From UHGV virus genome UHGV-0310767: a stretch of DNA of 64,000 bases. One strand, written 5' to 3'. Numbering within the stretch: the first letter of the stretch is position 1; each line of letters opens with the position of its first letter. The notes beneath the pieces are model-generated. The model was not told where the DNA came from and did not search any database. It saw nothing but the letters and a program-made list of their open reading frames with translations. Below are positions 1 through 64,000 of this stretch, piece by piece. The position numbers and the translations under genes are program-made. The stretch comes from a virus.

Positions 1-3000
1 TAAATAGTAGTAATTTTCAGATTTTAGTTGCGGCAACATTGGATGCCGCTAATATACAAAAACAGTTAAACGCAATATCCAAAAAATATGGAACGATGAA
101 GATTAATTTAGATGTAGACAATACATCTTTAAATAATGCCACTAACTCATTAAATAATTATCAGCAAGGTTTAAAACAAACTAGTGAAGCGGCACAAAAT
201 ACATCTCAAAGCATTGGAGACATTATAGGTAAAGTAACCAAATTTGGGGGGGCTACTTTAATTATAAATAAATTTCGACAAGCAATTGTTGATGGATATG
301 GTGCAGTAAAAGAACTTGATGCTTCTGTAACAGAATATAGAAAAGTATCAGAACTTACAGATTCTCAAATGGGAGGTTTCATTGATACCGCCAGAGAATT
401 AGGTTTAACAGTGGCAAGAACAGCAGATGAAATGGTAGAAGCGGCTACAGAATTTAAAAAGATGGGTAATGATGATTCCACATCTTTACAGTTAGGTAGA
501 TTAGCTACTATGTTTCAGAATATTGCTGATGAAGCAATAAGTGCTGGTGATAGTGCTAGTTTTATTAACTCTCAGATGAAAGCATTTAATTTTACAGCTA
601 ATGAAGCTATTCATGTTTTGGATGCTGTTAATGAGGTAGCTAATAATTTTGCTGTTTCTTCTGGTGATATTTCTACAGCTTTACCCAAAGTTGCTAGTAC
701 AATGGCATTAGCTGGAAATAGTTTTGAGGAAACTATAGGATTACTTACGGCTGGTGCTGAAATAATTCCTAATCAGGCTTCCAGAATTGCTAGAGGTTTA
801 CGTTCTATCACTTTGAATCTTCAAGGTTTAAATGAGGATGGAGAGCAAGTTGCTGGAATGGCGGCTTCTATGCAGGAAGAATTTGATAAGTTAGGTATTT
901 CTTTGCTGGACAATCAGGGACAGATTAAAAGTACTTATCAGATTTTTAGCGAATTAGCAGAAATTTTCCCAAAATTAGATAAAAATACACAAACGTATTA
1001 TGCTAGTTTGATTGGCGGTAAAACTCAGGTAGACGTAGTAACAGCCATACTTAAAAACTTTGAAACTGCACTTAACGCTACAGATACAGCTATAAATTCT
1101 GTTGGTTCTGCCATGATAGAAAATGAGAAATATCTTGATTCTATTCAAGGTAAATTATCTGCTTTAAATTCTGAATTTGAGAAATTCTGGACAGAAGGAA
1201 TCAGTTCAGATATGGTAAAACAGATAGTTGAATTTGGAACAGGTGTTCTTAAATTAGTAAATGCTTTAGGTGGATTACCTACTATTCTTACAGCCGTAGT
1301 AGGAATTATAGCTACTTTAAAAGGCTATAACATAATAACTTCTTTAGGTAAAATGGGAAGTTCGTTAGCTAATGTTATAGGTTTAGTAGTTAGTTTAAGG
1401 AAAGATGGTTTTTCTTTAATTGAAATATTTACTGGCTTATCTTCTAGTGCTACATTAGCAAGTGTGGCTATTGGTGGAGTTGCGGCGGCCTTAACTATAG
1501 GTGTTGCGGCCTATTCTTATTATACTCAAGCACAAGCCAAAGCAAGAGAAGAAGCTTTAAAAGCCGCAGAAGATTTCGGCACAGAAGCCACTTCTTTAGC
1601 AGATTTACAGAAAAAGTATAATGAAATATGGACTTCTCAAGATGATGAAGAAACAAAAGCTACTAAATTAGCAGAAGTTAGAAAAACTTTAACTGACCAG
1701 TATGGGCTTGAAAAAGAACAATTGGATAAGTTAAATGAAAGTCGTGAAGCTGGAAATGCTTTATTAAACGAAGAAGCTTTTTCAAAAGCCGCAGAAGCTT
1801 ATGCAAAAAGTGTAGACGAAATACAGAAAGCACAAGAATATCTCCTTAATAATTCTATGCTTAATTATGGTGTAGATATAGGAAATAATTTAAGTGATGA
1901 AGTATTTGCTAAATTAGATAAAGCTTTTAAAGATGTATCTGAAAAAGCGCAAGGAATGATTGTAAATCTTAAAGGTACACCAGAAGAATTAGAAAAAGCT
2001 TTAGTAGAAGCTATCAATTATATGTCAGCTTTAGAGAATCCCACTCAAAATGAAATAAATTTATTAAATCGTTTTAAGAGTGATTTAAGAAGTTTATCGA
2101 AAGAAATTGATAGTTCTAATGAAGTTATAAGTAGAACACAGCAAGCTTATCTGCTTAATAACGATGCAGTTCAAACTTTCCTTAATTCCAGTTATCAAAC
2201 AAAGGAAGAAATGGAAGCGGCAAAACAAGTAGTGTTAGATAGTTTAACACCTCTTGATTCTTACCGTAAAGGTTTTGAAAATATTGTTAGTAGTGCGTTC
2301 CCAGAATGGAGCGAAAGTTCTAAAGAAAATGCAGAAGATTTAAGAGTTGAAATGAACAATGGTTCTGATGCCGCCGAGGAATATGCTAAAAAGATAAAAG
2401 AATTAGCAGGAAGTTTAAGTGAATGTCAAACTGCCTATGATACACTTACAGAGGTAGCAAAGGAATACAATGAAACTGGTAACTTAAATGTTGAAACTTT
2501 ATCGAAATTATTAAAGCTTAATCCAGAGTTTTACCAAGCTTTATCTATGCAAGAGGGAAAGCTGGTTGTCAATACTGAACTTCTTAACCAGATGGCTCAG
2601 GAGTACGCTACAAATGCGTACAGCGCAGTAACAGCGGCCCAAGGGGTTGATACCTTATCTACTTCGTTGGATGGAACTGCAACGGCAGGAATTGACGCTA
2701 CTCAGCGAATAACCGAAGCCGGGAACGCCGCTATAGAAGCAGGACAGAAAGCTTTAGAAGGTGCAAAAGGATTTAGGTCACTTATAGGAAGTATGGGGAC
2801 ATTTGTCAGTACTTTAAAAAGTGGTTTAACTGGTGATAATGGAGATGGAACAAAAGAGTATGGTCATGCTTTTGATGCTCAAGTTCAAGCTTATCAAAAG
2901 AAACAGCAAGATGATTTATTAGCCCATTTATTTGATGGGATTTCAATTGATACTAGTGGTGGAAAGAAAAAGGGTGGTGGCAAATCTGGTAAGGATAGTG

Positions 3001-4535
3001 CAGAGAAAGCCGCCAAAGAAGCCGCAAAAGCTTACAAAGAAGAATTTGAAAAACGTATCAGCGAAATTAAATTTAAGTTTGATATGGGAGATGTTACTGA
3101 ACTAGGATATTGGAAAGAAGTAGATAAAATAGTTCAGGAATTTTATGCTAATAATGAAGCTTATGCAGAAGAATATAGAGATTGGACAGCTAAGATACAA
3201 AAAGGAATGGTATCTGGAACTAAAGCAAACTTTGAATTAGAAAGGGATGCTTTAGACCATAAGTTAGCTATGGATTTGATTTCTCAAGAAACTTATTATA
3301 GAGAACTTGAGAAATTAAGACAAAAGTATTATGCACAGGATGCTATTTATGCGGCACAAAGTGAAGATATCGAAGAAGAAATATATGCTTTTAAGAAAAA
3401 GAAATTAAAAGATTTAGCAGAAGAACGTAAGAGACAGCGTAAAAAAGAATGGGATGAAGAAACAGATTGGTTAAATGAGCAGAAGTCACGTTATGAAACT
3501 GCTTTTAATTATATTGATTCTTTAGCCCAGAAAGAAATTGATGCTCTTGAAGAACAAAAGAAAGCTATTGAAGATAAATACAATGCAGAGATAGATAAAA
3601 TCAATGAAGCGCAAGATGCTTTAAATGATGAAATTGAATTGCAGGAAAAGTTAGAAGCTTTAGCCAAAGCTCAGAACACAAAGATTAGAGTTTATCGTGA
3701 AGGTGTAGGTTTTGTTTATGAAAATGACCAGTCTGCCGTAGATGAAGCCAAAGCCGCTCTTACACAGTATCAGAAAGAACAGGATACTAAGAAAGAGATT
3801 AAACGATTAGAAGATATTAGAGATGCTACAATCGAAAGTGTAGAGGAACAGATTGAGTATTGGGAAAAGTATAGGGATGAATGGAAAGACATGGTTAATT
3901 CCTATACAGAACAACAGAACAAACTTATTGCTGAACAGGTTTTAGGTATTTCACTTGAAGGTGAAAACTGGGAAAAACGTTTAGGAAATTTACAAGATTA
4001 CGTAGATAGATATAACAGCATTCTTTCTCAATTGAAACATAGAGGAAGTTATGATGATGATGATGATGATTGGGACGATGATGATTATGATTATGGTACT
4101 GGTGGAGGTGGTGGCTCTGCTGGTGGAGGTGGCACAATTGGCCCGTCTGACCATGCTGGAAGTGGTGGACATTGGGATTCCAGTGATTCATCACATGGCC
4201 CCGGTGTAGCCGCTAATGGAACAACGACAGGCCATGGTCTTACAATGGTAGGAGAAAAAGGTAGAGAATTAAGAGTTTTAGGAAACGGAGTAAACGAAGC
4301 TGACGGTATTGTTCCTAATCATTTGACTGAGAATCTTATGAAATTAGGACAATATTCACCTAGAGAATGGATTAATGCTCTTACACACAATCCTGGTAAT
4401 CAACAGTGTTCAACGCAGTATTCTTATGCGTTTGATAGTCTAGTATTACCTAATGTAACTAATGCAGATAGCTTTATTAGTGAATTAAAAAATATTAAAA
4501 ATCAGGCAATTCAGATGGGAGGAAGGAGGTTTTAA
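1..4535 (+). CDS. Tail tape measure protein, 5'-partial (the reading frame is open to the window start). Long coiled-coil alpha-helical protein with a C-terminal poly-Asp/poly-Gly low-complexity segment.
   Basis: 1498-aa ORF of TMP-like composition (A/E/K/L/Q-rich, coiled-coil heptads). Position immediately upstream of the tail/baseplate genes. No in-frame stop between nt 3 and 39, so it is probably truncated by the window edge. Confidence 0.8.
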   Translation, partial: NSSNFQILVAATLDAANIQKQLNAISKKYGTMKINLDVDNTSLNNATNSLNNYQQGLKQTSEAAQNTSQSIGDIIGKVTKFGGATLIINKFRQAIVDGYGAVKELDASVTEYRKVSELTDSQMGGFIDTARELGLTVARTADEMVEAATEFKKMGNDDSTSLQLGRLATMFQNIADEAISAGDSASFINSQMKAFNFTANEAIHVLDAVNEVANNFAVSSGDISTALPKVASTMALAGNSFEETIGLLTAGAEIIPNQASRIARGLRSITLNLQGLNEDGEQVAGMAASMQEEFDKLGISLLDNQGQIKSTYQIFSELAEIFPKLDKNTQTYYASLIGGKTQVDVVTAILKNFETALNATDTAINSVGSAMIENEKYLDSIQGKLSALNSEFEKFWTEGISSDMVKQIVEFGTGVLKLVNALGGLPTILTAVVGIIATLKGYNIITSLGKMGSSLANVIGLVVSLRKDGFSLIEIFTGLSSSATLASVAIGGVAAALTIGVAAYSYYTQAQAKAREEALKAAEDFGTEATSLADLQKKYNEIWTSQDDEETKATKLAEVRKTLTDQYGLEKEQLDKLNESREAGNALLNEEAFSKAAEAYAKSVDEIQKAQEYLLNNSMLNYGVDIGNNLSDEVFAKLDKAFKDVSEKAQGMIVNLKGTPEELEKALVEAINYMSALENPTQNEINLLNRFKSDLRSLSKEIDSSNEVISRTQQAYLLNNDAVQTFLNSSYQTKEEMEAAKQVVLDSLTPLDSYRKGFENIVSSAFPEWSESSKENAEDLRVEMNNGSDAAEEYAKKIKELAGSLSECQTAYDTLTEVAKEYNETGNLNVETLSKLLKLNPEFYQALSMQEGKLVVNTELLNQMAQEYATNAYSAVTAAQGVDTLSTSLDGTATAGIDATQRITEAGNAAIEAGQKALEGAKGFRSLIGSMGTFVSTLKSGLTGDNGDGTKEYGHAFDAQVQAYQKKQQDDLLAHLFDGISIDTSGGKKKGGGKSGKDSAEKAAKEAAKAYKEEFEKRISEIKFKFDMGDVTELGYWKEVDKIVQEFYANNEAYAEEYRDWTAKIQKGMVSGTKANFELERDALDHKLAMDLISQETYYRELEKLRQKYYAQDAIYAAQSEDIEEEIYAFKKKKLKDLAEERKRQRKKEWDEETDWLNEQKSRYETAFNYIDSLAQKEIDALEEQKKAIEDKYNAEIDKINEAQDALNDEIELQEKLEALAKAQNTKIRVYREGVGFVYENDQSAVDEAKAALTQYQKEQDTKKEIKRLEDIRDATIESVEEQIEYWEKYRDEWKDMVNSYTEQQNKLIAEQVLGISLEGENWEKRLGNLQDYVDRYNSILSQLKHRGSYDDDDDDWDDDDYDYGTGGGGGSAGGGGTIGPSDHAGSGGHWDSSDSSHGPGVAANGTTTGHGLTMVGEKGRELRVLGNGVNEADGIVPNHLTENLMKLGQYSPREWINALTHNPGNQQCSTQYSYAFDSLVLPNVTNADSFISELKNIKNQAIQMGGRRF

Positions 4536-4570
4536 CCTCCCCTCTTTACATAAAAAAGGAGTGAGATATT

Positions 4571-4843
4571 ATGACAGGAAATTTTGATATAAATAAAGAA
4601 TTATTGGATGTAATGAGAATTATCGCAAGACAAGAAATAGAAAAATGTAATAGAGATATTACAAAAACTGCTAGAGTAATAGCGGTAAATACTGATAAAA
4701 CAGTTAAAATAGAAATGGATGGAAAACAATATGATAATATTCCTAATTATAATGGGACTACTTTAACAACTAATGATATTGTAAAAGTAACTTATCCTCA
4801 AGGACAGACAAGTAATATGTATATATCTGGGGGGGGCGTTTAA
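4571..4843 (+). CDS. Small tail-module protein (90 aa). Ends in GGGV, encoded by a G8 tract, and is possibly the N-terminal half of a protein fused with the next ORF.
   Basis: Good RBS (aaaggagtgagatatt ATG). ORF ends at the G8 tract 4829-4836. Confidence 0.5.
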   Translation: MTGNFDINKELLDVMRIIARQEIEKCNRDITKTARVIAVNTDKTVKIEMDGKQYDNIPNYNGTTLTTNDIVKVTYPQGQTSNMYISGGGV

Positions 4844-4848
4844 TAATA

Positions 4849-5097
4849 TTGGGTATAACTGATTATGGAATTTTGCAATTAAAATCAGAAAATTCAAATC
4901 CTAGTAGTCCAGAAGGTTCGCAAATTTCATTTCATGGAATGGGTGGAGATACAGGAAAAGGTCAAGATTATTTGTGTTTAGATGCTAATAATGGAGATAT
5001 AAGAATATTTGGTAATTTTGGAGGGGGAGATATTGTAAAAGTGTATGCTTTTACAAATGATGGGTTATATTTTGATGGCAAGAAAATAGGGCCTTAA
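4849..5097 (+). CDS. Small tail-module protein (82 aa) with no RBS of its own. Probably the continuation of 4571..4843 after a +1/-2 slip in the G8 tract.
   Basis: TTG start without an RBS. In frame with the upstream ORF if the G tract is 9 (or 6) long. Confidence 0.4.
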   Translation: MGITDYGILQLKSENSNPSSPEGSQISFHGMGGDTGKGQDYLCLDANNGDIRIFGNFGGGDIVKVYAFTNDGLYFDGKKIGP

Positions 5098-5118
5098 TAT
5101 AAAGGGGTGAAAAAATAA

Positions 5119-6264
5119 ATGGTAACAAAACCAATACTTAATGCTATGATAGCATTCGATGCTACCAATCCTGCAACATTTACATTTTACTCTGTTGGTG
5201 GTAATCAGGTAGTAAAAAATCAGCTTACTATAAGAAATAATTCTACTAATCAGATAATTTATCAAAACTCAGTAGAAACATTTAAGTTTGAGCATACTGT
5301 TCCTGGTGGGACTTTAACTAATGGAACATATTATAATGCTTCTATTATCACTTATGATGCTACAGGAGAAGCAAGTACTCCTAGTGAACCTATACAGTTT
5401 TGGTGTTATAGTGCACCTACTTTAACTTTTACTAATATTCCTCCCACATTGATTATAAATGCTTCAAGTTTTTTATTTGAGTTTACTTATAATCAGGCAC
5501 AGGGAGAATTGTTAAATTACTATTCTGTTATTTTATATAACTCAAATCATAGTGAAATAAATAACAGTGGAGAAATTTATCCTGGGGCCGGGACACCTCC
5601 GTTATCATTATCTTATTTATTAACAGGTTTTGATGATAAAACTTCTTATTATATAGAGGTAAAGGGGTATACAGTCAATGGAACTTTAGTTACTACAGGA
5701 CAGACTTTGTTTACAGTAACTTATTCTAGTCCTTCTGTTTTTGGTATTTTAGGATTGACAAATGACTGTAAAGAAGGATATATTACAGGAGAATCTATTA
5801 TTTCTATTATTGAAGGTGAAAGTAATCCTTCTCCACCTATATTTATCGACAATGCTACAGGTCAAGAAATTGACTTAAGAGGTGAGGGGCATTGGGTAAG
5901 ATGGGTGAGCGGATTCCAGGCAAATGGAGATTTCACTGCACAATGGTGGATGCGTGACATGAATCCTGATACAGAAATCAGTTATTTTTACAATAATATA
6001 GGACAAAAAATAACCTTTACTTATAGACATGGTTATTATAGAAATGAAACTACTTTAAAAACTTATGTAGAGTTATGGTGTACTAATAATGCTATAACAG
6101 GAGATATTTACTTTAGATATAGTAATTATATTCCCCTTCCTGCTGACACTGATTATTTAACTTTATGGGTAAGAAGGATTGGAAATATATACGATATTAT
6201 GTTGGTTAATTTAGGGCCTGTAATCCCCGTAGCCAAAGTTATAGGAGGTGGAGAGAATGTTTAG
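5119..6264 (+). CDS. Tail/baseplate structural protein (381 aa)
   Basis: Follows the TMP. Ser/Thr/Asn/Tyr-rich, beta-type composition typical of distal tail and baseplate proteins. RBS aaggggtgaaaaaataa ATG. Confidence 0.5.
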   Translation: MVTKPILNAMIAFDATNPATFTFYSVGGNQVVKNQLTIRNNSTNQIIYQNSVETFKFEHTVPGGTLTNGTYYNASIITYDATGEASTPSEPIQFWCYSAPTLTFTNIPPTLIINASSFLFEFTYNQAQGELLNYYSVILYNSNHSEINNSGEIYPGAGTPPLSLSYLLTGFDDKTSYYIEVKGYTVNGTLVTTGQTLFTVTYSSPSVFGILGLTNDCKEGYITGESIISIIEGESNPSPPIFIDNATGQEIDLRGEGHWVRWVSGFQANGDFTAQWWMRDMNPDTEISYFYNNIGQKITFTYRHGYYRNETTLKTYVELWCTNNAITGDIYFRYSNYIPLPADTDYLTLWVRRIGNIYDIMLVNLGPVIPVAKVIGGGENV

Positions 6265-7018
6265 TTTCGTAGGTTACAACTTCGTACAAGATAGTAACGC
6301 CCTCGACCCATCACCTAGTAGTGTAAATAACATAACTAGCATTCAGTTACAGAATGGTATTTACGATTATTTTCATTTGACCAATAATGTAACAGCCGAA
6401 TATTCTCCTATTGAGCCTTTAGAATGGGCTTATTTGGATATTATCAATGCTAATTTTAATGGTAATATCAATGGTGGTAACGTTGAGTTCTTATTGGATT
6501 ATTTGACAGCTATCAAAGTAAAGAGAAGAATAAAAGGAACTTTCAACTGGGTAACTTTGAAAACAGTTCCAGTTAAAACATTTGATGATTTAAACTTCGT
6601 GTTTAGGGATTATCTTAACGGAAATTTTGTGGATTATGAGTATGCTTTGGTTCCAATTCTAAATGGGGCCGAAGGAGATTATATAACCAATAGTATTACC
6701 AGCCAATTTGCAGGAGTGTTCTTATGTGATAAGGATACTATATACAAATATTATGCTGGTGTTTCTTATGGTAGTGCAAAACGTGTGAAAAAAGTAGGAG
6801 TATTTGAAGCTTTTGGTAGTCAGTATCCTATTGTAGTATCAAACGCTTTAACGAATTATCATTCTGGTAGTGTAAGCGGAACGATTCTTCCTAAAGATTA
6901 TGATGAAACTAGAGCCTTGAATAGAATGGCAATTGTACAACAGGGTAAAGAATTAATTGACTTTATTACAAATAATAAAGCAAAAATTCTAAAAGACTTA
7001 ACATTATGTGTTGCATAA
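6248..7018 (+). CDS. Baseplate/tail structural protein (256 aa). Possibly exon 1 of an intron-interrupted gene.
   Basis: Overlapping start with the upstream gene (translational coupling). Followed by a 310-nt structured non-coding region, an endonuclease ORF, and a short in-frame-looking coding segment at 8205..8370. Confidence 0.5.
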   Translation: MERMFSFVGYNFVQDSNALDPSPSSVNNITSIQLQNGIYDYFHLTNNVTAEYSPIEPLEWAYLDIINANFNGNINGGNVEFLLDYLTAIKVKRRIKGTFNWVTLKTVPVKTFDDLNFVFRDYLNGNFVDYEYALVPILNGAEGDYITNSITSQFAGVFLCDKDTIYKYYAGVSYGSAKRVKKVGVFEAFGSQYPIVVSNALTNYHSGSVSGTILPKDYDETRALNRMAIVQQGKELIDFITNNKAKILKDLTLCVA

Positions 7019-7331
7019 TATAGGTCGCTTTCATAGTGATATGAAAGAAAAATAATATATTGAATTGCTGGAAACCCCTAAAGCCGCATGAACCACAACG
7101 TAAGTATGAAATAAGACTAAGCGTGATGGTGACGAAAGTAGAAAGAATCATGTGGATGGCATAAGGTTAAATCCTAAGTGCTAATATAAAATGGGCAATC
7201 AGCCGCCAAGCCTTGAATAGAGGAAGGTTCAACGACTATCCCGTAAGGGAGTACACTGCAAGCGATTGGCAGTGGAAGTGGTATACGTCTTATAATCTTG
7301 ACCAATACTATAAAAAGAAGGAGGTGAAAAA

Positions 7332-8093
7332 ATGGTGATAGATAATCAAATGGTTGAAATGAAATGGCATCCAAGAAATAAACAATATTATACAGATTTG
7401 GGTTATATCTACACGAAAATAGGTGATAAATTTGAAGTGAAAGTAGAACATTTAACTAAAGGAGCAAAATCTTTAGTAGATGTTCGTTGTGATTATTGTG
7501 GGAAAATAATTAAAGTAAAATACCAAAATTATATAAATAGATATAGTCCCACATTAAAAGATGCTTGCACTCAGTGTAAAACTAAGAAAGCTATAGATTC
7601 TAATTTAAATAGATATGGAGTTTCAAATGTTTTTGAATTAGAAGATATAAAAAGCAAAAGTAAAAATACATTTTTGGAGAAATATGGAGTAGACCATTAT
7701 TCTAAGTCTACTGATTTTAAAAATGTAGTTCCTAACAAAATAAGAAAAACTTTGTATAGAAATGGTACAGTTCCTACTTCCAGTCAACAATTAAATATAT
7801 ATGATTTGTTGAAAACTAAATATAAAGAATGTTTCATTAATTATCCTTGTGGTTCATGCTCTTTAGGTTGTTTAGTGAAGGAAAAAGGTGTATCTATTGA
7901 TATAGAATATGATGGCAATTATTGGCATCAAGATAAACAAAAAGATAGAAAAAGAGATGAATTTATTAAGTCTCAAGGTTATAAAATATTAAGAATAAAA
8001 AGTGATAGAAATATTCCCACTTTAAAACAGTTAGTAAAAGCTATTAATTGTTTGGTCAAGAGCAATCATAGCTATAAGGAAATAAGATTATAA
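7332..8093 (+). CDS. Putative homing endonuclease, either free-standing or intron-encoded. N-terminal CxxC...CxxC zinc ribbon plus a C-terminal nuclease-like domain (IEYDGNYWH ... RDEFIKSQGYKILRI).
   Basis: Two Cys pairs (CDYCG, CTQCK). The C-terminal motif resembles Vsr/PD-(D/E)XK-type homing endonucleases. Inserted into the structural module between coding segments. Strong RBS aagaaggaggtgaaaaa ATG. Confidence 0.4.
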   Translation: MVIDNQMVEMKWHPRNKQYYTDLGYIYTKIGDKFEVKVEHLTKGAKSLVDVRCDYCGKIIKVKYQNYINRYSPTLKDACTQCKTKKAIDSNLNRYGVSNVFELEDIKSKSKNTFLEKYGVDHYSKSTDFKNVVPNKIRKTLYRNGTVPTSSQQLNIYDLLKTKYKECFINYPCGSCSLGCLVKEKGVSIDIEYDGNYWHQDKQKDRKRDEFIKSQGYKILRIKSDRNIPTLKQLVKAINCLVKSNHSYKEIRL

Positions 8094-8388
8094 GACGAAG
8101 ATATAGTCTGTGCTTTATAGAAATATAAAGATGCACGTAATGGTGCTGACATAATGTAGCGAATTATGTTGAACAAAAACAGGGAATGGAAATGTATGGT
8201 TGATTATGCCAATTGGAGAGCCAACTACTAGTTATAATAGTAGCTGGGGTATGGGTAAAATTGATGTAAACTTTGAGTATGTAGAGGTAGGAGATGCCAA
8301 TTCAGAAAGTGATTTAATGTCACTGGGATTGATTGAACCATCGGTTGATACTTCTACAATTAATAAATAAAGAAAGGAGTAGATTAAT

Positions 8389-9804
8389 ATGGCTTTAATA
8401 ATAAATCAAGATTTATACACAGTTACTAAGCAAAGAGTTAAAAATCGTCAGATAAAAATTAATCTACTCAATTATTCTTATCAGATTGTAGACGAAATAA
8501 CAGGTAATGTTGTAAGTGGAACCATTAATGTTGATGCTAATAATGACCAGCGAAGGTCTTGCAACATTACCTTAGTTGTAGATGATAGGAATGAATTTGA
8601 GATTAAGAGTGGTGGAAAAATTTGGTTAGATAAGTACATTCAGATTTTTGTTTCTGAGTTTAATTTCTTAACACAGGAATGGCAGTGGGTTAATTTGGGT
8701 ATTTATATTATTAATACTCCCACATGGGCTTATGATGCTTCTACAAATGCTTTATCTTTTGAAGGTTTAGACTTAATGGCTAAATTAACAGGTGTAAGAA
8801 ATGGATATATTAGTGATATGCCTACACTTATTCCCCAGGGAAGTAATGTACGTAATGCTATTATTGAAATTTTGAAATTGGCAGGAGTAGAAAAGTATAT
8901 TGTAGAAGAATTACCTTATACTTTACCTTATGATATACAGGTAGATATAGGAGATACAGTCTATAATTTATTGGCTCAATTAAGAGATGTTGATGCTACA
9001 AAGGAAATCTTCTTTGATGTAAATGGAGTATTTAAATATCAAAGCATTCCTAGTGGTCATGATGAAGCGTCCCTTATAGATGATGATGTATGGAACATAG
9101 TTACATTGACAGAATCTATTGTTACAGATTTTGAATCAGTAAAAAATGTAATAAGAGTATTTGGAAAATCTCTTGACCCAACATATTTTCCTTCGGCAAC
9201 AACGGTTACAAGCAATATTATTAATCTAACAATTGCAGATTATCCTACTAATATTACTGCTGATACAAGTTTCACTGTAGGTTGGGTAAATCCTATAACT
9301 ATGGGTGGGAATCCTTTCATAAAAGTAAATTCTAATACTGCTTTACCTCTTGTTAATGAAGATGGAACACCAGCGGCATTAGATAGAGCTAATCAATACT
9401 ATGTTGCAAGATATCAAAATCAGAAATTTATATTTTTAGGATATCAGCAAATATATGGAGAAGCTAAAGATGAAAACCCAGAAAGTCCTTTCTATATAGG
9501 AAGTACAATAGGAGAAATTGCTATTCCTTTACAGGGTGGAGAATATGACAATATTTATACTAACGAATTAGCCCGTCAAAGAGCAAAATATGAATTATTT
9601 TTGCGTACAAGAATGAATGATGGAGTTAATTTAACATGTGTTCCTATTTGGTGGCTGGATGTAAATATAGTTGTTTCGTATACAGTAAAGGATACTAATA
9701 CGCCAAAACAATATATTATTAAAAGCTTTTCAGCGGATTTGCAAGAAACTGGTGTTCAGAATATCAGTATGATATCTTATTATCCGCAATATGAATCTTT
9801 TTAA
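8389..9804 (+). CDS. Baseplate/tail structural protein (471 aa)
   Basis: RBS aaggagtagattaat ATG. Position in the tail module. Confidence 0.5.
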   Translation: MALIINQDLYTVTKQRVKNRQIKINLLNYSYQIVDEITGNVVSGTINVDANNDQRRSCNITLVVDDRNEFEIKSGGKIWLDKYIQIFVSEFNFLTQEWQWVNLGIYIINTPTWAYDASTNALSFEGLDLMAKLTGVRNGYISDMPTLIPQGSNVRNAIIEILKLAGVEKYIVEELPYTLPYDIQVDIGDTVYNLLAQLRDVDATKEIFFDVNGVFKYQSIPSGHDEASLIDDDVWNIVTLTESIVTDFESVKNVIRVFGKSLDPTYFPSATTVTSNIINLTIADYPTNITADTSFTVGWVNPITMGGNPFIKVNSNTALPLVNEDGTPAALDRANQYYVARYQNQKFIFLGYQQIYGEAKDENPESPFYIGSTIGEIAIPLQGGEYDNIYTNELARQRAKYELFLRTRMNDGVNLTCVPIWWLDVNIVVSYTVKDTNTPKQYIIKSFSADLQETGVQNISMISYYPQYESF

Positions 9805-9815
9805 GGAGGTAAGAA

Positions 9816-10562
9816 ATGAGTGTATTATATCCATCACTTTCTAATACAACGTTTCCAAATACTATTCAAAGTTTTGTAACTTTCTTGAATATTACTCCTA
9901 CTGATGCTTCACTGATTCAAAAATATCAGCTTGCGGTACAGTCAGGAAATATGGAAGAAGCAGAAAATATATTTGGACAAATACAGAATGGTAATCAGAA
10001 AATTATTGATGCTACTAAATTAAATACTTTGGTAGACACTACAGTTGCATTGGAAAACTTTTTTAAAACAGATGTATTTCCTTACATTGATGTTAAGCAG
10101 AATGAATGGCAGAATATTATCAATCTGTTTAATTATAAAGGAGTTTACAGCCCTGTTACTACCTATGTTAAAAATAATTTTGTAACTTTTACTTATAATG
10201 GTGTAGAATATGTATATATTGCTACTGCAAATCCACCTGTAGGAGCAGACCCTACTAATGCCGCTTATTGGAGAAATCTTTCTATTCGTGGTGAAAAGGG
10301 AGACCCAGGAGTAGGAATGTCATTCCTTTATGCATGGGATTCTACGGTTCATTATTCTGTACAAAATGTAGTAACTTATGGTAACTATGTATGGGGTGCG
10401 ACCAAAGAGAATCAGAATCAGGCCCCTTTTGAGGATTCAGAGTATTGGTCTAACATAGGTACGATTAGACCCCGTGTAATCCCTATTACGAGTTCTTACC
10501 CGGCTTTACAGGAGACAGGAGACTTATGGTTCCGCATTTTGACTGATGGGGGGGGTATATAA
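9816..10562 (+). CDS. Tail structural protein (248 aa). The C-terminal GGG is encoded by an in-frame G8 tract.
   Basis: RBS aaggaggtaagaa ATG. G8 at 10548-10555, just before the stop. Confidence 0.45.
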   Translation: MSVLYPSLSNTTFPNTIQSFVTFLNITPTDASLIQKYQLAVQSGNMEEAENIFGQIQNGNQKIIDATKLNTLVDTTVALENFFKTDVFPYIDVKQNEWQNIINLFNYKGVYSPVTTYVKNNFVTFTYNGVEYVYIATANPPVGADPTNAAYWRNLSIRGEKGDPGVGMSFLYAWDSTVHYSVQNVVTYGNYVWGATKENQNQAPFEDSEYWSNIGTIRPRVIPITSSYPALQETGDLWFRILTDGGGI

Positions 10563-10565
10563 AAG

Positions 10566-13500
10566 ATGGAGAATCTTTTTAATTATAAATGGTACGATGG
10601 ATTTACTTCTGCTACTAGAAATGGTATTACTTTTACCAATAATAATGACGGAAGTTTTACTTTATCTGGTACAGAAACATCAGGTATTACAGCCAATTAT
10701 ACCATACAGAACTTAAAATTAACTCATGCACAAAGTCTTGATTTTTTTAAGAATGGGGCAGGAGTTTATACTTTTTCTACTTTTGATAAAAATTCTATGG
10801 TAAATAGTACTCCTAATATGAGAGTTTGGTATTATAAAGATACTTCATCTACTTTTCAAGAACTTTTTAATCCAGCTTTTAATAAAGAAACTTTTAATGT
10901 TACAAGTGATATGCTAAATAGTACATTTTATTTAGAGGTAGGAATTTATAGAAGTATATCTATAAAAGAAACAAACTTTAACAAAACTTTAATACCCTAT
11001 CTTTATTTTGGAGAAGGTACAGGTTTTGACCTTATTAAATGGCAGGATTTAGCCTTAAAGAACGAAAGCTTAAGACAGCAGTTTATGCAGTATTTTAGAG
11101 AAGGATATTATTCTCAGGCATTGGCTCTTATTACAGATAATGCTGATATTGATTCAGAAACAGTAAGACCAGAAGTGTTTAATATGATAAATACTTCTTT
11201 AACTTATTTACAGAATCTTTATTATAATTCTGTAGAGGTTGTATTATCAGAAGATGAACAGCAGTTTCAGCTTATGATAAATAATTTTATTAACAAAAAG
11301 GAATTTAGTGCAACAGCCACATATGTTCCTTATAACTTTGTAGTATATAATCAAGAAATATACATGTGTTTAAAGGCAACTACGGCAGGTATTCTTCCTA
11401 CTAATACAGATTATTGGCTTCTGATTGGATTAAAGGGAGAAATAGGGGCTACAGCTATTGATACCACATTAAAATATAAATGGAATTACAAAATTACTTA
11501 TTCTGTAAAAGATGTAGTCACTTATGATAATATTTTATATGTAGCTAAGACAAGAAATAATAATTCCCAACCTGACACTAATCCAGAAGATTGGGAAATA
11601 TTTATGAAGATTCCTAGAGCGAAAATTATTGTATCTGCTATAGAACCTAATCCAGATGCTTTAGTAGTAGGTGGTCAATGGTGGCAAGTAAATAAAGTAT
11701 ATCCAAATAAAACAGTTACAGTATCAGATGTAAATAATATTTCATTAACAGTAAATGATAGTGAAACAGCACCTATAGAATCAGTAGAAGCTTATGGTAA
11801 TATAGAGCAGTTTTCCACGACCGGGGCACAGATGCTGGATATACCATCATTGTCGGCCCGTACCTCCAATGGAGTAACGTTCACCCCAAATCCAGATGGC
11901 GCCATACTTGCTACCGGAACTGCTACAGGTGGTAATGCCACTTTCTATCTTAGCGATAGACTTTCCGTCCCATCCGGGGATTATTATATTTCAGGCTGTC
12001 CAGACGGTGGCGATAAATCGACCTACGTAATCAAGGGGTATATAAATACGTCCGATGGTACCAGTTATGCATATGCATATGATATCGGTGACGGTGACAC
12101 GTTGACAGTTAAGGACGGACAGACCCTTTCCCTTGCCATAACCATAGGCAACAATGCATCCGGTCCCCTGGTCTTCAGGCCCATGCTCCATGCAGGTTCC
12201 ACGCCCAAGCCCTGGGAACCCTACACTGGCGGCAAACCTTCTCCTAATCCAGAATTTCCACAGGATATTAAAGGAGTAGGTTGGACACCTAATTTATTGA
12301 GTTTTAAAGAGTGGCATGATATTATTGTTTTAAATAGTTCTAAAGGAGTAACAAGAGGAACAGCAATATGGGATTTTTCTCTTAGATATATAACTTTAAC
12401 AGCTACAGAAGAGGATTGTTATACTACTTTTGATGCAAATGATAAAGTTTATAAAATTCCTGTAAAGCCTAATAAGGGATATATTCTTACGTGGGATGCT
12501 ATAGGAGATATAGGAAAAGTATATATATTTCGTAACGGCCTTAGTGCTTCTTCAGTTTCTATAGATAATACTATAGGGGTATTAAGAATGACTACTAATG
12601 CAGATACAGAGTTTATTACGTTTAGATTGGGAGTAACTAATGCAGGAGAATCCTGTACTTATACTAATTTGATGTTTATGGAAGATAATAATTTTATTAC
12701 AGAATATGTAGATTATGCAGAAAAAGGAAAAGGTGTAATGGAAGTAACTACATCTGGATTAAATTTGTTTGATGCTAGTAAGATTCCTACTAAAAGTGAA
12801 AGTGGAGTAACAGTAACCAATAATGGGGATGGTAGTTTTACTATAACAGGAAGTGGTACAGTTACAGCAAGTTTTGGTGGATATTATGTATACAGTAGAA
12901 AAAATGCGATAAAATTTATTGAATATATCGAAAAAAATTTAGGGACTTATTCAATGACCAATGGAGATGTTTTTCCATATTTTTACTGGAAAATTGGTTA
13001 TAGTACTACAAGTGTTTTTGAAATTAATACAAATACTAATTACACAAGAAAAATTTCAAAAGAAATAATAAATACTTTTAAATCAAATGAAAATTTAAAA
13101 ATAATAATTGGTTATCATTTAAGTAATGGGGCTACTATTGTGCCAGGAACAATAAAACCTATGCTTTGGAAAAATGATACTCCACCAACAGTTAATGATT
13201 GGGTTCAATTTTCTGGCATTCCCACTTGTGCAAAAGCTATGTTATCATCTCAACTTTATAAGATAGATAACTATGCACAAGATTATTTTCATTATGGTGA
13301 TGGACAATGGGAAGTAATTCACAAAATAAAGAAAGTTGTGTTAGATGGAACGATTGATTATGACACATATAATATAATGACAAATTCTAAAGAAATAAGA
13401 CCTCTTGGAAGTGCTTATTATAGTATGGTGATTCCTGCAAAAATACAAGGTGCTTATAGCGATAAATTTAGATGGGTTGAAAGTACGTGGAAAAAAGATG

Positions 13501-13829
13501 AAGTAGGAATTTTTTCTAATTTTGCAGGAAATGAAACAAATTACAAATATTTAAGTTTTAGGATTCCTGCTGATGCTGACCCAAATGAGTATATGGATGC
13601 ACACCCTACTACAGTATTATTTATTCCATATAACAATGGAAATGATTATTCTGTAAGTGAAACCATAGAAGATTTTAATGAAGGAAATGAATCTGCTATT
13701 GAATTATCTCAATTGAATAGCTTTTTACCCTCCACACAAATGAGTGTTTCTTCTTATATTGCGCCTACACAAATAGGCTTGACATATTCTGCTGATGTAG
13801 ACACGTATATGAAGAATAATTATACGTGA
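10566..13829 (+). CDS. Large modular tail-fibre / receptor-binding protein (1087 aa) with three copies of a 'G(I/V)TFT(N/P)N(N/P)DGSF(T/I)L(S/T)GT' module and a KPWEPYTGGKPSP linker module also present in the 21488..23038 protein.
   Basis: Internal repeats at aa ~20, ~440 and ~750. Module shared with ORF 21488..23038. Contains a GC-rich patch at 11815-12245. Confidence 0.6.
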   Translation: MENLFNYKWYDGFTSATRNGITFTNNNDGSFTLSGTETSGITANYTIQNLKLTHAQSLDFFKNGAGVYTFSTFDKNSMVNSTPNMRVWYYKDTSSTFQELFNPAFNKETFNVTSDMLNSTFYLEVGIYRSISIKETNFNKTLIPYLYFGEGTGFDLIKWQDLALKNESLRQQFMQYFREGYYSQALALITDNADIDSETVRPEVFNMINTSLTYLQNLYYNSVEVVLSEDEQQFQLMINNFINKKEFSATATYVPYNFVVYNQEIYMCLKATTAGILPTNTDYWLLIGLKGEIGATAIDTTLKYKWNYKITYSVKDVVTYDNILYVAKTRNNNSQPDTNPEDWEIFMKIPRAKIIVSAIEPNPDALVVGGQWWQVNKVYPNKTVTVSDVNNISLTVNDSETAPIESVEAYGNIEQFSTTGAQMLDIPSLSARTSNGVTFTPNPDGAILATGTATGGNATFYLSDRLSVPSGDYYISGCPDGGDKSTYVIKGYINTSDGTSYAYAYDIGDGDTLTVKDGQTLSLAITIGNNASGPLVFRPMLHAGSTPKPWEPYTGGKPSPNPEFPQDIKGVGWTPNLLSFKEWHDIIVLNSSKGVTRGTAIWDFSLRYITLTATEEDCYTTFDANDKVYKIPVKPNKGYILTWDAIGDIGKVYIFRNGLSASSVSIDNTIGVLRMTTNADTEFITFRLGVTNAGESCTYTNLMFMEDNNFITEYVDYAEKGKGVMEVTTSGLNLFDASKIPTKSESGVTVTNNGDGSFTITGSGTVTASFGGYYVYSRKNAIKFIEYIEKNLGTYSMTNGDVFPYFYWKIGYSTTSVFEINTNTNYTRKISKEIINTFKSNENLKIIIGYHLSNGATIVPGTIKPMLWKNDTPPTVNDWVQFSGIPTCAKAMLSSQLYKIDNYAQDYFHYGDGQWEVIHKIKKVVLDGTIDYDTYNIMTNSKEIRPLGSAYYSMVIPAKIQGAYSDKFRWVESTWKKDEVGIFSNFAGNETNYKYLSFRIPADADPNEYMDAHPTTVLFIPYNNGNDYSVSETIEDFNEGNESAIELSQLNSFLPSTQMSVSSYIAPTQIGLTYSADVDTYMKNNYT

Positions 13830-13868
13830 TTGATATAAATATTAAAATAATTGAAAGGAGTGGTAAAA

Positions 13869-14234
13869 ATGGCTCAGATGAACATTGAAATGAACGTAAA
13901 AAATGATACTGGGTATGACCAGCTTCATCCTAAAACCAATGTTGATGTAGTAGAAGGAGCGGCCCCTAAATCCATAGGGGCTACTGCTACTGCCACTGTA
14001 GCAGGATGGACAGGAACAGCGGCACCATTTACACAAATAATTAGTATAGCTGGTGTTACTACTACAAATAATATTGAAGTAGGTTTAGCTTCTACTGTTA
14101 ATTTAGACCAACTTAAAATGGCTATGAAATGTATTATTCAGTGTACAGCACAAGCGAATAATCAGGTTACTTTAACAGCGTTTAAGAATAAACCTACAAT
14201 TGATTTACCTATCCAGGTAATAATTTTGGGTTAA
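13869..14234 (+). CDS. Small Ala/Thr-rich structural protein. The start is probably the ATG at 13869, which sits after the RBS gaaaggagtggtaaaa.
   Basis: The ORF track begins at 13851, but the RBS sits directly upstream of the internal Met (MAQMNIEMNVK). Confidence 0.45.
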   Translation: MAQMNIEMNVKNDTGYDQLHPKTNVDVVEGAAPKSIGATATATVAGWTGTAAPFTQIISIAGVTTTNNIEVGLASTVNLDQLKMAMKCIIQCTAQANNQVTLTAFKNKPTIDLPIQVIILG

Positions 14235-14264
14235 GAACAAAAAGAAAGAAAGGAAAATAGTTTT

Positions 14265-15133
14265 ATGAGTGTGTTAAACAGATTCCCAACTGGGGGGGCA
14301 GTAATGATGGTTTGACAGCCACCCCAGGAGAAGTTTTAAGTGGTTACAAATTCGTAGGGGCCAGTACAGACGATGTTCAAGTGGGTACTTTACAACTTAC
14401 TGGTAATGCCGCAACGAACCATGTACTTAGTGGTACTACGTTTTATACAAACAACCCCAAGAATAAGCTTACTGGTTATATGGCAATCAATAACATCAGA
14501 GGATTTTCTGTAAGTCTTATAAGTGGCAGAAATGTAACGGTTCAATGGACTAATCCTGTACAAACTGCTGGATATCCTTACAGTGGGGTATATGTAAAAT
14601 ACCAAACAGGTTCCTATCCCACTCCTTCCACTGGTACACAGGCGTACAAGGGAGTAGGAAGCAGTGGGGCAAGTGGGGCCGCTTCTACTGTTTTCAGAAA
14701 TGGTGTAGTTTTATGTAGTGCAGATGGTGGTAAATCCAATACCAGTAAAACTTATGATGGTGGCTCTGGCGGCTCTGGTGGCGGCGGTGGTGGTCAGAGA
14801 GATGGTAATATTCCTGGACAATGGGGTGGTTCTAATGGTGCTGGTGGAGGTAGTGTAGCGGCTAGTGGTAGTGGCGGTAGAGGTCAAGGATTTACTACTA
14901 CTGCTTTTAGAGAAAACTGGGGAACTGTTTACTCAGGTGGTGGCGGCGGTGCTGGTGCTAATACTGGCTCTGGTGGCGGTGGAAACGCTGGCGGTGGAGG
15001 TGGTGGAGGCGCTTATGGTGGTGGCGGCTGGGGTTCAGCTAATACAGGTGGTGGGGGAGGTGGTCAATACTGGCCCAACGGAACCAACGGTGGAAATGGA
15101 GGTTCTGGTGTAATATTGATAAGAATAAAATAA
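14265..15133 (+). CDS. Glycine-rich tail-fibre paralog 1. The conserved N-terminus MSVLNRFPTGG is followed by a G7 tract (14292-14298) that puts the body (tracked as ORF 14312..15133) out of frame; G8 would restore it.
   Basis: ATG at 14265 with RBS aaaggaaaatagtttt. The N-terminal peptide matches the paralogs at 17631 and 48467. The body is homologous to 15174, 17631 and 47324 and ends in the family C-terminus GSGVILIRIK. Confidence 0.65.
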
Positions 15134-15173
15134 TTTAACGGTATGAAAATTTAAAGAAAGGAAATAATTAAGT

Positions 15174-16526
15174 ATGGCTATAATGAATAACTTTGCTTCT
15201 GGTGGTGCGCCTACAGATGAATTGACGGCAACCCCGGCAGAAGTAATGAAAGGTTATAAATTTCTAGGTGCTGGTTCTGATGAAGAACAAACTGGTACAT
15301 TGGAATTAACTGGAAATGCGGCTGTTAATCATGTTTTACAAGGTGAAACATTTTATAATACAAATCCTAAGAACAAACTTACAGGTACTATGACTGTAAA
15401 TAGTATATTTTCTTTTAAGGCGCAAGTAGTCAGTGGGCGGCAGATTTTGTTTACATGGCAAAATCCGACTACTGCGACAGGAAAGCCGTTCAGCGGAGTA
15501 TGTATAAATTATTCTACTTCTGGATATCCTGGTACGGGAGGTACACGATTATATACAGGAGTAGGAAGCAATAGTGCTTCTGGTGGTACATCTCAAGCTT
15601 ATTTAAATTTACCTAATCTTAATACAGCTTATTATTTTAGTTGTTATTCTTTTGTGAATATTAATAATAATGCAGATAATAAGTATGGTACAGTATTCAA
15701 TGCTAGTGCAACTACAGGAAGAAACATAAGTTTAACTTTTACTCAAAGTCAAGACTATACAATTCCAGGAGGATTTACATTGTTAGATGTATTCCTTGTA
15801 GGAGGTGGAAATAGTGGTATAAGAGGTAACGGAAGAGCTAATAATTGGAAATATGCAGGAGATGGAGGTGGCGGTGGTTATACCAAAACGCAAAGAAATA
15901 TTGGTATAGCTGGCGGTCAAGTTTTAAGATTTAATGTAGGTGGTGGTGGTGGATTTGTTGCAGGTTTAGCATACAATCAATCTGGACAAAGAACTTTTAA
16001 TGTAGGAGGGGTTTCAAGTGTAGTAAGAAGTGGAAGTGTTTTAGCTACTGTTAATGGAGGAAATGATTTTAATGGTGGCTCTGGTGGCGGCGCATATGGT
16101 GAACAAGTATATTTTGGAGAGAATGATTTTAAACACTATGTAGGAAATGGAGGTTCTAATGGTGGAAATGGTGGTTCTACTTTAATAAATAGAAATGGAA
16201 CTACAAGACCAGGAGGTGCAGGACAGAGATTTAGTACAAGAGCCTGGGATGGAACAGGTGCACAATACTCTGCTGGTGGCGGTGGTGGTGCACAACCAGG
16301 AGCAAGATTAGCTGGTTCTGGCGGCTCTGGTGGTAGCCCAGGTGGAGGTAAAGGTGGTAATGCTTGGGCTGGTGGAACAAATGGAGAAAATGGACAAAAC
16401 GGTTCTGCAAATACTGGCTCTGGCGGCGGTGGTGGCGGCGGTTGTGCCTATTATCAAGGTCGTTCTGGTGGTAGTGGTGGAGGCGGTGCTGGTGGTTCTG
16501 GTATCATTTTAGCCATTCTTCATTAA
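15174..16526 (+). CDS. Glycine-rich tail-fibre paralog 2. Intact, with no homopolymer at the N-terminus (MAIMNNFASGGAP).
   Basis: 450 aa. Conserved N-terminal domain (LTATPxEVxxGYKFxG ... TGNAxxNHV ... NPK ... SGR ... PYSGV). Long Gly-rich C-terminal part ending in GSGIILAILH. Confidence 0.7.
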   Translation: MAIMNNFASGGAPTDELTATPAEVMKGYKFLGAGSDEEQTGTLELTGNAAVNHVLQGETFYNTNPKNKLTGTMTVNSIFSFKAQVVSGRQILFTWQNPTTATGKPFSGVCINYSTSGYPGTGGTRLYTGVGSNSASGGTSQAYLNLPNLNTAYYFSCYSFVNINNNADNKYGTVFNASATTGRNISLTFTQSQDYTIPGGFTLLDVFLVGGGNSGIRGNGRANNWKYAGDGGGGGYTKTQRNIGIAGGQVLRFNVGGGGGFVAGLAYNQSGQRTFNVGGVSSVVRSGSVLATVNGGNDFNGGSGGGAYGEQVYFGENDFKHYVGNGGSNGGNGGSTLINRNGTTRPGGAGQRFSTRAWDGTGAQYSAGGGGGAQPGARLAGSGGSGGSPGGGKGGNAWAGGTNGENGQNGSANTGSGGGGGGGCAYYQGRSGGSGGGGAGGSGIILAILH

Positions 16527-16564
16527 TTTTAAAAATAAATTTTAAGAATGAAAGGAAAAGAAAA

Positions 16565-17284
16565 ATGATTGTACATCAGGTTTATGCGTATATTTGGAAT
16601 GAAACTGTACAGAATGTTGTAGTATGTGATAATTACCAGTTAGCGAATGATATCGCCAAAGGTTGTTATGGTAATGATGCTTTTGCTGTAGATTGCTTAC
16701 AATATCCTTGTCAAATTGGAGATAAATATGTAGATGGGAGATTCTATAGAGTTCCAGACGCTACTGAAAATGGAGTGTTGATAGCAAAACCTATGGATAC
16801 TACACCTGTTGATGTTAGTAAATTAGTGGAAATTGAATATGTTTCAACACAGGAACAGGAAGTTGCTACTTTAAAAGCACAGAATGCTATATTAGCTACT
16901 GCTACTTCGTTTATGATTAACACCTTTACAGATGAACAAGCTATTATGGTAGCTGACCTTTATCCTTTATGGTCTGGTGAAAGTGTAAAATATGAAGTTG
17001 GAGAAAGAATAAAGGATGAAAATTATATCCTTTATAAAGTAATTACTGCTCATACGTCACAGCCAGATTGGAAACCTTCTGTATCTCCTTCATTATTTGC
17101 AAAAGTATTAGTGGAAAATCCTAATGAAGTTACTGAGTGGAAACAGCCTGATAGCACTAATGGTTATGATAAAGACATAGTAGTACTTCATAATGGAAAG
17201 GAGTGGAAGTCCCTTGTAAACGGTAATATATGGGAACCAGGAGTTGTAGGAACAGAAACTTTATGGGAAGAAGTAATAAAATAG
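16565..17284 (+). CDS. Hypothetical protein within the tail-fibre cluster (239 aa). Possibly a fibre assembly or accessory protein.
   Basis: RBS gaaaggaaaagaaaa ATG. Located between fibre paralogs 2 and 3. Confidence 0.4.
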   Translation: MIVHQVYAYIWNETVQNVVVCDNYQLANDIAKGCYGNDAFAVDCLQYPCQIGDKYVDGRFYRVPDATENGVLIAKPMDTTPVDVSKLVEIEYVSTQEQEVATLKAQNAILATATSFMINTFTDEQAIMVADLYPLWSGESVKYEVGERIKDENYILYKVITAHTSQPDWKPSVSPSLFAKVLVENPNEVTEWKQPDSTNGYDKDIVVLHNGKEWKSLVNGNIWEPGVVGTETLWEEVIK

Positions 17285-17389
17285 ACATTAAACTACAAAT
17301 TCTACAAAGTAAATGTATATTATACCCTAAAAAGGGTATAATATAAATGTAACCATAAAAAATGATTTCAAGAAAGAGAGGAATTTATA

Positions 17390-17553
17390 ATGGCAGTTTT
17401 AAAAGGTCACAGTGACAAGAGGACACCGGAACAGAGACATGATGATGCAATTAATATGCGTGAGGATGTAAAGCCCACTGCTCTTAACACAGAAAAGAAT
17501 TACGTGACTACTGGCCCAGGTACAGGCAAGGAAGATGAACGTAACGATTGATA
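17390..17553 (+). CDS. Small hypothetical protein (54 aa). Not in the ORF track.
   Basis: ATG preceded by agagaggaatttataATG. Followed by a hairpin terminator at 17561-17590. Confidence 0.3.
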
Positions 17554-17630
17554 ATTGAAAAAGGGAAGGGTAAAACCTTCCCTTTTTACATATTTTTTAA
17601 TATGAATAAAAGGAAAAGAGGGAAATAAAA

Positions 17631-18866
17631 ATGAGTATATTAAACCACTTCCCTACTGGGGGGGGCATAAGTGATACACTAACGGCTACGCCAGAGGATG
17701 TAATGAAAGGGTTTAAATTTGTAGGTTTGCTTCAAGATGATGTGGAAATTGGCACTTTAGAACTTACAGGAAACGCTTTAATTAATCACGTTACAAAAGA
17801 CAAGACATTTTATACTACTAATCCCAAACAAATAATGACAGGAATTATGGAAGTTAATAATGCTAGTAATCTTGTGCTAAGTTTGGCTAGTGGACGTAAC
17901 GTAATAATAAAATGGACTAATCCCAAAGTGACTACAGGCAGACCTTATAGTGGCGTTTATGTTCGTTATCAGACAGGAAGTTATCCAACGCCAACTACAG
18001 GTACACAAGGGTACAAAGGGGTAGGGAGTACTTCTTCGGCTGGTAGCGTATCTCAGGTCACTTTGGCTTTACCTAACCTTAATACCACTTATTACTTCAT
18101 TGTTTACTCTTATTGCACTACCAGTAATGGAGAATTAATTGGCTCTCAATTAAAAGGTACTATAAAAACAGGAAATACTCAAACAATTACCATAAAAAGT
18201 AATCAAAATTACACTGTGCCAGCAGGATATAAAACAGCAGACATATTTTGTGTTGGTGGTGGTGGAGGTAATTATTCCAGTTCTAAATATTATAGTGGAG
18301 GTGGTGCTGGGGGAGGATATACTAAAACTGTTAGCAATATAGGCATTTCTTCTGGTCAAGTACTAAGTTGTACAATAGGAGGAAGTGGTGGGGCAACTTC
18401 GGTTTCTCGTAGTGGAACAGTACTTTGTATTGCTAATGGAGGGAAACAAAGTTCTGCTGGTACTGCTAGTGTAGGTGGTTCTGGTGGTGGCGGTTATACA
18501 GATAATTCAAGATACAATGGAGGAAATGGTGGTAGTAATGGAGGTGGTGGTTCAAGTTCTGGTGCTGGTGCTGGTGCTTTAGGACAGGGAACAACCACAA
18601 GAGCATTTGGTGAAAGTTCTGGTGCTTTATACTCAGGAGGGGGTGGCGGCGGTGCCTACTACTCTAGTTCATCTTCTGGTGGTGCAGGAGGTGCAGGAGG
18701 CGGTGGTGCTGGTGGAAGAAGAAGTAGCCGTCCAGGACAAAATGGGGCCGCTAACACAGGTGGGGGTGCAGGAGGTGGATTTCAAAGTAATACTTCTAAT
18801 CCTTCTGAAAATCCTGATAACAGTAGCCAAGGAGGAAGCGGTATTATTTTAATTAGATTAAAGTAA
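17631..18866 (+). CDS. Glycine-rich tail-fibre paralog 3. In frame, with a G8 tract (17658-17665) encoding the conserved FPTGGG.
   Basis: 411 aa. N-terminus MSILNHFPTGGGISDTLTATPEDVMKGFKF. Ends in GSGIILIRLK. Closest to the minus-strand copy at 47324..48467. Confidence 0.7.
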   Translation: MSILNHFPTGGGISDTLTATPEDVMKGFKFVGLLQDDVEIGTLELTGNALINHVTKDKTFYTTNPKQIMTGIMEVNNASNLVLSLASGRNVIIKWTNPKVTTGRPYSGVYVRYQTGSYPTPTTGTQGYKGVGSTSSAGSVSQVTLALPNLNTTYYFIVYSYCTTSNGELIGSQLKGTIKTGNTQTITIKSNQNYTVPAGYKTADIFCVGGGGGNYSSSKYYSGGGAGGGYTKTVSNIGISSGQVLSCTIGGSGGATSVSRSGTVLCIANGGKQSSAGTASVGGSGGGGYTDNSRYNGGNGGSNGGGGSSSGAGAGALGQGTTTRAFGESSGALYSGGGGGGAYYSSSSSGGAGGAGGGGAGGRRSSRPGQNGAANTGGGAGGGFQSNTSNPSENPDNSSQGGSGIILIRLK

Positions 18867-18905
18867 CAAATAGTGTAAAAAATAAATGAAAGAAAGGGAA
18901 TAATT

Positions 18906-19763
18906 ATGGCAATACTTAATCGTTTTCCTACTGGGGGGAGGCTTATCTTCTGAGGTCACAGCAACTAACAATCAGCTTTTAACAGGGTATACAGCTATAA
19001 CGGCTAACTCTGATGATGAACCAATTGAAGGAACTATGCCTAATTGTGGTACACAGAATTATAGTTTACCTATAAATGGAAGTTATACTATCCCAGAAGG
19101 TTATCATTCTGGCGAAGGTAAGGTAACTCAATCTGTTACTACTATGAAGAGTTCTAATATAACACCTAATACATCTGTAGTAACAATTCCCACCAATCAG
19201 AAATATATTGATGGGAATTTTACTATTCCTGCATTTGCTTTACCATCTGCTTCTATTTTGAAAAAAAAGGAGCAACATATACTTTATATGGAAAAAAGGT
19301 TACAGGAGAATTTGAGGGCTTCGTTCCTAGTGTTACAGATTTATATTACAAAGGAAATAATATAGCTAATTTCAGTTTTAAGGTGGCATATGGATATTCT
19401 GTACTAGGCTCTGTTAAATTTGAAACTGCTCAAATGATAACTACATCAGATAGAAATGGAACTGCTGGCCCTTTATGTAGTGGAAGAAGTTATAATTTAA
19501 CTCCTTATAATTCAATTAATATTGAAGTAAATCCTCCAACTCCATCTATTTCTTTATCTACAGTTTATAGGGGTGTAGTATTTCATTATGGGAGTGATTT
19601 AAATACAAGAGATGCATTTATAAATTCAACAAAACCATCAACTTATGTATTTAGTTTTGATATATCAGGAATAAATGCAACTAAATGGTTTGCGTTTATG
19701 TTTTTTTATAAAGAAAATACTAGTGCCTATAAAGGAATTATAAATCGTATTTGGTTCAGTTAA
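18906..19763 (+). CDS. Tail-fibre-like protein 4. It has the same FPTGG N-terminal leader and a different, non-Gly-rich body. It is currently broken into three ORFs by a G6 tract (18933-18938) and an A8 tract (19261-19268).
   Basis: ATG 18906 with RBS gaaagggaataatt. The frame reconnects to ORF 19036..19365 with G5 or G8. ORF 19036..19365 reconnects to 19383..19763 with A9, giving a plausible continuous sequence ...ILKKKGATYTLYGKKVTGEFEGF... Confidence 0.5.
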
Positions 19764-19781
19764 AAAGAAAGGAAGATTATT

Positions 19782-20702
19782 ATGGCAGATTTAAAAACAG
19801 CAAAAGGACTGGTGGAATTTGCACAGTCTAAAATTGGTACTCATTATGCATATGGGGCAAAGGGAGAGATACTTACTAAAACAAAAATATACTCCTGGGC
19901 CAGAATGTATCCAAACATTTATACCCAAGCATATATTAATCAGCTTTTGAAATGGGTTGGTGAATATGCAGTTGATTGTTCTGGACTTATTTCATGGTAT
20001 ACTGGTGTCATTCGTGGTTCCAGTAATTTTGAACAGACTGGTACAAACAAGATACAGCCTTCAAAACTTGATGATGGTAAGTTTGGTTGGGCGGTATGGA
20101 AAAACGGTCATATCGGCATTGTAGAGAGTTCTACCAAGGTCATAGAGGCCAAGGGCATTAACTACGGCACCATCAGAAGCAATCGAACAGCTACCCCCTG
20201 GGTAAATGCTTTTCAGATAAAGGATATTAATTATCAGGCAGAGGAAGGTTTACAGGGGTGGAAAAAAGTTAAAGTTGGTTATGTATATTTTCAGAATGGA
20301 GTTATGCTGAAAAATGCATGGGTAAGAGATAAAGATAGATGGTATATCTTATCTGGAAACGGCCTTATGATTCATGATGAATGGTTTTATGAAAATGGCA
20401 GATGGTATTATCTTGCTGGGGATGGAGGTATGATTTCTAACCAGTGGCTTCTATACAAAGATAATTGGTATTATTTTGATGGAGCCGGTGTTTGTTTAAC
20501 AGACACATGGTATAAATACAATGGAGATTGGTATTATTTAGATGATACAGGAGCTATGCATAAAGGAATGCTTTATGATAGTGGCGAATGGTATTATCTG
20601 AATAACGAAGGTAAATTAGTTACAAATAAAAGTATTGTATTTGACGCTAAAGACGATGGAGCATTAAAATTTGCTGGACTTGTAAATAAATTTGATGAGT
20701 AA
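19782..20702 (+). CDS. Endolysin: N-terminal NlpC/P60 cysteine peptidase domain plus C-terminal choline-binding-type cell-wall-binding repeats.
   Basis: Catalytic Cys in the VDCSGLISWY context and His in NGHIGIV. Six or more tandem WYY/WYYL ~20-aa repeats (GxWYYLxxxGxMxxxW) at the C-terminus. RBS aaaggaagattatt ATG. Confidence 0.8.
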   Translation: MADLKTAKGLVEFAQSKIGTHYAYGAKGEILTKTKIYSWARMYPNIYTQAYINQLLKWVGEYAVDCSGLISWYTGVIRGSSNFEQTGTNKIQPSKLDDGKFGWAVWKNGHIGIVESSTKVIEAKGINYGTIRSNRTATPWVNAFQIKDINYQAEEGLQGWKKVKVGYVYFQNGVMLKNAWVRDKDRWYILSGNGLMIHDEWFYENGRWYYLAGDGGMISNQWLLYKDNWYYFDGAGVCLTDTWYKYNGDWYYLDDTGAMHKGMLYDSGEWYYLNNEGKLVTNKSIVFDAKDDGALKFAGLVNKFDE

Positions 20703-20716
20703 TGGAGGTAAAAAAT

Positions 20717-20903
20717 ATGGTAACTATGAATAAGTGGGGGGGCAAATGGTACTGCCGAAGCAGAATTTTGCGGTTTAAGTACTGACAATAAACCCGTAGA
20801 CGAAGGAATTCCTAATGGTTCATCATTTTTTGAGATGGATACATTTAAGGTATATTTCTTTAATAAAATGACAAAAACATGGATAACTGAGGGAGGTGTT
20901 TAA
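20717..20903 (+). CDS. Small protein downstream of the lysin. A G7 tract at 20736-20742 gives a 22-aa truncation; G6 (or G9) would give a 62-aa protein (..ANGTAEAEFCGLSTDNKPVDEGIPNGSSFFEMDTFKVYFFNKMTKTWITEGGV).
   Basis: Strong RBS ggaggtaaaaaat ATG. The alternative frame is open to 20903 and abuts the next gene. Confidence 0.35.
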
Positions 20904-21488
20904 ATGTCTCCTATGCAAGTTTTAGCTATTTGTTTGAATAAAATTGCAAAGATAAATAGTGAAATAGAATCTATTCCTGCCGCATTAGTTTTTAAAGCTT
21001 CAATAGATAATGTGGATTTACTTCCTACCAATCCAAAAGTAGGAGATATGTATAATATAACAGTTAAATCTATTTATGGCGAACCAGGAATGAATGTAGC
21101 CTGGAATGGAACAGAATGGGATGCGTTGGGAAGCACCATAGATTTAAGTCAGTATTATACTAAAACAGAAACAGATAATAAATTTTCTTATAAAAGTACT
21201 TCTGAAACAGTTGCAGGAACAGCAATATCTCAAAATTTAACTTCTAATGTTTTGTATATATTTTCAGATGAATTAACATCTTTAAATATTACAGGATTAG
21301 ATGGTGGAAATGAGCCTTATAATGTTATAAGAGAATGGATGTTTCAGTTTACTTCTGGGGCAACACCCACAGTTTTAACACTTCCTACAGGGGTACAATC
21401 TGAATTGGTTGTATCCCCTAATACCATATATCAGTGTAGCATAGTTAATAATTTGCTTACATTTCAAGGATGGAAGGTGAGTAGCTAA
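20904..21488 (+). CDS. Hypothetical structural protein (194 aa)
   Basis: RBS gagggaggtgtttaa ATG. Start/stop overlap with the next gene (ATGA). Confidence 0.4.
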   Translation: MSPMQVLAICLNKIAKINSEIESIPAALVFKASIDNVDLLPTNPKVGDMYNITVKSIYGEPGMNVAWNGTEWDALGSTIDLSQYYTKTETDNKFSYKSTSETVAGTAISQNLTSNVLYIFSDELTSLNITGLDGGNEPYNVIREWMFQFTSGATPTVLTLPTGVQSELVVSPNTIYQCSIVNNLLTFQGWKVSS

Positions 21489-23038
21489 TGAGTTTTTTAC
21501 GTAGAGAACAAATGGATTGTTGTAACTATGTGGAAGCTATGGGAAGTAAAATTTTAGTAAATTCTAAAAGTAACTGGATGCATTTAGAGAGTTTAGAAGG
21601 TAATACTACTCAAGTTCAAACTACTGGTGCGCAGTTATTTGATATAAAAAATATCGTATCTCCGCAAACTGTAAATGGAATTACTTTAACAACAGATTTA
21701 ACTAATGGAACTATAACAGTAAATGGAACGGCTACTGCTGTAACTATATTTACTATTCCTTTAACCAATATTATACCTACAGGTAAGATAATATATATGG
21801 GAGCAAATAATCCTATTGCTGGAAATAGTGAATTACAATTGAGATTAATGACAGAAGATGAAAGTGTAATTGTTGTAGGTTTACAATTATTAACTATTGA
21901 TACTAGTATTGTTACTACTTTAACTAATGATGTTTCTAAAATAGGTTTTAGAATAGGGGCTAATCAAACTGTTAATAATTTTGTTATAAAAATTATGTTA
22001 GCTTATGATTCAGCTAAACCTTGGGAACCATATACAGGTGAGAAGCCCAGTCCATCAGTGGAATATCCTCAAGATTTTGTAGGGGCTGATATCAAATATA
22101 TTGAAGTACAAGGTGCGCAGTTATTTGATATAAGTAATCCTTATTCGTCAATTAATCAATGGGTTATTACGAATGATACCATTTCTATAACTAATCCTAC
22201 AGGTAGTTATTTAACTGTAATTTATAAAATAGATTGTAAGCCAAATACAACTTATACTATTTATAGCATTATAGTTAATGATGTTCCAGATGCTAATAGT
22301 ATGCATATTGCTATTAGTTTATTAAAAAAAGATGGGACAACTCAAGATAATATAGTTGTTTTAAATAATACTTCATCTGCCACTTTTATTACTACATCAG
22401 ATACACAATCTATTTATATTTATTTTAGAAATAGAACTATTGGTAATGGAGGGTATTTTAAAGATATTATAGTTAATGAAGGAAAAACTGCTTTACCATG
22501 GCAACCTTATTACTCTCCACAAAATATTTCTATTACTTTAACAAAGCCTTTATATGGTATTGATAATTATAATGACGAAATTGCTGTGACTAAACGTATT
22601 GATAAATGTATAGAATTTACTTTTAATGGAAGTGAAAATTGGGCAGTAATTTCAACATATGAAGGATTCTATTATGCGGGCATATTACCATTTACTGCTA
22701 TGAGAAGAGCTGGTTTTTGTAATCAATTTCCTGTAGATACAAAAGGTGAAGCAATTGAATCTATTAGGATTGGTAATGGTAATTCTGTATTGTTCTGCGT
22801 ATATAGCCGTTTCTATGATGATACTGCCGCAGATAAGGGACTTGCCGCCTGGAAAGCCCATCTTTCTACCAATCCTTTAAAAATAGTTACTTATACAAAT
22901 CCAGAAGGTTATGTAGAAACTCCTTTGGAACAAAGCAATATTGATGCTATAAAAAGTCTTTATGCTTATAATGGATATACTATCGTAAACAATAATGAAA
23001 ATACCAACATGAAGATTATGTATAAAACTAAAAGTTAA
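21488..23038 (+). CDS. Modular fibre / receptor-binding-like protein (516 aa). Shares the 'TTGAQxxDI' and 'AKPWEPYTGEKPSPS(V/N)EYPQD' modules with the 10566..13829 protein.
   Basis: Duplicated GAQLFDI(K/S)N segments. KPWEPYTG linker. Last gene before the convergent terminator at 23051-23090. Confidence 0.45.
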   Translation: MSFLRREQMDCCNYVEAMGSKILVNSKSNWMHLESLEGNTTQVQTTGAQLFDIKNIVSPQTVNGITLTTDLTNGTITVNGTATAVTIFTIPLTNIIPTGKIIYMGANNPIAGNSELQLRLMTEDESVIVVGLQLLTIDTSIVTTLTNDVSKIGFRIGANQTVNNFVIKIMLAYDSAKPWEPYTGEKPSPSVEYPQDFVGADIKYIEVQGAQLFDISNPYSSINQWVITNDTISITNPTGSYLTVIYKIDCKPNTTYTIYSIIVNDVPDANSMHIAISLLKKDGTTQDNIVVLNNTSSATFITTSDTQSIYIYFRNRTIGNGGYFKDIIVNEGKTALPWQPYYSPQNISITLTKPLYGIDNYNDEIAVTKRIDKCIEFTFNGSENWAVISTYEGFYYAGILPFTAMRRAGFCNQFPVDTKGEAIESIRIGNGNSVLFCVYSRFYDDTAADKGLAAWKAHLSTNPLKIVTYTNPEGYVETPLEQSNIDAIKSLYAYNGYTIVNNNENTNMKIMYKTKS

Positions 23039-23050
23039 AAAATATTAAAA

Positions 23051-23090
23051 TACCCACCATCCTTATACATGTGATGGTGGGTATTTTTTA
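23051..23090. terminator. Bidirectional rho-independent terminator between the convergent + structural genes and the minus-strand genes.
   Basis: Perfect 11-bp stem (tacccaccatc / gatggtgggta) with a 9-nt loop, flanked by an A-run on one side and a T-run on the other. Confidence 0.7.
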
Positions 23091-23324
23091 TTAATCAAAG
23101 TTACGTACTCTTATATTTTTAACACAATCTGGAATCACAAATGCTTTAATATTATTTTTTTCTGTATAGTTTTTTAAAATATTGACTATTTCTTGAGCCA
23201 CATCTGGTTTGCATTTAGAAGAATCAATACTAATAAACAGTACAGAATCTTTTGAAACATTTATGCACTGTATTCTTTTTATGAGTTGTCTTTTGTTAAT
23301 TTTCTTTCTTTGCCTTGTTGTCAA
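23091..23324 (-). CDS. Hypothetical protein (77 aa)
   Basis: ORF only. Confidence 0.3.
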   Translation of the reverse strand: MTTRQRKKINKRQLIKRIQCINVSKDSVLFISIDSSKCKPDVAQEIVNILKNYTEKNNIKAFVIPDCVKNIRVRNFD

Positions 23325-23335
23325 GATTCTACCTC

Positions 23336-23779
23336 CTATTTATATATTTCTTCAAATGCTTGTTGCCATAATGTCCTATCAAATTTATCCATGATTAATG
23401 ATGGATTTTTCATAAAAGTAATACTATTAATACCATAAATTGTTTGCATCCTACAACAAATTTTTGCACCTTTTGTAGCATTGTCGGAATCACTGTTAAT
23501 TATATTTCTTAATACTTCATCTTCTGGTGCATCTGATTTAACAGGAGATAATTCTACTAAATATTCCTTTATAATTTCTTTAGATAAAATATCTCCCCCT
23601 TTACATCTCAAAAAAGTGCAATTTATAATCTGCATTTTTTCATAATCCCAATAATGTTTTTTAACATATTTATAAGCAAATGTTATTGTTCCTTTCATAG
23701 ATTGGCTACGTACATGAATAATTTCTTTTATTTTATTATTTTCATCACATATACCAAAACGAGTAAGTGTTATTTCCAT
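23336..23779 (-). CDS. Hypothetical protein (147 aa)
   Basis: ORF with RBS (aaggaggaatataaaa ATG on the minus strand). Confidence 0.4.
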   Translation of the reverse strand: MEITLTRFGICDENNKIKEIIHVRSQSMKGTITFAYKYVKKHYWDYEKMQIINCTFLRCKGGDILSKEIIKEYLVELSPVKSDAPEDEVLRNIINSDSDNATKGAKICCRMQTIYGINSITFMKNPSLIMDKFDRTLWQQAFEEIYK

Positions 23780-23793
23780 TTTTATATTCCTCC

Positions 23794-24438
23794 TTATTTT
23801 ACTCCCGTTGAGCCAAACCCACCTCTATTTGGATTTCCCAGGGTATTAACTGGTACAAATGAGATAGAGGGCTGATTCTGATAAATTCTGAACTGGGCTA
23901 TACGGTCGTTTACATAGATGGTTGTATCTCTTATTGCCAAGGCTAAAAATGACCATACATCATCATCTCCGCAATAACTGTTGTCAATAATACCCTGTGA
24001 ATGCGCCATGATAATGCCAAATTTCTCAGGTGCACTACTTCTGGGAAGAATATGGGCTTCATAGTTTTCTGGTAACTGCATAGATATACCTAAAGAAATT
24101 CTACGAATCTCCCCTTTTTTAAGGGTTACTTCTTCGGCGGCTCTTAAATCAATCCAATCAGATTTATTACCATCAATCTTTTGTAGGTGAGTTAATTCTG
24201 GATTATGATATTTGATAGGAATAGTAAAACTTTTGCCTATAAGTTTTTTTATAACTTTATTTTTAATCCAAAATGTACCTAAACTATTTTCCATTTGAAT
24301 TTCATATGGAAGGTTAGTATTTTGAGCATCTATGCTTATTATTTGTCCTCTACATCCTTCATAACCTTCCATTCCTATAGCTTTTAATAAGTTATATTTT
24401 TTTGTTAAAACAACAATATCTCCTACTTTAAATTTCAT
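23794..24438 (-). CDS. dut: dUTP diphosphatase (trimeric dUTPase) with an ~70-aa N-terminal extension.
   Basis: dUTPase motifs: ILPRSSAPEKFGI (motif 3), GIIDNSYCGDDD (motif 2-like) and RGGFGSTG (motif 5). Confidence 0.8.
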   Translation of the reverse strand: MKFKVGDIVVLTKKYNLLKAIGMEGYEGCRGQIISIDAQNTNLPYEIQMENSLGTFWIKNKVIKKLIGKSFTIPIKYHNPELTHLQKIDGNKSDWIDLRAAEEVTLKKGEIRRISLGISMQLPENYEAHILPRSSAPEKFGIIMAHSQGIIDNSYCGDDDVWSFLALAIRDTTIYVNDRIAQFRIYQNQPSISFVPVNTLGNPNRGGFGSTGVK

Positions 24439-24656
24439 TTTTAATCTCCTTTTATATTATAATTTTCTAATTAAAGTATCATCAATATGCCAAAAACATT
24501 GTGCACTCTCCTTTTCATGACTAAGACTAAGGTAAAAACAGGTACAACATGGTTACAAGCTTTTATTTTAATGTTCATGAGGAAATCCCTTGGCTAACTC
24601 CATGTGTATATTTTACCACTTAATACGAAGTTAGTCAAGGATTTCTCCGTCAGACT

Positions 24657-24902
24657 TTATAGAGATTTATTTCCATTTTTCTGACAATAGATGCATAATA
24701 ATCCTGTACGCAGATACATATATTTCTTTTGCAGATATTGTCTGTAATCATAAGTTAATTGGCCTTTAAGTTCTAATTCAATCTGATAAATTTGATTTAA
24801 ATACCAGTCTATCATTTCTTTTTCGTTAAAACCAAAAGTGGCTGTTTGTGTATAAAATGTATAAAAATTTTCTAATGTATAAGGATTATTTGGATTTTTC
24901 AT
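24657..24902 (-). CDS. Hypothetical protein (81 aa)
   Basis: ORF only. Confidence 0.3.
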   Translation of the reverse strand: MKNPNNPYTLENFYTFYTQTATFGFNEKEMIDWYLNQIYQIELELKGQLTYDYRQYLQKKYMYLRTGLLCIYCQKNGNKSL

Positions 24903-25221
24903 TTACTTTTGTTTCCTCCTGTTTTAACAAACTTTTTCTATCCCATTTTATAATATGATAAGGACTAGAATTATAAAGAGAAAATATAGGAGTTACTACG
25001 TATCCTTGACTTTTTAATATTTTTATTTCTTCTTTTGTTAAAGGGCCTATTTCTTTAGTTTCCCAACGAAATTCTCCTTTTTCAGATTGCCAAGTAAGAC
25101 GTTCACATATAATATCCCATCTTATATTACATGTTTCTTCCATTAATAAGTCTGCATGAGGAAGTGAAGGAACAACATTATTCATTTTAAACTCCTTATT
25201 AATATATTTTTTAATAATCAA
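24886..25221 (-). CDS. Hypothetical protein (111 aa)
   Basis: ORF overlapping the nrdG start. Confidence 0.35.
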   Translation of the reverse strand: MIIKKYINKEFKMNNVVPSLPHADLLMEETCNIRWDIICERLTWQSEKGEFRWETKEIGPLTKEEIKILKSQGYVVTPIFSLYNSSPYHIIKWDRKSLLKQEETKVNEKSK

Positions 25222-25744
25222 TATTTTTATATAAAATTTCTTGATTGGTACTTCCCCTTAGTTCAAGAGTAATATCCCTTTTATCCTGTTCGTACCGCCC
25301 TGTAATTAGAGTATCTACTAACTCAATTGCTTTTAATCGGAACATTTCTTTATTGGTTATAGTGTTTTTTTCTTTCTTTTTTATTCTTATTAATTCTTCT
25401 TTTGTATATCCAGTCCATAAGAAAATTTTAATATATGGATAGTGCTTTCTTATTTCTTTTAAAACTAACCATGTAAAGATTACATTTTCATTACATAAAG
25501 GTTCTCCCCCTAATATAGAAAAATTTCTGATTACTTCATTTTTGTTAATAGCTTTTATTATTTTGTCTAAAAGAATATGAAAATCTTCTTCTATTCCCCC
25601 ATCAAAATCCCATGTTTCTTGATTATGACAACCCGGACAATGAAAGGGGCAACCTTGTGTCCAGAGAGATACGCATACATCTTCTCCATTTACTATATCG
25701 TTTTCTTTTAATGCGGCATATCGTATAGTTGAAAATGGTTTCAT
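25211..25744 (-). CDS. nrdG: Anaerobic ribonucleoside-triphosphate reductase activating protein (radical SAM).
   Basis: CX3CX2C cluster in GCPFHCPGCHN near the N-terminus. Size 177 aa. Immediately downstream of nrdD. Confidence 0.85.
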   Translation of the reverse strand: MKPFSTIRYAALKENDIVNGEDVCVSLWTQGCPFHCPGCHNQETWDFDGGIEEDFHILLDKIIKAINKNEVIRNFSILGGEPLCNENVIFTWLVLKEIRKHYPYIKIFLWTGYTKEELIRIKKKEKNTITNKEMFRLKAIELVDTLITGRYEQDKRDITLELRGSTNQEILYKNIDY

Positions 25745-25885
25745 TTTTATTCCTCCTTCTATATGGTTAAAACTCTGTAGAAGCTAAATCTAGCCGTTTA
25801 ACACCCTTAGATGAACAACTGTTAGCCTATGGGGTTAAAACAGCTAGAAACGGGTTTTACGAGGTCGTTTTAAAATGAATACGAT

Positions 25886-28102
25886 TTAATCCTCATTATC
25901 TCCTAAATGAACAAATCTATCTCTAATTTCTTCTGTTCGTCCATAATTCCAGTAATGAGTTCCTATATATCCGCAGGTACGTCTTGCGATATTCATTGTA
26001 TCTTGATTAGTATTTCCACAATTAGGGCAATACCAACTCATATCTTCTGAATTGATTTTCATTTCTCCGTCATAGCCACATTCATGACAATAATCACTCT
26101 TTGTATTTAATTCCGCATACATGATATTATCATAAATGAAGCGCATAACAGTTAAAACTGCATCTATATTTCCTGTTAAATCGGCAGTTTCAATATAGCT
26201 TATAGCACCACCAGGAGAAAGTTTCTGGAATTTTGATTCTATTTTCAATTTAGTAAATGGGTCGATATGCTCAAATACAGGAACATGATAACTATTGGTT
26301 ATATAGTCTCTGTCTTTTCCATCAAGTTTAATGAATACATCATCACCAAATCTCTTTTTAAGACATTTAGCAAATTTGTAAGTTCCGCTTTCCAGAGGGG
26401 TGCCATATACAGAATAATCTATATCTTCTGCCGCTTTCCACTGTGCACATTTATCATTAAGTCTTTGCATAACTTCAAGGCCAAATTTTTCACCTTCTGC
26501 CCCATCTGTATGAGAATGACCTGTCATATATTTTACACATTCATATAATGCCCCATATCCTAATGATACAGTGCAGTATCCATGATGAAGTAATTCATAT
26601 AAACCTTCTTCTTTGTCTAATCGTGCTAATGCACCATTCTGCCATAAAATAGGGGCAACATCAGAAGTAACCTGTTCCAATCTCTTTAATCTTGCTTTCA
26701 ATCCTAAATGACAAAGTTCTGTTCTTTCTTCAAACAGTTCCCAGAACTTATTAAAATCTCCACCAGAAGATAAAGCAAGGTCAGCTAAATTAATAGTTGT
26801 AACCCCAGCATTAAATCTTCCATAGTATTTATTACCTTTTTCCCAGGTATTACATTTACTGTAATTTTCTGTTGTTCTATCAGGAGTAAGAAAAGACCTA
26901 CAACCCATACAGGCGTACACTGCATTCTTATATTCCTTCATCTTTTTTGCAGAAATATAATCTGGAACCATACGCTTTGCTGTGCACTTAGCCGCTAATA
27001 CTGTTAGATTGTAATTAGGAGAATCTTTATAGATATTATCTTCATCTAATACATAGATTAACTTAGGAAATGCAGGAGTAATATAAACTCCTTTTTCATT
27101 CTTCATTCCTTTTATTCTCTGATTTAAAAATTCTTCAATGAGCATAATTGTTTCAGTTTTATATCTTATATCTTCATTAGCATACATATAAACTGTAAGA
27201 AATGGTGCCTGACCATTAGTGGTGCTCATACTGTTTATCTGATAATTAAAGGTTTGTACACTGTCTTTAACTTCTTTTTTCAAATCTTCTGTAGCCCATT
27301 TAATAGATTCTTCACGGGTGAATCCTCTTTCTTTGTATTTGTTATAATAAATTTCATAACTCTTTCTAACAAATGGTGCTAAATGAGTTAGAGAAATAGT
27401 AATTCCTCCATACTGGCTAGAGGAAACGGCAGTAATTATTTGAGTTGCCACTGTTACAGCCGTACTTAATCGTTTCTGAGCATCAATAGCAATACCATTG
27501 ATTATTGTACCGTAATTTAACATATCTTCCAGATTGCATAAACAACAATTATGAAGTGCTTTCTGGGCCATATAATCCATATCGTGCTGATGAATTATAC
27601 CTTCATCATGAGCCTTACATACTTCTGGTGGAAGTAAAAATCTTCTGGCAATATCAGTGGAAGTAATACCAGCTAAATAATCACGCTGAACTGTTACTAC
27701 CTTACTATTCTTATTTGAATTTTCAGAAGTCCAGTATTCGCTTTTATTGCTGAGTAATTCTATAACGTCTTTATCAGTAATGTTTCCTCTAGCAATAGTA
27801 CGATTGTTGCGGTATACAATGTACGCTTTTGCTACATCTTTATATTTTGATTTCATTAATGACTGTTCTACTATATCCTGTATTTCTTCTACGGTATATA
27901 TGTTACCTTTTTTCTCCAAAGTTTCTTCTATATGATAAACGATATGACGTATATCATTTTCATATTCAGAACGTTTCTGTATTAAGTCTTTTCGTGTCTC
28001 TTTAAAAGCTTTAAATATAGCTGTGATTATACGTTCTACATCATAACTTACCTTCCTTCCATCTCTTTTAATAACCTGTCTTTCTACTTCTTTTACTTTC
28101 AT
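25886..28102 (-). CDS. nrdD: Anaerobic ribonucleoside-triphosphate reductase (class III): N-terminal ATP-cone, C-terminal Cys4 zinc site and glycyl-radical motif.
   Basis: C-terminus CHECGYDG...CPNCGN plus RRTCGYIG (glycyl radical loop). 738 aa. Confidence 0.9.
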   Translation of the reverse strand: MKVKEVERQVIKRDGRKVSYDVERIITAIFKAFKETRKDLIQKRSEYENDIRHIVYHIEETLEKKGNIYTVEEIQDIVEQSLMKSKYKDVAKAYIVYRNNRTIARGNITDKDVIELLSNKSEYWTSENSNKNSKVVTVQRDYLAGITSTDIARRFLLPPEVCKAHDEGIIHQHDMDYMAQKALHNCCLCNLEDMLNYGTIINGIAIDAQKRLSTAVTVATQIITAVSSSQYGGITISLTHLAPFVRKSYEIYYNKYKERGFTREESIKWATEDLKKEVKDSVQTFNYQINSMSTTNGQAPFLTVYMYANEDIRYKTETIMLIEEFLNQRIKGMKNEKGVYITPAFPKLIYVLDEDNIYKDSPNYNLTVLAAKCTAKRMVPDYISAKKMKEYKNAVYACMGCRSFLTPDRTTENYSKCNTWEKGNKYYGRFNAGVTTINLADLALSSGGDFNKFWELFEERTELCHLGLKARLKRLEQVTSDVAPILWQNGALARLDKEEGLYELLHHGYCTVSLGYGALYECVKYMTGHSHTDGAEGEKFGLEVMQRLNDKCAQWKAAEDIDYSVYGTPLESGTYKFAKCLKKRFGDDVFIKLDGKDRDYITNSYHVPVFEHIDPFTKLKIESKFQKLSPGGAISYIETADLTGNIDAVLTVMRFIYDNIMYAELNTKSDYCHECGYDGEMKINSEDMSWYCPNCGNTNQDTMNIARRTCGYIGTHYWNYGRTEEIRDRFVHLGDNED

Positions 28103-28137
28103 TCTTATATCTCCTTTTTAAAATTTATTTTTAATTT

Positions 28138-28509
28138 TTATAATTCTTGTATCATACATGGGTAAATATACCAATAAGGATACAAATGATTATTTATTCC
28201 ATAAATCTCAGCATAAGAATTTTTAATTACAATAGTAACCATACCTTCAAGCCTTACTATAGTTGTAATAAAATTTTTATGCTTGAAATAAAGAAATTCA
28301 TTCTTATTAATTCCCGCTCTTTTCCAATCATTAAAATCATTACTTAAAAGAATCTTTTGTCCAGCATGAAGTGATAAATCACGATTCGATATTTCATATT
28401 TAGATTTTTTAAGTTTTTCTTTATCTAAAAATAAAATATTCTTTTTTCTTAAATATTCTTTTCTCTTTTTTCTCCTTGTATTTATCTTTTTAGCAATCCT
28501 TTTATTCAT
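28138..28509 (-). CDS. Hypothetical basic protein (123 aa)
   Basis: ORF; Lys/Arg-rich N-terminus. Confidence 0.3.
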   Translation of the reverse strand: MNKRIAKKINTRRKKRKEYLRKKNILFLDKEKLKKSKYEISNRDLSLHAGQKILLSNDFNDWKRAGINKNEFLYFKHKNFITTIVRLEGMVTIVIKNSYAEIYGINNHLYPYWYIYPCMIQEL

Positions 28510-28721
28510 TTTTTCTTCTCCTTTTTATTATTTTTTAAAATAGAAGTGTGCCTATCTGAGTAGTACACAAGATGTAGGCACACTTCTATTATACACCACA
28601 ATATATAGTTTGTCAATAAATAAATCTAATATTTTCGCTTAGTACAAAATAGATTTAAAACTAAAAAGTCTTTAAGTGAGGAATTGTCAGTCTATAACGA
28701 TTTAATGCCTTATACTTTCTT

Positions 28722-29027
28722 TTACTGCTTTTTATCCATATCCTGTTCTTGATATACTTCTTCTTTGGTCAGCACAATAAAATTTAAAGGGACTCGGTTT
28801 TTGTTTGGTTTTTCCAAAAGAATTAAATTTTCTATAGCCCCTATATTATCATTGTTTTCCGTTGTAATTAAAAGATTATTCATGGGACAGATATATTTAT
28901 CAGATTCATGAAGGATTTTATAATACTTTCCTTTTGTCCATATTACCAAAGGGGCAAAATCTTTCCCCTTTGGATTTGGCAAACTTACATCTTTCAAGCA
29001 TTTTAAAAATTTTACACTGCTGTCCAA
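28722..29027 (-). CDS. Hypothetical protein (101 aa)
   Basis: ORF overlapping the helicase stop. Confidence 0.35.
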   Translation of the reverse strand: MDSSVKFLKCLKDVSLPNPKGKDFAPLVIWTKGKYYKILHESDKYICPMNNLLITTENNDNIGAIENLILLEKPNKNRVPLNFIVLTKEEVYQEQDMDKKQ

Positions 29028-32000
29028 AATGTATCATCCTCCGTTTCTTCGTTATTCATAATTTCTTTTTGTGAAGTTTTTAATTCATAACTCTTAAGCA
29101 GAAAATCTTTTAATTGAGTTTGTCGATTTTCATTTCCATCAATAGCAATACAATTTTCTACAGTACTTAAATCTCCTATTTGGGTAGTTTCTTGAGATGC
29201 CCTAGAAATCCCAGTGTAAAGAAGATTATTATTGAAACTTCTTTCATGACATTTTAAGCTAAGAAATATAATATGGGGACACTGAGAGCCTTGATATTTA
29301 TGGATAGTTCCAGCATAACCTAGTACAAGTGAGTTACAATCGTCCCCTTTGAATACTACCATATTTTCATCAAACTGGATGATTAGAACGTTGTTAGCAT
29401 CAATATCCAGGATTTTACCTATATCTCCATTGAACACTCCTACAGTTTCTTGAGCAAGACTTAAATCTACTTCTCCTGTTTCTTCTAAAATTCTTTTGTA
29501 AGTTTCGTAAGTAGGTACAGTGTAATTGTTTTTGGTATTCATTACAATGTCTCCCTTACGAAAAGTAATAGTACAATCTTTTACATCTCTTTCGATTACT
29601 CTTTCATTTTTTCTTGCCGGGTTAATAGCCGATTGAATAAGATTATTAATCCTATAAGTTCCAAATTCTTTTACATTCCATGGAGTAATAACCGCAATAT
29701 CAATTGGTTTAATTCCCCGGTTAATTTTTTCCATGTAAGTATCCAGAATTTGTTCTGTGGTTCCATTACTTTTTATAAATGTGTAATCTTTATTAATTCC
29801 CAATACACATTTAACTCCATCTTCAAAATTAAGTTTTTCGTGTATAGAAAGTTTATTATAAATATCATTGACGATAGCGGATAATCCACCTTCTTTGTAA
29901 CGAAATACTTTAGTAAGAGTGATAACAGGAATGATATTGCTTTCTATAAAATCTCTCATGACACAACCTAAAGCAATGGAAGGAAGCTGATGAATGTCTC
30001 CACTAAATACAAATCTTACATCTGGATTAGAACAAGCTTTAACTAACATCATCATATGTTCTAATCCATACATAGACCATTCATCACATATAATCACATC
30101 TGAATCTATACCACCATCAGCTTGTGCCTGGGAACATCCTTTATGAACAGTAGAAGCTTTTCTATGAGTTTGTTCCGCTAATCTTTTAGCGGCCCTTCCC
30201 GTAGGTGCAAATAGAGAATAGGTTTTTCCATTATCTTCTAGCATATTTATTAATGCCATCATAGAAGATGTTTTACCACAATTCCCAGTAATGAAAATAT
30301 TATTCTTTCTACGTAATACTAACATTCCTGTCTCCACTTCAAAACAATATTTAAAGCCGTCTATAGATTTAACTTTAATTATTTCTGTTTGTTTTTTATG
30401 AGTAGGACGTGAATCTTTAGTGATAGTTAATAAATTTCTGGTGGTAATTGCTAATTCATATTCTGTACTTTTAGTAACATATTCTTTGTTGTTAATCTTT
30501 CTAATTCTTCCTATTCTATTTTTTTCTTTTAAAGATGCTTTATAGTCACAAGCACTAAAAGCAAATTGTATAAAGTTAGCTGTAGAAAGAACAGTTGTGG
30601 AAAAAGTTTTTCTATTTCCAATAATACTTCCATCCCATTGTAAAATATTGTCACACACAATTTGTAACTGTTTTTGTGTACAATTATACCAATAAGATAA
30701 AAATTCTTTTTCTTTACGTGGTGCATAAATATAAAAATCTGTATAACCTTCTGCGGCAGATTCTTTTTCTCTCCATTGTAAATTAGATTCTTTAAAAAGA
30801 TTACGAAGGTCATCTTTTTTTCTTTGTTTCTTTATATGAAATCTACATAATGTAGTATTACTATGCGTAAATGTTCCATCACATATAACAGCACACATTA
30901 TTTTAATTTCATTGTCTGTTAAATCAATACCCTTTCCATCGTATCTAAAGCTGATAATAAATTTTCCTCTAAATCCTCTTTCATTAGTTTCGTGTTTATT
31001 TTTTAAATCTAACATAGTAGTAAATTTTAATTGCTGTTTTCCTCTATCGCTGTAAATATAAGGTATAACATGTTCTTCGCTTAAAGTTTGATTAAGTCCA
31101 TACTTAGTTTCAAAATGATACATTTCATTACATGGCAATTTGATATAGCGCAAAGGCTTTACCAACTCTGCGGTTCCATCAACATTATACTGTAATACTT
31201 TTTCTTCTGGGATATATTGAGCAATAGATTTCCATTCTTTTCCATTAAAATATTCTGTTTCAGAATCTACGCAACCTGCCCCGGCATTAAGTACAGCAAC
31301 TCTATTTTCGCATACTACATGAAGTAATTCACTCTGTTCATCTGTTAATGTGCCGTCTTTTATTTTTGTATATTTTTTCCATTCAAAATTCCAAGCTGGC
31401 CCAGGAGTACATAAGATATCAATAAAAAAATCTGCAATGGTAGATTCTGCTATATAAGTATCTGCTTTAGCAATACGCTTAGTAGCATCATCATACCAAA
31501 TCTTTTGACTTTCAACACATGTTTTTTTAATATGAGGAATACAATCTTTATCTATTTCAGCGCAGAAGCCAGCCATTGTATTTGCATCCATATATGTGTT
31601 ATCATCTTCTTCGTTAAGATTTAATATATGAAGTGCAATATGTTCAATACGATTGGCAGATTCTTTTAACTCTGGTCGTATTTTCATAAGTAATTTATCT
31701 GTTCTTAAAAAGTCTCTATGCAGTACATCTATAAGAACAGAATAAGGTTCTTTGTTAATAGCTTCTTCTACAGCTTCAACAGAACCATATACGTTATCCA
31801 ATTCCTGGCATTCCCCAATAGTTAAATCATAATTCTTATGATGGATTAAAATATAATAATACTTAAATCTGGTATTAATTTCTCTGATGTAACAATTCAA
31901 TCTGTATTCTTTGATGTTTTTTAATTTCTTAACATCTATTTCCTCTGTTTTACCATTTATTACCATGGCAATAAAATTGGGATATACAGTTAATAAAGTA

Positions 32001-32338
32001 TTGGCCTGAGTTTCCGTAGTGAATTTAGTAAGAATCTCCATAGACTGTTCTATAGTTAATTCTTCCAAATCCTTAACTATCTCATAATCCTTTACTTTTT
32101 CTACCATGTACTGTAATCCATACCTGGGATGATTGACTTGTTTTAAATCCAGTGTATAGGATTCCCCATTTTTAAGAAAAGATAAATCTCCTGAGATAGT
32201 AAAATTGCCATATTTGTTAAGGCTTATTTTACTTTCATCTTTTGGATTGTCTAACAAACAGGCGAAAGTCCTATAATTATTAGAAGAATATATTTCCCTA
32301 ATGATAGTACATTTGATTCCCTCAATAAATCTTTCCAT
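29012..32338 (-). CDS. RecD/Dda-like SF1 DNA helicase interrupted by an intein in the Walker A motif (extein about 777 aa).
   Basis: After intein removal the P-loop reads VLNAGAG|CGKTSS. Motif Ia is FAPTGRAAKRL. The C-terminal SF1 motifs include YAGTIHKYQGSQ. Confidence 0.8.
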   Translation of the reverse strand: MERFIEGIKCTIIREIYSSNNYRTFACLLDNPKDESKISLNKYGNFTISGDLSFLKNGESYTLDLKQVNHPRYGLQYMVEKVKDYEIVKDLEELTIEQSMEILTKFTTETQANTLLTVYPNFIAMVINGKTEEIDVKKLKNIKEYRLNCYIREINTRFKYYYILIHHKNYDLTIGECQELDNVYGSVEAVEEAINKEPYSVLIDVLHRDFLRTDKLLMKIRPELKESANRIEHIALHILNLNEEDDNTYMDANTMAGFCAEIDKDCIPHIKKTCVESQKIWYDDATKRIAKADTYIAESTIADFFIDILCTPGPAWNFEWKKYTKIKDGTLTDEQSELLHVVCENRVAVLNAGAGCVDSETEYFNGKEWKSIAQYIPEEKVLQYNVDGTAELVKPLRYIKLPCNEMYHFETKYGLNQTLSEEHVIPYIYSDRGKQQLKFTTMLDLKNKHETNERGFRGKFIISFRYDGKGIDLTDNEIKIMCAVICDGTFTHSNTTLCRFHIKKQRKKDDLRNLFKESNLQWREKESAAEGYTDFYIYAPRKEKEFLSYWYNCTQKQLQIVCDNILQWDGSIIGNRKTFSTTVLSTANFIQFAFSACDYKASLKEKNRIGRIRKINNKEYVTKSTEYELAITTRNLLTITKDSRPTHKKQTEIIKVKSIDGFKYCFEVETGMLVLRRKNNIFITGNCGKTSSMMALINMLEDNGKTYSLFAPTGRAAKRLAEQTHRKASTVHKGCSQAQADGGIDSDVIICDEWSMYGLEHMMMLVKACSNPDVRFVFSGDIHQLPSIALGCVMRDFIESNIIPVITLTKVFRYKEGGLSAIVNDIYNKLSIHEKLNFEDGVKCVLGINKDYTFIKSNGTTEQILDTYMEKINRGIKPIDIAVITPWNVKEFGTYRINNLIQSAINPARKNERVIERDVKDCTITFRKGDIVMNTKNNYTVPTYETYKRILEETGEVDLSLAQETVGVFNGDIGKILDIDANNVLIIQFDENMVVFKGDDCNSLVLGYAGTIHKYQGSQCPHIIFLSLKCHERSFNNNLLYTGISRASQETTQIGDLSTVENCIAIDGNENRQTQLKDFLLKSYELKTSQKEIMNNEETEDDTFWTAV
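30281..31273 (-). mobile_element. Intein (331 aa) inserted in the helicase P-loop, probably with a degenerate LAGLIDADG homing-endonuclease core.
   Basis: Starts CVDSETEY (Cys1) and ends ...IFITGN followed by Cys+1. Block-B-like TLSEEHVIPY. The flanking extein halves reconstitute GAGCGKT. Confidence 0.75.
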
Positions 32339-32982
32339 TATTCTCCTTCTTTCTTTTTGTTTCGTAGTTTCTGAGTTAAATATTTACATTCATATCCATT
32401 ATTTTTCATATGTTTTTTAAGTCTGGGAATAATCTGCCTTGCATAAATTCTGTTTACATCTACAGAAGTTAGTTTTTCTTGTGTTATTTTTTCAGCTATT
32501 TCAAGATTATTTAATCCTTCTATAACTCTTAAGTAAAATATTTCTTTTTGTATAGAATTTAAAGTGGGAATAAATGTTTTTAATATCTGCATCAAATCTG
32601 TATAACCATCTAATTCCTCCATATTATCATAATTACCCAAGGTATCAGCAATGGTTAAACTTTCTAAATCTGGTGATGCATAAGCTGGTTGTTCTAAACT
32701 TAAAACAGATTTATCAAAGTTTCTTTGATGCACCCTACGAATAGTTCTAATATATTCGCTATGCATAAGAAGATACGCAATTGTACTTAATTTTCCTTTT
32801 TCTGGATTATATGTTTTAACTGCTTTACATAATCCTATACATGCTGGGCCATGACCTTCCTCAAAGGGTATTCTATGACTTTGTAAATAACTGATTACAA
32901 GGCCGTAATTATCGTATACAACCTTCTTTTGTTCGGAACTGAGTATAACATCACTTGTAGAAATATAATCTGTTGTTTCCAT
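32338..32982 (-). CDS. Sigma-70-family RNA polymerase sigma factor (214 aa).
   Basis: Region 2-like GLCKAVKTYNPEKGKLSTIAYLLMHSEYIR. Region 4 HTH EIFYLRVIEGLNNLEIAEKITQEKLTSVDVNRIYARQ. Confidence 0.7.
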   Translation of the reverse strand: METTDYISTSDVILSSEQKKVVYDNYGLVISYLQSHRIPFEEGHGPACIGLCKAVKTYNPEKGKLSTIAYLLMHSEYIRTIRRVHQRNFDKSVLSLEQPAYASPDLESLTIADTLGNYDNMEELDGYTDLMQILKTFIPTLNSIQKEIFYLRVIEGLNNLEIAEKITQEKLTSVDVNRIYARQIIPRLKKHMKNNGYECKYLTQKLRNKKKEGE

Positions 32983-33015
32983 TTTGTACTCCTTTCATTC
33001 ATACTATCTAATAAA

Positions 33016-33044
33016 ATAATAACATATTTATATATAAAAGTCAA
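33016..33044 (-). promoter_or_regulatory. Candidate sigma-A-type promoter for the sigma factor gene.
   Basis: Minus strand: TTGACT, 17 nt, TATTAT, about 30 nt upstream of the ATG at 32982. Confidence 0.3.
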
Positions 33045-33060
33045 TAGATTTTTCAAATAA

Positions 33061-33097
33061 AAACAGCTTCCTAGTTAAGTTTAAGAAGCTGTTTTTA
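33061..33097 (-). terminator. Hairpin terminator between 33118..33303 and the sigma factor gene.
   Basis: aaaacagcttc ... gaagctgttttt inverted repeat with flanking A/T runs. Confidence 0.55.
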
Positions 33098-33117
33098 TTA
33101 TTTACATATTAGGTAAT

Positions 33118-33303
33118 TTATACCTTCTTTCTCCATGCTTTTTTATTTGTGTCACTGTATCTTTTACATTGTTTATGTTTGTTAGCTTCGATAGTTTCAA
33201 AATTTACAATACATATATCTTTTCCTGTTCTTTTATCATAAATACATTTATCGCAATTGACACAACTTTCTGATGGAAATAAAATAACTTTGTTTCTACC
33301 CAT
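33118..33303 (-). CDS. Small Cys-rich protein (61 aa; CVNCDKC...C...C)
   Basis: ORF with four or more Cys, abutting the dnaE exon 3 stop. Confidence 0.3.
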   Translation of the reverse strand: MGRNKVILFPSESCVNCDKCIYDKRTGKDICIVNFETIEANKHKQCKRYSDTNKKAWRKKV

Positions 33304-34797
33304 TTATTCTTCCTCTCTATCTGCCCTTTCAAATTGTAATGATAAACTTAAATCAGGATTTACATTACGAATTTTTATTACACTATGCGTAAAGACAGAA
33401 TTTTTATATTTCTTTGCTATAAATTCTTCTTCATCATCTTCACTTTTACGATATCCTGATATCATAAGTAGTGTACCTTTTTTAAACCAATTAGTATCTT
33501 CGTCAAATTCTTCTGTTTCACTAATACTTTTTTTATAGTAAGCATACTGTCCTTCATTAAATTTAACCATAACTACATCATTATCTGGTGTAAGAAGATT
33601 AATAAAATGTTTACTGTCGTTACGACTTAATACCACACCACATATTCTTGAAAGGTCGTATTGTCTCCATTTTCTTTTCCCATTCTTACTACTTTTTTCT
33701 ACAAAAATAGGAGATGTGGGTAAATCTTGATAATGACTAATATTATATTCTTCAAAATCAATACCTGTAAGTTCGTGCTTATCTGGATAAAAAGAAATGG
33801 TTTCCATACTCCATTTAGGAATATTTTCATACTTTACCAGATTCATATATTCTTGTTGCCAATATTTCTTATTGTATTCTTCTACTAAAGATGGATTATT
33901 AATATAGCTTATTAATTCATCTAATTCTGGTTTTAGAACTTTATCCAAAGATTTATCAATAACAATAAGCATATCATTCTCGTAATAAAAATCTTTTCCT
34001 TCTGTAAGGTCATTAATATAATGTTCCTCAAAGAATGGTCTAGCAAATTTATCCTCAAGTATATAATCTTTTTTAGTCTTAAATTTCTCATTCTTACGAT
34101 AAAAGAAATTAGGACTTTCTACATATTTTCTAAAGTTATATACTTTAACAAGGTGTTTAGGAAGCGTACAACCCAATTCTAAGCATTTAGAAAGATTAGC
34201 CATAGTAAGAGTTGTCTTAGCTGGATTCTCCCAGCATATAAGCCATTTAAGCATTAATATCTTATCATCACATAATGAATCGAAACAACCAGCTTTAATT
34301 AAAGTGGCAAATATACTTTTTGTAACTAAACTTTTTCTATAAATCATATTTCCTTTTTCGTCCAATTCTCCCGTGGGAACTAATAAATTCTTCTGATAAT
34401 CATAAAATTCTTTGAACGAATTATAAGGTCTGCCGCTCATAATATCTTTGGCAACATCCCTATTCATTTTAGTAATTCCACCTAATCCAAAAAGAATTAA
34501 ACTTTCGTCTACTAAAGGAGTAAAGGATAAGTCTGATTTATTTATATCTGGCGGCAATGTATTTATACGATAATCTTTCATACGATAAATAGCTTTTGCC
34601 ATTTTTTCATAATTAGTTCCAGTATTCTTTTTCTTTCTTTCTAAATCTTCATATTCATCTTCATTTTCTTCTGTTGATGAAGATTCTACAGTTAAACAGG
34701 CACAAGCCCAAAATACAGGAGGAAAGAAGTAATTTACATTGAGTTCTTGTAAACCAATTACTGAGTAAGCGTACGAATGTAATTGGGAAAAGGAATT
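33304..34797 (-). CDS. dnaE: DNA polymerase III alpha subunit (DnaE-type) exon 3 (C-terminal part: HhH and OB region). The 5' boundary is approximate.
   Basis: The frame is open from 34797. Encodes ...HSYAYSVIGLQ...FWACACLTVESSS...TLPPDINKSDLSFTPLVDESLILFGLGGI, matching the DnaE FNKSHSAAYALVSYQ ... ILPPDIN ... FGLGAIKGVG region. Confidence 0.7.
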   Translation of the reverse strand, partial: NSFSQLHSYAYSVIGLQELNVNYFFPPVFWACACLTVESSSTEENEDEYEDLERKKKNTGTNYEKMAKAIYRMKDYRINTLPPDINKSDLSFTPLVDESLILFGLGGITKMNRDVAKDIMSGRPYNSFKEFYDYQKNLLVPTGELDEKGNMIYRKSLVTKSIFATLIKAGCFDSLCDDKILMLKWLICWENPAKTTLTMANLSKCLELGCTLPKHLVKVYNFRKYVESPNFFYRKNEKFKTKKDYILEDKFARPFFEEHYINDLTEGKDFYYENDMLIVIDKSLDKVLKPELDELISYINNPSLVEEYNKKYWQQEYMNLVKYENIPKWSMETISFYPDKHELTGIDFEEYNISHYQDLPTSPIFVEKSSKNGKRKWRQYDLSRICGVVLSRNDSKHFINLLTPDNDVVMVKFNEGQYAYYKKSISETEEFDEDTNWFKKGTLLMISGYRKSEDDEEEFIAKKYKNSVFTHSVIKIRNVNPDLSLSLQFERADREEE

Positions 34798-36188
34798 TCA
34801 ATAGTTTTAATTGCATTTCTACAACATATGTATTCCATAAACATATGAAATCATATGAACTATTGAGGACTATATCTTTGTAAAAATTAAAAAATGAATG
34901 AATGATATTATAAAAAATAACAAAGACGACAATTTTTTTAGTTTCTATTTAATTTCCTTTTATTAGGATTATTCCTAACTAATGTAGATTTAGTAATCCC
35001 CGTCATTTCAGCCACTTCATCATAGGTATGAGTTTTTAATAATTCTAATGCTTTACTCATATCTTCTTCTGAATAAGCTTTATAACTTTTACCTCTTTCG
35101 ATATTCCACATTCTACCTTCATTATCAGGAACTTCATTATTAAAACAAAACCATAATTGTTCCCTAGTTATAGGTAATGTAGCAATAGAAGTATAAGTGT
35201 TTACTTCATTATTCTTAATAGAAGTATATTTTTTAGGCTTATTATCATTGACAGCTTTTATTCTTTCTACATCTATTTGACTAGGAATTTTTGCATATCT
35301 CTCAATTAAAATATTATAATCTCTATAATAATGATTTTTATAAGATAAACGATACATTCTCATAGTATCTTTATTTTCATCATTATAAGAATTATAAACT
35401 TTAATCAACTCTCCATTTTCGTCATATTCTACACATTTTCTACTATTAGATTCTGTAGCTTTAAGTTGATTAATTCTACAAGATTCTTTACGTTTTTCAC
35501 TATCTTTGTTAATCAAACCAGTAGCAGAAGCATGAATCATATTAAGTTTTCTGTCTACCCATTCTAAATTAGTAGCTTTATTATTAGTTTTATCTCCATC
35601 AATATGATTTACTTCTTTATATTGTTCTGGTTTAGGATTTTCACAAAAAGCAAATGCTACTAATCTATGAACCATATAGTTATGTCCTTTTAAATTAATT
35701 CCCATATATCCAGTATTATTATTTTTGCAAGATTTTATATTCTTTTTGTTATGTTTTATATTGCCTAAATTACTTATATAATAATCTTTACTTCCCTCAA
35801 TCTCTTTCCAAATTTCCATTCTTTCTGAATTTTTCATATTTTCCTCCTTTCTTCATTATTTTTTAAAACAATCATTCATTCATCATCATTCATTTTTTAA
35901 TATTACAGATTTGCACTTCCATTAACGTATCAATAGTTAATGTACTTCCTGTCGGAATAGTCTCTACATCTTCTTTAATATTACTATTAAAGCTTGACAC
36001 GGTATTATCAGCTATCTATATATCTTAATATAGACCTTAGAATTTCTTAGTCAGCGGCTTCGTCCTTTTTATTATGCTGTAATCTAGTTGTAACTCTTGT
36101 ACAGCGGTCTTATTCAACTGATACCGTTAGCATTGCACTTCTATGCAACACACCCCTGATAGGGTTCACAAATCATGACCATTATTAC
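34798..36188 (-). mobile_element. Group-I-intron-like intervening sequence 2 in dnaE, carrying an HNH endonuclease ORF. Boundaries are approximate.
   Basis: About 1.39 kb between the dnaE coding segments. The homologous DnaE sequence stops at ...FGY and resumes at ...SQLHSYAYS. Contains ORF 34938..35837 plus about 350 nt of non-coding structured sequence. Confidence 0.6.
34938..35837 (-). CDS. Intron-encoded HNH homing endonuclease (NUMOD4/HNH_3-like; 299 aa).
   Basis: N-terminus WKEI...YYISNLGNI (NUMOD4-like) then HRLVAFAF...VNHIDGDKTNNKATNLEWV (HNH_3). Confidence 0.7.
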   Translation of the reverse strand: MKNSERMEIWKEIEGSKDYYISNLGNIKHNKKNIKSCKNNNTGYMGINLKGHNYMVHRLVAFAFCENPKPEQYKEVNHIDGDKTNNKATNLEWVDRKLNMIHASATGLINKDSEKRKESCRINQLKATESNSRKCVEYDENGELIKVYNSYNDENKDTMRMYRLSYKNHYYRDYNILIERYAKIPSQIDVERIKAVNDNKPKKYTSIKNNEVNTYTSIATLPITREQLWFCFNNEVPDNEGRMWNIERGKSYKAYSEEDMSKALELLKTHTYDEVAEMTGITKSTLVRNNPNKRKLNRN

Positions 36189-37313
36189 ATAGCCAAAACT
36201 CATACCAAATAATTCATACCATATATAATTGGCAAATAATTCTCTACACCCTTGTTTAATACAATGCTCAAAGAACATGATTCTTGTGGCTTCTAACACT
36301 TCATCGTCTTTTTTTGCTATAGCTTTTCTTAATTTATTGGCCTGTTTAAGACTAAATCCTGCAACTCTTTTATCCATGGAAATAAGCATAACTTTTTCCT
36401 GGGATTCTGGAAGCATACGAGAATCAGAACAATATTGTCTTATAACGTCCATTTCATCTTCTGTTAATCCATATTCATGACAATCTTTTTCCCATTCTTT
36501 TACATCGGCATATCTAGCATATCTCTGTAATGGAGTCTCAGTAGTTTCACCACTACCCATCAATCGTAATATGGAATTAGTTGCAGATAACTCCATTAAA
36601 TTTTTGGGCTGTACTACATTAATAGCATTTACTGACACAGGAGTATCGAACTGAAATAAAGAATAAATATCTTTAATGATTCCCCACATAGAAGGATTGT
36701 CATAATTTATAACATCTGGATGTAAGTACTTATCATATGTTGCTTTTAAATTACCTTGCCATTCTAAATATTTATGCTCAACCAATAAATCCATAGTAGT
36801 TCTTAATTTATCGCTGGCTTTTACTGTAAGCATATCTACTTTAACAATACCGCAATCTTCACAATCCTGCAAATCATAACAAGTACATAAATCTCCATTA
36901 GGGGCTTTCATACAAGAAATATAGTTAGTATAAGGCTCATTTGAGATAATTAATCCTGCGGCATGAAGTCCTCTACCAACGACAATTCCTTCTAAAGCTA
37001 ATGCACACTCTTTAAGATTAGGATACTTGTTAATTTCCTTTATAAATTCTTTTGCTGGTTTTCTATTTTTTTTAGTATTTCCTTCTAAACAATCCTTAAG
37101 ACTCCAAATCATTCCTCTTTCTACTGGAATTAAAGATTTAAGATATCCTGCGGCATCATCAGAAATTCCTAAACCTTTACAGGATTTTTCTATAGCTGTT
37201 TTGGAAGTCATTTCAGAAAATGTAGCCACTTTTAAAACCTTATCAAATCCCCAGAATTTTGCAATGTTGTGTGCAATAATTTGCTTTTTTGTATTCTGTG
37301 AATCTAAATCAAT
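36189..37313 (-). CDS. dnaE: DNA polymerase III alpha exon 2 (polymerase core middle part). Boundaries are approximate.
   Basis: Begins IDLDSQNTKKQIIAHNIAKFWGFDKVLKVATF (DnaE PD|IDIDF...VAQIATFG) and contains GRGLHAAGLIIS (DnaE GRHAAGVVI). Confidence 0.7.
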
Positions 37314-38163
37314 CCTTTATACCCCTGGTTTCCCAGTACTTTAACACATTTTATTTCAAATGTGGGAGTAGACTATATCTTCATCTTGTTTTATCAACAA
37401 GAGGATGGCACAGGATAAAAGGAATTTCACCTTTTACCACTTAGTCGTTTGAGTTTCAGCGCAATGTAATAAGTTTGAAATTTCTACTATAACCCCTTCT
37501 CATTAACATAGAATGTGAAACATCTAAATTATGAGAATCAATATATTTCTTTACCTCAGTGTTACCTTTTAATTTTGGACTTTTGTTACCATTAGGATAA
37601 ACTATTATATAATATAAATAATTTCTTACTGCATTTATTCCTGATGTTTCATAACTTTTATTTATATTTTCTTTTTGAGTTACCCATTCTAAATTGGTGT
37701 AATGATTATTAAGTGTATTTGCATCTTTGTGATTTACTACAGCACCTTCAAACCATCCAGGAACAAATGCCATAGCTACCAATTGATGAACCCCTTTTCT
37801 ATACACTTTATTATCCTTACTTAAGTCCACATATTTGTAACCGCCTTTATTAACAAATCCATTTAATATTTTGGGATTTTTATATTTATGGCTAATTACT
37901 TTTCCATCTTCTGTAACACTGTATTTTTCAAACTTATCAATTATTTTTTCTATTCTTTTTTTAATTTCCTTTCTACATATTCTTATTACTTGCGCCGCTT
38001 ACCACAGGATTACCATGCTTTTTTTAAAGTTTAGGCTTCCCCTGTTAGCACAATTCCTAATCATCATTTCCTATGATTCCTAAACGTGAATTGTACACCC
38101 TAGATTTCTAGGTTCACCATCTTATTTTCTATATGTCACCATATAGCCAGACTATTGAAGTTA
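37314..38163 (-). mobile_element. Group-I-intron-like intervening sequence 1 in dnaE, carrying an HNH endonuclease ORF. Boundaries are approximate.
   Basis: Exon 1 ends ...GIEIPD (last nt U) followed immediately by a stop. Exon 2 resumes IDLD after ...taaag|g. Contains ORF 37456..37830. Confidence 0.6.
37456..37830 (-). CDS. Intron-encoded HNH homing endonuclease (HNH_3; 124 aa).
   Basis: HQLVAMAF...VNHKDANTLNNHYTNLEWVTQKEN. Confidence 0.7.
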   Translation of the reverse strand: MDLSKDNKVYRKGVHQLVAMAFVPGWFEGAVVNHKDANTLNNHYTNLEWVTQKENINKSYETSGINAVRNYLYYIIVYPNGNKSPKLKGNTEVKKYIDSHNLDVSHSMLMRRGYSRNFKLITLR

Positions 38164-39585
38164 ATCTGGAATCTCAATACCTCTTTCTGTACTTAAATGT
38201 CTCCAATATGGAGCATAGTCACCCAAAGGTACAGGGTCAATTTGTGTAATTTCTAATAAATAACATGTTAAATATCCAAAAGCTGAACCTCTGGACGGCA
38301 TACAAAAACTATTTGATTCCCAAATTATTTCTACAATTCTACTTACACTAGTATAATAAGCCGCCATATGAGATTTGAATATTTCACTTAATCCTTTTAA
38401 TTCTTTAGCTTCTTTATTGATTCTATCAATATATGTTTCTAAATTCTTTTGTGGCTTACTTTCAATAAGTTTTTCTAACCCTTTTTCTACACGATAGAAA
38501 AAATACTGGTCTTGAATATTATCAGAATAAGCATAATATTTAAAATACTCATATTTATTATAATATTTTTTATATCTATGAGTAATTTTAAATTCTGGTA
38601 TTTTGTCCAATGGAATCTCTGGTATCATAGGCATATGTTTTAAATCATATGTTCTTACTCTATCTGCAATTTCATTACTATTTTTAAATATTGTATCTAT
38701 TTCTTCATCTGTAAATGTAATTCTTAAATGTTCCCTTAATTCCTGGGGAGACATAAGATAAGTAGTTGCATAGAAAGAATCTACTTCTCTGTCTCCATCT
38801 TTAGAATTAAGTAAAGTTTTATGATATAATGCTGATTCTTTGTTAAGATAATGAGTATCAGTTGTGGCTATAATTTTAAAACCATATTGTACTGAAAGTT
38901 CTTTCATGGCTTCATTCACTATAAGCTGGTCAACATTATCCTCTTTACACGGCTGAATCTCCAAGTAAAAATTGTTAGAGCCGAAAACTTTATTACACCA
39001 GGATAAAAAATCGCTTATGCGTTTTAAAACGCCTATACTCTTTTGTACCTCTTTATAACCCGGTTCTGGTTTCTTCCACTGCAAGATAAGTTTGTCAAGA
39101 TAGGAACCAAGACATGCAGAAGATGCAATTAAATGTCCTTTATTATTTCCGATAATTTCTTCTATATCAGAATAATAAGTTGGTCTACGCATAAGTCTAC
39201 GGGATGTATAAGCACGTTGCCATGCTTTACTACTTATTTCTCTTAATTGCTTATGACCTTCTGTATCTAAAGCAGTTAAAATAAAATGGTAATAGGGAGT
39301 ATAATCGGTTCCTTCTCTATTACTCATATCTTCTGCTTCACTCATAAGATATATTTCATTTCCTAATGCTAATTTAAAAGGTCTATCTTTCTCCATCTTT
39401 TCATAATATTTCAATGCTTGCATATGAGAAGATATACCTTCATGTTCTGTAATAGCTATTCCAGATAGCCCCAAATCATAAGCATACTGAATTAACTCAT
39501 TAACTCTAGTAATAGCATCAGGAAAACCTAATAACGCACTACTATAACATGAATGATTATGATTATCAAAATAAATATCTGTCAT
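38164..39585 (-). CDS. dnaE: DNA polymerase III alpha exon 1 (PHP domain plus the start of the polymerase core).
   Basis: N-terminus IYFDNHNHSCYSSALLGFPD (PHP HxH). Ends ...RHLSTERGIEIPD. Confidence 0.75.
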
Positions 39586-39921
39586 TTAGTTCTCCTTTTT
39601 AGGTTGCCACATGATTATATATTTTGTAGGATTATCTATTAAAATTTTATATCCTTCATAATCAAAAGATTCTATTTCTCTTTGTGTTTTAAATACTCCA
39701 TATCCTAAACTCTGTAATTTAATTATTTCATCTAATGTTAAAAGAAAACCTATTTTAACTTTGAAAAAATAAGAAAAAGTATCTTCATCTACAACTAATT
39801 CTGCTTTAGTATTTATAATGTTTACAATATTTTCCCAACGTTTATCAAATAAATTTTTTGCAAGTTTATCTGATGATACAAGAGAATCGGCAGTATAGCC
39901 TTTATAATTTTTTGAGTTCAT
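39586..39921 (-). CDS. Hypothetical protein (111 aa)
   Basis: ORF tightly packed between dnaE and the HNH gene. Confidence 0.35.
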   Translation of the reverse strand: MNSKNYKGYTADSLVSSDKLAKNLFDKRWENIVNIINTKAELVVDEDTFSYFFKVKIGFLLTLDEIIKLQSLGYGVFKTQREIESFDYEGYKILIDNPTKYIIMWQPKKEN

Positions 39922-39924
39922 TTT

Positions 39925-40461
39925 TTATCCTCCTTGCATTCCATATTCTTTTAATAAATCTTTTTGTGGTGCATACTCTCCAAACCATTCTAACTCTGCT
40001 TTTAATCTGGCTTTTATAGCATGTTCTTTTACGCTGTATTCACCTAAATGTTTTTGCCTACCATCTATAACAATATAGGCTCTCCATTTATTAGATTTCT
40101 GTTTCCATGATACTCCAATTATTCCAGAAGTATTATTTTTAGCTTTACTTCTATTCCTATTGTTTTCTTGTGAAGTACATTTTCTTAAATTACATCTTCT
40201 GTTATCTGTTCTTATTTTATTAATGTGGTCTACAAGGATTTCTCCTACCAGAAGGTTATGCATATAAACATTTTTATTATTTATTTTTGTAGTAACATAA
40301 CCGCTTGAATCAATATGCCAAGTGTAATCTTCTACAATTTCTCTATCTATTAGACTACACTTGAAATATTTATCTTTAGTAATATAACCTTTATAATAAG
40401 GGTATGCATAGTCTGAATCATCTTCATCCATACATGATTCCCATAGTTTTATATTACTCAC
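39925..40461 (-). CDS. Free-standing HNH endonuclease with a C-terminal AP2 DNA-binding domain.
   Basis: YMHNLLVG...VDHINKIRTDNRRCNLRKCTSQENNRN (HNH) then SGIIGVSWKQKSNKWRAYIVIDGRQKHLGEYSVKEHAIKAR (AP2). Confidence 0.65.
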   Translation of the reverse strand: MSNIKLWESCMDEDDSDYAYPYYKGYITKDKYFKCSLIDREIVEDYTWHIDSSGYVTTKINNKNVYMHNLLVGEILVDHINKIRTDNRRCNLRKCTSQENNRNRSKAKNNTSGIIGVSWKQKSNKWRAYIVIDGRQKHLGEYSVKEHAIKARLKAELEWFGEYAPQKDLLKEYGMQGG

Positions 40462-40522
40462 TTAAATTATTATCCTTTCTTGACTATTTATAAATATATT
40501 ATAACATAATTGCATATAATTG

Positions 40523-42331
40523 TCAACCAAATACATCCTCCCATGTTAGAACTTTTTTAGGTTCTTTTTCACATATTTCATAATCTATTTCCATTGCTTC
40601 TATTACTGCCTGTAATGTAATTCTGCCTTTCCATTCATTAACCGTAAGATTACATATAGCATTTATTACTAATTCCTTATCTTCTTTTAAATATAATTCT
40701 GCTTTTTCATCCTCTGTAGTTTTAAATTTTATAAATTCAATCCCATCTTTTTTAAACTTTATAGTATTTCCTTTTCCTAAAATTTGAATATCTTTAGAAT
40801 TAATATTAATTCCTTCTATATTAAAAACTGGTTTCACAAAAGTATTATTCCATAAAAAATCCCAATCATCCCCAAAACCAAATAAAGATTTAGGTATACT
40901 CTCCATAGGAAAAACATAAGTTTTAACTACAGGAATTTTATATTTTTCTTGATTAATGCATTCTTTCTGAAAATATTCTTTAATTTTTTCAAGATTTTCT
41001 TTTTTAAATATAATACCATGTGCCGCTTCATGACCAGAAGCTAATTCAAATAATCCACTTTGCTGGCACATTTCTAATGTATTTATATCTGCCCTACAAG
41101 AACCTGTATAGTTATTTTTATCTGTTGAAGATTCATGAATTACAAATATATTACATTCATATTGACGTTTCAATTTATTCGCAATCAATCCTGTATAGGG
41201 GTAAGTTTCAGAATTTGAAAGTTCCATAATCCCTAATACTGGAACCTCGTTACAACTTAGTACAAAGCAAATCTGGCTATCTTCTAATGCCTTATCGACC
41301 GTTTTATCCTGATAGGATTTCTCAGCCTTTAAACTCTCTATTAACGATTCATAATCTTTTGTATCTACACAGGGAACAAATGTTGAAATACAAAATTCTT
41401 CTGTTTTTACTTCCTTATAAACATACCCTATAAAAGCATAAAACAATTCTTTTTTTAATTGCTGATTGGTTCCTCTACATACAGCATTTAAATAGGGGCA
41501 AATATCAAATCCAAATGTATGCTGATTAACAAGAGAATTTCCTTCTTCATCTTTTTTCCATATTAAATTATCAATAAGATATTTAAGAAAAGGATTATTT
41601 ATTGTAGTAGCTCCGTATAAAAAGAAAGACCTATTCTCTTGCGAAGTCATATCACACATATCAGATACTAAACTTAAAGCTACTAAATCAGCATATTTAG
41701 CACTACATTTTAATCCTTCTTTTTCATCAATATACTTTAAAAACTTAGCAACTACTCCTGTGCCACTTAAAGCTTTATTCTTTACCCAGCCTTTTTGATT
41801 GCTGATTATAACTGTTTTATAATTACTTTTGTATTCCTGCATATATTTAGGCTTAGGCTCAATCTTATGATGGTCGATAATAATTATATTAACATTTAAA
41901 AAATTTAAATCCATATGTTGAATATAATCATTGGTGCCAGCATCAGGTACAATTAATAAAAAAATATTATTTTCTATTACCCATGATACTACATTTTCTG
42001 TAATTCCATGTTTTTTATCAGAGTGAAAATATATTTCTAATTTTTCTTGTTCATCTTCTGGCAATAAGTCTAATAAATATTTATATATACTGGCACAAGA
42101 GCAAATGCCATCCACATCACAATCTTGTATAAATCCTATGTTTCCTTCATTGTCCAAAGTATCAATGAGAAGATTATAAGCATCTTCCATTCCATCATAA
42201 ACATTGGGGGATTCTACATATTTGAAAGTAGGATAAAGATATTCCTGTGTATCTTTTATTCCAAACGCTTGTAAATATTGTTCAAGCCACATACTTATTT
42301 CTATATTTGGAACTAGTTCTTTTACTTCCAT
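40523..42331 (-). CDS. DHH-family phosphoesterase, RecJ-like ssDNA exonuclease (602 aa).
   Basis: DCDVDGICS (DxD motif), LLIVPDAG, NIIIIDHH (DHH motif). Confidence 0.6.
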   Translation of the reverse strand: MEVKELVPNIEISMWLEQYLQAFGIKDTQEYLYPTFKYVESPNVYDGMEDAYNLLIDTLDNEGNIGFIQDCDVDGICSCASIYKYLLDLLPEDEQEKLEIYFHSDKKHGITENVVSWVIENNIFLLIVPDAGTNDYIQHMDLNFLNVNIIIIDHHKIEPKPKYMQEYKSNYKTVIISNQKGWVKNKALSGTGVVAKFLKYIDEKEGLKCSAKYADLVALSLVSDMCDMTSQENRSFFLYGATTINNPFLKYLIDNLIWKKDEEGNSLVNQHTFGFDICPYLNAVCRGTNQQLKKELFYAFIGYVYKEVKTEEFCISTFVPCVDTKDYESLIESLKAEKSYQDKTVDKALEDSQICFVLSCNEVPVLGIMELSNSETYPYTGLIANKLKRQYECNIFVIHESSTDKNNYTGSCRADINTLEMCQQSGLFELASGHEAAHGIIFKKENLEKIKEYFQKECINQEKYKIPVVKTYVFPMESIPKSLFGFGDDWDFLWNNTFVKPVFNIEGININSKDIQILGKGNTIKFKKDGIEFIKFKTTEDEKAELYLKEDKELVINAICNLTVNEWKGRITLQAVIEAMEIDYEICEKEPKKVLTWEDVFG

Positions 42332-42406
42332 TATTTTCCTCGTTTATTATATAGAGAAAGGTACTCCATGACAGAGTACCTTTTACATAGGGTTACAAAG
42401 TGGTAA

Positions 42407-43186
42407 TTACAGGTTAAAACCGTCCGCACCAGTTGAGACAGTAACTTCTACCTCTCCCACATTTACATCGTCCATAACCTCTGTTAGCGTGTTAATTGAA
42501 AGTTCATACGCCACACGGGTTTCAAAGTGGCGGTCATTGTTTACCTTCTTATCTTCATCAGGCTGGATAAAGATTTCTTTACGGTATTCCCGGCTCTGCA
42601 TCCTTCCTTTAACTGCAATCTTATCACTTACTTTCAGATAAGATGCATGGTCAGCTTCTTTGTTCCAGGCAATGCAAGGGATATAGTAAGAAGCGTTTAA
42701 CTGTTTGTTGTTTACTGCCAAAAGAATGTCAGTGATTCTGCTGGGCTTCTTGATTACATTTCCCTTTTCATCTGTTCTTCCAGGAGTTTTACGATAGTTT
42801 ACTTCTTTGCAGATATAGCCTTTTAAGCTGATTTCATTTACATGCTTTGTATCTTTAGCCATTAAAGTCATAGTTTTAACTTTGATAAAGATACGAAGCT
42901 TAACCCGGTCTGAAAGCTTTTCATTGAAAGAAGATAATCTTCCTTTAATCTCCACCACTGCACCAACAGGTTTCTTAATTGTTCTTTTAAATTCTCTTAC
43001 GACCTGTTTTGGAACCATGATAGGGAGAACATCTTCTACTCCACTATCCCTTCTTACGATGATAGAGGAACTATACATTTTTGTTCCTCTACAGATGTGA
43101 TTGAAAGAGAAATCTTCTTTCAGTTCGCCAATTAAATGAGCCGCATTGTTGGTAGGAATTGTGGAAGTGGTCTGATTTTTGTTCAT
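42407..43186 (-). CDS. Hypothetical protein, possibly an OB-fold ssDNA-binding protein (259 aa).
   Basis: Position in the replication module. Two beta-rich segments. No diagnostic motif. Confidence 0.3.
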   Translation of the reverse strand: MNKNQTTSTIPTNNAAHLIGELKEDFSFNHICRGTKMYSSSIIVRRDSGVEDVLPIMVPKQVVREFKRTIKKPVGAVVEIKGRLSSFNEKLSDRVKLRIFIKVKTMTLMAKDTKHVNEISLKGYICKEVNYRKTPGRTDEKGNVIKKPSRITDILLAVNNKQLNASYYIPCIAWNKEADHASYLKVSDKIAVKGRMQSREYRKEIFIQPDEDKKVNNDRHFETRVAYELSINTLTEVMDDVNVGEVEVTVSTGADGFNL

Positions 43187-43256
43187 GTTTAAATCTCCTT
43201 TAGTTTTATTTTTTAAAATTTATTTTTAAAACGTATACCGTTTTAAAATCGTTATC

Positions 43257-43454
43257 TTATACTAATTTCTTTTCTTTCCAACTTACATATAAATCATAAG
43301 CCGTTACAGATTCATTAAGTTTTAAAGTGTATTTGCCAGTCTTATTCTGGATTTTACCTTCGTTATTATTAAAGACAATCCTTTCATTTTTGTAAAAAGG
43401 ATATCCATAATAATTGAAAGCTTTCTTAACTACACAATCAATTTTATCAATCAT
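43257..43454 (-). CDS. Small hypothetical protein (65 aa)
   Basis: ORF only. Confidence 0.3.
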   Translation of the reverse strand: MIDKIDCVVKKAFNYYGYPFYKNERIVFNNNEGKIQNKTGKYTLKLNESVTAYDLYVSWKEKKLV

Positions 43455-44139
43455 CTTCTTCTCCTTTACGGTCTTTTGGTTCCATAGTCAAATTACAATC
43501 TTTACATAATATATTTAATCCTAACGACCCTCTTACTGCTTCACCACAACCAGAACATGTATACTTAGTAGTTTTTTTGCTAGGGTCTTTTTCTGATGGA
43601 ACCTTCACTGAAATTTTTCTAAAGAAACTAAAAAGTTCTTTTTTAACTTTTATATTTTCTACAAAGTCCATAAATTCTTCTGTAGGTTCGGTTAATGACC
43701 ATCCAATAGTTGGTGCTCTATCAATATATAACCCTCTTAATTCAGCTTCTCTTTTAAATCTTTTGTTATGATAAACATTCCCATTTGATGTATCTTTAAT
43801 ATCATTAATATGACAATAAAGATGAATCATTTCATGTTGTAGTGTAGCACATAAATGGTAAATATTACGCTTTAAATGTTCTGCCGCAATATTTATTTCA
43901 TGATATTTTATTATTTCTTTTTTATCTTTAGCTACTTCTACTTCCTTATCTGGAATAATTTCGTTTTCTTCCGCTTTATTTTTCCATCTGTCACTAGAAA
44001 AATGTCCATATGCTTTAACCGAAGATTGAATAGTAATTACAACTTTTGGTAATTTACCATCAAAATAATTTTCATTTAAAGCATCAAATATTCTATATAA
44101 TTCATTGGTTGCGTTTAATATAAATCCTGCATCTGACAT
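43447..44139 (-). CDS. SprT-like zinc metalloprotease with a C-terminal zinc ribbon.
   Basis: HEMIH (HExxH) in LQHEMIHLYCH. C-terminus CSGCGEA...CKDCN. Confidence 0.55.
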   Translation of the reverse strand: MSDAGFILNATNELYRIFDALNENYFDGKLPKVVITIQSSVKAYGHFSSDRWKNKAEENEIIPDKEVEVAKDKKEIIKYHEINIAAEHLKRNIYHLCATLQHEMIHLYCHINDIKDTSNGNVYHNKRFKREAELRGLYIDRAPTIGWSLTEPTEEFMDFVENIKVKKELFSFFRKISVKVPSEKDPSKKTTKYTCSGCGEAVRGSLGLNILCKDCNLTMEPKDRKGEEDD

Positions 44140-44246
44140 AGTATAGGCTTCCTTTCTTTTTCTATATTATATCATACTTATCTTTAGAAGTCAATACAAA
44201 ATCCATGATTTCTTCAATTTTTACATTTGTATTTCTTGTTATTTTT

Positions 44247-44699
44247 TTATAAAGTCTTATTAATTCTTTTGTGTCTTTTACCAATTCTTCTTTTTCCTTT
44301 TTTTTCTGTTAATTCTCTTTGTTTTTTTCTTTTATTTTCATAGTAAGATTTTATTTTTGAATTATAATTAGAAATAGCTAATTTCATTGCATTTTCAGAA
44401 ACTTTATCTTCTATAAAAAATCTATCTTTAGGATAATAATTAGCTATACAGTTATTAACTTCAAAATCATAAAGAGAATTTAAAGTATAATATATTCCAT
44501 ATTTTTCTCTAATACATAATTGTTCTTTTGTTAATTCTGAATCCCCATTTCTTTTATAATAAATATAATGAGAATTGATATAAACAATAGGAAATTTTTC
44601 TAATGCAAAATATATACAATCTCCATGTTTATTAAGTGTTAATTTATAAATGCGTTTAAATTTACTTAAATCTTTTCTATTGGGTACAAATACTGCCAT
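44247..44699 (-). CDS. Hypothetical protein, paralog A1 (150 aa; MAVFVPNRKDLSKFKRIYKLTL...).
   Basis: Clear paralog of 46830..47312, sharing N-terminal MAVF(V/I)P..K....SKFK.IY.LTLEK....F.LEKFPI.Y.NS..IY.K.NG and a basic Lys-rich C-terminus. Confidence 0.5.
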   Translation of the reverse strand: MAVFVPNRKDLSKFKRIYKLTLNKHGDCIYFALEKFPIVYINSHYIYYKRNGDSELTKEQLCIREKYGIYYTLNSLYDFEVNNCIANYYPKDRFFIEDKVSENAMKLAISNYNSKIKSYYENKRKKQRELTEKKGKRRIGKRHKRINKTL

Positions 44700-44873
44700 A
44701 ATTTTTCTCCTTTACATAAAACAAATAGTGGCTCTAGCAATTTTTAAACAAAGAATATGAAAAATTTCTTTTAACTCTTTTATGTTAAGAGTATTTAATT
44801 GCTGATGATTAGTAGGATAAAATAATTCTAATTCTTTTATCTTTTTGATATATTCTTCTTTTGTCATTTTCTT

Positions 44874-45197
44874 TTATTCAACAATTTTATAATTGTTTTC
44901 AAACTCCTTTTTTCTTATCATGTGTACGATTCCTTCTTCATCTTCTACTATATAGTCTCCTACATAAATAATTTCATTAATACGCATAAAACTATCTACA
45001 TACTTGAAACTATTCTTTATCATGAAAGTGTTACCAACAAAATATAACACTTTACGTTTAAAAGCATTTATAAAAAAATTAGGCCGTTTTACTTCTACTG
45101 GAATATACATTCCTGTATACTGAAACACTTTATCTTTTTTAATCTCTTTCATTTTCATCTTTTCCTTTCTTAAAAAATTTTTTATATAAATATACAA
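44874..45197 (-). CDS. Hypothetical protein (107 aa)
   Basis: ORF only. Confidence 0.3.
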   Translation of the reverse strand: MYIYIKNFLRKEKMKMKEIKKDKVFQYTGMYIPVEVKRPNFFINAFKRKVLYFVGNTFMIKNSFKYVDSFMRINEIIYVGDYIVEDEEGIVHMIRKKEFENNYKIVE

Positions 45198-45361
45198 CTA
45201 TATCACATATCTTGAATGTTATTATACTTACTAATAACAATGGAGAAATAATAATAAGAGTTAAAGCTTCTGCTAAATATCTAGCCCTACTTACTCCTTC
45301 TCTTGTAAAAAATATTGGCATTAAAGCATCAATAATTTTTATCTCTAATATATCTTTTAAA

Positions 45362-46555
45362 TTAATTACTTCTTTCTTTATCCTTACAGTATCTTTTAAA
45401 TTCTTCACTTTCTCTTTCATCTATACACTCCTTGTTTTTATATAGTAAATTCCAAATTTCCTCACCCTTATCCGATGGAGAATCTTTATAATCAAGTAAG
45501 GGGAAATCATCGTCTGCATCGTATATTACATTTACTTCTGCAAATCCTTTAAATTTATCAGCTATAGCTAATACTTTCTTTTTCCATAAAATAAATTTTT
45601 CTGTAAGTTCTCCCTTTTCATCATACATTTTTTCGTACTGTTTGTCAAGAGCAATATTTACTTTATTTATACCTAGTTTTAATAACATATCTCTACGTTT
45701 ATTTTGTAGATTCATTCCAAACATTCCGACAGTATTATTCAGAAATAATATATCATTCATCTGCATCACACTTTTAGGGGCTTCAAATAAAGTAACTTCT
45801 CCCGTATAGTCTATATTTGATTTTGTTAAATTTAATCCATAAAGTACATTAGATGTATTAAAGCGAAATTCAGTTCCATGATTTCCCTTTTCATCAACTC
45901 CATTTACTAATTTCACAGGTAAATATTTATATCCTGCTTCAATTAATTCTGGAACTAAGTTTCTCCCATGTAATCCTATAAGATTTCCATTTTCATCAAA
46001 TACAGGAATTACTATTTGTTGTGCATAAGGATAGAAACAAATCTCAAACATTTCCATAGTAGGAATACTAATTCCATCGTCTATAAATGATTGATGATAT
46101 ATTTTTGGGAAAAAATTTAATATACTTTTATCATAAGTTTGTATTAAAGATTCACCATTTTTAATTCTGATGTATCTTCCTAAATCTTCTTCCCAATCAT
46201 ATATTTTAGTAGTCTCTTTATGGATGCGTTCAATATTATCATAAGGTATGTTACATACATCACATACAAATTTTAAAGCATCTGGAAAACTGCAAGTTTC
46301 TCCCAAAACTCTTTTACGCTTTTGTACTAAACTGTAAGGAGTATATGAAACACTACAATGATAACATAAAAAGAATTTTCTATCTTTATAGAAATAAAGT
46401 TTATTTTTTAATCCATCTGGATTTTTTTCATGGCAAATATTGGAAAACAATATTTCTTTATCATTCTCATGGTCAATTGTAGCCCCTAATGCTAAAGCAA
46501 TTTGTCTATAATTATCTATAGTTAATTGTTTAGTTAATTTTTTGGCATCAATCAT
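45362..46555 (-). CDS. DNA primase (DnaG-like: zinc-binding N-terminus plus Toprim).
   Basis: CHEKNPDG...FFLCYHCSVS (CHC2-type Zn finger). Downstream acidic Toprim-like segments (VTLFEAPKSVMQ, VNIALDKQYE). Confidence 0.5.
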   Translation of the reverse strand: MIDAKKLTKQLTIDNYRQIALALGATIDHENDKEILFSNICHEKNPDGLKNKLYFYKDRKFFLCYHCSVSYTPYSLVQKRKRVLGETCSFPDALKFVCDVCNIPYDNIERIHKETTKIYDWEEDLGRYIRIKNGESLIQTYDKSILNFFPKIYHQSFIDDGISIPTMEMFEICFYPYAQQIVIPVFDENGNLIGLHGRNLVPELIEAGYKYLPVKLVNGVDEKGNHGTEFRFNTSNVLYGLNLTKSNIDYTGEVTLFEAPKSVMQMNDILFLNNTVGMFGMNLQNKRRDMLLKLGINKVNIALDKQYEKMYDEKGELTEKFILWKKKVLAIADKFKGFAEVNVIYDADDDFPLLDYKDSPSDKGEEIWNLLYKNKECIDERESEEFKRYCKDKERSN

Positions 46556-46602
46556 TATTTTTCTCTTTTCATTGAAAAATTACTGTGTATATTATATATA
46601 AT

Positions 46603-46631
46603 AATATATCATATAAAATACTTTTTGTCAA
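46603..46631 (-). promoter_or_regulatory. Candidate promoter for the primase gene, with a 21-bp upstream motif also found at 61269-61289.
   Basis: Minus strand: TTGACA, 17 nt, TATATT. Preceded by the motif TTTTACTTTACGAATTGAAGG (46649-46669) and a hairpin terminator (46668-46705). Confidence 0.35.
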
Positions 46632-46829
46632 TAGTTTTTATCTTTATCCTTCAATTCGTAAAGTAAAATAACTCCCTAGTTTAAATCTGGGGAGTTATTT
46701 TTATTCACAATATTATTTACACAATGCTTAAACTACCTATTTTGAATAAATGAAAACTGCTATCAGGTTCCCGGTGTTAGCCCACCGGGACTTTTTATAT
46801 CATGTCCACATATCCAGTCAATAATCATA

Positions 46830-47312
46830 TTAATCAAAAAATTGCTTTCGATATTTATGTTTTTTCTTACTATTATTATAGCGTTTTATTAAATTTTGTA
46901 CATCTTCTTCTCTTTTTTTCTTTTCTTTTTTTATTTCTTCTTTTTCTAAATATTGTTTTATATTTCGATTATACATAGAAATAATTTTTTTCATTATTTC
47001 TATAGACAATATATCATCTACGAAATATTCACGTAAAGAATAGTCATTCATATTTAAACAATAAATATCAAAAAGGCGTTCTAAAGTACATTGTAATCCA
47101 TAATTATTATCTACGGTATTATATATAGTTTCCCTAATTAATTTCATATTTCCATTTTGTTTAAAATAAATAAAAGAAGAATTAAGGTAAATAATGGGAA
47201 ATTTTTCTAATGTGAAAAATACATTCCCTTTAGATTTTTCAAGAGTTAATCTATAAATATGTTTAAATTTAGACAACTCTACTTCTTTTTCTTTAGGTAT
47301 AAATACCGCCAT
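46830..47312 (-). CDS. Hypothetical protein, paralog A2 (160 aa).
   Basis: Paralog of 44247..44699. Immediately downstream of the minus-strand tail-fibre paralog. Confidence 0.5.
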   Translation of the reverse strand: MAVFIPKEKEVELSKFKHIYRLTLEKSKGNVFFTLEKFPIIYLNSSFIYFKQNGNMKLIRETIYNTVDNNYGLQCTLERLFDIYCLNMNDYSLREYFVDDILSIEIMKKIISMYNRNIKQYLEKEEIKKEKKKREEDVQNLIKRYNNSKKKHKYRKQFFD

Positions 47313-47323
47313 AATTTTTCTCC

Positions 47324-48467
47324 TTATTTTAATCTTATTAAAACAACACCTGAACCTCCTGTAGAAATATATCCTTGATAATTTCCACCAGCACCACCGC
47401 CCGTATTAGTTCCTCCGTTACCAGCTTGCCAACTGCCATTAGAACCTCCACCGCCGCCCCCGGCACCGCCGCCACCAGGGCTTCCTCCACTTCTTCCAAA
47501 ACCACCACCACCACCACCGCCTGAATATATAGTTCCATTAGATTCCCCAAACGCTCTTGTAGTAGAACCTTGACCTAGGCCACCACCACCAGAACCACCT
47601 TGTCTACCTGCTGAATTAAATCTAGGGTTTCCATCTCCACCATTAGCACTACATAATGTACTACTTCCTTTTTTTACAGTGGTAGTTCCTCCTTTATTAC
47701 CTCCATATCCACCTCCACCAATAGTTATAGATAACACATCTTTTTCAGCTACAGTTATATTATTAACAGTTTTGGTATATCCTGCACCGCCACCACCATT
47801 AGCATAATAACTAGAATCCCCATATTCACTACCACCACCTCCGCCAACACAGAAAACATCTATTTTAGAATATCCTGCTGGAATTGTGTAATTAGAAGTT
47901 GCTTTGATAGTAATTATCTGAGAACTACCTGTATTTACTGTAGCTTTTAATTGTGTTCCTAAGATTTCCCCATTGGATGTTACACAATAAGAGTAAACAA
48001 TGAAGTAATACATAGTATCAAGAGAAGGAAGGGATAAAGCTGTTGTAGATATCCCTCCACTCTCTTGTGATGTTCCTACTCCCTTGTACCCTTCTATACC
48101 TGTATCTGGTGTAGGATAGGAACCTGTTTGATATCGGATATATACTCCACTATAAGGTCTACCTAGTTCTTCAATAGGATTAGTCCATTGGACTGTAATA
48201 TTTCTACCACTAGAAACAGACAAAATTAAATTGCTTACATTTCCTGGCTCTAGGGTGCCTGTTAGTGAATTTTTGGGGTCTACAGTGTAAAACGTAGTAC
48301 CTTTGGTTACATGGTTTTTTACAGCATCACCTGTCAACTGTAAGGAACCAGTCTCTACATCGTCTGTACTGGCCCCTACGAATTTGTAACCATCCATAAC
48401 AACGGATGAATCGGCTGTCAAGCTATCAGGTATGCCCCCCAGTTGGGAAGCGGTTTAGTATTGGCAT
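47324..48467 (-). CDS. Glycine-rich tail-fibre paralog 5 on the minus strand inside the replication module. Its N-terminus MPILNRFPTGG is followed by a G6 tract (+ strand C6 at 48435-48440) that places the body (ORF 47324..48421) out of frame; G8 would restore it.
   Basis: ATG at 48467 with RBS (aaaggagattaag ATG). About 70-75% nucleotide similarity to 17631..18866, including the identical 26-mer tattacttcattgtttactcttattg. Ends in GSGVVLIRLK. Confidence 0.6.
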
Positions 48468-48483
48468 CTTAATCTCCTTTATT

Positions 48484-48762
48484 TTATTTAAGTTTTGCTT
48501 CAATAAGTTTTGTTAATCTCTTGTGTTCTTCACGAATTACGTTAATAGCTTCACTTAATTCGTAAGTTTTTCTCTTAAGTTTACGTCTGGTCAATTCTTC
48601 TACAGCCGCATGAATAGCCGCAGGAAGTGTCCCATAATATCCCAAATCTTTCCATTTAGTATATTCTTTTTTTGACGTTTTGAGTTTTGCCCCTGTATCT
48701 TCTCTTAAAATATATTGACATGGGTCTACGTCAATATATAAATTTTCATAAACATGAATCAT
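48484..48762 (-). CDS. Hypothetical protein (92 aa)
   Basis: ORF only. Confidence 0.35.
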   Translation of the reverse strand: MIHVYENLYIDVDPCQYILREDTGAKLKTSKKEYTKWKDLGYYGTLPAAIHAAVEELTRRKLKRKTYELSEAINVIREEHKRLTKLIEAKLK

Positions 48763-48775
48763 CTTTTTTCTCCTT

Positions 48776-49267
48776 TTATTTAATTAACAGTGAAGTTGTT
48801 TTTCTTAAAGGCCCTACTCCTTTAATTGTTTTTACTTTAGCATCTGCTAATAATTTCTTTTTATCCAGTTTTAAAGAAGCAGGAATCTTTTCAAAATATT
48901 TCTTTGGTATAAGGGTTTCATCAATTTCACCCAACTGGTCTGCCCCATTTTTTAATGTGATGGTATAAATATTTCCACCACATTTTTTAGTTCCAGTAAC
49001 TTCCATAGCCCCCTTAAGAGCATCTTTAAGCCGATTCATAGAATTTTCCACTGTTTTCATTCTGGCATCCAATCTGGCTTTTTCTTTCTTGATTGCTTCA
49101 ATCTGAATTTCATATTCCTTAATTACATAAACATAATTTTCAGCTTTTGAATCAAGTTCCCCTCCTATTCCTTCCAAAGTATCTTTTAATACTTCTGAAT
49201 CAGGTTCTTCCTCCAACATAATCATAAGTTTAAGCATATCCCCTGTAATTTCTCTTAAACTTCCCAT
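48776..49267 (-). CDS. Siphovirus Gp157-like protein (163 aa)
   Basis: Size, coiled-coil-rich composition and position next to the replicative helicase resemble Sipho_Gp157-family proteins. No diagnostic motif was checked. Confidence 0.35.
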   Translation of the reverse strand: MGSLREITGDMLKLMIMLEEEPDSEVLKDTLEGIGGELDSKAENYVYVIKEYEIQIEAIKKEKARLDARMKTVENSMNRLKDALKGAMEVTGTKKCGGNIYTITLKNGADQLGEIDETLIPKKYFEKIPASLKLDKKKLLADAKVKTIKGVGPLRKTTSLLIK

Positions 49268-49289
49268 CTTTTAACCTCCTTTTATTATA

Positions 49290-49526
49290 TTATTTTTTGT
49301 TGTATATCATTCCAAACAAGAATACATATATTCTAAAAAATCTACCCACTTCCTGGTCACTTTCAACAAAATAATTATCACACAAATGCTTCCCATTTTC
49401 ACAAGTTCCCAAAAATATTTTAATTCTGCCAACCAAAATGAGATAACTCCCTCTATTAAGTTTAATCGTTTCATCGTATTTTCTTATTGTTCCTTTCTTC
49501 ATTTTATATACTTCAATTTTATTCAT
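49290..49526 (-). CDS. Hypothetical protein (78 aa)
   Basis: ORF only. Confidence 0.3.
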   Translation of the reverse strand: MNKIEVYKMKKGTIRKYDETIKLNRGSYLILVGRIKIFLGTCENGKHLCDNYFVESDQEVGRFFRIYVFLFGMIYNKK

Positions 49527-51039
49527 TATTTATTATTGTCCTTTCTACACTCAATGGAGAATTGAATTGATTGGTACAAAATATATCTTCTGTTCTACCC
49601 GTTCCTAAGTCTATATACTGCCATACTTTAACACCTTGACCATACATAGAAAATCTGGTTTTATAATTATGAGTAATATGGGTAGGCCGCTTACATGTAC
49701 CAAATCCTTTACGATTTAATAATGTATCTACTAATTCCATTTCTTTAGGTCTTAAAGGAAGGATAATCCCTCCATCATCTAATTTAGTTTTAATCTGTTT
49801 TGAACCAAAAATACAATTTTCGTCAATAATATCATTGACAGATTCTTTTCCGTTAAGCTGAGTACCACTATAAGTTCCTATATCATATTCTTCTGATAAT
49901 GATTTAAGAACTTTTGCAATCTCAAACAATACCATATCTTGACGAATAGGTGTACTGACTCTTTGTTTGTATTCGCTACCAAATTCTGAGTTATCCCAAA
50001 TATAATCAAAGAAACAATATTTTGCACCCCATAAAAAACATTGCCTATAAATATCCTTTAACTTTGGCGTGGTAAAATCTGGCTGGTTAAAAATTTCAAT
50101 ATGAGATTCATATAAAATTTTTCCTGCTTCCAGTAATCTTTCTTTTTCTATTTTATTATAATTTCCATTAAGTATCCTATGATAAGGAATACCACTAATC
50201 CAAGAAATAAATTTAGGCTGTACCTCCGTTTTCTGTTGCATTTCTGTGTGAATCATAAAACCGTCACCATCACGATTAGGATTATCTACATATCTTTCTT
50301 CTTTGTAATCCCAATACTTAGTGGCGCATACGTTGCACAAATCTCCTATAGTTGTGGTTGTTTTGCCCCCTCCACTTCCACCAGACCTCAATAATAAATG
50401 TCCTTGTTGCCATCCTCGATAAAAAGTATTCATATAAGGAGATTGTAACATAGCACCCATAACAGGATTACTTTCAAATTCAAGTAATGTATTTTCCCAA
50501 TCAGCACCAGCCCTCATAGTTTCTTTACATAATTCTGTATCGTACTTCATGTTAAGCTTATCAGTTTTCTCACTAATTTTAGTCAACATTTTCTTTATAT
50601 CAAATAAATTAAGATTCTCTCTTTGACTTTCTTCTGTTTTATCTTCATCATAAAATGAAGTTATATCAATTCCTAAATCTTTGGCATCTCTCAATAAACT
50701 ATATTTTCTTACAATATTGTAATGCAATTCATAATTATCTGGATTTACCAATTGTTTTGCAGTTGATATAAAATCCAAATAATTATTATCCATACATACT
50801 TCTAATTGCGAAGGATAATTTTGTAAGAATTTATCCAATATTATTTCATCTATTTCTTCTGCGCCATTTTTAAACAACCATGCAATAGATTTAAATAATA
50901 TTTCATGAAATAGAATAGGTTTAAAATCATCTGAACAAATAGGAAATTTTCTACTTGTGACCAAAGAAGGATTTTGAAACAATATTCCTAATACCATAGA
51001 ACTGTCAGAAGCAGAATAAAGCATTATAAATCCTCCCAT
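49519..51039 (-). CDS. DnaB-like replicative DNA helicase (506 aa).
   Basis: Walker A LRSGGSGGGKTTTT in the C-terminal RecA-like domain. N-terminal helical domain. Length and position. Confidence 0.6.
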   Translation of the reverse strand: MGGFIMLYSASDSSMVLGILFQNPSLVTSRKFPICSDDFKPILFHEILFKSIAWLFKNGAEEIDEIILDKFLQNYPSQLEVCMDNNYLDFISTAKQLVNPDNYELHYNIVRKYSLLRDAKDLGIDITSFYDEDKTEESQRENLNLFDIKKMLTKISEKTDKLNMKYDTELCKETMRAGADWENTLLEFESNPVMGAMLQSPYMNTFYRGWQQGHLLLRSGGSGGGKTTTTIGDLCNVCATKYWDYKEERYVDNPNRDGDGFMIHTEMQQKTEVQPKFISWISGIPYHRILNGNYNKIEKERLLEAGKILYESHIEIFNQPDFTTPKLKDIYRQCFLWGAKYCFFDYIWDNSEFGSEYKQRVSTPIRQDMVLFEIAKVLKSLSEEYDIGTYSGTQLNGKESVNDIIDENCIFGSKQIKTKLDDGGIILPLRPKEMELVDTLLNRKGFGTCKRPTHITHNYKTRFSMYGQGVKVWQYIDLGTGRTEDIFCTNQFNSPLSVERTIINNE

Positions 51040-51686
51040 TTCTTTATTTCTTTTATTGGCTTCTTTTTTGTGATTTTTACTATTCTATCACCTTCTTCCA
51101 TAGTATTTACCATTTTTTGGATTTCTTGTTTTTCATAATAAAATTTCTTAGCTTCTTCATAATATCGAGGAAAGATTTGGCCTAAGCCATAATCTGGATT
51201 CCAAGAATTTTGTAAAGTTTCAAACCAATATTGAAGGGTTAAAACCATTCCTGTCCATTTAAAATTATACTTGTCATGGTACATTCCTGCCTGTCTTTGA
51301 ATGGAAGGATAATCACATTGTTTTACAGTAATATCAAAGTAAACATAATCTAAAAATGTTTCTTCCCAATAAGCTTCACTGCCTTTATATTTACTTTCAT
51401 ATTCTTGTTCTGAACAATAATAATATCTTTCTTTTACGGCAAAAGCTTTCTCTCTTGCAATTCTTTTACCGCAACAGCGGCAAGTTACTATGCCATCTGC
51501 CGCTGTGCTATTAATTTTTCTTCCTTTATTAGTTTGAAGTTCATTATTATAACAATCTTCATTGCAGTAATAACTTCTAGGTTTTGTAGGATGCGGAAAA
51601 GCCTGTATCTTATTTATTTTTTCTCCACAATACTTACATTTTACCTGTATCCCTTTTGATTGTTTAGGATTTAAATTATCTGCCAA
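51024..51686 (-). CDS. Cys-rich zinc-finger protein (220 aa).
   Basis: Repeated CxxC pairs (KCKYCGEK...C..C ; CRCCGKR...C). Confidence 0.4.
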   Translation of the reverse strand: MADNLNPKQSKGIQVKCKYCGEKINKIQAFPHPTKPRSYYCNEDCYNNELQTNKGRKINSTAADGIVTCRCCGKRIAREKAFAVKERYYYCSEQEYESKYKGSEAYWEETFLDYVYFDITVKQCDYPSIQRQAGMYHDKYNFKWTGMVLTLQYWFETLQNSWNPDYGLGQIFPRYYEEAKKFYYEKQEIQKMVNTMEEGDRIVKITKKKPIKEIKKWEDL

Positions 51687-51739
51687 CTTTCCACCTCCTT
51701 AATAATTATTATATCATTTCATTTATCTTTTGTCAATAT

Positions 51740-51970
51740 AAAGTTAATGGATTCTTATAAGAACTAAACCAGTTCCACCACTACCTCCCATTCCTTCGGC
51801 TCTACCACCACTGGATGAAGTACGAGAGCCGCCACCGCCCCCACCTCCACCGCCGCCTGTGTTAGCCGCGCCAGCAGTTCCAGAAGAAGCCCCACTACCA
51901 CTACTTCCTGTACCACCTCTACCGCCACCGCCAGAGCCACCGGTTGACCAGTATAGCTTTTATATGACGG
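51740..51970 (-). pseudogene. Remnant of a glycine-rich tail-fibre paralog: C-terminal fragment only, frameshifted.
   Basis: The minus strand encodes ...WSTGGSGGGGRGGTGSSGSGASSGTAGAANTGGGGGGGGGSRTSSSGGRAEGMGGSGGTGLVLIRIH*, matching the family C-terminus (GSGVILIRIK). An upstream stop and frame change mean no intact N-terminal domain. Confidence 0.6.
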
Positions 51971-52141
51971 TGAACTTCCAGCATTGAAGTCAAATCCGAT
52001 TATTGAAGGAACCCTCATGTTCCACACTACTTTACAGCAGTATTCTCCTTATACCAGGTACAGAGGGTGACTTAATCAGGAATTTTCAACTTCTGCCCAG
52101 CATAGATGATAGTACCCTTGATGCCGTTCAGGTTGGCAATC

Positions 52142-53526
52142 TCAGGCCAGCGCTTTCTGTTTCAAAGCAGTAACCTTGTTCTTTGTCGGTATCATTTGCG
52201 AAAACACCTTCATAAGAACTTGTTTTACAATACTGTTACCAGCTTGCTTATAGAGTTGGGTGTTGCTGTTCACAGAAGCAGCTTTCCAGTAATCTTCATC
52301 TGTGAAACCCATCAACCTCCAACACTCAAGTGGTGTCAGCTTACGAATACGAATGAGATACAATTCTCCGTTAATCTCATAGATGAATTTGTGAAACTGC
52401 TCTGGAATTTCGTTTGCAAGTCTGCTTTCTAACAGAAAGTTATCCTTCTGTACAGTAGTTATAGTGTTGCAAACACCATCTAATCTAGGTTCGGCTTCTC
52501 TGTGTTCGTTATAGCCGTGGTGTACTTCTCCGGCTTCATACGCTTTTCTAAGACGTTTTCCTTTTCTTGTAGAACTTGAACCACAGTTTGATGTTAGAGT
52601 GGTCATTGTTTTCTGGTCTCTATGAAACCCAATTCTCTTACATTCAATGGCTGCATTGCTACCGTAGTTGCTGAGTCCCTTGTAATCTCTGGACAAGAGT
52701 GTGGCTGCAACATCTGTTTGTCTTGCATCAGGTGTTCTGGCTTCATCGGAACTTCCGCAGTTACGCAAGATGATACCATCCCCCCCTGTTCAAGGAACGG
52801 AACTATCTTCCCAGAGAATACCAGCTTATCAACAAGGTCTTTGGCTTTTTCGGATGTAAGATAGTATTTGTCCTCAACCTGAGGTTCAAGGAAATCAGCC
52901 ATAACAGTTGTGAGAGGTTCAATCTCCGGGAAAATGAACTCATAATCCCCTAAAATGCTTACTGCAATACAGCGATTTCTTGATTGGGGTATTCCATAGT
53001 TCATTGCGTTAAGGTCTTGCCAGAAAGTCTTATATCCTCTTGACTCAAGGTAATTAAGCCAGTTTTCAAAGTCTGGCATATTCTTCTTAGAGTGAACTTG
53101 AGGAACATTTTCCATAACCAGAACTTGCGGTAATTGCTCAGTTTCGTTAAGCAAACGCTCAACTTCCCACAAAAGACCAGAGCGTGTACCACTGTCTTTT
53201 CTCATACCTTTTCCCTTGCCAGCCACAGACAAATCTTGACAAGGAAAAGAATATATAAGCAAGTAAGTATAACGGTCTGTGTCAACAATACCAAGGTCTG
53301 CCCCTGATATTTTTGTAATATCCATCGTTGGAAAGTTGGTTCCATGAATTGCGTTGTAGCTTGCAACCGGGTACTTATCGAACTCAACCACACGGTAGTG
53401 TTCAAAATCTACCCCTATGTCACGCAATGCCATAGCTTGACTACCTACACCTGCGAACAGTTCAATAAGTCGAATAGGCTTATCAATCTCATATTTCATT
53501 AGTGCATCCTCCTCCTTCTTCCTCAC
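52142..53526 (-). CDS. DNA (cytosine-5)-methyltransferase, split into two overlapping ORFs by a G7 tract (+ strand C7 at 52780-52786). G6 (or G9) gives a full-length enzyme.
   Basis: N-terminal ORF: LFAGVGS (motif I), PCQDLSVAG (motif IV), ENV (VI), QSRNRCIAV (VIII). C-terminal ORF: TLLSRDYKG (TLTAR-like) and LYKQAGNSIV (motif X). The frames join as ...FLEQGGDGIILRNCGSS with one G fewer. Confidence 0.75.
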
Positions 53527-53693
53527 ACCCCATAAAGGGGTGTGATTTTAGATTTTGAAAGCGGGACGCACACCGGCAGAGAGAGAAGCGGTTTAGTACT
53601 GCCATAATTTAACCAATTCCTTTCTTTATTTTTTTGATTGACAAGTTACATTTTATAAAAATAATCCCTCCACCAAACGGCAGAGAGATTAAT

Positions 53694-54032
53694 CTATCTC
53701 AACACGATTGGAGATATAACATCAGGCGCAAATTCATCAAAGAAAGTGACTCCAATTATTTTGATATGCTCACAAGTTTTAAGAACTAAAACATCGTCAT
53801 AAGCATCCAAATAATATTTGAATTTTTCTTCCATGTTTTCTGCCATATTAATTATAATCTCAGGTTTTTTTAATCTATCGTCTTTTATAATAACAGCAAT
53901 AAACTTATAATCATTTTCCATTGCTATTAAAAAATAATTGACGAAAGATTCTCGGCTAATGTATGGATTAGCTACATTACTTTTTTTCTTTGGTTTTGGT
54001 TTACGATAAGGATAATAACCACTTACTCCCAT
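53694..54032 (-). CDS. Hypothetical protein (112 aa)
   Basis: ORF only. Confidence 0.3.
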   Translation of the reverse strand: MGVSGYYPYRKPKPKKKSNVANPYISRESFVNYFLIAMENDYKFIAVIIKDDRLKKPEIIINMAENMEEKFKYYLDAYDDVLVLKTCEHIKIIGVTFFDEFAPDVISPIVLR

Positions 54033-55075
54033 TATTCATCCTCCACTACAATTCCTCTGTCACAAGCAAAATCCACCAAAGTATTATAAATACTTTCCAG
54101 ACAAGAAACTTCTTCGTCCGTGGCAGATGTTACAGTACGATTTTTACCTAACTGTCCATAAACCACATCATTTACAAAATCTGGATAAGGTTTATATAAT
54201 CTAGCGATATAAGGTTTGATTAATTCAATCCAATCCTCTTTTGTATGTGCTGTATCTGTCACAGAAAATGTAGTTAATCCAACATTTTCATCTTCCGCTG
54301 ATTTAATAATAGCTTTTTCCATAGCTTCACACATATTAGCCGCTGTAAATGGGTCAATATAAGTCTGCATTGCATAACGGCTTCTTGCGAATACATGAGA
54401 TGTTTCTTTACAAATTCCAGTAGACTTAATAGTCATATTTGTTTCTGGGTCAACACCATTTGCCTTTGTATAAATAGTGAAATCACAAATATCACGTATC
54501 ATACGCATAGAAGATTTTTCATTTCCACTTCCTTTTGGCTGTAAATAAGGAATAATTTCACCTGTTAATTCATTGAAATGCTTTTCATCTAATTCCTCAT
54601 GAGCTATAAAAATAATAAAATAACCCATAGACGTAAGTTTATTAATCTGTGTAGCGAACTGCCGTCTGGCTATTTTATAACCATTTGCTTTACCTTCAAT
54701 TTCAGATAAATCTCTTACTCCAAAAGTTTTACATACTGACTGTTCACAAAGGTCAACAAGATTTTCTGCTGTATCAATTACAATTGTAAAGAATTTTTCT
54801 GACATTTCCTGATAAGTGGAAGGATTAGTTAGCAAAGATACATAATTTATAAAATCAGCCCATAAATTAACTGGCTTTTTATACCCTCTAATTCCATTTC
54901 CACCAGATTCAGTCATTAAGAGTAAGGCTCTATCACACTTCATGGCCTGGAAGGTTTTGCCTGTAGAATTTTTGCCATAAATTAAAACTTTTTGTCCTGC
55001 TAACCCACCAACCATATCCTCAATCTCTAAATCTAATAATGGATTTGATTTCTTTTTCTCAGTTTTTTCTGACAT
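54032..55075 (-). CDS. P-loop ATPase (RecA/AAA-like; candidate recombination or replication initiation ATPase).
   Basis: Walker A IYGKNSTGKT. Walker B-like hydrophobic stretch followed by D/E (FIIFIAHEELDE). Confidence 0.5.
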   Translation of the reverse strand: MSEKTEKKKSNPLLDLEIEDMVGGLAGQKVLIYGKNSTGKTFQAMKCDRALLLMTESGGNGIRGYKKPVNLWADFINYVSLLTNPSTYQEMSEKFFTIVIDTAENLVDLCEQSVCKTFGVRDLSEIEGKANGYKIARRQFATQINKLTSMGYFIIFIAHEELDEKHFNELTGEIIPYLQPKGSGNEKSSMRMIRDICDFTIYTKANGVDPETNMTIKSTGICKETSHVFARSRYAMQTYIDPFTAANMCEAMEKAIIKSAEDENVGLTTFSVTDTAHTKEDWIELIKPYIARLYKPYPDFVNDVVYGQLGKNRTVTSATDEEVSCLESIYNTLVDFACDRGIVVEDE

Positions 55076-55227
55076 TTTATATTACCTTTCTTATTTTTAT
55101 GATGATGAAGTTAAATTATTAAATGTTACAAGACAGTAGAGAGGTTTTAAGTTAATAGGCTACCCAATTCCCCACCTCTTACATTAAAACCTCTCCTATA
55201 CCCTTTGTAACGTTTTTTAGCCTATGT

Positions 55228-56253
55228 TTAGAATGGCGCACCCTCCATGCCAGACATTGAGGCTACATTCGGCTTTCTGTTTCCTAATCCCTTAGACTTC
55301 CCGGCTTTAGAAGCAGGGGCCGCATTAGCAGTTGAACCATCTTTTGCTTTATCTTCAAGAACCTTAAGCTTCATTTCTCTTTCAACCATAAGAGATTTCA
55401 TAATATCTGGCGTGAAAGGCTTTTTCTTTTCATCTTCTGTATCTTCATCATAGGCAGGTTCTCCACCTATAACAAGCAGTTCTAAAATCTCAAACCCTTC
55501 ATTAGTATTGGCTTTTCTACCAAAGCCGCCTTTTTTCTGCTTCTGTCCTCCTATACGATGCATATTAAGTTCTACACCCAAACAGCACGTATCTCCTGGC
55601 GCATATCCTGGAACCTGTTCACCTGTAATTTCATCTACATAGCCATCGACAAATGCTTCGGCTAAATCTTCTGGAACAATCAGAGTGAAAGGTTCTGCTT
55701 CTCCACGGAAATTGATGGTAATAAATTCCACCATGTAGCGGCCTGTTTCTTCTGGTTCATCACTTTCATTTTTAGGAGGAATTGTTTCAGCCTTAATACT
55801 TCTGATTACTCCTTCTAACTGGAAGTCTGTCTGAGATTCCTTATCTGCATTTTCACGGTTCACCTTAATGATTCTTACCTGTGGGGAAGATACCATTTTT
55901 CCTGAGTTCTGATTGTATCTGTCCCAGCAACCTAAGTTTACAGTTGCGCTTATAACATCAGGAGTTAAATCTTTGTTCTTTGCCGCATCTGCCGCTGAAA
56001 CATAAGAATTATGCAATGTTTCCATGTTTGCATAAAGTTTTGCTTTATCTCCTTTTCTGTTATATTCTGACTGATTGATTCTCAAATTGTAATCTCCATT
56101 CTTTGTAGAAATTACAATGTTGCCCTGTACCGCATTACAGGTCATTTTTGTGCCGTCCTCTTTTTCAATTTCCACCTGTTTGATTTCTGTAGATTTCTCA
56201 GACAGAACGCCGATGATAAGTCCATTATTGATTGTCGCTCTTACATTTTCCAT
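55228..56253 (-). CDS. Hypothetical replication/recombination-module protein (341 aa) ending in ...SGMEGAPF, an SSB-like C-terminal tail.
   Basis: ORF. C-terminal Gly/Lys-rich disordered tail ending in APF, resembling the SSB-tip motif (D-I-P-F). Confidence 0.35.
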   Translation of the reverse strand: MENVRATINNGLIIGVLSEKSTEIKQVEIEKEDGTKMTCNAVQGNIVISTKNGDYNLRINQSEYNRKGDKAKLYANMETLHNSYVSAADAAKNKDLTPDVISATVNLGCWDRYNQNSGKMVSSPQVRIIKVNRENADKESQTDFQLEGVIRSIKAETIPPKNESDEPEETGRYMVEFITINFRGEAEPFTLIVPEDLAEAFVDGYVDEITGEQVPGYAPGDTCCLGVELNMHRIGGQKQKKGGFGRKANTNEGFEILELLVIGGEPAYDEDTEDEKKKPFTPDIMKSLMVEREMKLKVLEDKAKDGSTANAAPASKAGKSKGLGNRKPNVASMSGMEGAPF

Positions 56254-56294
56254 TTAATATCTCCTTATTTTAAAAATTAATTTTAATTATTTTT

Positions 56295-56579
56295 TTACTG
56301 ATTGGACTTTTTACCCTTAAGGTAAAGATTACGTGTTCCTTCTTCCAGCATACCTTTTTTATCAAGTTCTGCTGAACAAAATGCTTCAATGTCTGCAATA
56401 GTCTTTCCTGCCGTAATTAAATCTTTTACAGTCTGAATGGCAGAATAGTAACTTGACAAAGCCGCATTAATAGCTATTGTTTTTTCACTTTCTTTAATTC
56501 CATTCATCATATAAGCTTTTTTAGTTTTAAAAGCTTTACTATTGCGATTGAAAACTTTTTTTGCTGGTGCACCACCCAT
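56295..56579 (-). CDS. Hypothetical protein (94 aa)
   Basis: ORF only. Confidence 0.3.
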   Translation of the reverse strand: MGGAPAKKVFNRNSKAFKTKKAYMMNGIKESEKTIAINAALSSYYSAIQTVKDLITAGKTIADIEAFCSAELDKKGMLEEGTRNLYLKGKKSNQ

Positions 56580-56639
56580 TTATAAACCTCCTTCTCTGAA
56601 TTAAATTGTTATTGTTTCTATATCATACAACAATTTAAT

Positions 56640-56876
56640 TTAATTGTCAAGAAGTTTCTGAAAATTTTCATAAAATTCTTTTGTTTCTTCATCCGAACAA
56701 TGAAAAGTAACTACTAATTCCCTTGATAAATCCAAAGAGAATATTCCCATTATAGATTTTGCATCTATTGTGTAATGATTTAAAGAAATATCTATATCAT
56801 AGTTCTGTTGAGAAGTAAATTCAACAAAAGCTTTTACTTCTTCTGGCGTATGAAAATGGATTTTATATTTTGTCAT
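56640..56876 (-). CDS. Hypothetical protein (78 aa)
   Basis: ORF only. Confidence 0.3.
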   Translation of the reverse strand: MTKYKIHFHTPEEVKAFVEFTSQQNYDIDISLNHYTIDAKSIMGIFSLDLSRELVVTFHCSDEETKEFYENFQKLLDN

Positions 56877-56888
56877 ATATTTCCTTTC

Positions 56889-57335
56889 TTATTTTGTGCT
56901 GAACCAATGATTACCTAATTTGGTAAAATTGCGTCCATTGGATTTTCCTACAGAAAAATAAACATAATTAGTGGAGAAAATAGTTGGCCCATTTTCTACC
57001 ACATATTTTACCGCTTCATAATTTTCTTCATTAGGAACAGTACCTTTGAGTTTACTTGCTGTAGAAAATTGTCTCTTTTCGTATATAACGTCATAAACAG
57101 TATCTTCAAAATCACTGTCTAAAACTCGATTCAATACAACTTCTACTACTGCTTTTTGTCCATCTAGAGATTCGCCCCTAGCTTCATGGAAAACCAGAGC
57201 GGCAAGAAGGTCTATATCATCCTCTGAAATGGATATAGTTTCATAGGGGTTTGTAGTTTCTGCTTTTGCTATGTTTGTAAACATTAATGAAAAACTTAAT
57301 GCTAACAAACATATAATTGATTTTATTCCTTTCAT
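56889..57335 (-). CDS. Secreted SleB-like cell wall hydrolase (Hydrolase_2 domain) with a signal peptide.
   Basis: N-terminal signal peptide MKGIKSIICLLALSFSLMFTNIAKA. ALVFHEARGESLDGQKAVVEVVLNRVLDSDFEDTVYDVIYEKRQFS matches the SleB/CwlJ conserved core. Confidence 0.65.
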   Translation of the reverse strand: MKGIKSIICLLALSFSLMFTNIAKAETTNPYETISISEDDIDLLAALVFHEARGESLDGQKAVVEVVLNRVLDSDFEDTVYDVIYEKRQFSTASKLKGTVPNEENYEAVKYVVENGPTIFSTNYVYFSVGKSNGRNFTKLGNHWFSTK

Positions 57336-57587
57336 TTATACCTCCGTATTTTTTTATTTTTATCTTAGAACATTCAATTTAACCACCTTCTTTCTTATTC
57401 TTATTTGAAAATATTCCTGGTTCATATTGTCTGGCACATCTCATAGCCATTACATATTGACATTTATGAATACTTTCCATAAAATCTTTTTGTTCATTAG
57501 GATGTTGGGAATCTAGTTCTAAAAATAAATTCCAACATCTAGTTAATAGTGTCATTACCATTATTTCTTTTATTTTCATTTTTCCTC

Positions 57588-58406
57588 CTATGCTAACTGC
57601 ATATTAAGCATTACATTTTTCACAGTTTCTTCTGTATTATGAGAATATCTCTGAGTAGTAGAGATATCAGAATGACAAATTACATCTTTAGCAATATTGA
57701 TTCCATACTCATTACATATCTCACTAACATAAGTATGTCTTAAAGTATGATTACTAATATGTTCTTCAATATCTGCTTTTTCTGCAACCTTACGTAACAT
57801 TTTAGAAATACAATCCCTTCTCATTGGGGTGCCATGATTACTAACAAATAAGTTAGGGATTCCTGAATTTTTACGTACTTTTATATATTCGTCTACAATT
57901 TTCCTACATTCTTCATTAAAGTATATTTTTCTCTCCCTATCCCCTTTAATTTTAATGGTTACAGTTTGAGAATTATACTGCTCTAAACTTAAATTAATAA
58001 GTTCACTAACACGCATACCCGTAGAAAGATATATAGCAATAATAGCTTTATCTCTAGGATTGCTGGCTTCTGTTAATAAGTTTTTAGCTTCCTTCATAGG
58101 AACATAGTCTTTCTTTTTATTCTTAATTGTTGGAGATTTTATTGTTGTTGCTGGGTTTAATGTCATAGTACCAACCTTACATAAAAAGTCATAGTAACTT
58201 TTTATAGCTGTAAGCTTTCTAGCGATTGTAGCACTGGCGTACCCTCTTTTAACCATCTCTGATTTCCAGTCATAAACTTCTCCATATGTAATTTTTGTTT
58301 CTTCTGTATTTACAAAATCAAAAAATTGATTAATGTCACTTTCGTAAGAAATTCTAGTATCTTCACTTTCAAACCCACCTAAAAATCTTTTAATATTGTT
58401 ATTCAT
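57588..58406 (-). CDS. Small tyrosine site-specific recombinase (XerC/D-like or invertase-like; 272 aa).
   Basis: Box I TGMRVSEL (catalytic Arg). Box II HTLRHTYVSE (HxxR). Tyr in STTQRYSH. No N-terminal arm-binding domain. Confidence 0.75.
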   Translation of the reverse strand: MNNNIKRFLGGFESEDTRISYESDINQFFDFVNTEETKITYGEVYDWKSEMVKRGYASATIARKLTAIKSYYDFLCKVGTMTLNPATTIKSPTIKNKKKDYVPMKEAKNLLTEASNPRDKAIIAIYLSTGMRVSELINLSLEQYNSQTVTIKIKGDRERKIYFNEECRKIVDEYIKVRKNSGIPNLFVSNHGTPMRRDCISKMLRKVAEKADIEEHISNHTLRHTYVSEICNEYGINIAKDVICHSDISTTQRYSHNTEETVKNVMLNMQLA

Positions 58407-58824
58407 AAGTATTACCTCCTTTATTTATATATTTATATTATCATACTTTCTTTAAAAAGTCAATAGTTTTCATCATAATTTTATAAAAGCACCCTTATGA
58501 GGTGCTTTCTTTTTCTGCCTGTATCATATTTCTATTTTTAAATTCTATATAATCTAAGACTTCTACGTCTTTATCTTCATTGATAGAGTACTGTATTTTA
58601 GGAATCTCCATACGACATTTCATAGGAACGGTTTTATTTCTTATCTGTTTTATTAATTGTTTAAAAGTTCTTTTTAAAATTTCTTCTGAGCCTACTCTTT
58701 TTTCTCTATGGACTATTGTGTCCCCTGTCCATATGATAAATTCCACTTCATATTCTATAAAAATATTTCCAAAATTCATTCGTATCCAATCTTCCATATT
58801 AATGTTTGTATACATATAGTTCTC

Positions 58825-59316
58825 CTATATCTCTAAATAATTTTCCCAATAATAATCCAGGTAATCATCCTGGTATACTTCTTTAACCTCCCTATCAGTA
58901 TAATCATAACTAAAGTTGACAAAGATATTATCTTTTTTCTGTAGCCAATACACCTCAACAATATTTCTAACTTGTGGTCTATCTATTTTAAAATAGTCAG
59001 CCATCATATCAAAAATTTGTTCAGCTTCATACTGCGTTTGAGCCGCAATTACACATTTCTTTTTGTTTTTGGTTCTATGTCCGCATTCAACATACGTATA
59101 ATAAAATGTATATAAGGTGAAACTAGGATTCTTTTTATCCTCTTGTTCATCCAAAATTGCTCTTTGTCTTTGTTTCCACCTTTCATATTCATCTGAACTA
59201 CCAAAATTCAAAGGCTTTTTTCTTATATAACTTTTTCTTGATTTACCACTCATATTTTTCTCCTTTCTTATTATGTAAATAAAGGGGATACTCACACTGG
59301 CAAGCACCCCCTCCAT
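58825..59316 (-). CDS. Hypothetical protein (163 aa)
   Basis: ORF only. Confidence 0.35.
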   Translation of the reverse strand: MEGVLASVSIPFIYIIRKEKNMSGKSRKSYIRKKPLNFGSSDEYERWKQRQRAILDEQEDKKNPSFTLYTFYYTYVECGHRTKNKKKCVIAAQTQYEAEQIFDMMADYFKIDRPQVRNIVEVYWLQKKDNIFVNFSYDYTDREVKEVYQDDYLDYYWENYLEI

Positions 59317-59454
59317 TTTAGCATATATGACTGAATCCCTTATTGGGCGATTTGTTTTTCAACAATTGATTTTACATTCTTTTTTAAGGAGCCAGGATAT
59401 CCTTTTGCGCGCGCGGCTCCGGACTCCTTTCTTAGTTTTCAAAAAAATCTCAGT

Positions 59455-59907
59455 TTACTTGATAAACACCAGCCATCTGGTTTTTCCTCTTTGGTCCCCT
59501 AAAAGCGGCTTTTTAGCAAAACATTTTAATACTTCTGTTAATTTTATCTGGTTCTCACTCCATTTAAAAATCAGCAGCCCATCCGATTCTAAAACTCTCA
59601 TGCACTCATTAAAACCTTGTTTCAGATACTCTGGCCAAGCCGCTGGCAGAATACCGTACTTACTGTCCAACCAGCTACCGGTTCCGGCATGGATAAGGTG
59701 CGGTGGGTCAAACACAACCACCTTAAATGTATTGTCATGATACGGCATTTCCCGAAAATCCATTTGCACATCTGGTTTAATCAGCAGTGTGCGCCCATCA
59801 CATAGTGTCGTTTCCAGCTCCCTGTTGTCGGCATATATTACCTCTGGATTCTGCCTGTCGAAATAAAACATTCGGCTGCCGCAACATGCATCTAAAATTC
59901 TTTTCAT
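59455..59907 (-). CDS. Small DNA methyltransferase (amino-MTase, DPPH motif; 150 aa) in a GC-rich island.
   Basis: ILDACCGSRMF (motif I-like) and VVFDPPHL (DPPY/H motif IV). Local GC is clearly higher than the surroundings (e.g. gcgcgcgcggctccggactcc). Confidence 0.55.
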   Translation of the reverse strand: MKRILDACCGSRMFYFDRQNPEVIYADNRELETTLCDGRTLLIKPDVQMDFREMPYHDNTFKVVVFDPPHLIHAGTGSWLDSKYGILPAAWPEYLKQGFNECMRVLESDGLLIFKWSENQIKLTEVLKCFAKKPLLGDQRGKTRWLVFIK

Positions 59908-60026
59908 TATTCACCTCTCCTAAATTTTAATTTTGTATCTCTTACAATAAAGAGTATATCACATACTTTATGATAAGTCAATCACTTTTTCAAAAAATTT
60001 TTTAATTTATTTTTTCATGTTCCGAA

Positions 60027-60614
60027 TTACTTTATATCCAATTCTTTTTTTAATTGTCTTATTAATTTATTTATAATTCTACTAATGTTAGAGTGAGTCG
60101 TGTTAAATTCTTTTGCGATTTCTATTTGTTTATAACCAGCAATAAATTTATATAATATCTTTTTTTCTTTTTCGTTTTTAATTTTATCCAAAAAATTCTC
60201 TAAAACTATTTTAATAATAGTTTCATTTTCTACATCACATCTTATATCAGAAATGCAATTTAATCCATCGTTTATTTCTTTATCATCATTAATTTTCCTA
60301 GATGTATTATAATGAAAAAGATATTTTTCTCCTTCCCTCTTTTGCATGGTTTCTTTTCTCCATTGATGTTTTACTTCATTCCACATAATAAAATATGCAT
60401 AAGTAGAAAATTTTGAACCTTGTTCTGGATTAAAAGTTCGTGCGGCTTTTACTAAACCGATAGCCGCAATATCATAGTAATCATCTATAGTTAAATTCCT
60501 ACTTTTTAAAAAAGAATAAATAAGATTATGATTTTCTGTAATAAAATAATCTAATTCATTCTTTGTGTAAGGGGGTAGTTTCAACGTTTCACTTCCTTTC
60601 TGAGTTTCAGACAA
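60027..60614 (-). CDS. Sigma-70-family sigma factor (195 aa).
   Basis: Region 2-like IAAIGLVKAARTFNPEQGSKFSTYAYFIMWNEVK. Region 4 HTH YKQIEIAKEFNTTHSNISRIINKLIRQLKK. Confidence 0.65.
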   Translation of the reverse strand: MSETQKGSETLKLPPYTKNELDYFITENHNLIYSFLKSRNLTIDDYYDIAAIGLVKAARTFNPEQGSKFSTYAYFIMWNEVKHQWRKETMQKREGEKYLFHYNTSRKINDDKEINDGLNCISDIRCDVENETIIKIVLENFLDKIKNEKEKKILYKFIAGYKQIEIAKEFNTTHSNISRIINKLIRQLKKELDIK

Positions 60615-60676
60615 TTAAAACCGATTTAGATTTTATATATCTAAAAACCAATTTAAATTTTCTGATATCTTATATA

Positions 60677-60960
60677 TTATATATCAACAATTATTTTAAA
60701 ACCTATTATGCCATTCTCTACATAATAAGGAATAATAGAATTATACTCTGTGGTACATATTACCCTTAACATACATTCGGCATAATCTTTACCTGTCATA
60801 TCACAAATTCTTCCTTTGTATAAAGTTTCACCCCCCCACATACATTAAGATGAAGCCCTCTTGTGTCTAAATTAGATGAATAACTTTTGTTCTTGTGAAT
60901 AAAGACATAAGTATTACTATCTAATTTATTTAATATATCCACTAAAAATATACTTTCCAT
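60677..60960 (-). CDS. Small protein gene containing a G7 tract (+ strand C7 at 60831-60837). The current frame stops after 57 aa; G8 gives a 94-aa protein (...HLNVCGGGETLYKGRICDMTGKDYAECMLRVICTTEY...).
   Basis: ATG at 60960 with RBS aaagaaaggaaaattt ATG. The alternative frame is open to 60677. Confidence 0.4.
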
Positions 60961-60992
60961 AAATTTTCCTTTCTTTATTCTTTATTTACTTT

Positions 60993-61152
60993 TCTGACTT
61001 TTATATCCTTTAAAAAATCACCAAAAGTTGCATAATATTCCCTTGCGCCTTTTAACCAAATAAGATATTTAGCTTTAGCATCTGATTCCGCTTCTATAAA
61101 ATTTCCTTGCAGATGTTCTACTGAGTTTGATTCATAATAATAAGTATTCATT
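60993..61152 (-). CDS. Small hypothetical protein (53 aa). Not in the ORF track.
   Basis: RBS gaaggagataaaaa ATG. Promoter-like TTTACA-16-TTATAAT at 61222-61250. Confidence 0.35.
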
Positions 61153-61221
61153 TTTTATCTCCTTCATAAAAAAATATTTTTTGATACTATCTTTAAAAAT
61201 CCTATTTATAGATTTTATTAT

Positions 61222-61250
61222 ATTATAACATAAAAATAAAAAATTGTAAA
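61222..61250 (-). promoter_or_regulatory. Candidate sigma-A-type promoter with the upstream 21-bp motif (61269-61289) and a preceding terminator hairpin (61293-61345).
   Basis: Minus strand: TTTACA, 16 nt, TTATAAT. Same terminator-motif-promoter arrangement as at 46603-46705. Confidence 0.4.
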
Positions 61251-62026
61251 GAATAAAATAAATTTTTCCTTCAATTCGTAAAGTAAAAAAATAAAACAAA
61301 AAACGGCCGGGAATTTTTAATATCGCCATTACCGTTTTTTGTTTTATGTATTTTCGCCTGGAAATTTTCTTTATCGCCATTCTGGGATTTTTAGATTGCC
61401 CCAATTTACATACAAATTATTTATACAATTATTTACAAAAAATATTTTTCAAATTTAAATTGTAAGAATTTTCTGACTTTTAAAAATGGTCATAAAATTT
61501 CTGCTGTCTCGGTCCATCTTGTTTGCATCCTGTTATAAACTCGTAAAAAGCGTTTCTAGCCACTTTACATATGCGCTTGATATTTTATCCATCTTCACTA
61601 TAAAGTGGCTAGAATTAGCTTATAATGCGTTATACGGCATGTTAACATAATACTATGTGGTAAGGAGGATATAACGCCCCTCATTTTACATTGTCGGACA
61701 TTTCCTCATGAACACTGTTAAAACTGGTCTTACTTGCTTTTACCGGGTTTTAACAACCTTCCTACATCGTCTAAACCTCTCAGAATCGCCATAGACGGCC
61801 TAAACACTCTTAAGCTTATATAACTACCTTAAAGCCTTTAAACTCGACTCTCATTGATTCTGATAATCTCTAGTAAATTAATAGGAATGAATTTCAATTC
61901 ATGACATACAGACTTTTACACTTTACTTTATTAAATTATCAATGTCACATAAATAAAAATAAGTAACCCCTAAAGCTTTTACACTTTAAAGATTGCCTAT
62001 ACCTATTTAACGGTTTTATAGTGGCT

Positions 62027-62158
62027 ATTTAATTCAATGTTCCCATGTCAACCTTTTAATACCATTCACCCATATTTCTATATTACTACCTTCTCTAAAC
62101 CACTCTACAGCGGTTTTATGGACTTCTGTACATTCCCCTGTGGTAGTGTTCATGTAAT
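62027..62158 (-). CDS. Small hypothetical protein (43 aa). Not in the ORF track.
   Basis: RBS gaagaaaggagtaaacaacaa ATG. Confidence 0.3.
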
Positions 62159-62407
62159 ATTTATTCATTTGTTGTTTACTCCTTTCTTCTCTTTCCTATA
62201 ATGATATCATACATTTCATATAAAGTCAAGTCTGAATATTTGCTATTTTAAACTGTAATTATCTGATAATTAAAAAATTGTACCTTCCATGTTTGCACAA
62301 TCAAGTTTGCATTCCACACCATACATTATGTAACTATTTAATTATGTAATAATTATATCATCATTTTATGAATCTGTCAATTACTTTTTTATATATTTTC
62401 ATAATAA

Positions 62408-62440
62408 AAACCTTCCATTTCTGGAAGGTTTTAAAAACTT
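62408..62440. terminator. Bidirectional rho-independent terminator.
   Basis: aaaaaccttcc atttct ggaaggtttt: perfect 10-bp stem with A-run and T-run flanks. Confidence 0.6.
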
Positions 62441-62616
62441 AAACTTAATATGCATATGAAATTTTGTTCATAATAGCCCCGTACCGTGTCCCCTCTGGAT
62501 TATATTTGAACATGGTATCAGTTGTAATAGCTGCCGGGTGGCGTTTCCCAGGTCTTTCTAAACAATGCTTTATACCTCCTCATACAAGAATACCCCGCAC
62601 GGCGGCGGGGCTTCTT

Positions 62617-62907
62617 TTAGGCTTCTTTCTTCCAGTATGCCGGATATCTGCCCGTTTCGTTGGTGCAGTTGTAATACATGAAAGCATTAACCACGGTTTC
62701 AAATTCACGGTTGCGGGCTATTGTAGTGTTGAACCCGTCCCCACTAACTTGCGTGTAGCTTTCCCGCTGTGCGTCTGAGTAGCAACCCCACGGGGAAACC
62801 GGGGACAGCTTGCAAGCTGTCAAGCGGATGACCTCACCCGCATTATAGCGGCGGGCGGCTTCCTTCTTACTAATGCGGATATAACCGCCTATTTGTATTT
62901 TATTCAT
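62617..62907 (-). CDS. Hypothetical protein (96 aa) in a GC-rich island.
   Basis: ORF. Local GC content is markedly higher than in neighbouring AT-rich DNA. Confidence 0.4.
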   Translation of the reverse strand: MNKIQIGGYIRISKKEAARRYNAGEVIRLTACKLSPVSPWGCYSDAQRESYTQVSGDGFNTTIARNREFETVVNAFMYYNCTNETGRYPAYWKKEA

Positions 62908-63127
62908 GGTGCAACCTCCTATTTGTGCATTTTGCTATTGTATGCGGTTCTTTCTGTGGTGCTAGTTGGGTAGAAGTAGGCTTGTAATCAGCATAAGGGG
63001 ACTTCATTTTTTCCACCCGTGGAATGTCCTCAATTGCTTTGACATTTGCTTTGTGTATGGAATATCCTACCATTATACCTATACCTATCATAGATACTAA
63101 TACGATTTTAGCAATTAATTTTTTCAT
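62900..63127 (-). CDS. Small membrane-anchored or secreted protein (75 aa).
   Basis: N-terminal hydrophobic helix MKKLIAKIVLVSMIGIGIMVGYSI. Confidence 0.4.
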   Translation of the reverse strand: MKKLIAKIVLVSMIGIGIMVGYSIHKANVKAIEDIPRVEKMKSPYADYKPTSTQLAPQKEPHTIAKCTNRRLHHE

Positions 63128-63278
63128 TTTTTTATTCTCCTTTTTATTCTTTATTCATAAAATTTACCACTCTCGTAAAACCAATAGTTATTGGATTCAC
63201 AAATTTCCTTTAAATCTTTATCTGAAATTTCGTAAAAGAACTCATATCCCATCTTTTCAAATTCCCTAGTTAATGTAG

Positions 63279-63512
63279 TTAAGGAATCTGAAAAAAATCT
63301 TTGAAATTTCTTAACAAGACCGATAGGAAATTTAAGAAATCACTCTCTTGTCTATTGTATTCTTTCATTAAAGTACCTGTAATAAACGCTTTTGCGTCTT
63401 TTTCTGCATCTTCTTGTGAACTAAATTCAAATTCCCCTTGTGTGCCAACGATAACATGGTTTAACAGAATATCGTAAAGCCATACAGTTTCTGTATTTTT
63501 ATATGTATTCAT
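63279..63512 (-). CDS. Hypothetical protein (77 aa)
   Basis: ORF with RBS (caaaaggaggtataaATG on the minus strand). Confidence 0.35.
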   Translation of the reverse strand: MNTYKNTETVWLYDILLNHVIVGTQGEFEFSSQEDAEKDAKAFITGTLMKEYNRQESDFLNFLSVLLRNFKDFFQIP

Positions 63513-63640
63513 TTATACCTCCTTTTGAAATTTTGTGCTGATTGATTATGTACTAAGTATAAAGCATTTATTTTATTTTGTCAATACTTTTTAAAAATAA
63601 ATTTTAAAAAATCCCCATTGTTTAAATGGGGATTTTACAG

Positions 63641-64000
63641 TCTTTAGAATGGTGCAATACCTAACTTCGACTTGTTTGCCTTTTCCTGCTCTTTGGCTTT
63701 TCTTTTTTCTTCTAATTGTTTGTTATAGTCTGCCGTAGACATAATAATGGGTTCCTCTTTTTTGGGGGCCGCTGTTTTAGGTGCAGTAGGTGCCTTTTCT
63801 TTTTCTTTTGGATTGGATACAGGTTTTTCTGGCTTTTTTACCGTTTTCTTCTTTAACTCCTGCTTTGGTTTTTCTACTTTTGGTTGTTCTGGCTCTGGTT
63901 CTGTGATAACAGGGGAATTAAAGTCAATTACTTCATCATAATTTACCCTTTTTTCCTTTTTGTTTTCTTCCTTTGTGTCCTCCTGGTCCTCGTTTTCAAA
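63641..64000 (-). CDS. Lys/Glu/Pro-rich protein, 5'-partial (extends past the window end). The C-terminus ...SKLGIAPF is SSB-tail-like.
   Basis: The minus-strand frame is open from 64000 to the stop at 63641. The + strand ORF 63747..63941 is the mirror artefact. Confidence 0.4.

What the first reader, a model, noticed from the sequence alone, without database searches (positions are those of the whole stretch)
30281..31273. An intein sits precisely inside the Walker A P-loop of the RecD/Dda-like helicase.
The 331-aa insertion begins with Cys (CVDSETEY) and ends ...ITGN before Cys+1. Removing it recreates the canonical GAGCGKTS P-loop. It contains a block-B-like TxxH and probable degenerate LAGLIDADG segments (KIMCAVICDGTF, FAFSACDYK). 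The P-loop is the classic hotspot for inteins.
Basis: partly seen in the sequence, partly recalled or inferred. Interest (0 to 1): 0.6.

Follow-up and report, generated by a model that had tools for sequence, protein, structure and literature searches.

The report
Mobile intein splitting a phage helicase P-loop
A self-splicing, self-copying protein insert (an intein with its own DNA-cutting enzyme) interrupts the ATP-binding loop of a gut-phage helicase. Sister phages carry the same insert in a different helicase instead, so it appears to move between ATP-binding loops.

Summary
Window 30281-31273 (minus strand) encodes a 331-aa in-frame insert, CVDSETEY...IFITGN, followed by Cys. It lies in a 1108-aa RecD2/YrrC-type helicase (29012-32338) between NAGAG and CGKTS.

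The interpretation as an intein holds, although Pfam and NCBIfam see nothing.
- Sister phage CB473P1 has the same helicase, exactly 993 nt shorter at this point.
- An AlphaFold model (pLDDT 97) matches solved intein-plus-LAGLIDADG structures (TliVMA E=1e-14, PI-SceI).
- A family profile hits the AceL NrdHF intein.
- Removing the insert in silico restores one continuous RecD2 match.
- dN/dS is 0.13.

Block B is S65-x-x-H68, and the second LAGLIDADG motif is ...ILQWDGS.

The insert belongs to a very large family (at least 1366 clusters at 50% identity). Members almost always sit at G|[C/S/T]GK of Walker A, in many unrelated NTPases. Three sibling Enterocloster phages carry a mosaic copy of this intein, 93-96% identical in DNA blocks, in the DnaB-like helicase P-loop. 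In the window that DnaB site is empty.

The active site combines Cys1 with class-3-like Cys F:4, Thr G:5 and Gly G:6, so the splicing route is unresolved.

Verdict: a new, unannotated member of a known kind, and a useful natural test system.

The parts
29012..32338 (-). Precursor ORF, 1108 aa: a RecD2/YrrC-type SF1B helicase interrupted by the intein
   Evidence: ORF found. Pfam domains OB_YrrC, HHH_RecD2, AAA_30, SH3_13 and UvrD_C_2. TIGR01448 RecD2 at 1.6e-103 in 2 stretches. The gene is 99.7% identical to PMBT24 'exodeoxyribonuclease V'.
31274..32338 (-). N-extein (aa 1-355), ending ...VAVLNAGAG, the first half of Walker A
30281..31273 (-). Intein, 331 aa: a Hint splicing domain with a nested LAGLIDADG homing endonuclease
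29012..30280 (-). C-extein (aa 687-1108 plus stop). It begins with Cys+1 (codon 30278-30280), then GKTSS, the second half of Walker A
31232..31273 (-). Block A: C1-V-D-S-E-T6-E7...W14
   Evidence: C1, T6, E7 and W14 are invariant in 67 sequences. C1 is present in 142 of 144 further relatives.
31052..31099 (-). Block B: GLNQTL-S65-EE-H68-V-I70-PYIY
   Evidence: H68 is invariant. This stretch aligns to block B of the AceL NrdHF intein 6zgq, 'VSPNHRMIY'. Positions.
30869..30913 (-). LAGLIDADG motif 1 (NEIKIMCAVIC-D132-GTF)
   Evidence: A128 and D132 are at least 90% conserved. Pfam LAGLIDADG_3 hits 19 of 67 relatives. Foldseek matches I-DmoI and other LAGLIDADG enzymes.
30623..30673 (-). LAGLIDADG motif 2 (KQLQIVCDNILQ-W213-D214-G215-SI)
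   Evidence: W213 is invariant; D214 and G215 are at least 90% conserved. Helix 200-214 in the model.
30308..30361 (-). Block F: DGFK-Y309-C310-F311-EVETGMLVLRR, with Cys at F:4 where class 1 inteins have Asp
   Evidence: Y309, C310 and F311 are invariant. The Y-C-h pattern is present in 143 of 144 further relatives. [quoted passage not shown]
30281..30304 (-). Block G: NNIFI-T329-G330-N331. It has the terminal Asn and Thr at G:5, with Gly in place of the penultimate His
30974..31069 (-). Site-linked variable segment 1 (aa 69-100; a beta-hairpin and helix after block B)
   Evidence: It is 95% identical in nt to the allelic CB457P2 intein and 53% to the DnaB-site intein, while the flanking blocks show the opposite pattern. 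Secondary structure.
30314..30463 (-). Site-linked variable segment 2 (aa 271-320; the end of the endonuclease domain to block F)
   Evidence: It is 88% identical to the CB457P2 intein and 61% to the DnaB-site intein.
49519..51039 (-). DnaB-like replicative helicase with no intein. This is the alternative home of the same intein in sibling phages. The empty site GGSG|GGKTTT lies at about 50359-50382
   Evidence: tblastn with the CB473P1 DnaB exteins gives 98.8% identity over 501 aa with no gap. Site sequence. Pfam DnaB_C. The intein-bearing allele is in CB473P1.

Best explanation
The segment is a bona fide intein of 331 aa: a Hint protein-splicing domain with a LAGLIDADG homing endonuclease nested inside it. 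It is inserted between Gly355 and Cys687 of the Walker A loop (GAG|CGKT) of a phage RecD2-type helicase.

Shown here:
- It is an in-frame insertion with exact boundaries that is absent from an otherwise 92%-identical allele.
- It has the Hint + LAGLIDADG fold.
- All splice-junction residues are present: Cys1, Ser65/His68, Asn331 and Cys+1.
- It is under purifying selection.
- It is polymorphic among sibling phages, with short co-converted flanks.

Inferred mechanism:
1. The 1108-aa precursor has a split P-loop and cannot bind ATP.
2. The Hint domain folds, and a thioester forms at the N-terminal junction, by Cys1 or possibly by Cys310.
3. The N-extein is passed to Cys+1.
4. Asn331 cyclises and releases the 38-kDa intein.
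5. An S-to-N shift leaves a native GAGCGKT loop in a 777-aa active helicase.

The freed endonuclease would then cut intein-less P-loop alleles in co-infecting phage genomes. Recombinational repair would copy the intein in (homing).

The family's target is the short G|[C/S/T]GK coding core, so it can also land in P-loops of other NTPases. In the Enterocloster phage group it occupies either the RecD2 P-loop or the DnaB-like P-loop.
For: Empty site: the CB473P1 ortholog is 777 aa, the gap is exactly 993 nt, and the site reads NAGAG|RGKSSS.

Fold: the AF2 model has pLDDT 97 and pTM 0.93. The best PDB matches are full intein-endonucleases: TliVMA 7qsu at 1.2e-14, PI-SceI at 2e-11, PhoVMA and PI-PfuI. 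There are separate hits for the Hint part (AceL NrdHF 6zgq, hedgehog 1at0) and for the LAGLIDADG part (I-DmoI).

Sequence: a family profile hits the AceL NrdHF intein at 4.4e-6.

Conserved residues:
- C1, T6, E7, H68, W213, Y309-C310-F311 and N331 are invariant in 67 sequences.
- In 144 further representatives, C1 is present in 142, the terminal N in 143, and +1 is C, S or T in 143.

Host repair: in-silico splicing extends AAA_30 to profile positions 2-168 (109.6 against 89.2 bits). It also turns TIGR01448 RecD2 into one stretch covering 27-712 of 713.

Selection: dN/dS is 0.13 overall, 0.07 for Hint-N, 0.19 for the endonuclease and 0.11 for Hint-C, against the CB457P2 allele.

Homing signature: CB457P2 (intein-bearing) matches the window for about 27 nt upstream and 12 nt downstream of the intein. 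Beyond that it matches the empty CB473P1 allele.

Alternative site:
- In CB473P1, CB473P3 and CB457P1 the intein sits in the DnaB-like helicase as GGSG|C...GN|SGKTTT.
- Its DNA is 96.1% (nt 1-204) and 93.3% (nt 301-810) identical to the window's copy.
- The window's DnaB-like gene is empty at that site.
- Each of the six phages has exactly one copy.

Family breadth:
- There are 1366 representatives at E<=1e-3.
- The exteins of 66 relatives fall into 18 unrelated BLAST clusters.
- The hosts include DnaC/IstB, dNMP kinase, PhoH, TerL, UvrD, ABC, SNF2, RtcB and metallophosphatase.
Against: - Pfam, NCBIfam and single-sequence PDB searches do not recognise the insert.
- The penultimate His (G:6) and the F:13 His, which usually assist Asn cyclisation, are absent (Gly330, Val319).
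- Block F position 4 is Cys where class 1 inteins have the canonical Asp.
- The window copy has Ile107 where 59 of 67 relatives, and PMBT24, have Thr.
- No splicing or endonuclease activity has been measured for any member closer than the AceL NrdHF intein, which is 24% identical.
- The empty alleles differ from the intein-bearing flanks at 5-6 of the central 15 nt. Whether they are cleavable is unknown.
Confidence: 0.88

Rival explanations
1. This is the same element, but it splices by the class 3 route. Cys310 (block F position 4), assisted by His68 and Thr329, attacks the N-terminal junction and forms a block-F branched thioester. That intermediate is then passed to Cys+1. Cys1 is dispensable, or plays a secondary role such as a relay or redox switch.
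For: - Cys at F:4 is invariant (67/67, and 143/144 in the second set) and Thr at G:5 is nearly invariant (138/144).
- His is absent at G:6 and F:13.
- Ser65, His68 and an aliphatic residue at B:12 match the AceL NrdHF intein (S65, H68, M70, C124, T144, no His at F:13 or G:6). That intein was shown experimentally to be class 3 (PMC7891396).
- AceL NrdHF is the only mini-intein among the top 50 Foldseek hits, and the only intein found by sequence.
- The F:4-to-G:7 spacing of 21 residues equals that of the Msm and Mle DnaB class 3 inteins.
- Class 3 is defined by the N-terminal nucleophile not being required, which does not mean it must be absent.
Against: - Cys1 is conserved in 142/144 and 67/67 relatives, which argues that it is needed.
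- Trp at B:12 of the WCT triplet is absent (Ile70).
- Known class 3 inteins nearly always have Ser or Thr at +1, whereas here +1 is Cys in about 55%.
- Block F was assigned by pattern and spacing only. The HMM alignment to 6zgq did not reach it in register.
Confidence: 0.3
2. The insert is a decayed or domesticated intein remnant. It no longer splices, or no longer homes, and the helicase gene in this phage is non-functional or works with the insert in place.
For: - No curated HMM recognises it.
- The penultimate His is absent.
- T107I occurs at a conserved position in this copy.
- The annotated genome paper for the near-identical PMBT24 does not mention an intein.
Against: - All junction residues and both LAGLIDADG aspartates are intact.
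- dN/dS is 0.13 across all three parts.
- The insert splits the Walker A loop, so an unspliced protein could hardly hydrolyse ATP.
- A 99.4%-identical copy sits in a viable cultured virulent phage.
- Gly at the penultimate position is the family norm (131/144) and is also seen in active mycobacteriophage inteins.
- Presence/absence polymorphism with co-conversion tracts indicates recent mobility.
Confidence: 0.07
3. The insert is a bacterial intein-like (BIL) or other Hint-domain autoprocessing module. It cleaves but does not ligate, splitting the helicase into two polypeptides.
For: It has the Hint fold and lacks the penultimate His.
Against: - BILs lack the +1 nucleophile. Here +1 is C, S or T in 143/144 relatives.
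- The insertion is exactly at a motif that must be contiguous, with the terminal Asn conserved.
- A nested LAGLIDADG endonuclease and homing-type polymorphism are intein features.
Confidence: 0.02

Closest known systems
AceL NrdHF-1-1 intein (PDB 6zgq), a naturally split, atypical class 3 intein from an Ace Lake metagenome
   Same: - It is the only solved intein found by sequence (profile E=4.4e-6).
- It is the best Hint-only structural match (24% identity, TM 0.53).
- It shares an unusual residue set: Ser at B:7, His68 at B:10, an aliphatic residue at B:12, Cys at F:4, Thr at G:5, and no His at F:13 or G:6.
   Different: - AceL NrdHF starts with Ala1, is split into two genes, and has no endonuclease.
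- It sits in a ribonucleotide-reductase-related host rather than a P-loop.
- The window intein starts with an invariant Cys1, is contiguous, and carries a LAGLIDADG domain.
Archaeal VMA-b inteins (TliVMA 7qsu/7qss, PhoVMA 7qst) and PI-SceI / PI-PfuI
   Same: - They are the top full-length structural matches and have the same Hint + nested LAGLIDADG architecture.
- The Tli and Pho VMA inteins also sit in an ATPase P-loop.
- Accessory segments next to the Hint domain were shown there to modulate target choice. This may parallel the two site-linked segments found here.
   Different: - Sequence identity is only 7-13%.
- Those inteins have His-Asn ends and are larger, at 376-454 aa, with distinct accessory domains.
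- PI-SceI (VMA-a site) is not in the P-loop.
Mycobacteriophage and mycobacterial P-loop inteins (TerL1-a/b; DnaB-b / Msm DnaBi1, class 3)
   Same: - They are phage-borne inteins in Walker A of ATPases.
- The penultimate His is often replaced by Gly in phage inteins.
- Related inteins occur in different exteins (TerL and DnaB).
   Different: - The 'classic' site is K|T, whereas here it is G|[C/S/T]GK, two residues upstream.
- The DnaB-b inteins lack an N-terminal nucleophile and carry the full WCT triplet.
Anaeramoeba 'cluster 1' P-loop inteins (PNAS 2023, PMC10710043)
   Same: It is one intein clade inserted in the Walker A motifs of non-homologous proteins, interpreted as P-loop-to-P-loop transfer, with phage relatives noted.
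   Different: - The host genomes are eukaryotic.
- That cluster is described as having atypical N-terminal residues, whereas here Cys1 is canonical.
- Homology between the two clades was not tested here.
- The phage case offers reciprocal filled and empty alleles at both sites in near-identical genomes.

Membership tests
Intein (general) | In-frame insertion within a host protein that is absent from orthologs, with the host motif restored on removal | tested here: met
   The CB473P1 ortholog lacks exactly these 993 nt. Removal gives GAGCGKT and a single-stretch RecD2 match.
Intein (general) | Hint (hedgehog/intein) fold of the splicing domain | tested here: met
   The AF2 model has pLDDT 97. 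Foldseek hits solved inteins and the hedgehog autoprocessing domain. A profile hits intein 6zgq. The Pfam and NCBIfam Hint models give no hit.
Intein (general) | C-terminal Asn and a Cys/Ser/Thr as the first C-extein residue | tested here: met
   The window copy has N331 and Cys+1. Across the family, the terminal N is present in 143/144 and +1 is C, S or T in 143/144.
Intein (general) | Block B (T/S)xxH | tested here: met
   S65-E-E-H68, with the His invariant. It aligns to block B of 6zgq.
Intein (general) | Autocatalytic protein splicing (excision plus extein ligation) | not testable with these tools
   This needs expression and western blot or mass spectrometry. Indirect support comes from purifying selection and presence in a viable phage.
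Class 1 intein | Cys/Ser/Thr at intein position 1 | tested here: met
   C1 is invariant in 67 relatives and present in 142/144 others.
Class 1 intein | Asp at block F position 4 and His at G:6 (typical but not universal) | tested here: not met
   The residues are Cys310 and Gly330. Family-wide, Cys is present in 143/144 and Gly in 131/144.
Class 3 intein | WCT triplet: Trp B:12, Cys F:4, Thr G:5 | tested here: inconclusive
   Cys310 and Thr329 are present, but B:12 is Ile70 rather than Trp. The proven class 3 AceL NrdHF intein has Met there.
Class 3 intein | N-terminal nucleophile not required, and Cys F:4 absolutely required for splicing | not testable with these tools
   This needs C1A and C310A mutants. 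The strong conservation of C1 argues that it is used.
LAGLIDADG homing endonuclease (two-motif, monomeric) | Two LAGLIDADG helices, each ending in a catalytic acidic residue, within an alpha-beta-beta-alpha-beta-beta-alpha fold | tested here: met
   Motif 1 ends ...VIC-D132-G and motif 2 ends ...QW-D214-G, and both Asp are at least 90% conserved. Foldseek matches I-DmoI and I-Tsp061I. Pfam LAGLIDADG_3 hits 19 of 67 relatives, but not the query itself.
LAGLIDADG homing endonuclease (two-motif, monomeric) | Site-specific cleavage of the intein-less allele, and homing | not testable with these tools
   The evidence is indirect: presence/absence polymorphism, short co-conversion tracts and dN/dS of 0.19 on the domain.
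RecD2 (SF1B helicase, TIGR01448) as host | Full-length match above the curated cut-off | tested here: not met
   The spliced protein scores 368 bits against a cut-off of 500. The architecture OB_YrrC + HHH_RecD2 + AAA_30 + SH3_13 + UvrD_C_2 is RecD2-like. It is therefore a divergent RecD2-type helicase and does not qualify as an equivalog.

The most novel reading that the evidence does not exclude
This intein may represent a very large, largely unannotated, phage-borne lineage with two linked properties.

(a) A hybrid active site. It combines Cys1 with the class-3 Cys F:4 and Thr G:5, and lacks both assisting histidines. It might splice by a thioester relay from Cys1 to Cys310 to Cys+1, or by either nucleophile interchangeably. 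Three active-site cysteines could also make it redox-gated in an anaerobe's phage.

(b) A generalist targeting strategy. The endonuclease recognises the short G|[C/S/T]GK coding core. Two swappable internal segments (aa 69-100 and 271-320) could then tune it to a particular host gene. The Enterocloster phages may show this retargeting between the RecD2 and DnaB-like helicases.
Probability: 0.25. Interest if true: 0.72.

Novelty: new member of a known kind. Interest (0 to 1): 0.5.

Why it matters
Practical points:
- The helicase in PMBT24-like Enterocloster phages is annotated simply as 'exodeoxyribonuclease V' or 'hypothetical protein'. About 30% of the ORF is in fact a mobile element that standard domain databases miss.
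- Annotation pipelines will mis-size this protein, and hundreds of other P-loop proteins carrying relatives of the insert.

Biological points:
- How inteins reach new, non-allelic sites is a long-standing open question.
- Six cultured, near-identical phages of one culturable host carry the same intein in one of two different helicase P-loops.
- Natural empty alleles exist at both sites, and co-conversion tracts are visible.
- This makes ectopic intein movement, and the role of the two site-linked segments, directly testable by phage crosses and in-vitro cleavage.
- The unusual Cys1 + Cys F:4 active site offers a natural intermediate for asking how class 3 splicing arose from class 1.

Tried and rejected
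- Pfam, NCBIfam and phmmer-versus-PDB searches on the insert alone found nothing. I read this as a sensitivity failure, because profile, structure and comparative evidence are all positive.
- A PHROGs hit to the 'PhoH-like' family phrog_32482 is not evidence that the insert is PhoH. That family's profile contains a related intein. Relatives sit in phage PhoH genes.
- I tried to put block F in register with the class 3 intein 6zgq, using a mini-intein profile with the endonuclease deleted. The alignment stopped before block F and its tail was out of register. The F:4 assignment therefore rests on the Y-C-h-x-V pattern, on invariance, and on spacing compared with published class 3 numbering.
- My recollection that PI-SceI sits at the identical G|CGKT position was checked and dropped. 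The yeast VMA-a site is not the P-loop site, whereas the archaeal VMA-b site is.
- A second copy of the intein in the window was searched for by tblastn and none was found.
- A simple 'one jump, then divergence' model for the RecD2 and DnaB copies was rejected. The identity pattern is mosaic, with 93-96% blocks next to 53-61% blocks. This requires recombination between intein lineages.
- Rfam searches gave no hits, either over the whole window or in the interrupted DnaE region.
- The Tori and Perler 2011 paper on class 3 inteins with N-terminal nucleophiles is not held in the library. Statements about it rely on how later papers cite it.
Full report
**1. The observation**

The gene lies on the minus strand, as a single ORF at 29012-32338 of 1108 aa. 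Window 30281-31273 (-) translates without stops to 331 aa, CVDSETEYFNGKEW...LRRKNNIFITGN. It is preceded by ...ENRVAVLNAGAG and followed by CGKTSSMMALINMLEDN.

**2. The host protein**

Pfam finds OB_YrrC, HHH_RecD2, AAA_30, SH3_13 and UvrD_C_2. NCBIfam finds TIGR01448 (RecD2) at 1.6e-103, but in two stretches. After in-silico excision (777 aa):
- AAA_30 extends from profile positions 30-168 to 2-168, and the score rises from 89 to 110 bits.
- TIGR01448 becomes one stretch covering 27-712 of 713 at 368 bits.

That score is below the 500-bit equivalog cut-off, so the host is a divergent RecD2/YrrC-type SF1B helicase.

**3. Is the insert an intein?**

Pfam, NCBIfam and a single-sequence PDB search find nothing in the insert. 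Four independent lines nevertheless agree that it is.

(a) Empty allele. The window is 98.9% identical to Enterocloster phage PMBT24 and about 90% identical to five other E. bolteae phages. In PMBT24 the gene is 1108 aa and annotated 'exodeoxyribonuclease V'. In CB473P1 the ortholog is 777 aa and 92% identical in the flanks. Its alignment gap is exactly the 993 nt of the insert, and the site reads NAGAG|RGKSSS.

(b) Structure. An alignment-based AlphaFold model has pLDDT 97 and pTM 0.93. Its best PDB matches are whole intein-endonucleases: TliVMA at 1.2e-14, PI-SceI at 2e-11, PhoVMA and PI-PfuI. Partial matches cover the Hint part (AceL NrdHF intein, hedgehog autoprocessing domain) and the LAGLIDADG part (I-DmoI, I-Tsp061I).

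(c) Sequence. A profile of 67 relatives hits the AceL NrdHF intein at 4.4e-6 over blocks A-B.

(d) Conservation.
- Among 67 full-length relatives, C1, T6, E7, W14, H68, W213, Y309-C310-F311, R321 and N331 are invariant.
- In 144 further cluster representatives, C1 is present in 142 and the terminal Asn in 143.
- In the same set, +1 is Cys in 78, Ser in 56 and Thr in 9.
- dN/dS against the CB457P2 allele is 0.13 overall: Hint-N 0.07, endonuclease 0.19, Hint-C 0.11.

**4. Anatomy**
- Block A: residues 1-14.
- Block B: L-S65-E-E-H68.
- LAGLIDADG motif 1: IKIMCAVIC-D132-G.
- A basic patch: HIKKQRKK, residues 146-153.
- LAGLIDADG motif 2: QIVCDNILQ-W213-D214-G215.
- Block F: K-Y309-C310-F311-EVE.
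- Block G: IFI-T329-G330-N331, followed by Cys+1.

**5. The family**

A word-indexed search gave 92 relatives. An exhaustive search gave 1366 representatives at 50% clustering with E<=1e-3, of which 873 had E<=1e-10. Most of the closest are proteins of about 1050-1200 aa with the intein at about residues 340-400. These are RecD2-type helicases occupied at the same site. Others are DnaB-like proteins of about 820 aa.

The insertion point is strikingly uniform. Position -1 is Gly in 140/144, +1 is Cys, Ser or Thr, +2 is Gly in 138, and +3 is Lys in 140.

The hosts are not uniform. The exteins of 66 relatives fall into 18 BLAST clusters. By Pfam or annotation they include DnaC/IstB-like loaders, dNMP and guanylate kinases, PhoH, terminase, UvrD, SNF2/DEAD and ABC proteins. 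A few hosts are not P-loop proteins but have a look-alike xG|CG site: RtcB, metallophosphatase and an unnamed family. No cultured-phage record examined lists an intein among the features under the match. The PMBT24 genome paper never uses the word.

**6. Movement between two P-loops**

Each of the six Enterocloster phages has exactly one copy. PMBT24, CB457P2 and CB473P2, like the window, have it in RecD2. CB473P1, CB473P3 and CB457P1 have it in a DnaB-like helicase (823 aa...RSGGSG|CVDSETEY...FITGN|SGKTTT). The window's DnaB-like gene (49519-51039) is 98.8% identical to those exteins and is uninterrupted, reading GGSG|GGKTTT.

The flanks of the filled sites resemble each other, and the empty sites differ from them:
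- Filled RecD2 site: GGT|TGTGGTAAAACA.
- Filled DnaB site: GGT|TCTGGTAAAACA.
- Empty RecD2 site: GGG|CGCGGCAAAAGT.
- Empty DnaB site: GGA|GGGGGCAAAACA.

In the RecD2 gene, CB457P2 follows the window for about 27 nt upstream and 12 nt downstream of the intein. Beyond that it follows the empty CB473P1 allele. This is a typical co-conversion tract.

The two non-allelic inteins are mosaic:

| Segment (nt) | Window vs DnaB-site copy | Window vs allelic CB457P2 copy |
|---|---|---|
| 1-204 | 96.1% | 88.7% |
| 301-810 | 93.3% | 88.8% |
| 205-300 | 53% | 95% |
| 811-960 | 61% | 88% |

The last two segments correspond to aa 69-100 and 271-320. Sequence has therefore been exchanged recently between inteins at two different genes, while two internal segments stay with the insertion site. 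Why they do so is unknown. Two possibilities are structural co-adaptation and a role in target recognition. The second would resemble the accessory domains of the VMA-b inteins. Neither was tested here.

**7. Mechanism**

The standard intein pathway is inferred, as set out under the best explanation. What is unusual is the catalytic set: Cys1 together with Cys at F:4 and Thr at G:5, Gly at G:6 and no His at F:13. Apart from Cys1, this is the set of the AceL NrdHF intein (A1, S65, H68, M70, C124, T144). That intein was shown experimentally to use the class 3 route through the block-F cysteine. The C310-to-N331 spacing of 21 residues equals that of proven class 3 DnaB inteins.

Class 3 is defined by the N-terminal nucleophile not being required, so the presence of Cys1 does not exclude it. 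The near-absolute conservation of Cys1, however, argues that it is used. I rate class 1 with an unusual F:4 Cys as most likely. I give a class 3 or relay mechanism about 0.3. Sequence alone cannot settle this.

**8. Comparison with what is known**
- P-loop inteins are well documented. The 'classic' site is K|T, and this family uses G|[C/S/T]GK, two residues upstream.
- Related inteins in different exteins have been noted in mycobacteriophages.
- P-loop-to-P-loop transfer between non-homologous proteins was proposed for Anaeramoeba in 2023.

The element is therefore a new, unannotated member of a known kind. Three aspects go beyond the routine: the size and uniform targeting of the family, the hybrid active site, and the reciprocal filled and empty alleles in culturable sibling phages.

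**9. Caveats**
- No biochemical data exist for this family.
- The window copy has Ile107 where 59 of 67 relatives, and PMBT24, have Thr.
- The block F assignment is by pattern and spacing (one search failed to align it).
- The site-linked segments rest on only two lineages.

Noticed in passing
window 33304-39585 (-); insertions at 34795-36188 and 37314-38163: The DNA polymerase III alpha gene is one 1345-aa ORF in PMBT24. In the window it is broken into three pieces by insertions of 1394 nt and 850 nt. The larger insertion carries a 299-aa I-HmuI-like endonuclease ORF (34938-35837). CB457P2 and CB473P1 have the same arrangement. The insertions look like endonuclease-bearing introns, but Rfam finds no group I or II intron there.
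   Followed up: partly
window 30953-30955 (codon for intein residue 107): The window's intein has Ile107. The 99.4%-identical PMBT24 copy and 59 of 67 relatives have Thr. It is the only Ile in that alignment column, at the junction between the Hint and endonuclease domains. The effect is unknown.
   Followed up: partly
window 30278-30280 and about 50368-50370; L004 (CB473P1 helicase): Both natural empty alleles have a non-nucleophilic residue at the +1 position: Arg in the CB473P1 RecD2 and Gly in the window's DnaB-like helicase. The +1 Cys or Ser therefore arrives together with the intein. An intein inserted without co-conversion of that codon could not splice.
   Followed up: partly
proteins P0109, P0137, P0150, P0153, P0238; Escherichia phage records H41-H44, H90: Some proteins match the intein in 2-4 separate stretches, and some phage genomes have two places with a match. 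Multiple inteins of this family may therefore occupy one protein or one genome.
   Followed up: no
P0045 (362 aa): This relative has Gly in place of Cys1 and Asp in place of the terminal Asn, with almost no extein. It may be a decayed or free-standing endonuclease derivative of the family.
   Followed up: no
proteins P0076, P0080, P0081 (RtcB), P0056, P0061 (metallophosphatase), P0064, P0073, P0075, P0082 (unnamed family, 'WEPA|CG.GH'): Family members also sit in proteins that are not P-loop NTPases, at sites that mimic the target core (xG|CG or xA|CG). This is consistent with recognition of a short DNA core rather than of a protein family.
   Followed up: partly
window 32338-32982 (-): A sigma-factor-like gene (214 aa) ends exactly where the helicase ORF starts, sharing base 32338. 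It is annotated as RNA polymerase sigma factor SigK in PMBT24.
   Followed up: no

Follow-up and report, generated by a model that had tools for sequence, protein, structure and literature searches.

Two endonuclease-bearing group I introns in the dnaE gene of a PMBT24-like Enterocloster phage, the second ending in A

The window (the entire 64,000-nt stretch of virus genome UHGV-0310767 that was analysed) belongs to a PMBT24-like Enterocloster phage. Its dnaE gene lies on the minus strand in three pieces (Table 1). The exon 1 protein ends in ...GIEIPD, with TAA as the very next codon; 850 nt farther on, two codons past an in-frame TAA, exon 2 restarts the protein with IDLDSQNTKKQ. The exon 2 protein ends in ...MSFGY, and exon 3 resumes with SFSQLHSYAYSVIGLQ, again two codons past an in-frame stop (TGA). 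The first ATG, GTG or TTG of exon 2 is only 28 codons downstream of its start, and exon 3 lacks a start codon in its first 64 codons, the first being found 64 codons downstream. A first-pass annotation of the DNA had read both breaks in this way and placed one HNH open reading frame in each insertion (37456..37830 and 34938..35837); all of this is seen in the sequence.

Table 1. Coordinates of dnaE exons, introns and intron-encoded reading frames in the window
Feature	Position	Strand	Remarks
dnaE exon 1	38164..39585	-	Codons 1-474; PHP domain and first half of palm
Intron 1, group I	37314..38163	-	850 nt; begins UAACUUCAAUAGUCUGG, ends ...UAUAAAGG, terminal G
Intron 1 internal guide sequence GUCUGG	38147..38152	-	Read directly from sequence; identical in all intron-bearing relatives
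Intron 1 P3 5' strand GAUGG	38117..38121	-	Partner CCAUC at 37404..37408; covariation
Intron 1 endonuclease ORF	37456..37953	-	NUMOD4 + HNH_3, I-HmuI-like; in P6 loop
Intron 1 catalytic core	37371..37446	-	P7 5' strand (GACUA, 37442..37446), P7.2, P3', P8, J8/7 + P7 3' strand (AAGAUAUAGUC, 37371..37381); model R1 20.6 bits
dnaE exon 2	36191..37313	-	1123 nt; starts AUU GAU (I475, D476), ends ...UUU GGC U
Intron 2, group I-like	34797..36190	-	1394 nt; begins AUGUAAUAAUGGUC, ends ...CUAUUGAA
Intron 2 internal guide sequence AUGGUC	36177..36182	-	Read directly; helix 1 of covariation analysis
Intron 2 5' core	35908..36174	-	P3 5' strand GAUUU (36170..36174) to P3 3' strand AAAUC (35908..35912); P7 5' strand at 35958..35964
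Intron 2 endonuclease ORF	34938..35837	-	299 aa; NUMOD4 + HNH_3 + C-terminal HTH; in P8 loop
Intron 2 3' domain	34797..34878	-	J8/7 + P7 3' strand AAGAUAUAGUC-C (34867..34878), extended P9.0, P9 hairpins, terminal A
dnaE exon 3	33304..34796	-	Starts AU UCC UUU (completes Y849, then SFSQLH...); runs to stop

An uninterrupted dnaE of 4038 nt is present in PMBT24 (OQ326496.2) and in an IMG/VR contig (L005), and the three blocks of the window are 96.3%, 98.0% and 99.5% identical to the PMBT24 gene. Both insertion points are fixed because PMBT24 has the same gene uninterrupted: they fall exactly between PD and ID and between GY and SF. At the level of sequence comparison, the uninterrupted alleles rule out chance as the origin of the split. 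The earlier coordinates for intron 1 (37314..38163) stand; those for intron 2 (34798..36188) are best replaced by 34797..36190. Joined in silico, the exons specify a complete Pol III alpha of 1345 aa with PHP, DNA_pol3_alpha, finger and HHH_6 domains; its alignment with the Taq enzyme (2hpi) continues through both junctions. The catalytic aspartates D463 and D465 of Taq correspond to D474 and D476, of which the first is encoded by the last codon (GAU) of exon 1 and the other by the second codon of exon 2. Junction 1 is thus located between the two catalytic residues, in agreement with the earlier proposal that it is spanned by the PD-IDLD motif.

Both insertions are group I introns, on the basis of covariation and of homology to validated introns. 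Each has a P1 helix with U.G at the 5' splice site, and P4-P6 and P3-P7-P8 domains with a P3/P7 pseudoknot, nearly all of whose helices show compensatory changes in relatives. The guide sequence covaries with its exon context across the family (UGCCU/GGGCA, GGAU/GUCC, GGGU/GCUC), and U occupies position -1 in all intron-bearing alleles examined. In all of these the D474 codon is GAU (providing the U.G of P1), as against GAC in intronless PMBT24. In the intron 2 family, 90.6% of cells in 104 pairs are paired, compared with 37-44% when partners are slid; 56 pairs have changed on both sides, compared with 17-30, and the observed value is reached in 0 of 500 shuffles. (These counts underestimate P1, distal P8 and P9, variable hairpins that MAFFT misaligned in distant members; P9.0 was tabulated separately.) Every pair of P3, P5b, P5c, P6, P7.1, P7.2 and P8 has both-side changes. 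The corresponding figures for the intron 1 family are 97.9% paired and 33-48% slid, with P3 in six different fully complementary versions; in both families every variable P3 pair is compensated. P4 and P7 do not vary and so say nothing about covariation, apart from the outer P7 pair across the bulge in the intron 2 family (G-C in six sequences, A-U in seven) and a P7 exchange in the intron 1 family (GACUA/UAGUC in the window, GGUCA/UGACC in relatives).

The orf142 gene of Staphylococcus phage Twort (AF132670) contains three self-splicing group I introns, the second of which has been crystallised. A core model (R1) built solely from the P7-P8 core of the intron 2 family aligns end to end with Twort intron 2 (45.3 bits, E=5.6e-8) and intron 3 (27.2 bits, E=6.7e-4; R1 E-values are rough), and also matches intron 1 of the window (20.6 bits). 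Local similarity to Twort amounts to 78% over 46 nt in P4-P5 and 80% over 44 nt in P6-P7-P7.1. The J8/7-P7' sequence is the same in introns 1 and 2 (its Twort counterpart is GAUAUAGUC), and both introns have the P7 G-C pair by the bulge and the conserved J8/7 of a guanosine-binding site. One departure of the fold counts against the assignment: two hairpins part the P3 5' strand from J3/4, unlike the Twort arrangement. A scan of the window with the Rfam group I model (RF00028, Intron_gpI) gave no match at the gathering threshold and none at E<=10. The first-pass annotation had listed failure of a group I model to fit as part of what would speak against introns and, taken literally, that part applies. 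The group I fold nevertheless holds, because of the covariation and because the custom core model matches the Twort introns. ORF-less relatives score ~12-13.3 bits against RF00028 (threshold 50), whereas the Twort introns, as positive control, score 64-101 bits; since the control matches, the miss shows where the model falls short for this intron family and is not evidence against a ribozyme. The earlier assignment of dnaE to three exons and two endonuclease-bearing group I introns is accordingly borne out by the PMBT24 allele, the covariation and the R1 matches.

In intron 1, the guide GUCUGG pairs with CCAGAU of exon 1, placing U.G at the splice site, and UCAAU beside it can pair with AUUGA of exon 2 as a candidate P10. 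The guanosine-binding region reads AAC-GACUA / UAGUC-U, and the 3' end, ...AAAGG before the AUUGAU of exon 2, has the canonical omega G. In intron 2, a 2-nt AT repeat makes the register of the splice sites ambiguous, and the P1 U.G pair decides: AUGGUC pairs with GGCUAU, with U.G after GGCU. The P3 5' strand is followed by the GUGAAC-hairpin-GGUGU-hairpin module, then J3/4-P4-P5 (P5 with a long extension), P6, the P7 5' strand, P7.1 and P7.2. The guanosine-binding site, G-A(bulge)-GACUA / UAGUC-C, has the canonical G-C pair beside the bulge. A P9.0 stem, UCAAUAG (34860..34866) with CUAUUGA (34798..34804), encloses the P9 hairpins.

The last nucleotide of intron 2 is A (34797), where G is expected. 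The missing G does not figure in the first-pass annotation. When the 5' and 3' splice sites are moved together, no G-ending register restores the frame; the U.G register ends in A, and the other two frame-restoring registers end in A or U. Every G-ending option creates a stop (GGC UAA) or a frameshift, or loses or inserts residues in the conserved GYSFSQLH motif, and in introns of the CB457P1 type the last 23 intron bases hold no G. Of 20 contigs that carry this intron at the same site, 10 have a terminal A and 10 a terminal G. A-ending copies might be impaired or defective in exon ligation, with full-length DnaE scarce or the phage relying on another polymerase; the terminal A would then be a mildly deleterious or regulatory variant rather than a sign of relaxed chemistry. 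In the second step the G-binding site is normally occupied by the terminal G (PMC2588497), P7 of intron 2 retains its G-specific G-C pair, and other phages (L013, L022, L040) have related introns at this codon that end in G, all of which favour such a defect. It is nonetheless unlikely: half of the contigs carry the A, on three different compensated P9.0 stems, a distribution that argues for long-term persistence; CB457P1 and CB473P1, both plaque-forming isolates, have it; and exon 3 is under protein-level constraint in A-carrying lineages. It is quite possible, and is put forward tentatively, that intron 2 represents a natural group I lineage whose last nucleotide can be A or G above an unchanged P7 guanosine-binding site, the terminal G not being obligatory for the second step. 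If the G is dispensable, the 3' splice site might be placed by a P9.0 helix of 6-9 bp stacked directly on P7, together with P10. Should A-ending copies ligate accurately and efficiently, nature would provide an exception to what is regarded as a universal rule of group I ribozymes. The open-access papers searched hold no precedent for natural introns lacking a terminal G (an absence that is weak evidence).

Judged by the reading frames, the three pieces must be joined at the RNA level, because stops lie at or adjoin both junctions, because neither intron length (850 nt, 1394 nt) is divisible by 3, and because the 28 and 64 conserved codons that open exons 2 and 3 offer no start codon. Separate translation of the three pieces, with assembly into an active polymerase and no splicing, would fit their listing as separate hypothetical proteins in GenBank relatives and the Rfam result. 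It is very improbable, in that pieces 2 and 3 would lose those 28 and 64 codons, including catalytic D476 and the GYSFSQLHS motif, while the insertions have a covariation-supported ribozyme fold and are kept even where they are ORF-less. Inteins, or a fractured gene whose halves carry split inteins and flank a free-standing endonuclease, come to mind because dnaE is a classic intein host and a neighbouring helicase gene in the window has an intein-like insertion, but have next to no chance, the sequence already refuting them: each junction has a stop codon at it or no more than a few codons away, the lengths are not divisible by 3, the exteins are not flanked by intein halves, and the inserts hold non-coding, structured RNA instead of an in-frame, stop-free element with Cys/Ser start, Asn end and +1 nucleophile. 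A group II assignment was also rejected: the window lacks a domain V, an Rfam group II match and a reverse transcriptase, and its introns have a group I core.

Both intron reading frames have the NUMOD4 and HNH_3 domains (Pfam) of HNH homing endonucleases and match the I-HmuI structure 1u3e (E=1e-14 for intron 1, E=1.5e-13 for intron 2). The only canonical start of the intron 1 frame is GTG at 37830; its I-HmuI-homologous N-terminal part (37831..37953) has no ATG, GTG or TTG, although an AUA in frame at 37953 could serve as one. This HNH gene may be decaying, since the conserved N-terminal part lacks a canonical start. ORF-less intron copies of 335 and 474 nt are present in CB457P1, and the dnaE genes of relatives have 0-4 introns each. 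Two core motifs of the intron family occur in 44 and 26 IMG/VR contigs, many of the copies being located in dnaE, at either its GY motif or its catalytic PD/IDxD motif. Relative to PMBT24, substitutions are densest at the junctions and there are all synonymous: junction 1 has 6 within 18 nt and junction 2 has 9 within 36 nt, the overall level being 2.25%. This clustering is indirect evidence for putative cleavage or nicking of the intronless allele.

It is highly probable that two mobile group I introns interrupt dnaE of this PMBT24-like phage, that a peripheral loop of each holds an HNH gene of the I-HmuI type, and that the transcript is spliced to yield full-length DnaE. The gene would be transcribed as a single pre-mRNA in which each intron folds to a P3-P9 core and its guide pairs with the last exon bases (P1, U.G). 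With exogenous guanosine, cleavage would occur at the 5' splice site; the exon released there would attack the 3' splice site, placed by P9.0 and P10. Ligation would restore ...GIEIPD-IDLDSQ... and ...MSFGY-SFSQLH... in the 1345-aa product. The endonucleases would cut or nick the intronless dnaE of co-infecting phages, and repair would copy the intron plus flanking exon sequence (homing).

In five GenBank Enterocloster phages, dnaE is deposited as three 'hypothetical proteins' and a 'DNA endonuclease', and introns are never mentioned in the PMBT24 genome paper. Recognising them restores the replicase annotation, accounts in part for the low nucleotide coverage between these phage genomes, and brings to light a widespread phage group I intron family invisible to the Rfam model. 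The range of 0-4 introns in one essential gene, ORF-bearing and ORF-less, is a natural series suited to studies of homing and co-conversion, and the matched natural A-ending and G-ending copies allow a direct test of what the terminal guanosine does in exon ligation.

Phage polymerase genes split by nuclease-bearing introns are a known arrangement. The phenomenon in the window is itself ordinary; its host gene, dnaE, is new, and one deviation, the terminal A of intron 2, is unexplained. The DNA polymerase group I intron of Bacillus phages SPO1 and SP82 reportedly encodes I-HmuI/I-HmuII. The likeness extends from the HNH endonuclease within a group I intron of a phage replicase gene to exon flanks that differ between alleles. 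In contrast, the SPO1/SP82 host gene specifies a family A polymerase instead of one of the Pol III alpha (DnaE) type, it has one intron where the window has two and relatives up to four, and nicking by the window's endonucleases is a prediction. Twort orf142 likewise has multiple introns in one phage gene, with a common P7-P7.1-P7.2-P8 core and P4-P5 sequence in common with window intron 1. Its introns, unlike the window's family, are found by Rfam. The window's family differs in the two GUGAAC...GGUGU... hairpins between the P3 5' strand and J3/4, and window intron 2 also in its long P5 extension and its lack of a terminal G.

HNH-bearing, IA-like group I introns also occur in replication genes of Bastillevirinae phages, again with small exons between adjacent introns, and their authors note that Rfam and GISSD models may miss phage variants (PMC11878797, NAR 2025). 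Those are likewise Firmicutes phages, but phage group and host genes differ: a text search of that paper does not find dnaE among the intron hosts ('polymerase III' occurs 0 times), and the open-access literature searched holds no precedent for group I introns in phage dnaE, an absence to be taken as weak evidence. Metagenomic dnaE genes fractured by split inteins, with a free-standing endonuclease between the halves (PMC2677866), share with the window conserved interruption sites and a homing endonuclease gene at the break. Their elements are removed at the protein level, whereas the window's inserts break the frame, have stops at their borders and fold as ribozymes.

Three DnaE-like open frames lie on the minus strand of the window, with two HNH ORFs on the same strand between them. 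The first frame terminates at ...GIEIPD, followed by TAA; 850 nt downstream, shortly after an in-frame TAA, a frame opens with IDLDSQNTKKQ... and has no start codon within its first 28 codons. The second frame runs past ...MSFGY to a stop 15 codons on, and the frame SFSQLHSYAYS..., which begins after an in-frame TGA, has no start codon within its first 64 codons. The first-pass annotation had read the ends of exons 1 and 2 and the return of the frame at just these places. Joining 38164..39585, 36191..37313 and 33304..34796 generates a 4038-nt ORF encoding 1345 aa with PHP, DNA_pol3_alpha, finger and HHH_6 domains; this protein and its counterpart in the Enterocloster phage PMBT24 differ at 13 positions, all away from the junctions, and its alignment to Taq Pol III alpha (2hpi) continues across both junctions. 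By this alignment Taq D463 and D465, which we take from the Taq structure papers to be catalytic residues, correspond to D474 (the last codon of exon 1) and D476 (the second codon of exon 2), so that the catalytic motif does lie across junction 1 (PD-ID), as had been proposed.

Coordinates of features in the window
Feature	Position	Strand	Remarks
Third group I intron	6999..8182	plus	1184 nt
Match to core model R1	7225..7299
ORF of third intron	7332..8093		253 aa
RecD-like helicase ORF	29012..32338	minus
In-frame helicase insertion	30281..31273	minus	331 aa
DnaE-like open frame 3	33304..34602	minus	similarity to DnaE
Intron 2	34797..36190	minus	P1 GGCU-AU + AUGGUC, U.G after GGCU
DnaE-like open frame 2	36141..37229	minus	similarity to DnaE
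Intron 1	37314..38163	minus	3' end ...AAAGG
Open N-terminal part of ORF 1	37831..37998	minus	homologous to I-HmuI
DnaE-like open frame 1	38161..39585	minus	similarity to DnaE
Free-standing HNH_3 + AP2 ORF	39925..40461	minus

The dnaE region is 90-98% identical to that of six Enterocloster bolteae phages, among which the number of insertions differs. In PMBT24 (OQ326496.2) the gene is uninterrupted, 4038 nt long and annotated 'DNA polymerase III alpha subunit'. The two insertions of CB457P1, of 335 and 474 nt, are ORF-less, CB473P3 has an ORF in the first insertion only, and CB473P1 has ORFs in both. The window blocks (96.3%, 98.0% and 99.5% identical to PMBT24) abut at PMBT24 nt 1422 and 1423 (PD-ID) and at about nt 2545-2547 (junction 2, GY-SF); since the uninterrupted allele is a natural control, the exon boundaries are fixed.

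At 850 and 1394 nt, neither insertion has a length divisible by three; stop codons bound both, and near-identical genomes either have or lack each of them as an exact unit. These properties place the joining of the exons at the RNA level. Were the three pieces translated separately, exons 2 and 3 would lose N-terminal stretches that are conserved and have no start codon, and in which change between lineages is mostly synonymous (serine codons TCC, TCA, TCG and AGT). The same lengths, stops and exact-unit presence or absence exclude inteins as well as the 'fractured gene' arrangement with split inteins for which dnaE is known (PMC2677866). We infer that the dnaE introns are spliced; the mRNA junctions would read ...CCAGAU-AUUGAU... 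and ...GGCU-AUUCC..., with predicted junction-spanning sequences GAGATTCCAGATATTGATTTAGA and TTTTGGCTATTCCTTTTCC.

The anatomy of the insertions is that of group I introns. In P1 of intron 1, GUCUGG (nt 12-17 of the intron) pairs with exon CCAGAU and places a U.G pair at the splice site, and UCAAU, next to the guide sequence, can pair with exon 2 AUUGA as P10. The J8/7-P7' element AAGAUAUAGUC and the P7 5' strand GACUA are common to both introns. ORF 1 lies inside the P6 stem of intron 1 (GCGCAAGUAAU.../...AUUACAUUGCGC) and ORF 2 inside the long P8 stem of intron 2, so that each intervening sequence does comprise one HNH ORF, in a P6 or P8 loop, plus structured sequence.

Two core motifs are found in 44 and 26 IMG/VR contigs, many of which have copies that are ORF-less and lie in other genes or other phages. 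In the intron 2 family alignment (n=13, 104 proposed pairs, with slid partners and shuffles as controls), 90.6% of cells are paired, compared with 37-44% when partners are slid, 56 pairs are changed on both sides (17-30 when slid) and the covariation score is 0.403 (control 0.10 or less); 0/500 shuffles reach the observed value. In P3, the long-range helix that makes the pseudoknot with P7, and in P5b, P5c, P6, P7.1, P7.2 and P8, all pairs change on both sides; across the bulged nucleotide of P7, 6 of the 13 sequences have a G-C pair and 7 an A-U pair. In the intron 1 family (n=12), 97.9% of cells are paired (33-48% when slid), P3 exists in six different complementary versions, and P7 among the Enterocloster phages is GACUA/UAGUC or GGUCA/UGACC. 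The first-pass description of a three-exon dnaE with two endonuclease-bearing group I introns stands, as observation and as interpretation.

The Rfam search that the first-pass annotation had named as a check returns no Intron_gpI match at threshold in the window, and none among ORF-less relatives (best 13.3 and 12.6 bits). The same model scores the three Twort orf142 introns (AF132670), shown by experiment to self-splice, at 63.6-100.9 bits; the Rfam negative is therefore specific to this intron family. Model R1 (98 positions of the P7-P7.1-P7.2-P3'-P8-P7' core, built from intron 2 family sequences only) matches Twort intron 2 end to end (45.3 bits, E=5.6e-8), Twort intron 3 (27.2 bits, E=6.7e-4), a third locus in the window (35.3 bits, E=1e-5) and window intron 1 (20.6 bits, E=0.021), all E-values being rough. 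Plain BLAST also finds similarity between P4-P5 of intron 1 and Twort intron 1, and between P6-P7-P7.1 of intron 2 and Twort intron 2. A survey of introns in Bacillus phages published in 2025 (PMC11878797) likewise notes that phage variants may escape current models.

Other intervening elements accompany those of dnaE. A third group I intron, the one that R1 matches at 35.3 bits, splits a tail/baseplate-region gene; its P1, GACU/GGUC, contains a U.G pair, its 3' end is ...ACAG, and its removal in silico yields ...KILKDWNGNVW..., as in PMBT24. Its ORF matches DUF7487 and DUF559 (Vsr-like nuclease). This intron is absent in 5 of the 6 GenBank Enterocloster phages, and the sixth, CB457P1, is matched at the 5' exon only. 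According to the PMBT24 paper (PMC11035940), which offers no interpretation, an unrelated ORF of 157 aa divides the tape measure protein of CB457P1 into two ORFs; the interruption may represent a further endonuclease-bearing intron. The RecD-like helicase has an insertion at the P-loop (LNAGAG-CVDSE...IFITGN-CGKTSS) whose first residue is Cys and last residue Asn, with Cys at +1, all hallmarks of an intein. The insertion has no Pfam match; it is present in PMBT24, CB457P2 and CB473P2 and not in CB457P1, CB473P1 and CB473P3.

The number of introns per dnaE in this phage clade ranges from 0 to 4. Three IMG/VR contigs (L006, L008, L009) have an extra ORF-less intron of the same family, about 380 nt long, whose 3' end lies 31 nt before the intron 1 site, so that the two introns enclose a micro-exon of 31 nt, AAGTACAGAAAGAGGTATTGAGATTCCAGAT; L009 has another insertion of ~350 nt (4503..4852) within exon 2. 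In other phages, family members interrupt dnaE at P-DIDxD, 3 nt from window site 1, or in the same GY codon. Intron 2 family members at P-DIDxD are found in Clostridium phage CS266P1 (L010, OP172775.1, 2480..3290) and at many IMG/VR loci (L011, L012, L016, L017, L038 and others); these introns often have an HNH or GIY-YIG-like ORF in P6 and are unannotated in GenBank. A 251-kb IMG/VR phage contig (L053) that bears a group I intron of this family also has a match to group II intron domain V/VI (RF00029, 60.7 bits, 1614..1698, minus).

ORF 1 and ORF 2 both have NUMOD4 and HNH_3 domains and match I-HmuI (1u3e; E=1e-14 and 1.5e-13). The ORF 1 match starts 32 codons upstream of the sole canonical start, GTG at 37830, and ATG, GTG and TTG are absent from this open and conserved N-terminal part, in which four copies show two synonymous and one conservative difference. 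This suggests either a non-canonical start (e.g. AUA at 37953) or a decaying gene. A short way upstream, in a different frame, is a start codon followed at once by a stop (ATGTAG). When dnaE is compared with that of PMBT24, substitutions are most crowded at the two junctions, with 6 of them within 18 nt at junction 1 and 9 within 36 nt at junction 2; every one of these is synonymous, and divergence over the whole gene is 2.25%. The D474 codon is GAU, which makes the U.G pair, in all intron-bearing alleles examined, and GAC in intronless PMBT24. Such a pattern would be expected from homing with co-conversion and guide-sequence constraints. Two genes upstream of dnaE is a free-standing HNH_3 + AP2 ORF, whose PMBT24 counterpart is annotated as an HNH homing endonuclease.

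Three registers of intron 2 regenerate GGC UAU UCC: GGCU-intron-AUUCC and GGCUA-intron-UUCC, both with A as last intron base, and GGCUAU-intron-UCC, with U. A G-ending register costs a stop, a frameshift or damage to the GYSFSQLH motif, and the last 23 intron bases of the CB457P1 type contain no G. Both the U.G pair and the relatives with a G at precisely that position single out the first register. Immediately before the terminal base is a stem of 6-9 bp, an extended P9.0 that begins right after the P7 3' strand and has compensatory changes between lineages.

Extended P9.0 stems and terminal bases of intron 2
P9.0	Terminal base	Copies
UCAAUAG/CUAUUGA	A	window, L006, L007
GAGUUG/CAAUUC	A	CB457P1, CB473P1, L008, L092, L096
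GUAAUAAC/GUUAUUAC	A	L032, L088
AGAAUG/CAUUCU	G	CB473P3
GU(A)GAUG/CAUCAC	G	L009
GAUGGAUU/AAUCCACUC	G	L084 and four metagenome contigs
GAGUUG/CAGCUU	G	L087, L097, L099

The terminal base is A in 10 contigs and G in 10, and the P7 G-binding pair is canonical in all 20. In the accepted mechanism of exon ligation the terminal G sits in the P7 G-binding site (PMC2588497). A-ending copies are present in plaque-forming isolates and so are at least tolerated; the searchable literature yields no precedent for an A-ending intron, which is weak evidence.

This intron family differs from the Twort introns in having a GUGAAC-hairpin-GGUGU-hairpin(s) module between the P3 5' strand and J3/4, and intron 2 differs also in its long P5 extension. 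HNH-bearing group I introns in phage replicase genes, several to a gene, have been known since SPO1 and Twort, and the dnaE finding as stated is therefore ordinary. What is new is the DnaE-type polymerase as host gene, with one intron between two catalytic aspartates, an intron family that escapes Rfam, and an intron 2 terminal base that is polymorphic, A or G.

Follow-up and report, generated by a model that had tools for sequence, protein, structure and literature searches.

A candidate polyG frameshift switch in a modular C5 cytosine methyltransferase gene of a PMBT24-like Enterocloster bolteae phage

A stretch of 64,000 nucleotides from the phage genome UHGV-0310767, here termed the window, encodes on its minus strand a C5 cytosine methyltransferase, whose gene runs from an ATG at 53499 to a stop at 52142 and is interrupted by seven consecutive G at 52780-52786. 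We consider it likely, with a probability of roughly 0.7, that this run is a hypermutable homopolymer switch in a methyltransferase with multiple target-recognition domains (TRDs), belonging to a PMBT24-like phage of Enterocloster bolteae, and that the window represents its G7, or OFF, state. The central idea of the initial annotation, a homopolymer-switched phage methyltransferase, is thus supported by comparison, with near-identical contigs having an intact G8 gene and others having G7 or G9.

The split gene is organized as follows:

53507-53515, minus strand: Shine-Dalgarno-like GGAGGAGGA, 7 nt upstream of the ATG at 53499, read from the sequence
52603-53499, minus strand: ORF A as sequenced and translated (298 aa), with motifs I-VIII, 59 out-of-frame codons after the tract and a stop at 52603-52605
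53440-53457, minus strand: motif I, FAGVGS, AdoMet binding, in invariant alignment columns
53236-53247, minus strand: motif IV, FPCQ, with the catalytic Cys, located by sequence and alignment
53095-53112, minus strand: motif VI, ENVPQV, located by sequence and alignment
52972-52986, minus strand: motif VIII, QSRNR, located by sequence and alignment
52780-52786, minus strand: G7 homopolymer (C7 on the plus strand) at the junction of the catalytic domain and the first TRD; G7, G8 or G9 in relatives
52142-52780, minus strand: downstream frame used with G8, from DGIILRNCGSS... through motif X, with a stop at 52142-52144
52676-52702, minus strand: TRD-A core, TLLSRDYKG, a module found again in relatives
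52556-52618, minus strand: TRD-D fragment, DQKTMTTLTSNCGSSSTRKGK, left by deletions relative to long forms such as L030
52427-52555, minus strand: TRD-E, RLRKAYEAGEVHH...DGVCNTITTVQKDNFLLE, without the ALRMVRTEEG start present in long forms
52304-52345, minus strand: motif IX, RKLTPLECWRLMGF, located by sequence and alignment
52229-52246, minus strand: motif X, QAGNSI, located by sequence and alignment

The interruption was correctly described at the outset: there are exactly seven G, flanked by two overlapping minus-strand ORFs (53526/53499..52603 and 52768..52142), and the gene is OFF as sequenced, its frameshifted 298-aa product ending in 59 out-of-frame residues. This product, identical to the database protein P0009, has neither a TRD nor motifs IX and X in frame. 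The tract itself codes for the Gly-Gly of ...FLEQGG, and the frame downstream of it contains TRD-A, the TRD-D fragment, TRD-E and motifs IX and X. Other details of the initial annotation had to be revised. The tract lengths that join the ORFs are not G6 and G9 but G5, G8 or G11: the predicted ORF has 451 aa with G5 and 452 aa with G8, whereas G6 and G9 give truncations of 245/246 aa, and G4, G7 and G10 yield 297-299 aa. The GTG at 53526 is an unlikely start; the ATG at 53499, with GGAGGAGGA ahead of it, is the likely one, and the database proteins P0001 and P0009 begin with MKYEID. Motifs I, IV, VI, VIII and X were indeed located in the joined ORFs, but TLLSRDYKG, which had been listed among the methyltransferase motifs, is the core of a TRD, and motif IX is RKLTPLECWRLMGF.

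When the tract is repaired to G8, the protein matches the Pfam family PF00145 with 193 bits (cut-off 22; E 1.1e-56) over residues 10-436, covering profile positions 2-322 of 324. Motifs I (FxGxG), IV (PCQ), VI (ENV), VIII (QxRxR), IX and X (GN) occur in the canonical order and are invariant across a 44-sequence alignment. The nearest solved structures are M.MpeI and M.HhaI, and identity to the SPbeta-type enzymes is only about 29%. An AlphaFold model of the repaired enzyme is confident for the catalytic domain; the TRD region (residues 247-350) has a pLDDT below 50, and hence the model is uninformative on the soundness of the enzyme. Compared with longer relatives, the region has been derived by deletion, so that TRD-D is shortened and TRD-E is missing its usual start: relatives contain TRD-like modules A-F, of which the window has A, part of D and E. 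Similar modules are carried in cis by the single-chain enzyme of Dulem virus 39. Taken together, these features suggest a phage-borne orphan C5 methyltransferase of the modular, multi-TRD SPbeta/SPR-like type, with its multispecificity predicted from sequence modules. In-frame deletion variants are numerous (387-455 aa) and may point to a decaying cassette. A search of GenBank phage DNA with the gene recovered distant relatives only (Dulem virus 39 and Streptococcus Javan prophages), and did not find the cassette in any cultured Enterocloster phage.

The principal evidence for switching is the length of the tract in relatives. The repaired 452-aa protein (P0001) is encoded at 100% identity on three to four contigs from other metagenome samples. 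One 4.8-kb contig (L003), aligned over 4,795 nt, departs from the window at 3 mismatched positions and in a single indel, an extra G in the methyltransferase tract. At the DNA level the G8 allele was found in 8 samples. G7 occurs in two separate assemblies that are 100% identical to the window, in L056, which combines the phage backbone of the window with a P0005-type allele, and on another phage backbone (L029/L030), while G9 is seen in L053-L055. Samples with these alleles include SRR2565985 (window lineage) and SRR27755825 for G7, SRR14017548, ERR8083464 and ERR10101404 for G8, and ERR1135408 for G9. Exact scans of viral and metagenome contig sets for the tract with its flanks returned one locus each, both G8. 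Most methyltransferase alleles are simply in frame, and interrupted forms of the tract occur too. Shifted and in-frame forms stand side by side in at least four allelic lineages on two phage backbones, and the protein pairs P0001/P0009, P0005/P0262, P0003/P0263, P0002/P0017 and P0008/P0036 each comprise both states of one lineage. The tract thus resembles a contingency locus, in that the length of a repeat within an ORF sets the frame and is polymorphic on near-identical DNA beyond multiples of three. These lengths are those of assembly consensus sequences from partly non-independent samples (ERZ28598665 appears to be the same sample as SRR14017548, and the source of the window is matched by JGI 3300045988), and the differences between samples prove mutability rather than a high switching rate. 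Two assemblies, apparently of one sample, are identical over 15,948 nt except at one sister polyG tract, just past which one of the contigs ends; this pair suggests heterogeneity within a sample.

The methyltransferase tract is part of a genome-wide set. The window has ten G/C runs of at least 6, and in 10/10 the G is on the sense strand (binomial P 0.002). Eight of them are G runs of at least 7, amounting to 11 overlapping G7 matches against 1.89 expected from dinucleotide-preserving shuffles (0/100 reach 11). GGG makes up only 10% of the Gly codons in the genome; GGGGGG is found at 5 in-frame Gly-Gly pairs versus 2.4 expected, which is too weak as stand-alone evidence. The Gly-Gly at the junction of the catalytic domain and the TRDs is conserved in relatives, and part of the G run therefore has a coding reason. 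Among near-identical genomes, six of the ten runs vary in length and three never do. The latter are G7/G8 tracts at the 3' ends or in the interior of conserved ORFs (at 246 in the tape-measure gene, 4829 and 10548) and serve as controls: their length is kept in 20/20 observations, a stricter count that leaves out one relative with GGGGAGGG at 10548. In contrast, the six variable tracts, comprising that of the methyltransferase gene and others at accessory-gene 5' ends, differ in 19/27 observations. This argues against sequencing error, which would not respect gene function. A/T runs of at least 7 vary as well (17/132 observations). The methyltransferase tract belongs to a sense-strand polyG set that is variable where a frameshift is tolerable and fixed where it is not; the virus family probably has around ten such slippery on/off switches, this one among them. 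The sister tracts are:

14292-14298, plus strand: G7, OFF, after MSVLNRFPT of a Gly_rich_2 paralogue; G5, G7, G8 or G9 in relatives
17658-17665, plus strand: G8, ON, after MSILNHFPT of a Gly_rich_2 paralogue; G8 or G9 in relatives
18933-18938, plus strand: G6, OFF, after MAILNRFPT; G6, G7 or G9 in relatives and G10 in PMBT24
20736-20742, plus strand: G7, OFF, nine codons into a 64-aa-type ORF; ON would be G6 or G9 by hand count
48435-48440, minus strand: G6, OFF, after MPILNRFPT of a Gly_rich_2 paralogue; G7 in L017
60831-60837, minus strand: G7, OFF, in a small ORF; three loci of relatives, representing two samples, have G5 and a 93-aa ORF (L017, plus L001 and L002, which probably were both assembled from a single sample)

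The history of the locus can be read from its flanks:

53585-53605, minus strand: remnant start of the displaced Gly_rich_2 gene, ATGGCAGTACTAAACCGCTTC = MAVLNRF
51946-53584, minus strand: methyltransferase cassette, replacing codons 8-379 of a polyG-led Gly_rich_2 gene
51744-51945, minus strand: what is left of the displaced Gly_rich_2 gene at its 3' end, inside 336 nt that are 100% identical to L005

The 336-nt match pairs positions 5565-5900 of L005 with 51945-51610 of the window. On the other side, the remnant start is cut a few bases short of where the polyG tract of the relatives lies. The same locus in relatives holds a Gly_rich_2 gene, with G7, G8 or G9 on identical flanks, or nothing. 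The segment 52145-53590, which extends a few bases past the upstream boundary of the cassette, is 93-97% identical to the gene of L023 on an unrelated backbone. A PMBT24-like phage would have acquired the methyltransferase as a 1.6-kb cassette. The Gly_rich_2 paralogues adjoin baseplate genes, and the phage backbone contains the SPbeta YorF/YorH families. Relationship of the window (32% GC) to the cultured E. bolteae phage PMBT24 comes from a megablast match; this match and a protein-cluster member named Enterocloster phage CB457P1 point to the host. A scan of bacterial genome contigs yielded methyltransferases only 35-40% identical (in a Tissierella MAG and Clostridium nitritogenes) and was uninformative on the host. 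PMBT24 itself has polyG tracts at homologous places, two of which read as out of frame, and two polyG-led genes are annotated in its record as shorter 'hypothetical proteins'.

An unlikely alternative, but one with several observations on its side, is that G7 is a dead allele: a dispensable, decaying gene would have a mutable tract without selected switching, and would simply have lost its function or contain an error of sequencing or consensus calling. The locus is dispensable, being occupied in relatives by the Gly_rich_2 gene or by nothing; deletions in the TRD region are varied; and that region is not confidently modelled, with the evidence consisting of consensus sequences. Nevertheless, G7 is present in both assemblies of the window lineage, and the recurrence of the two states across allelic lineages and backbones is what would be expected of a two-way hot spot. 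The control tracts of equal length are invariant, and relatives of 75-80% identity (L048 and L049) retain the G run rather than GGT/GGA, though GGG is rare. Recoding, by a -1 ribosomal slip or by addition of one G by RNA polymerase, would yield the G8 protein from the G7 allele, making G7 a state of low expression. The tract of the G7 allele does form a perfect in-phase heptamer of the X_XXY_YYZ type (CA-G_GGG_GGG-ATG), and the product of the slip would be exactly the G8 protein, EQGGDGIIL... We nonetheless regard this as very improbable: unlike at programmed frameshift sites, the length of the tract is not conserved among relatives (G7, G8, G9 and interrupted forms), most alleles are plainly in frame, and the 90 nt downstream show no stimulatory fold (z = +0.91; 166/200 shuffles fold at least as well).

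Split C5 methyltransferases such as M.AquI, as well as complementation between fragments of M.BspRI and M.SssI, are well established. By analogy, ORF A (motifs I-VIII) and a restarted ORF B (TRDs and motifs IX-X) could assemble into an enzyme that is still active. In keeping with this, the long-form relatives are bicistronic, with an ORF1 of about 300 aa and an ORF2 starting with MPKIEIIG/MSK..., ahead of which the alignment reveals a purine-rich, Shine-Dalgarno-like stretch, and many database clusters contain ORF1 only. In the window, however, the start region of ORF2 is deleted, and hence ORF B has no ATG with a Shine-Dalgarno element of the kind expected for an M.AquI-type pair. Its candidate starts are a TTG at 52768, for which the sole Shine-Dalgarno-like element is the G run 11 nt upstream, and an ATG at 52606, which has none and would lose TRD-A. 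A two-subunit enzyme is accordingly the most improbable of these explanations. The database relatives of about 300 aa and a 280-nt gap in tblastn alignments had also raised the possibility of an intron or intein splitting the gene. This was rejected: Rfam at the gathering threshold found nothing in L030, L046, L048, L049 or the window, and in a three-frame translation the 280-nt 'gap' codes for more TRD modules in other frames.

Under the favored reading of a hypermutable switch, slippage during replication of phage DNA would gain or lose a G in the tract, resulting in lineages with G8 (452-aa enzyme, ON) or with G7/G9 (truncated 298/246-aa products, OFF). Such changes are likely to be frequent and reversible, and the G8 enzyme is predicted to be active and its switching useful. 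Switching could plausibly serve to hedge bets between hosts with Type II restriction that is blocked by 5mC and hosts with Type IV restriction that is triggered by methylation. The term 'phasevarion-like' in the initial annotation is not supported; PMBT24, the closest cultured relative, is described as virulent, and the enzyme appears to be an orphan C5 methyltransferase of the SPbeta-style anti-restriction type. The rarity claimed for a switchable phage methyltransferase was also overstated, as the literature already describes genes switched by polyG in Campylobacter phages, and Bordetella phage BPP-1 has a published polyG tract in its methylase gene.

To our knowledge, polyG phase variation has not been reported for Enterocloster, a Firmicute. 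A close parallel comes from Campylobacter Fletchervirus phages and their hypermutable polyG tracts (Sorensen et al. 2021, Cell Rep 35:109214, as summarized in PMC12823448 and bioRxiv 10.1101/2025.10.21.683753). According to these summaries, the Fletchervirus genomes are likewise low in GC with several intragenic G tracts (G7-G11), changes in whose length toggle genes and create phage subpopulations; for the window phage, switching is deduced from metagenome consensus sequences. Several of those tracts lie in putative host-recognition genes, the counterparts of which here would be the Gly_rich_2 paralogues beside the baseplate genes. Unlike in that case, the host is a Firmicute and one tract is in a DNA methyltransferase gene. 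The phage BPP-1, as cited in the same preprint, has a polyG tract in its methylase gene (Liu et al. 2004, J Bacteriol; via bioRxiv 10.1101/2025.10.21.683753). The two phages share, on that account, a polyG tract inside a phage-encoded DNA methylase gene; they differ in enzyme class and phage type, and a single tract in one phage is described for BPP-1. Liu and colleagues reportedly call that tract a frameshift hot spot.

Coliphages T2/T4 possess contingency loci in which ORF homopolymers of at least 6 undergo reversible frameshifts (Gomez, Barrick and Waters, bioRxiv 2025.10.21.683753). Frameshifting ORF homopolymers are common to these phages and the window phage, and those of T2/T4 are interpreted as bet-hedging against host defence. 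That preprint scanned phage genomes for any homopolymer of at least 6 bases, whereas here strongly over-represented sense-strand G runs were found in an AT-rich genome, clustering at the starts (5' ends) of genes from one paralogous family. In bacterial restriction-modification systems, phase-variable methyltransferases include the Type III mod phasevarions and the Type IIG cj0031 of C. jejuni (PMC4889913). There too a simple-sequence repeat in a methyltransferase ORF sets methylation ON or OFF, as is predicted here. The bacterial genes are chromosomal with regulatory (phasevarion) or restriction roles, in contrast to an orphan Type II-like C5 enzyme in a phage with a virulent closest cultured relative and with no regulon implied. 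Multispecific C5 methyltransferases are known from the Bacillus phages SPbeta, SPR, phi3T and rho11s (Trautner et al. 1996, EMBO J 15:1434, as listed among the references of PMC12707154). The window enzyme is similarly phage-borne, with no cognate endonuclease nearby and with TRD-like modules in tandem that separate motif VIII from motif IX. We know of no homopolymer switches described in SPbeta-type methyltransferase genes.

These observations would add abundant phages of gut Firmicutes to the Campylobacter and T-even phages in which homopolymer contingency loci are known. A switchable anti-restriction methyltransferase would mean that methylated and unmethylated genomes coexist in one phage stock, which would thereby be hedged against hosts with Type II restriction as well as hosts with methyl-dependent restriction, and this would bear on host-range prediction and the design of phage therapy. 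Since cultured E. bolteae phages exist (PMBT24 and the CB457/CB473 phages), switching rates and effects on host range are directly measurable. Annotation pipelines regard polyG-led genes as broken, or place their starts internally, and as a consequence phage pangenomes under-count such genes.

More novel than an ON/OFF switch, and unproven, is a possible role for the two or three polyG tracts of the long-form relatives, which are located at TRD junctions. We tentatively suggest, while considering it rather doubtful, that in these forms (L030, L046, L048, L049 and L053/54) the tracts are selectors of TRD modules rather than simple on/off switches. One-base slips would then swap or drop recognition modules and generate combinatorial methylation specificities from one gene, a new way to diversify methylation specificity; the window allele would be a deletion derivative collapsed to plain ON/OFF. 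When one G is removed from tract 1, the resulting frame is open over the whole of TRD-A in five long-form sequences, three of which are 20-25% diverged from the window allele at the protein level (tblastn). The chance of such an open frame under synonymous resampling is 0.01-0.03 per sequence. In most long forms this frame leads directly into a different TRD, GTGKHQSNTVY..SPTITA, and in L048 it enters MPKIEIIG..SPTIPTCAGG instead.

The C5 methyltransferase gene is split into two ORFs lying in different frames on the minus strand:

53526 (GTG) to the stop at 52603, minus strand, methyltransferase ORF A
52780-52786, minus strand, run of exactly seven G between the two ORFs
52768 to 52142, minus strand, downstream methyltransferase ORF in a different frame

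Translation likely starts at the ATG at 53499, with GGAGGAGGA upstream of it. When the gene was rebuilt in silico with tract lengths of 4 to 10, G5 and G8 gave single ORFs of 451 and 452 aa, respectively, G4, G7 and G10 gave products of 297-299 aa, and G6 and G9 products of 245/246 aa. The in-frame lengths are therefore 5, 8 and 11, and not 6 or 9 as proposed in the initial annotation, which had rightly recognized both the split at the G7 run and the OFF (frameshifted) state: as sequenced, the gene encodes a 298-aa product consisting of motifs I-VIII and 59 out-of-frame residues. Over its whole length, the G8 protein fits Pfam PF00145 (E 1.1e-56), and motifs I, IV, VI, VIII, IX and X are all found in the rebuilt gene; TLLSRDYKG, earlier listed among these motifs, forms the central part of a target-recognition domain (TRD) rather than motif IX. 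The catalytic domain is predicted confidently in the structural model and the TRD region is not.

The protein database places the exact G8 protein (P0001) on contigs of other samples, themselves 99.4-99.9% identical to the window, and the related contig L003 (4,795 nt) differs from the window by 3 mismatches and a sole indel, namely one G in the methyltransferase tract. At the DNA level, G8 is present in eight samples. G7 is seen in two separate assemblies of the window lineage, in L056, which has a different methyltransferase allele in the same phage backbone, and in L029/L030, where the cassette resides within an unrelated backbone. G9 is found in L053-L055, pig-gut metagenomes among them, and interrupted tracts occur in L023-L028 (G3AG6AG6) and L046 (G4AG3). 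Five lineages include both in-frame and shifted protein forms (P0001/P0009, P0005/P0262, P0003/P0263, P0002/P0017 and P0008/P0036), and thus the frameshift arose repeatedly. The earlier interpretation of a switchable phage methyltransferase gains partial support from the G7, G8 and G9 alleles on near-identical DNA; its in-frame lengths do not stand, and we found no support here for a phasevarion-like role.

The G+C content of the window is only 32%, yet it contains ten G/C runs of at least six, with G on the sense strand in all ten (P 0.002) despite a flip in gene orientation at ~23 kb. For G runs of at least seven, 11 matches were observed against 1.9 expected.

PolyG tracts of the window outside the methyltransferase gene
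246-252, plus strand, invariant, within the tape-measure ORF
4829-4836, plus strand, invariant, at the extreme 3' end of a conserved ORF, next gene immediately after
10548-10555, plus strand, invariant, at the extreme 3' end of a conserved ORF, next gene immediately after
14292-14298, plus strand, Gly_rich_2 gene, after the conserved start, OFF
17658-17665, plus strand, Gly_rich_2 gene, after the conserved start, sole in-frame copy of the four in the window
18933-18938, plus strand, Gly_rich_2 gene, after the conserved start, OFF
20736-20742, plus strand, early in a small ORF that starts MVTMNKWGG
48435-48440, minus strand, Gly_rich_2 gene, after the conserved start, OFF
60831-60837, minus strand, early in a small ORF, G7 in the window

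The paralogous Gly_rich_2 (PF21722) genes share the start M-x-[ILV]-L-N-[RH]-F-P-T, directly followed by polyG and then by ...LTAT...; gene callers choose internal starts for the OFF copies. Such polyG starts are also present in L005/L009/L012 (4456) and in the cultured Enterocloster bolteae phage PMBT24 (L052 16887; L057 3421, 8036), and their tracts span G5 to G10 across near-identical phages; taken with the small-ORF tracts, G5 to G9 are seen across near-identical contigs. By hand-counted codons, the ORF at 20736 would need G6 or G9 to give a 64-aa product, the form called as a gene in L032. The ORF at 60831 encodes 93 aa with the G5 of three relative loci from two samples, and stops after 55 aa with the G7 of the window. 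In PMBT24, polyG occurs at homologous positions; judged from the sequence, two of these tracts are out of frame, and the genes concerned are annotated from internal starts. A term search of the PMBT24 genome paper returned no mention of homopolymers or frameshifts. The tracts at 4829 and 10548 lie in ORF ends reading ...ISGGGV and ...LTDGGGI before the stop, with GGGGAGGG at 10548 in one relative, and might act like a Shine-Dalgarno sequence for the gene that follows.

We favor, with a probability of roughly 0.7, the reading that a hypermutable homopolymer generates heritable ON (G8, in frame) and OFF (G7, G9) forms of an orphan C5 methyltransferase with a probable anti-restriction role. Under such a scheme slippage would change the tract length at a high and reversible rate, the G8 enzyme would be an active methyltransferase, and ON/OFF variation would benefit the phage. 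Plain decay of the gene, or error, is a considerably less probable account: the frameshift recurs across lineages, the G run is retained in diverged relatives and the control tracts do not vary. The G7/G8 tracts at 246, 4829 and 10548 are invariant in 5-9 related samples; by the stricter count, they kept their length in 20/20 observations, as against length differences in 19/27 observations at six others. These invariant tracts speak most strongly against a sequencing or assembly error, since an artefact would ignore gene function. Two assemblies identical over 15,948 nt differ solely at one polyG tract.

Under recoding across the tract, the G7 gene would still be expressed: its run lies in phase as G_GGG_GGG, so that slipping by -1 would yield exactly the G8 protein. 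We regard recoding as quite improbable, given that tract length is not conserved and that the RNA downstream folds no better than shuffles. Slimmer still are the chances of a two-subunit, M.AquI-like enzyme, whose second ORF is without a credible start in the window.

In relatives at 75-90% identity, the motif VIII-IX region is longer and includes up to six TRD-like modules (A-F). This arrangement is reminiscent of the multispecific Bacillus phage methyltransferases (Trautner 1996), here at the level of sequence modules; the single-chain enzyme of Dulem virus 39 has similar modules in cis without polyG. The window allele derives from such a form by deletions that left modules A and E and part of D, and other near-identical phages show different in-frame deletions (proteins of 387-455 aa). 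The long forms (L030, L046, L048, L049, L053, L054) consist of two cistrons, ORF1 (~300 aa) and ORF2, with two or three polyG tracts in all where TRDs adjoin: ...SPTIPTCAGG precedes tract 2 (G6, G8, G9 or G11 depending on the contig) and ...ECE[IL]GG precedes tract 3 (G8). Each contig has its own combination of in-frame and out-of-frame tracts. Once a G is lost from tract 1, the frame entered stays open over the entire module A in 5/5 sequences (P 0.01-0.03 each, synonymous resampling) and continues into another TRD, which suggests that frameshifts in the long forms may select TRD modules. In the window the second module is deleted and G7 therefore merely truncates the protein. In Streptococcus phage Javan179 (L050, MK448694.1 12603-13881), the homologous methyltransferase of Javan prophages is likewise annotated as two CDS, and the frame changes close to one of the three A7 runs of its TRD region; this could represent an A-tract version of the polyG phenomenon or a pseudogene.

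For Campylobacter Fletchervirus, switching of phage genes by polyG is established (Sorensen 2021). A preprint (bioRxiv 2025.10.21.683753) claims contingency loci in phages T2 and T4 and mentions that the methylase gene of Bordetella phage BPP-1 contains a polyG tract, and phase-variable methyltransferases are classic in bacteria (e.g. PMC4889913). Thus, the window tract joins an already known kind; new here are the gut Firmicute phage group and the C5 multi-TRD enzyme, and possibly the module-selector design in relatives. Window 1-25000 is 96% identical to PMBT24 over 74% of that stretch, and its identity to five further E. bolteae phages is ~90%. For the replication region, identity to PMBT24 is 98%, and an ENA contig (ERZ27304110:k141_83189, 106 kb) is identical to the window. 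PMBT24 is described as a virulent siphovirus of 100 kb infecting E. bolteae (PMC11035940), and with such cultured relatives the proposed switch is directly testable.

The methyltransferase locus has a 112-aa gene on one side and a YorH-family gene on the other, and in relatives is occupied by the methyltransferase, by a 445-aa polyG-led Gly_rich_2 gene (G7, G8 or G9) or by nothing. Comparison with L005, L008, L009, L012 and PMBT24 (L057) places the swap site at window 51686-54032; two related phage strains in JGI sample 3300045988 have different occupants there. In the alignment, a 1.64-kb cassette (51946-53584) replaced codons 8-379 of the Gly_rich_2 gene, of which 21 nt at the start (53585-53605) and ~200 nt at the end persist beside it, and the cassette recurs at 93-97% identity in a different phage backbone with DEAD helicase and ERF. 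Right after the methyltransferase stop (52070-52141, minus strand) another frame reads IANLNGIKGTIIYAGQKLKIPD and a stop, resembling the tail of a LysM domain; this fragment was probably carried along from an earlier cassette context, as it is absent from the L023-type cassette. Also within the cassette is a perfect hairpin, CACACCCC-TTTA-TGGGGTGTG (53524-53544, minus strand), which precedes the ribosome-binding site of the methyltransferase by 9 nt and has no T run after it; it may be an operator, an element for RNA stability or a relic of an insertion site.

Elsewhere in the window, Rfam gives a group I intron match below threshold (6995-7323, plus strand; RF00028, 36.4 bits, E 3e-7), after which comes an endonuclease-like ORF of 253 aa (7332-8093, plus strand; DUF7487/DUF559). 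The two interrupt a baseplate-module gene for which PMBT24 and several relatives have one continuous ORF of 308-309 aa, and the 6995-8093 stretch has short megablast matches to an Alicyclobacillus phage and to an Aeromonas phage 'putative intron' ORF.
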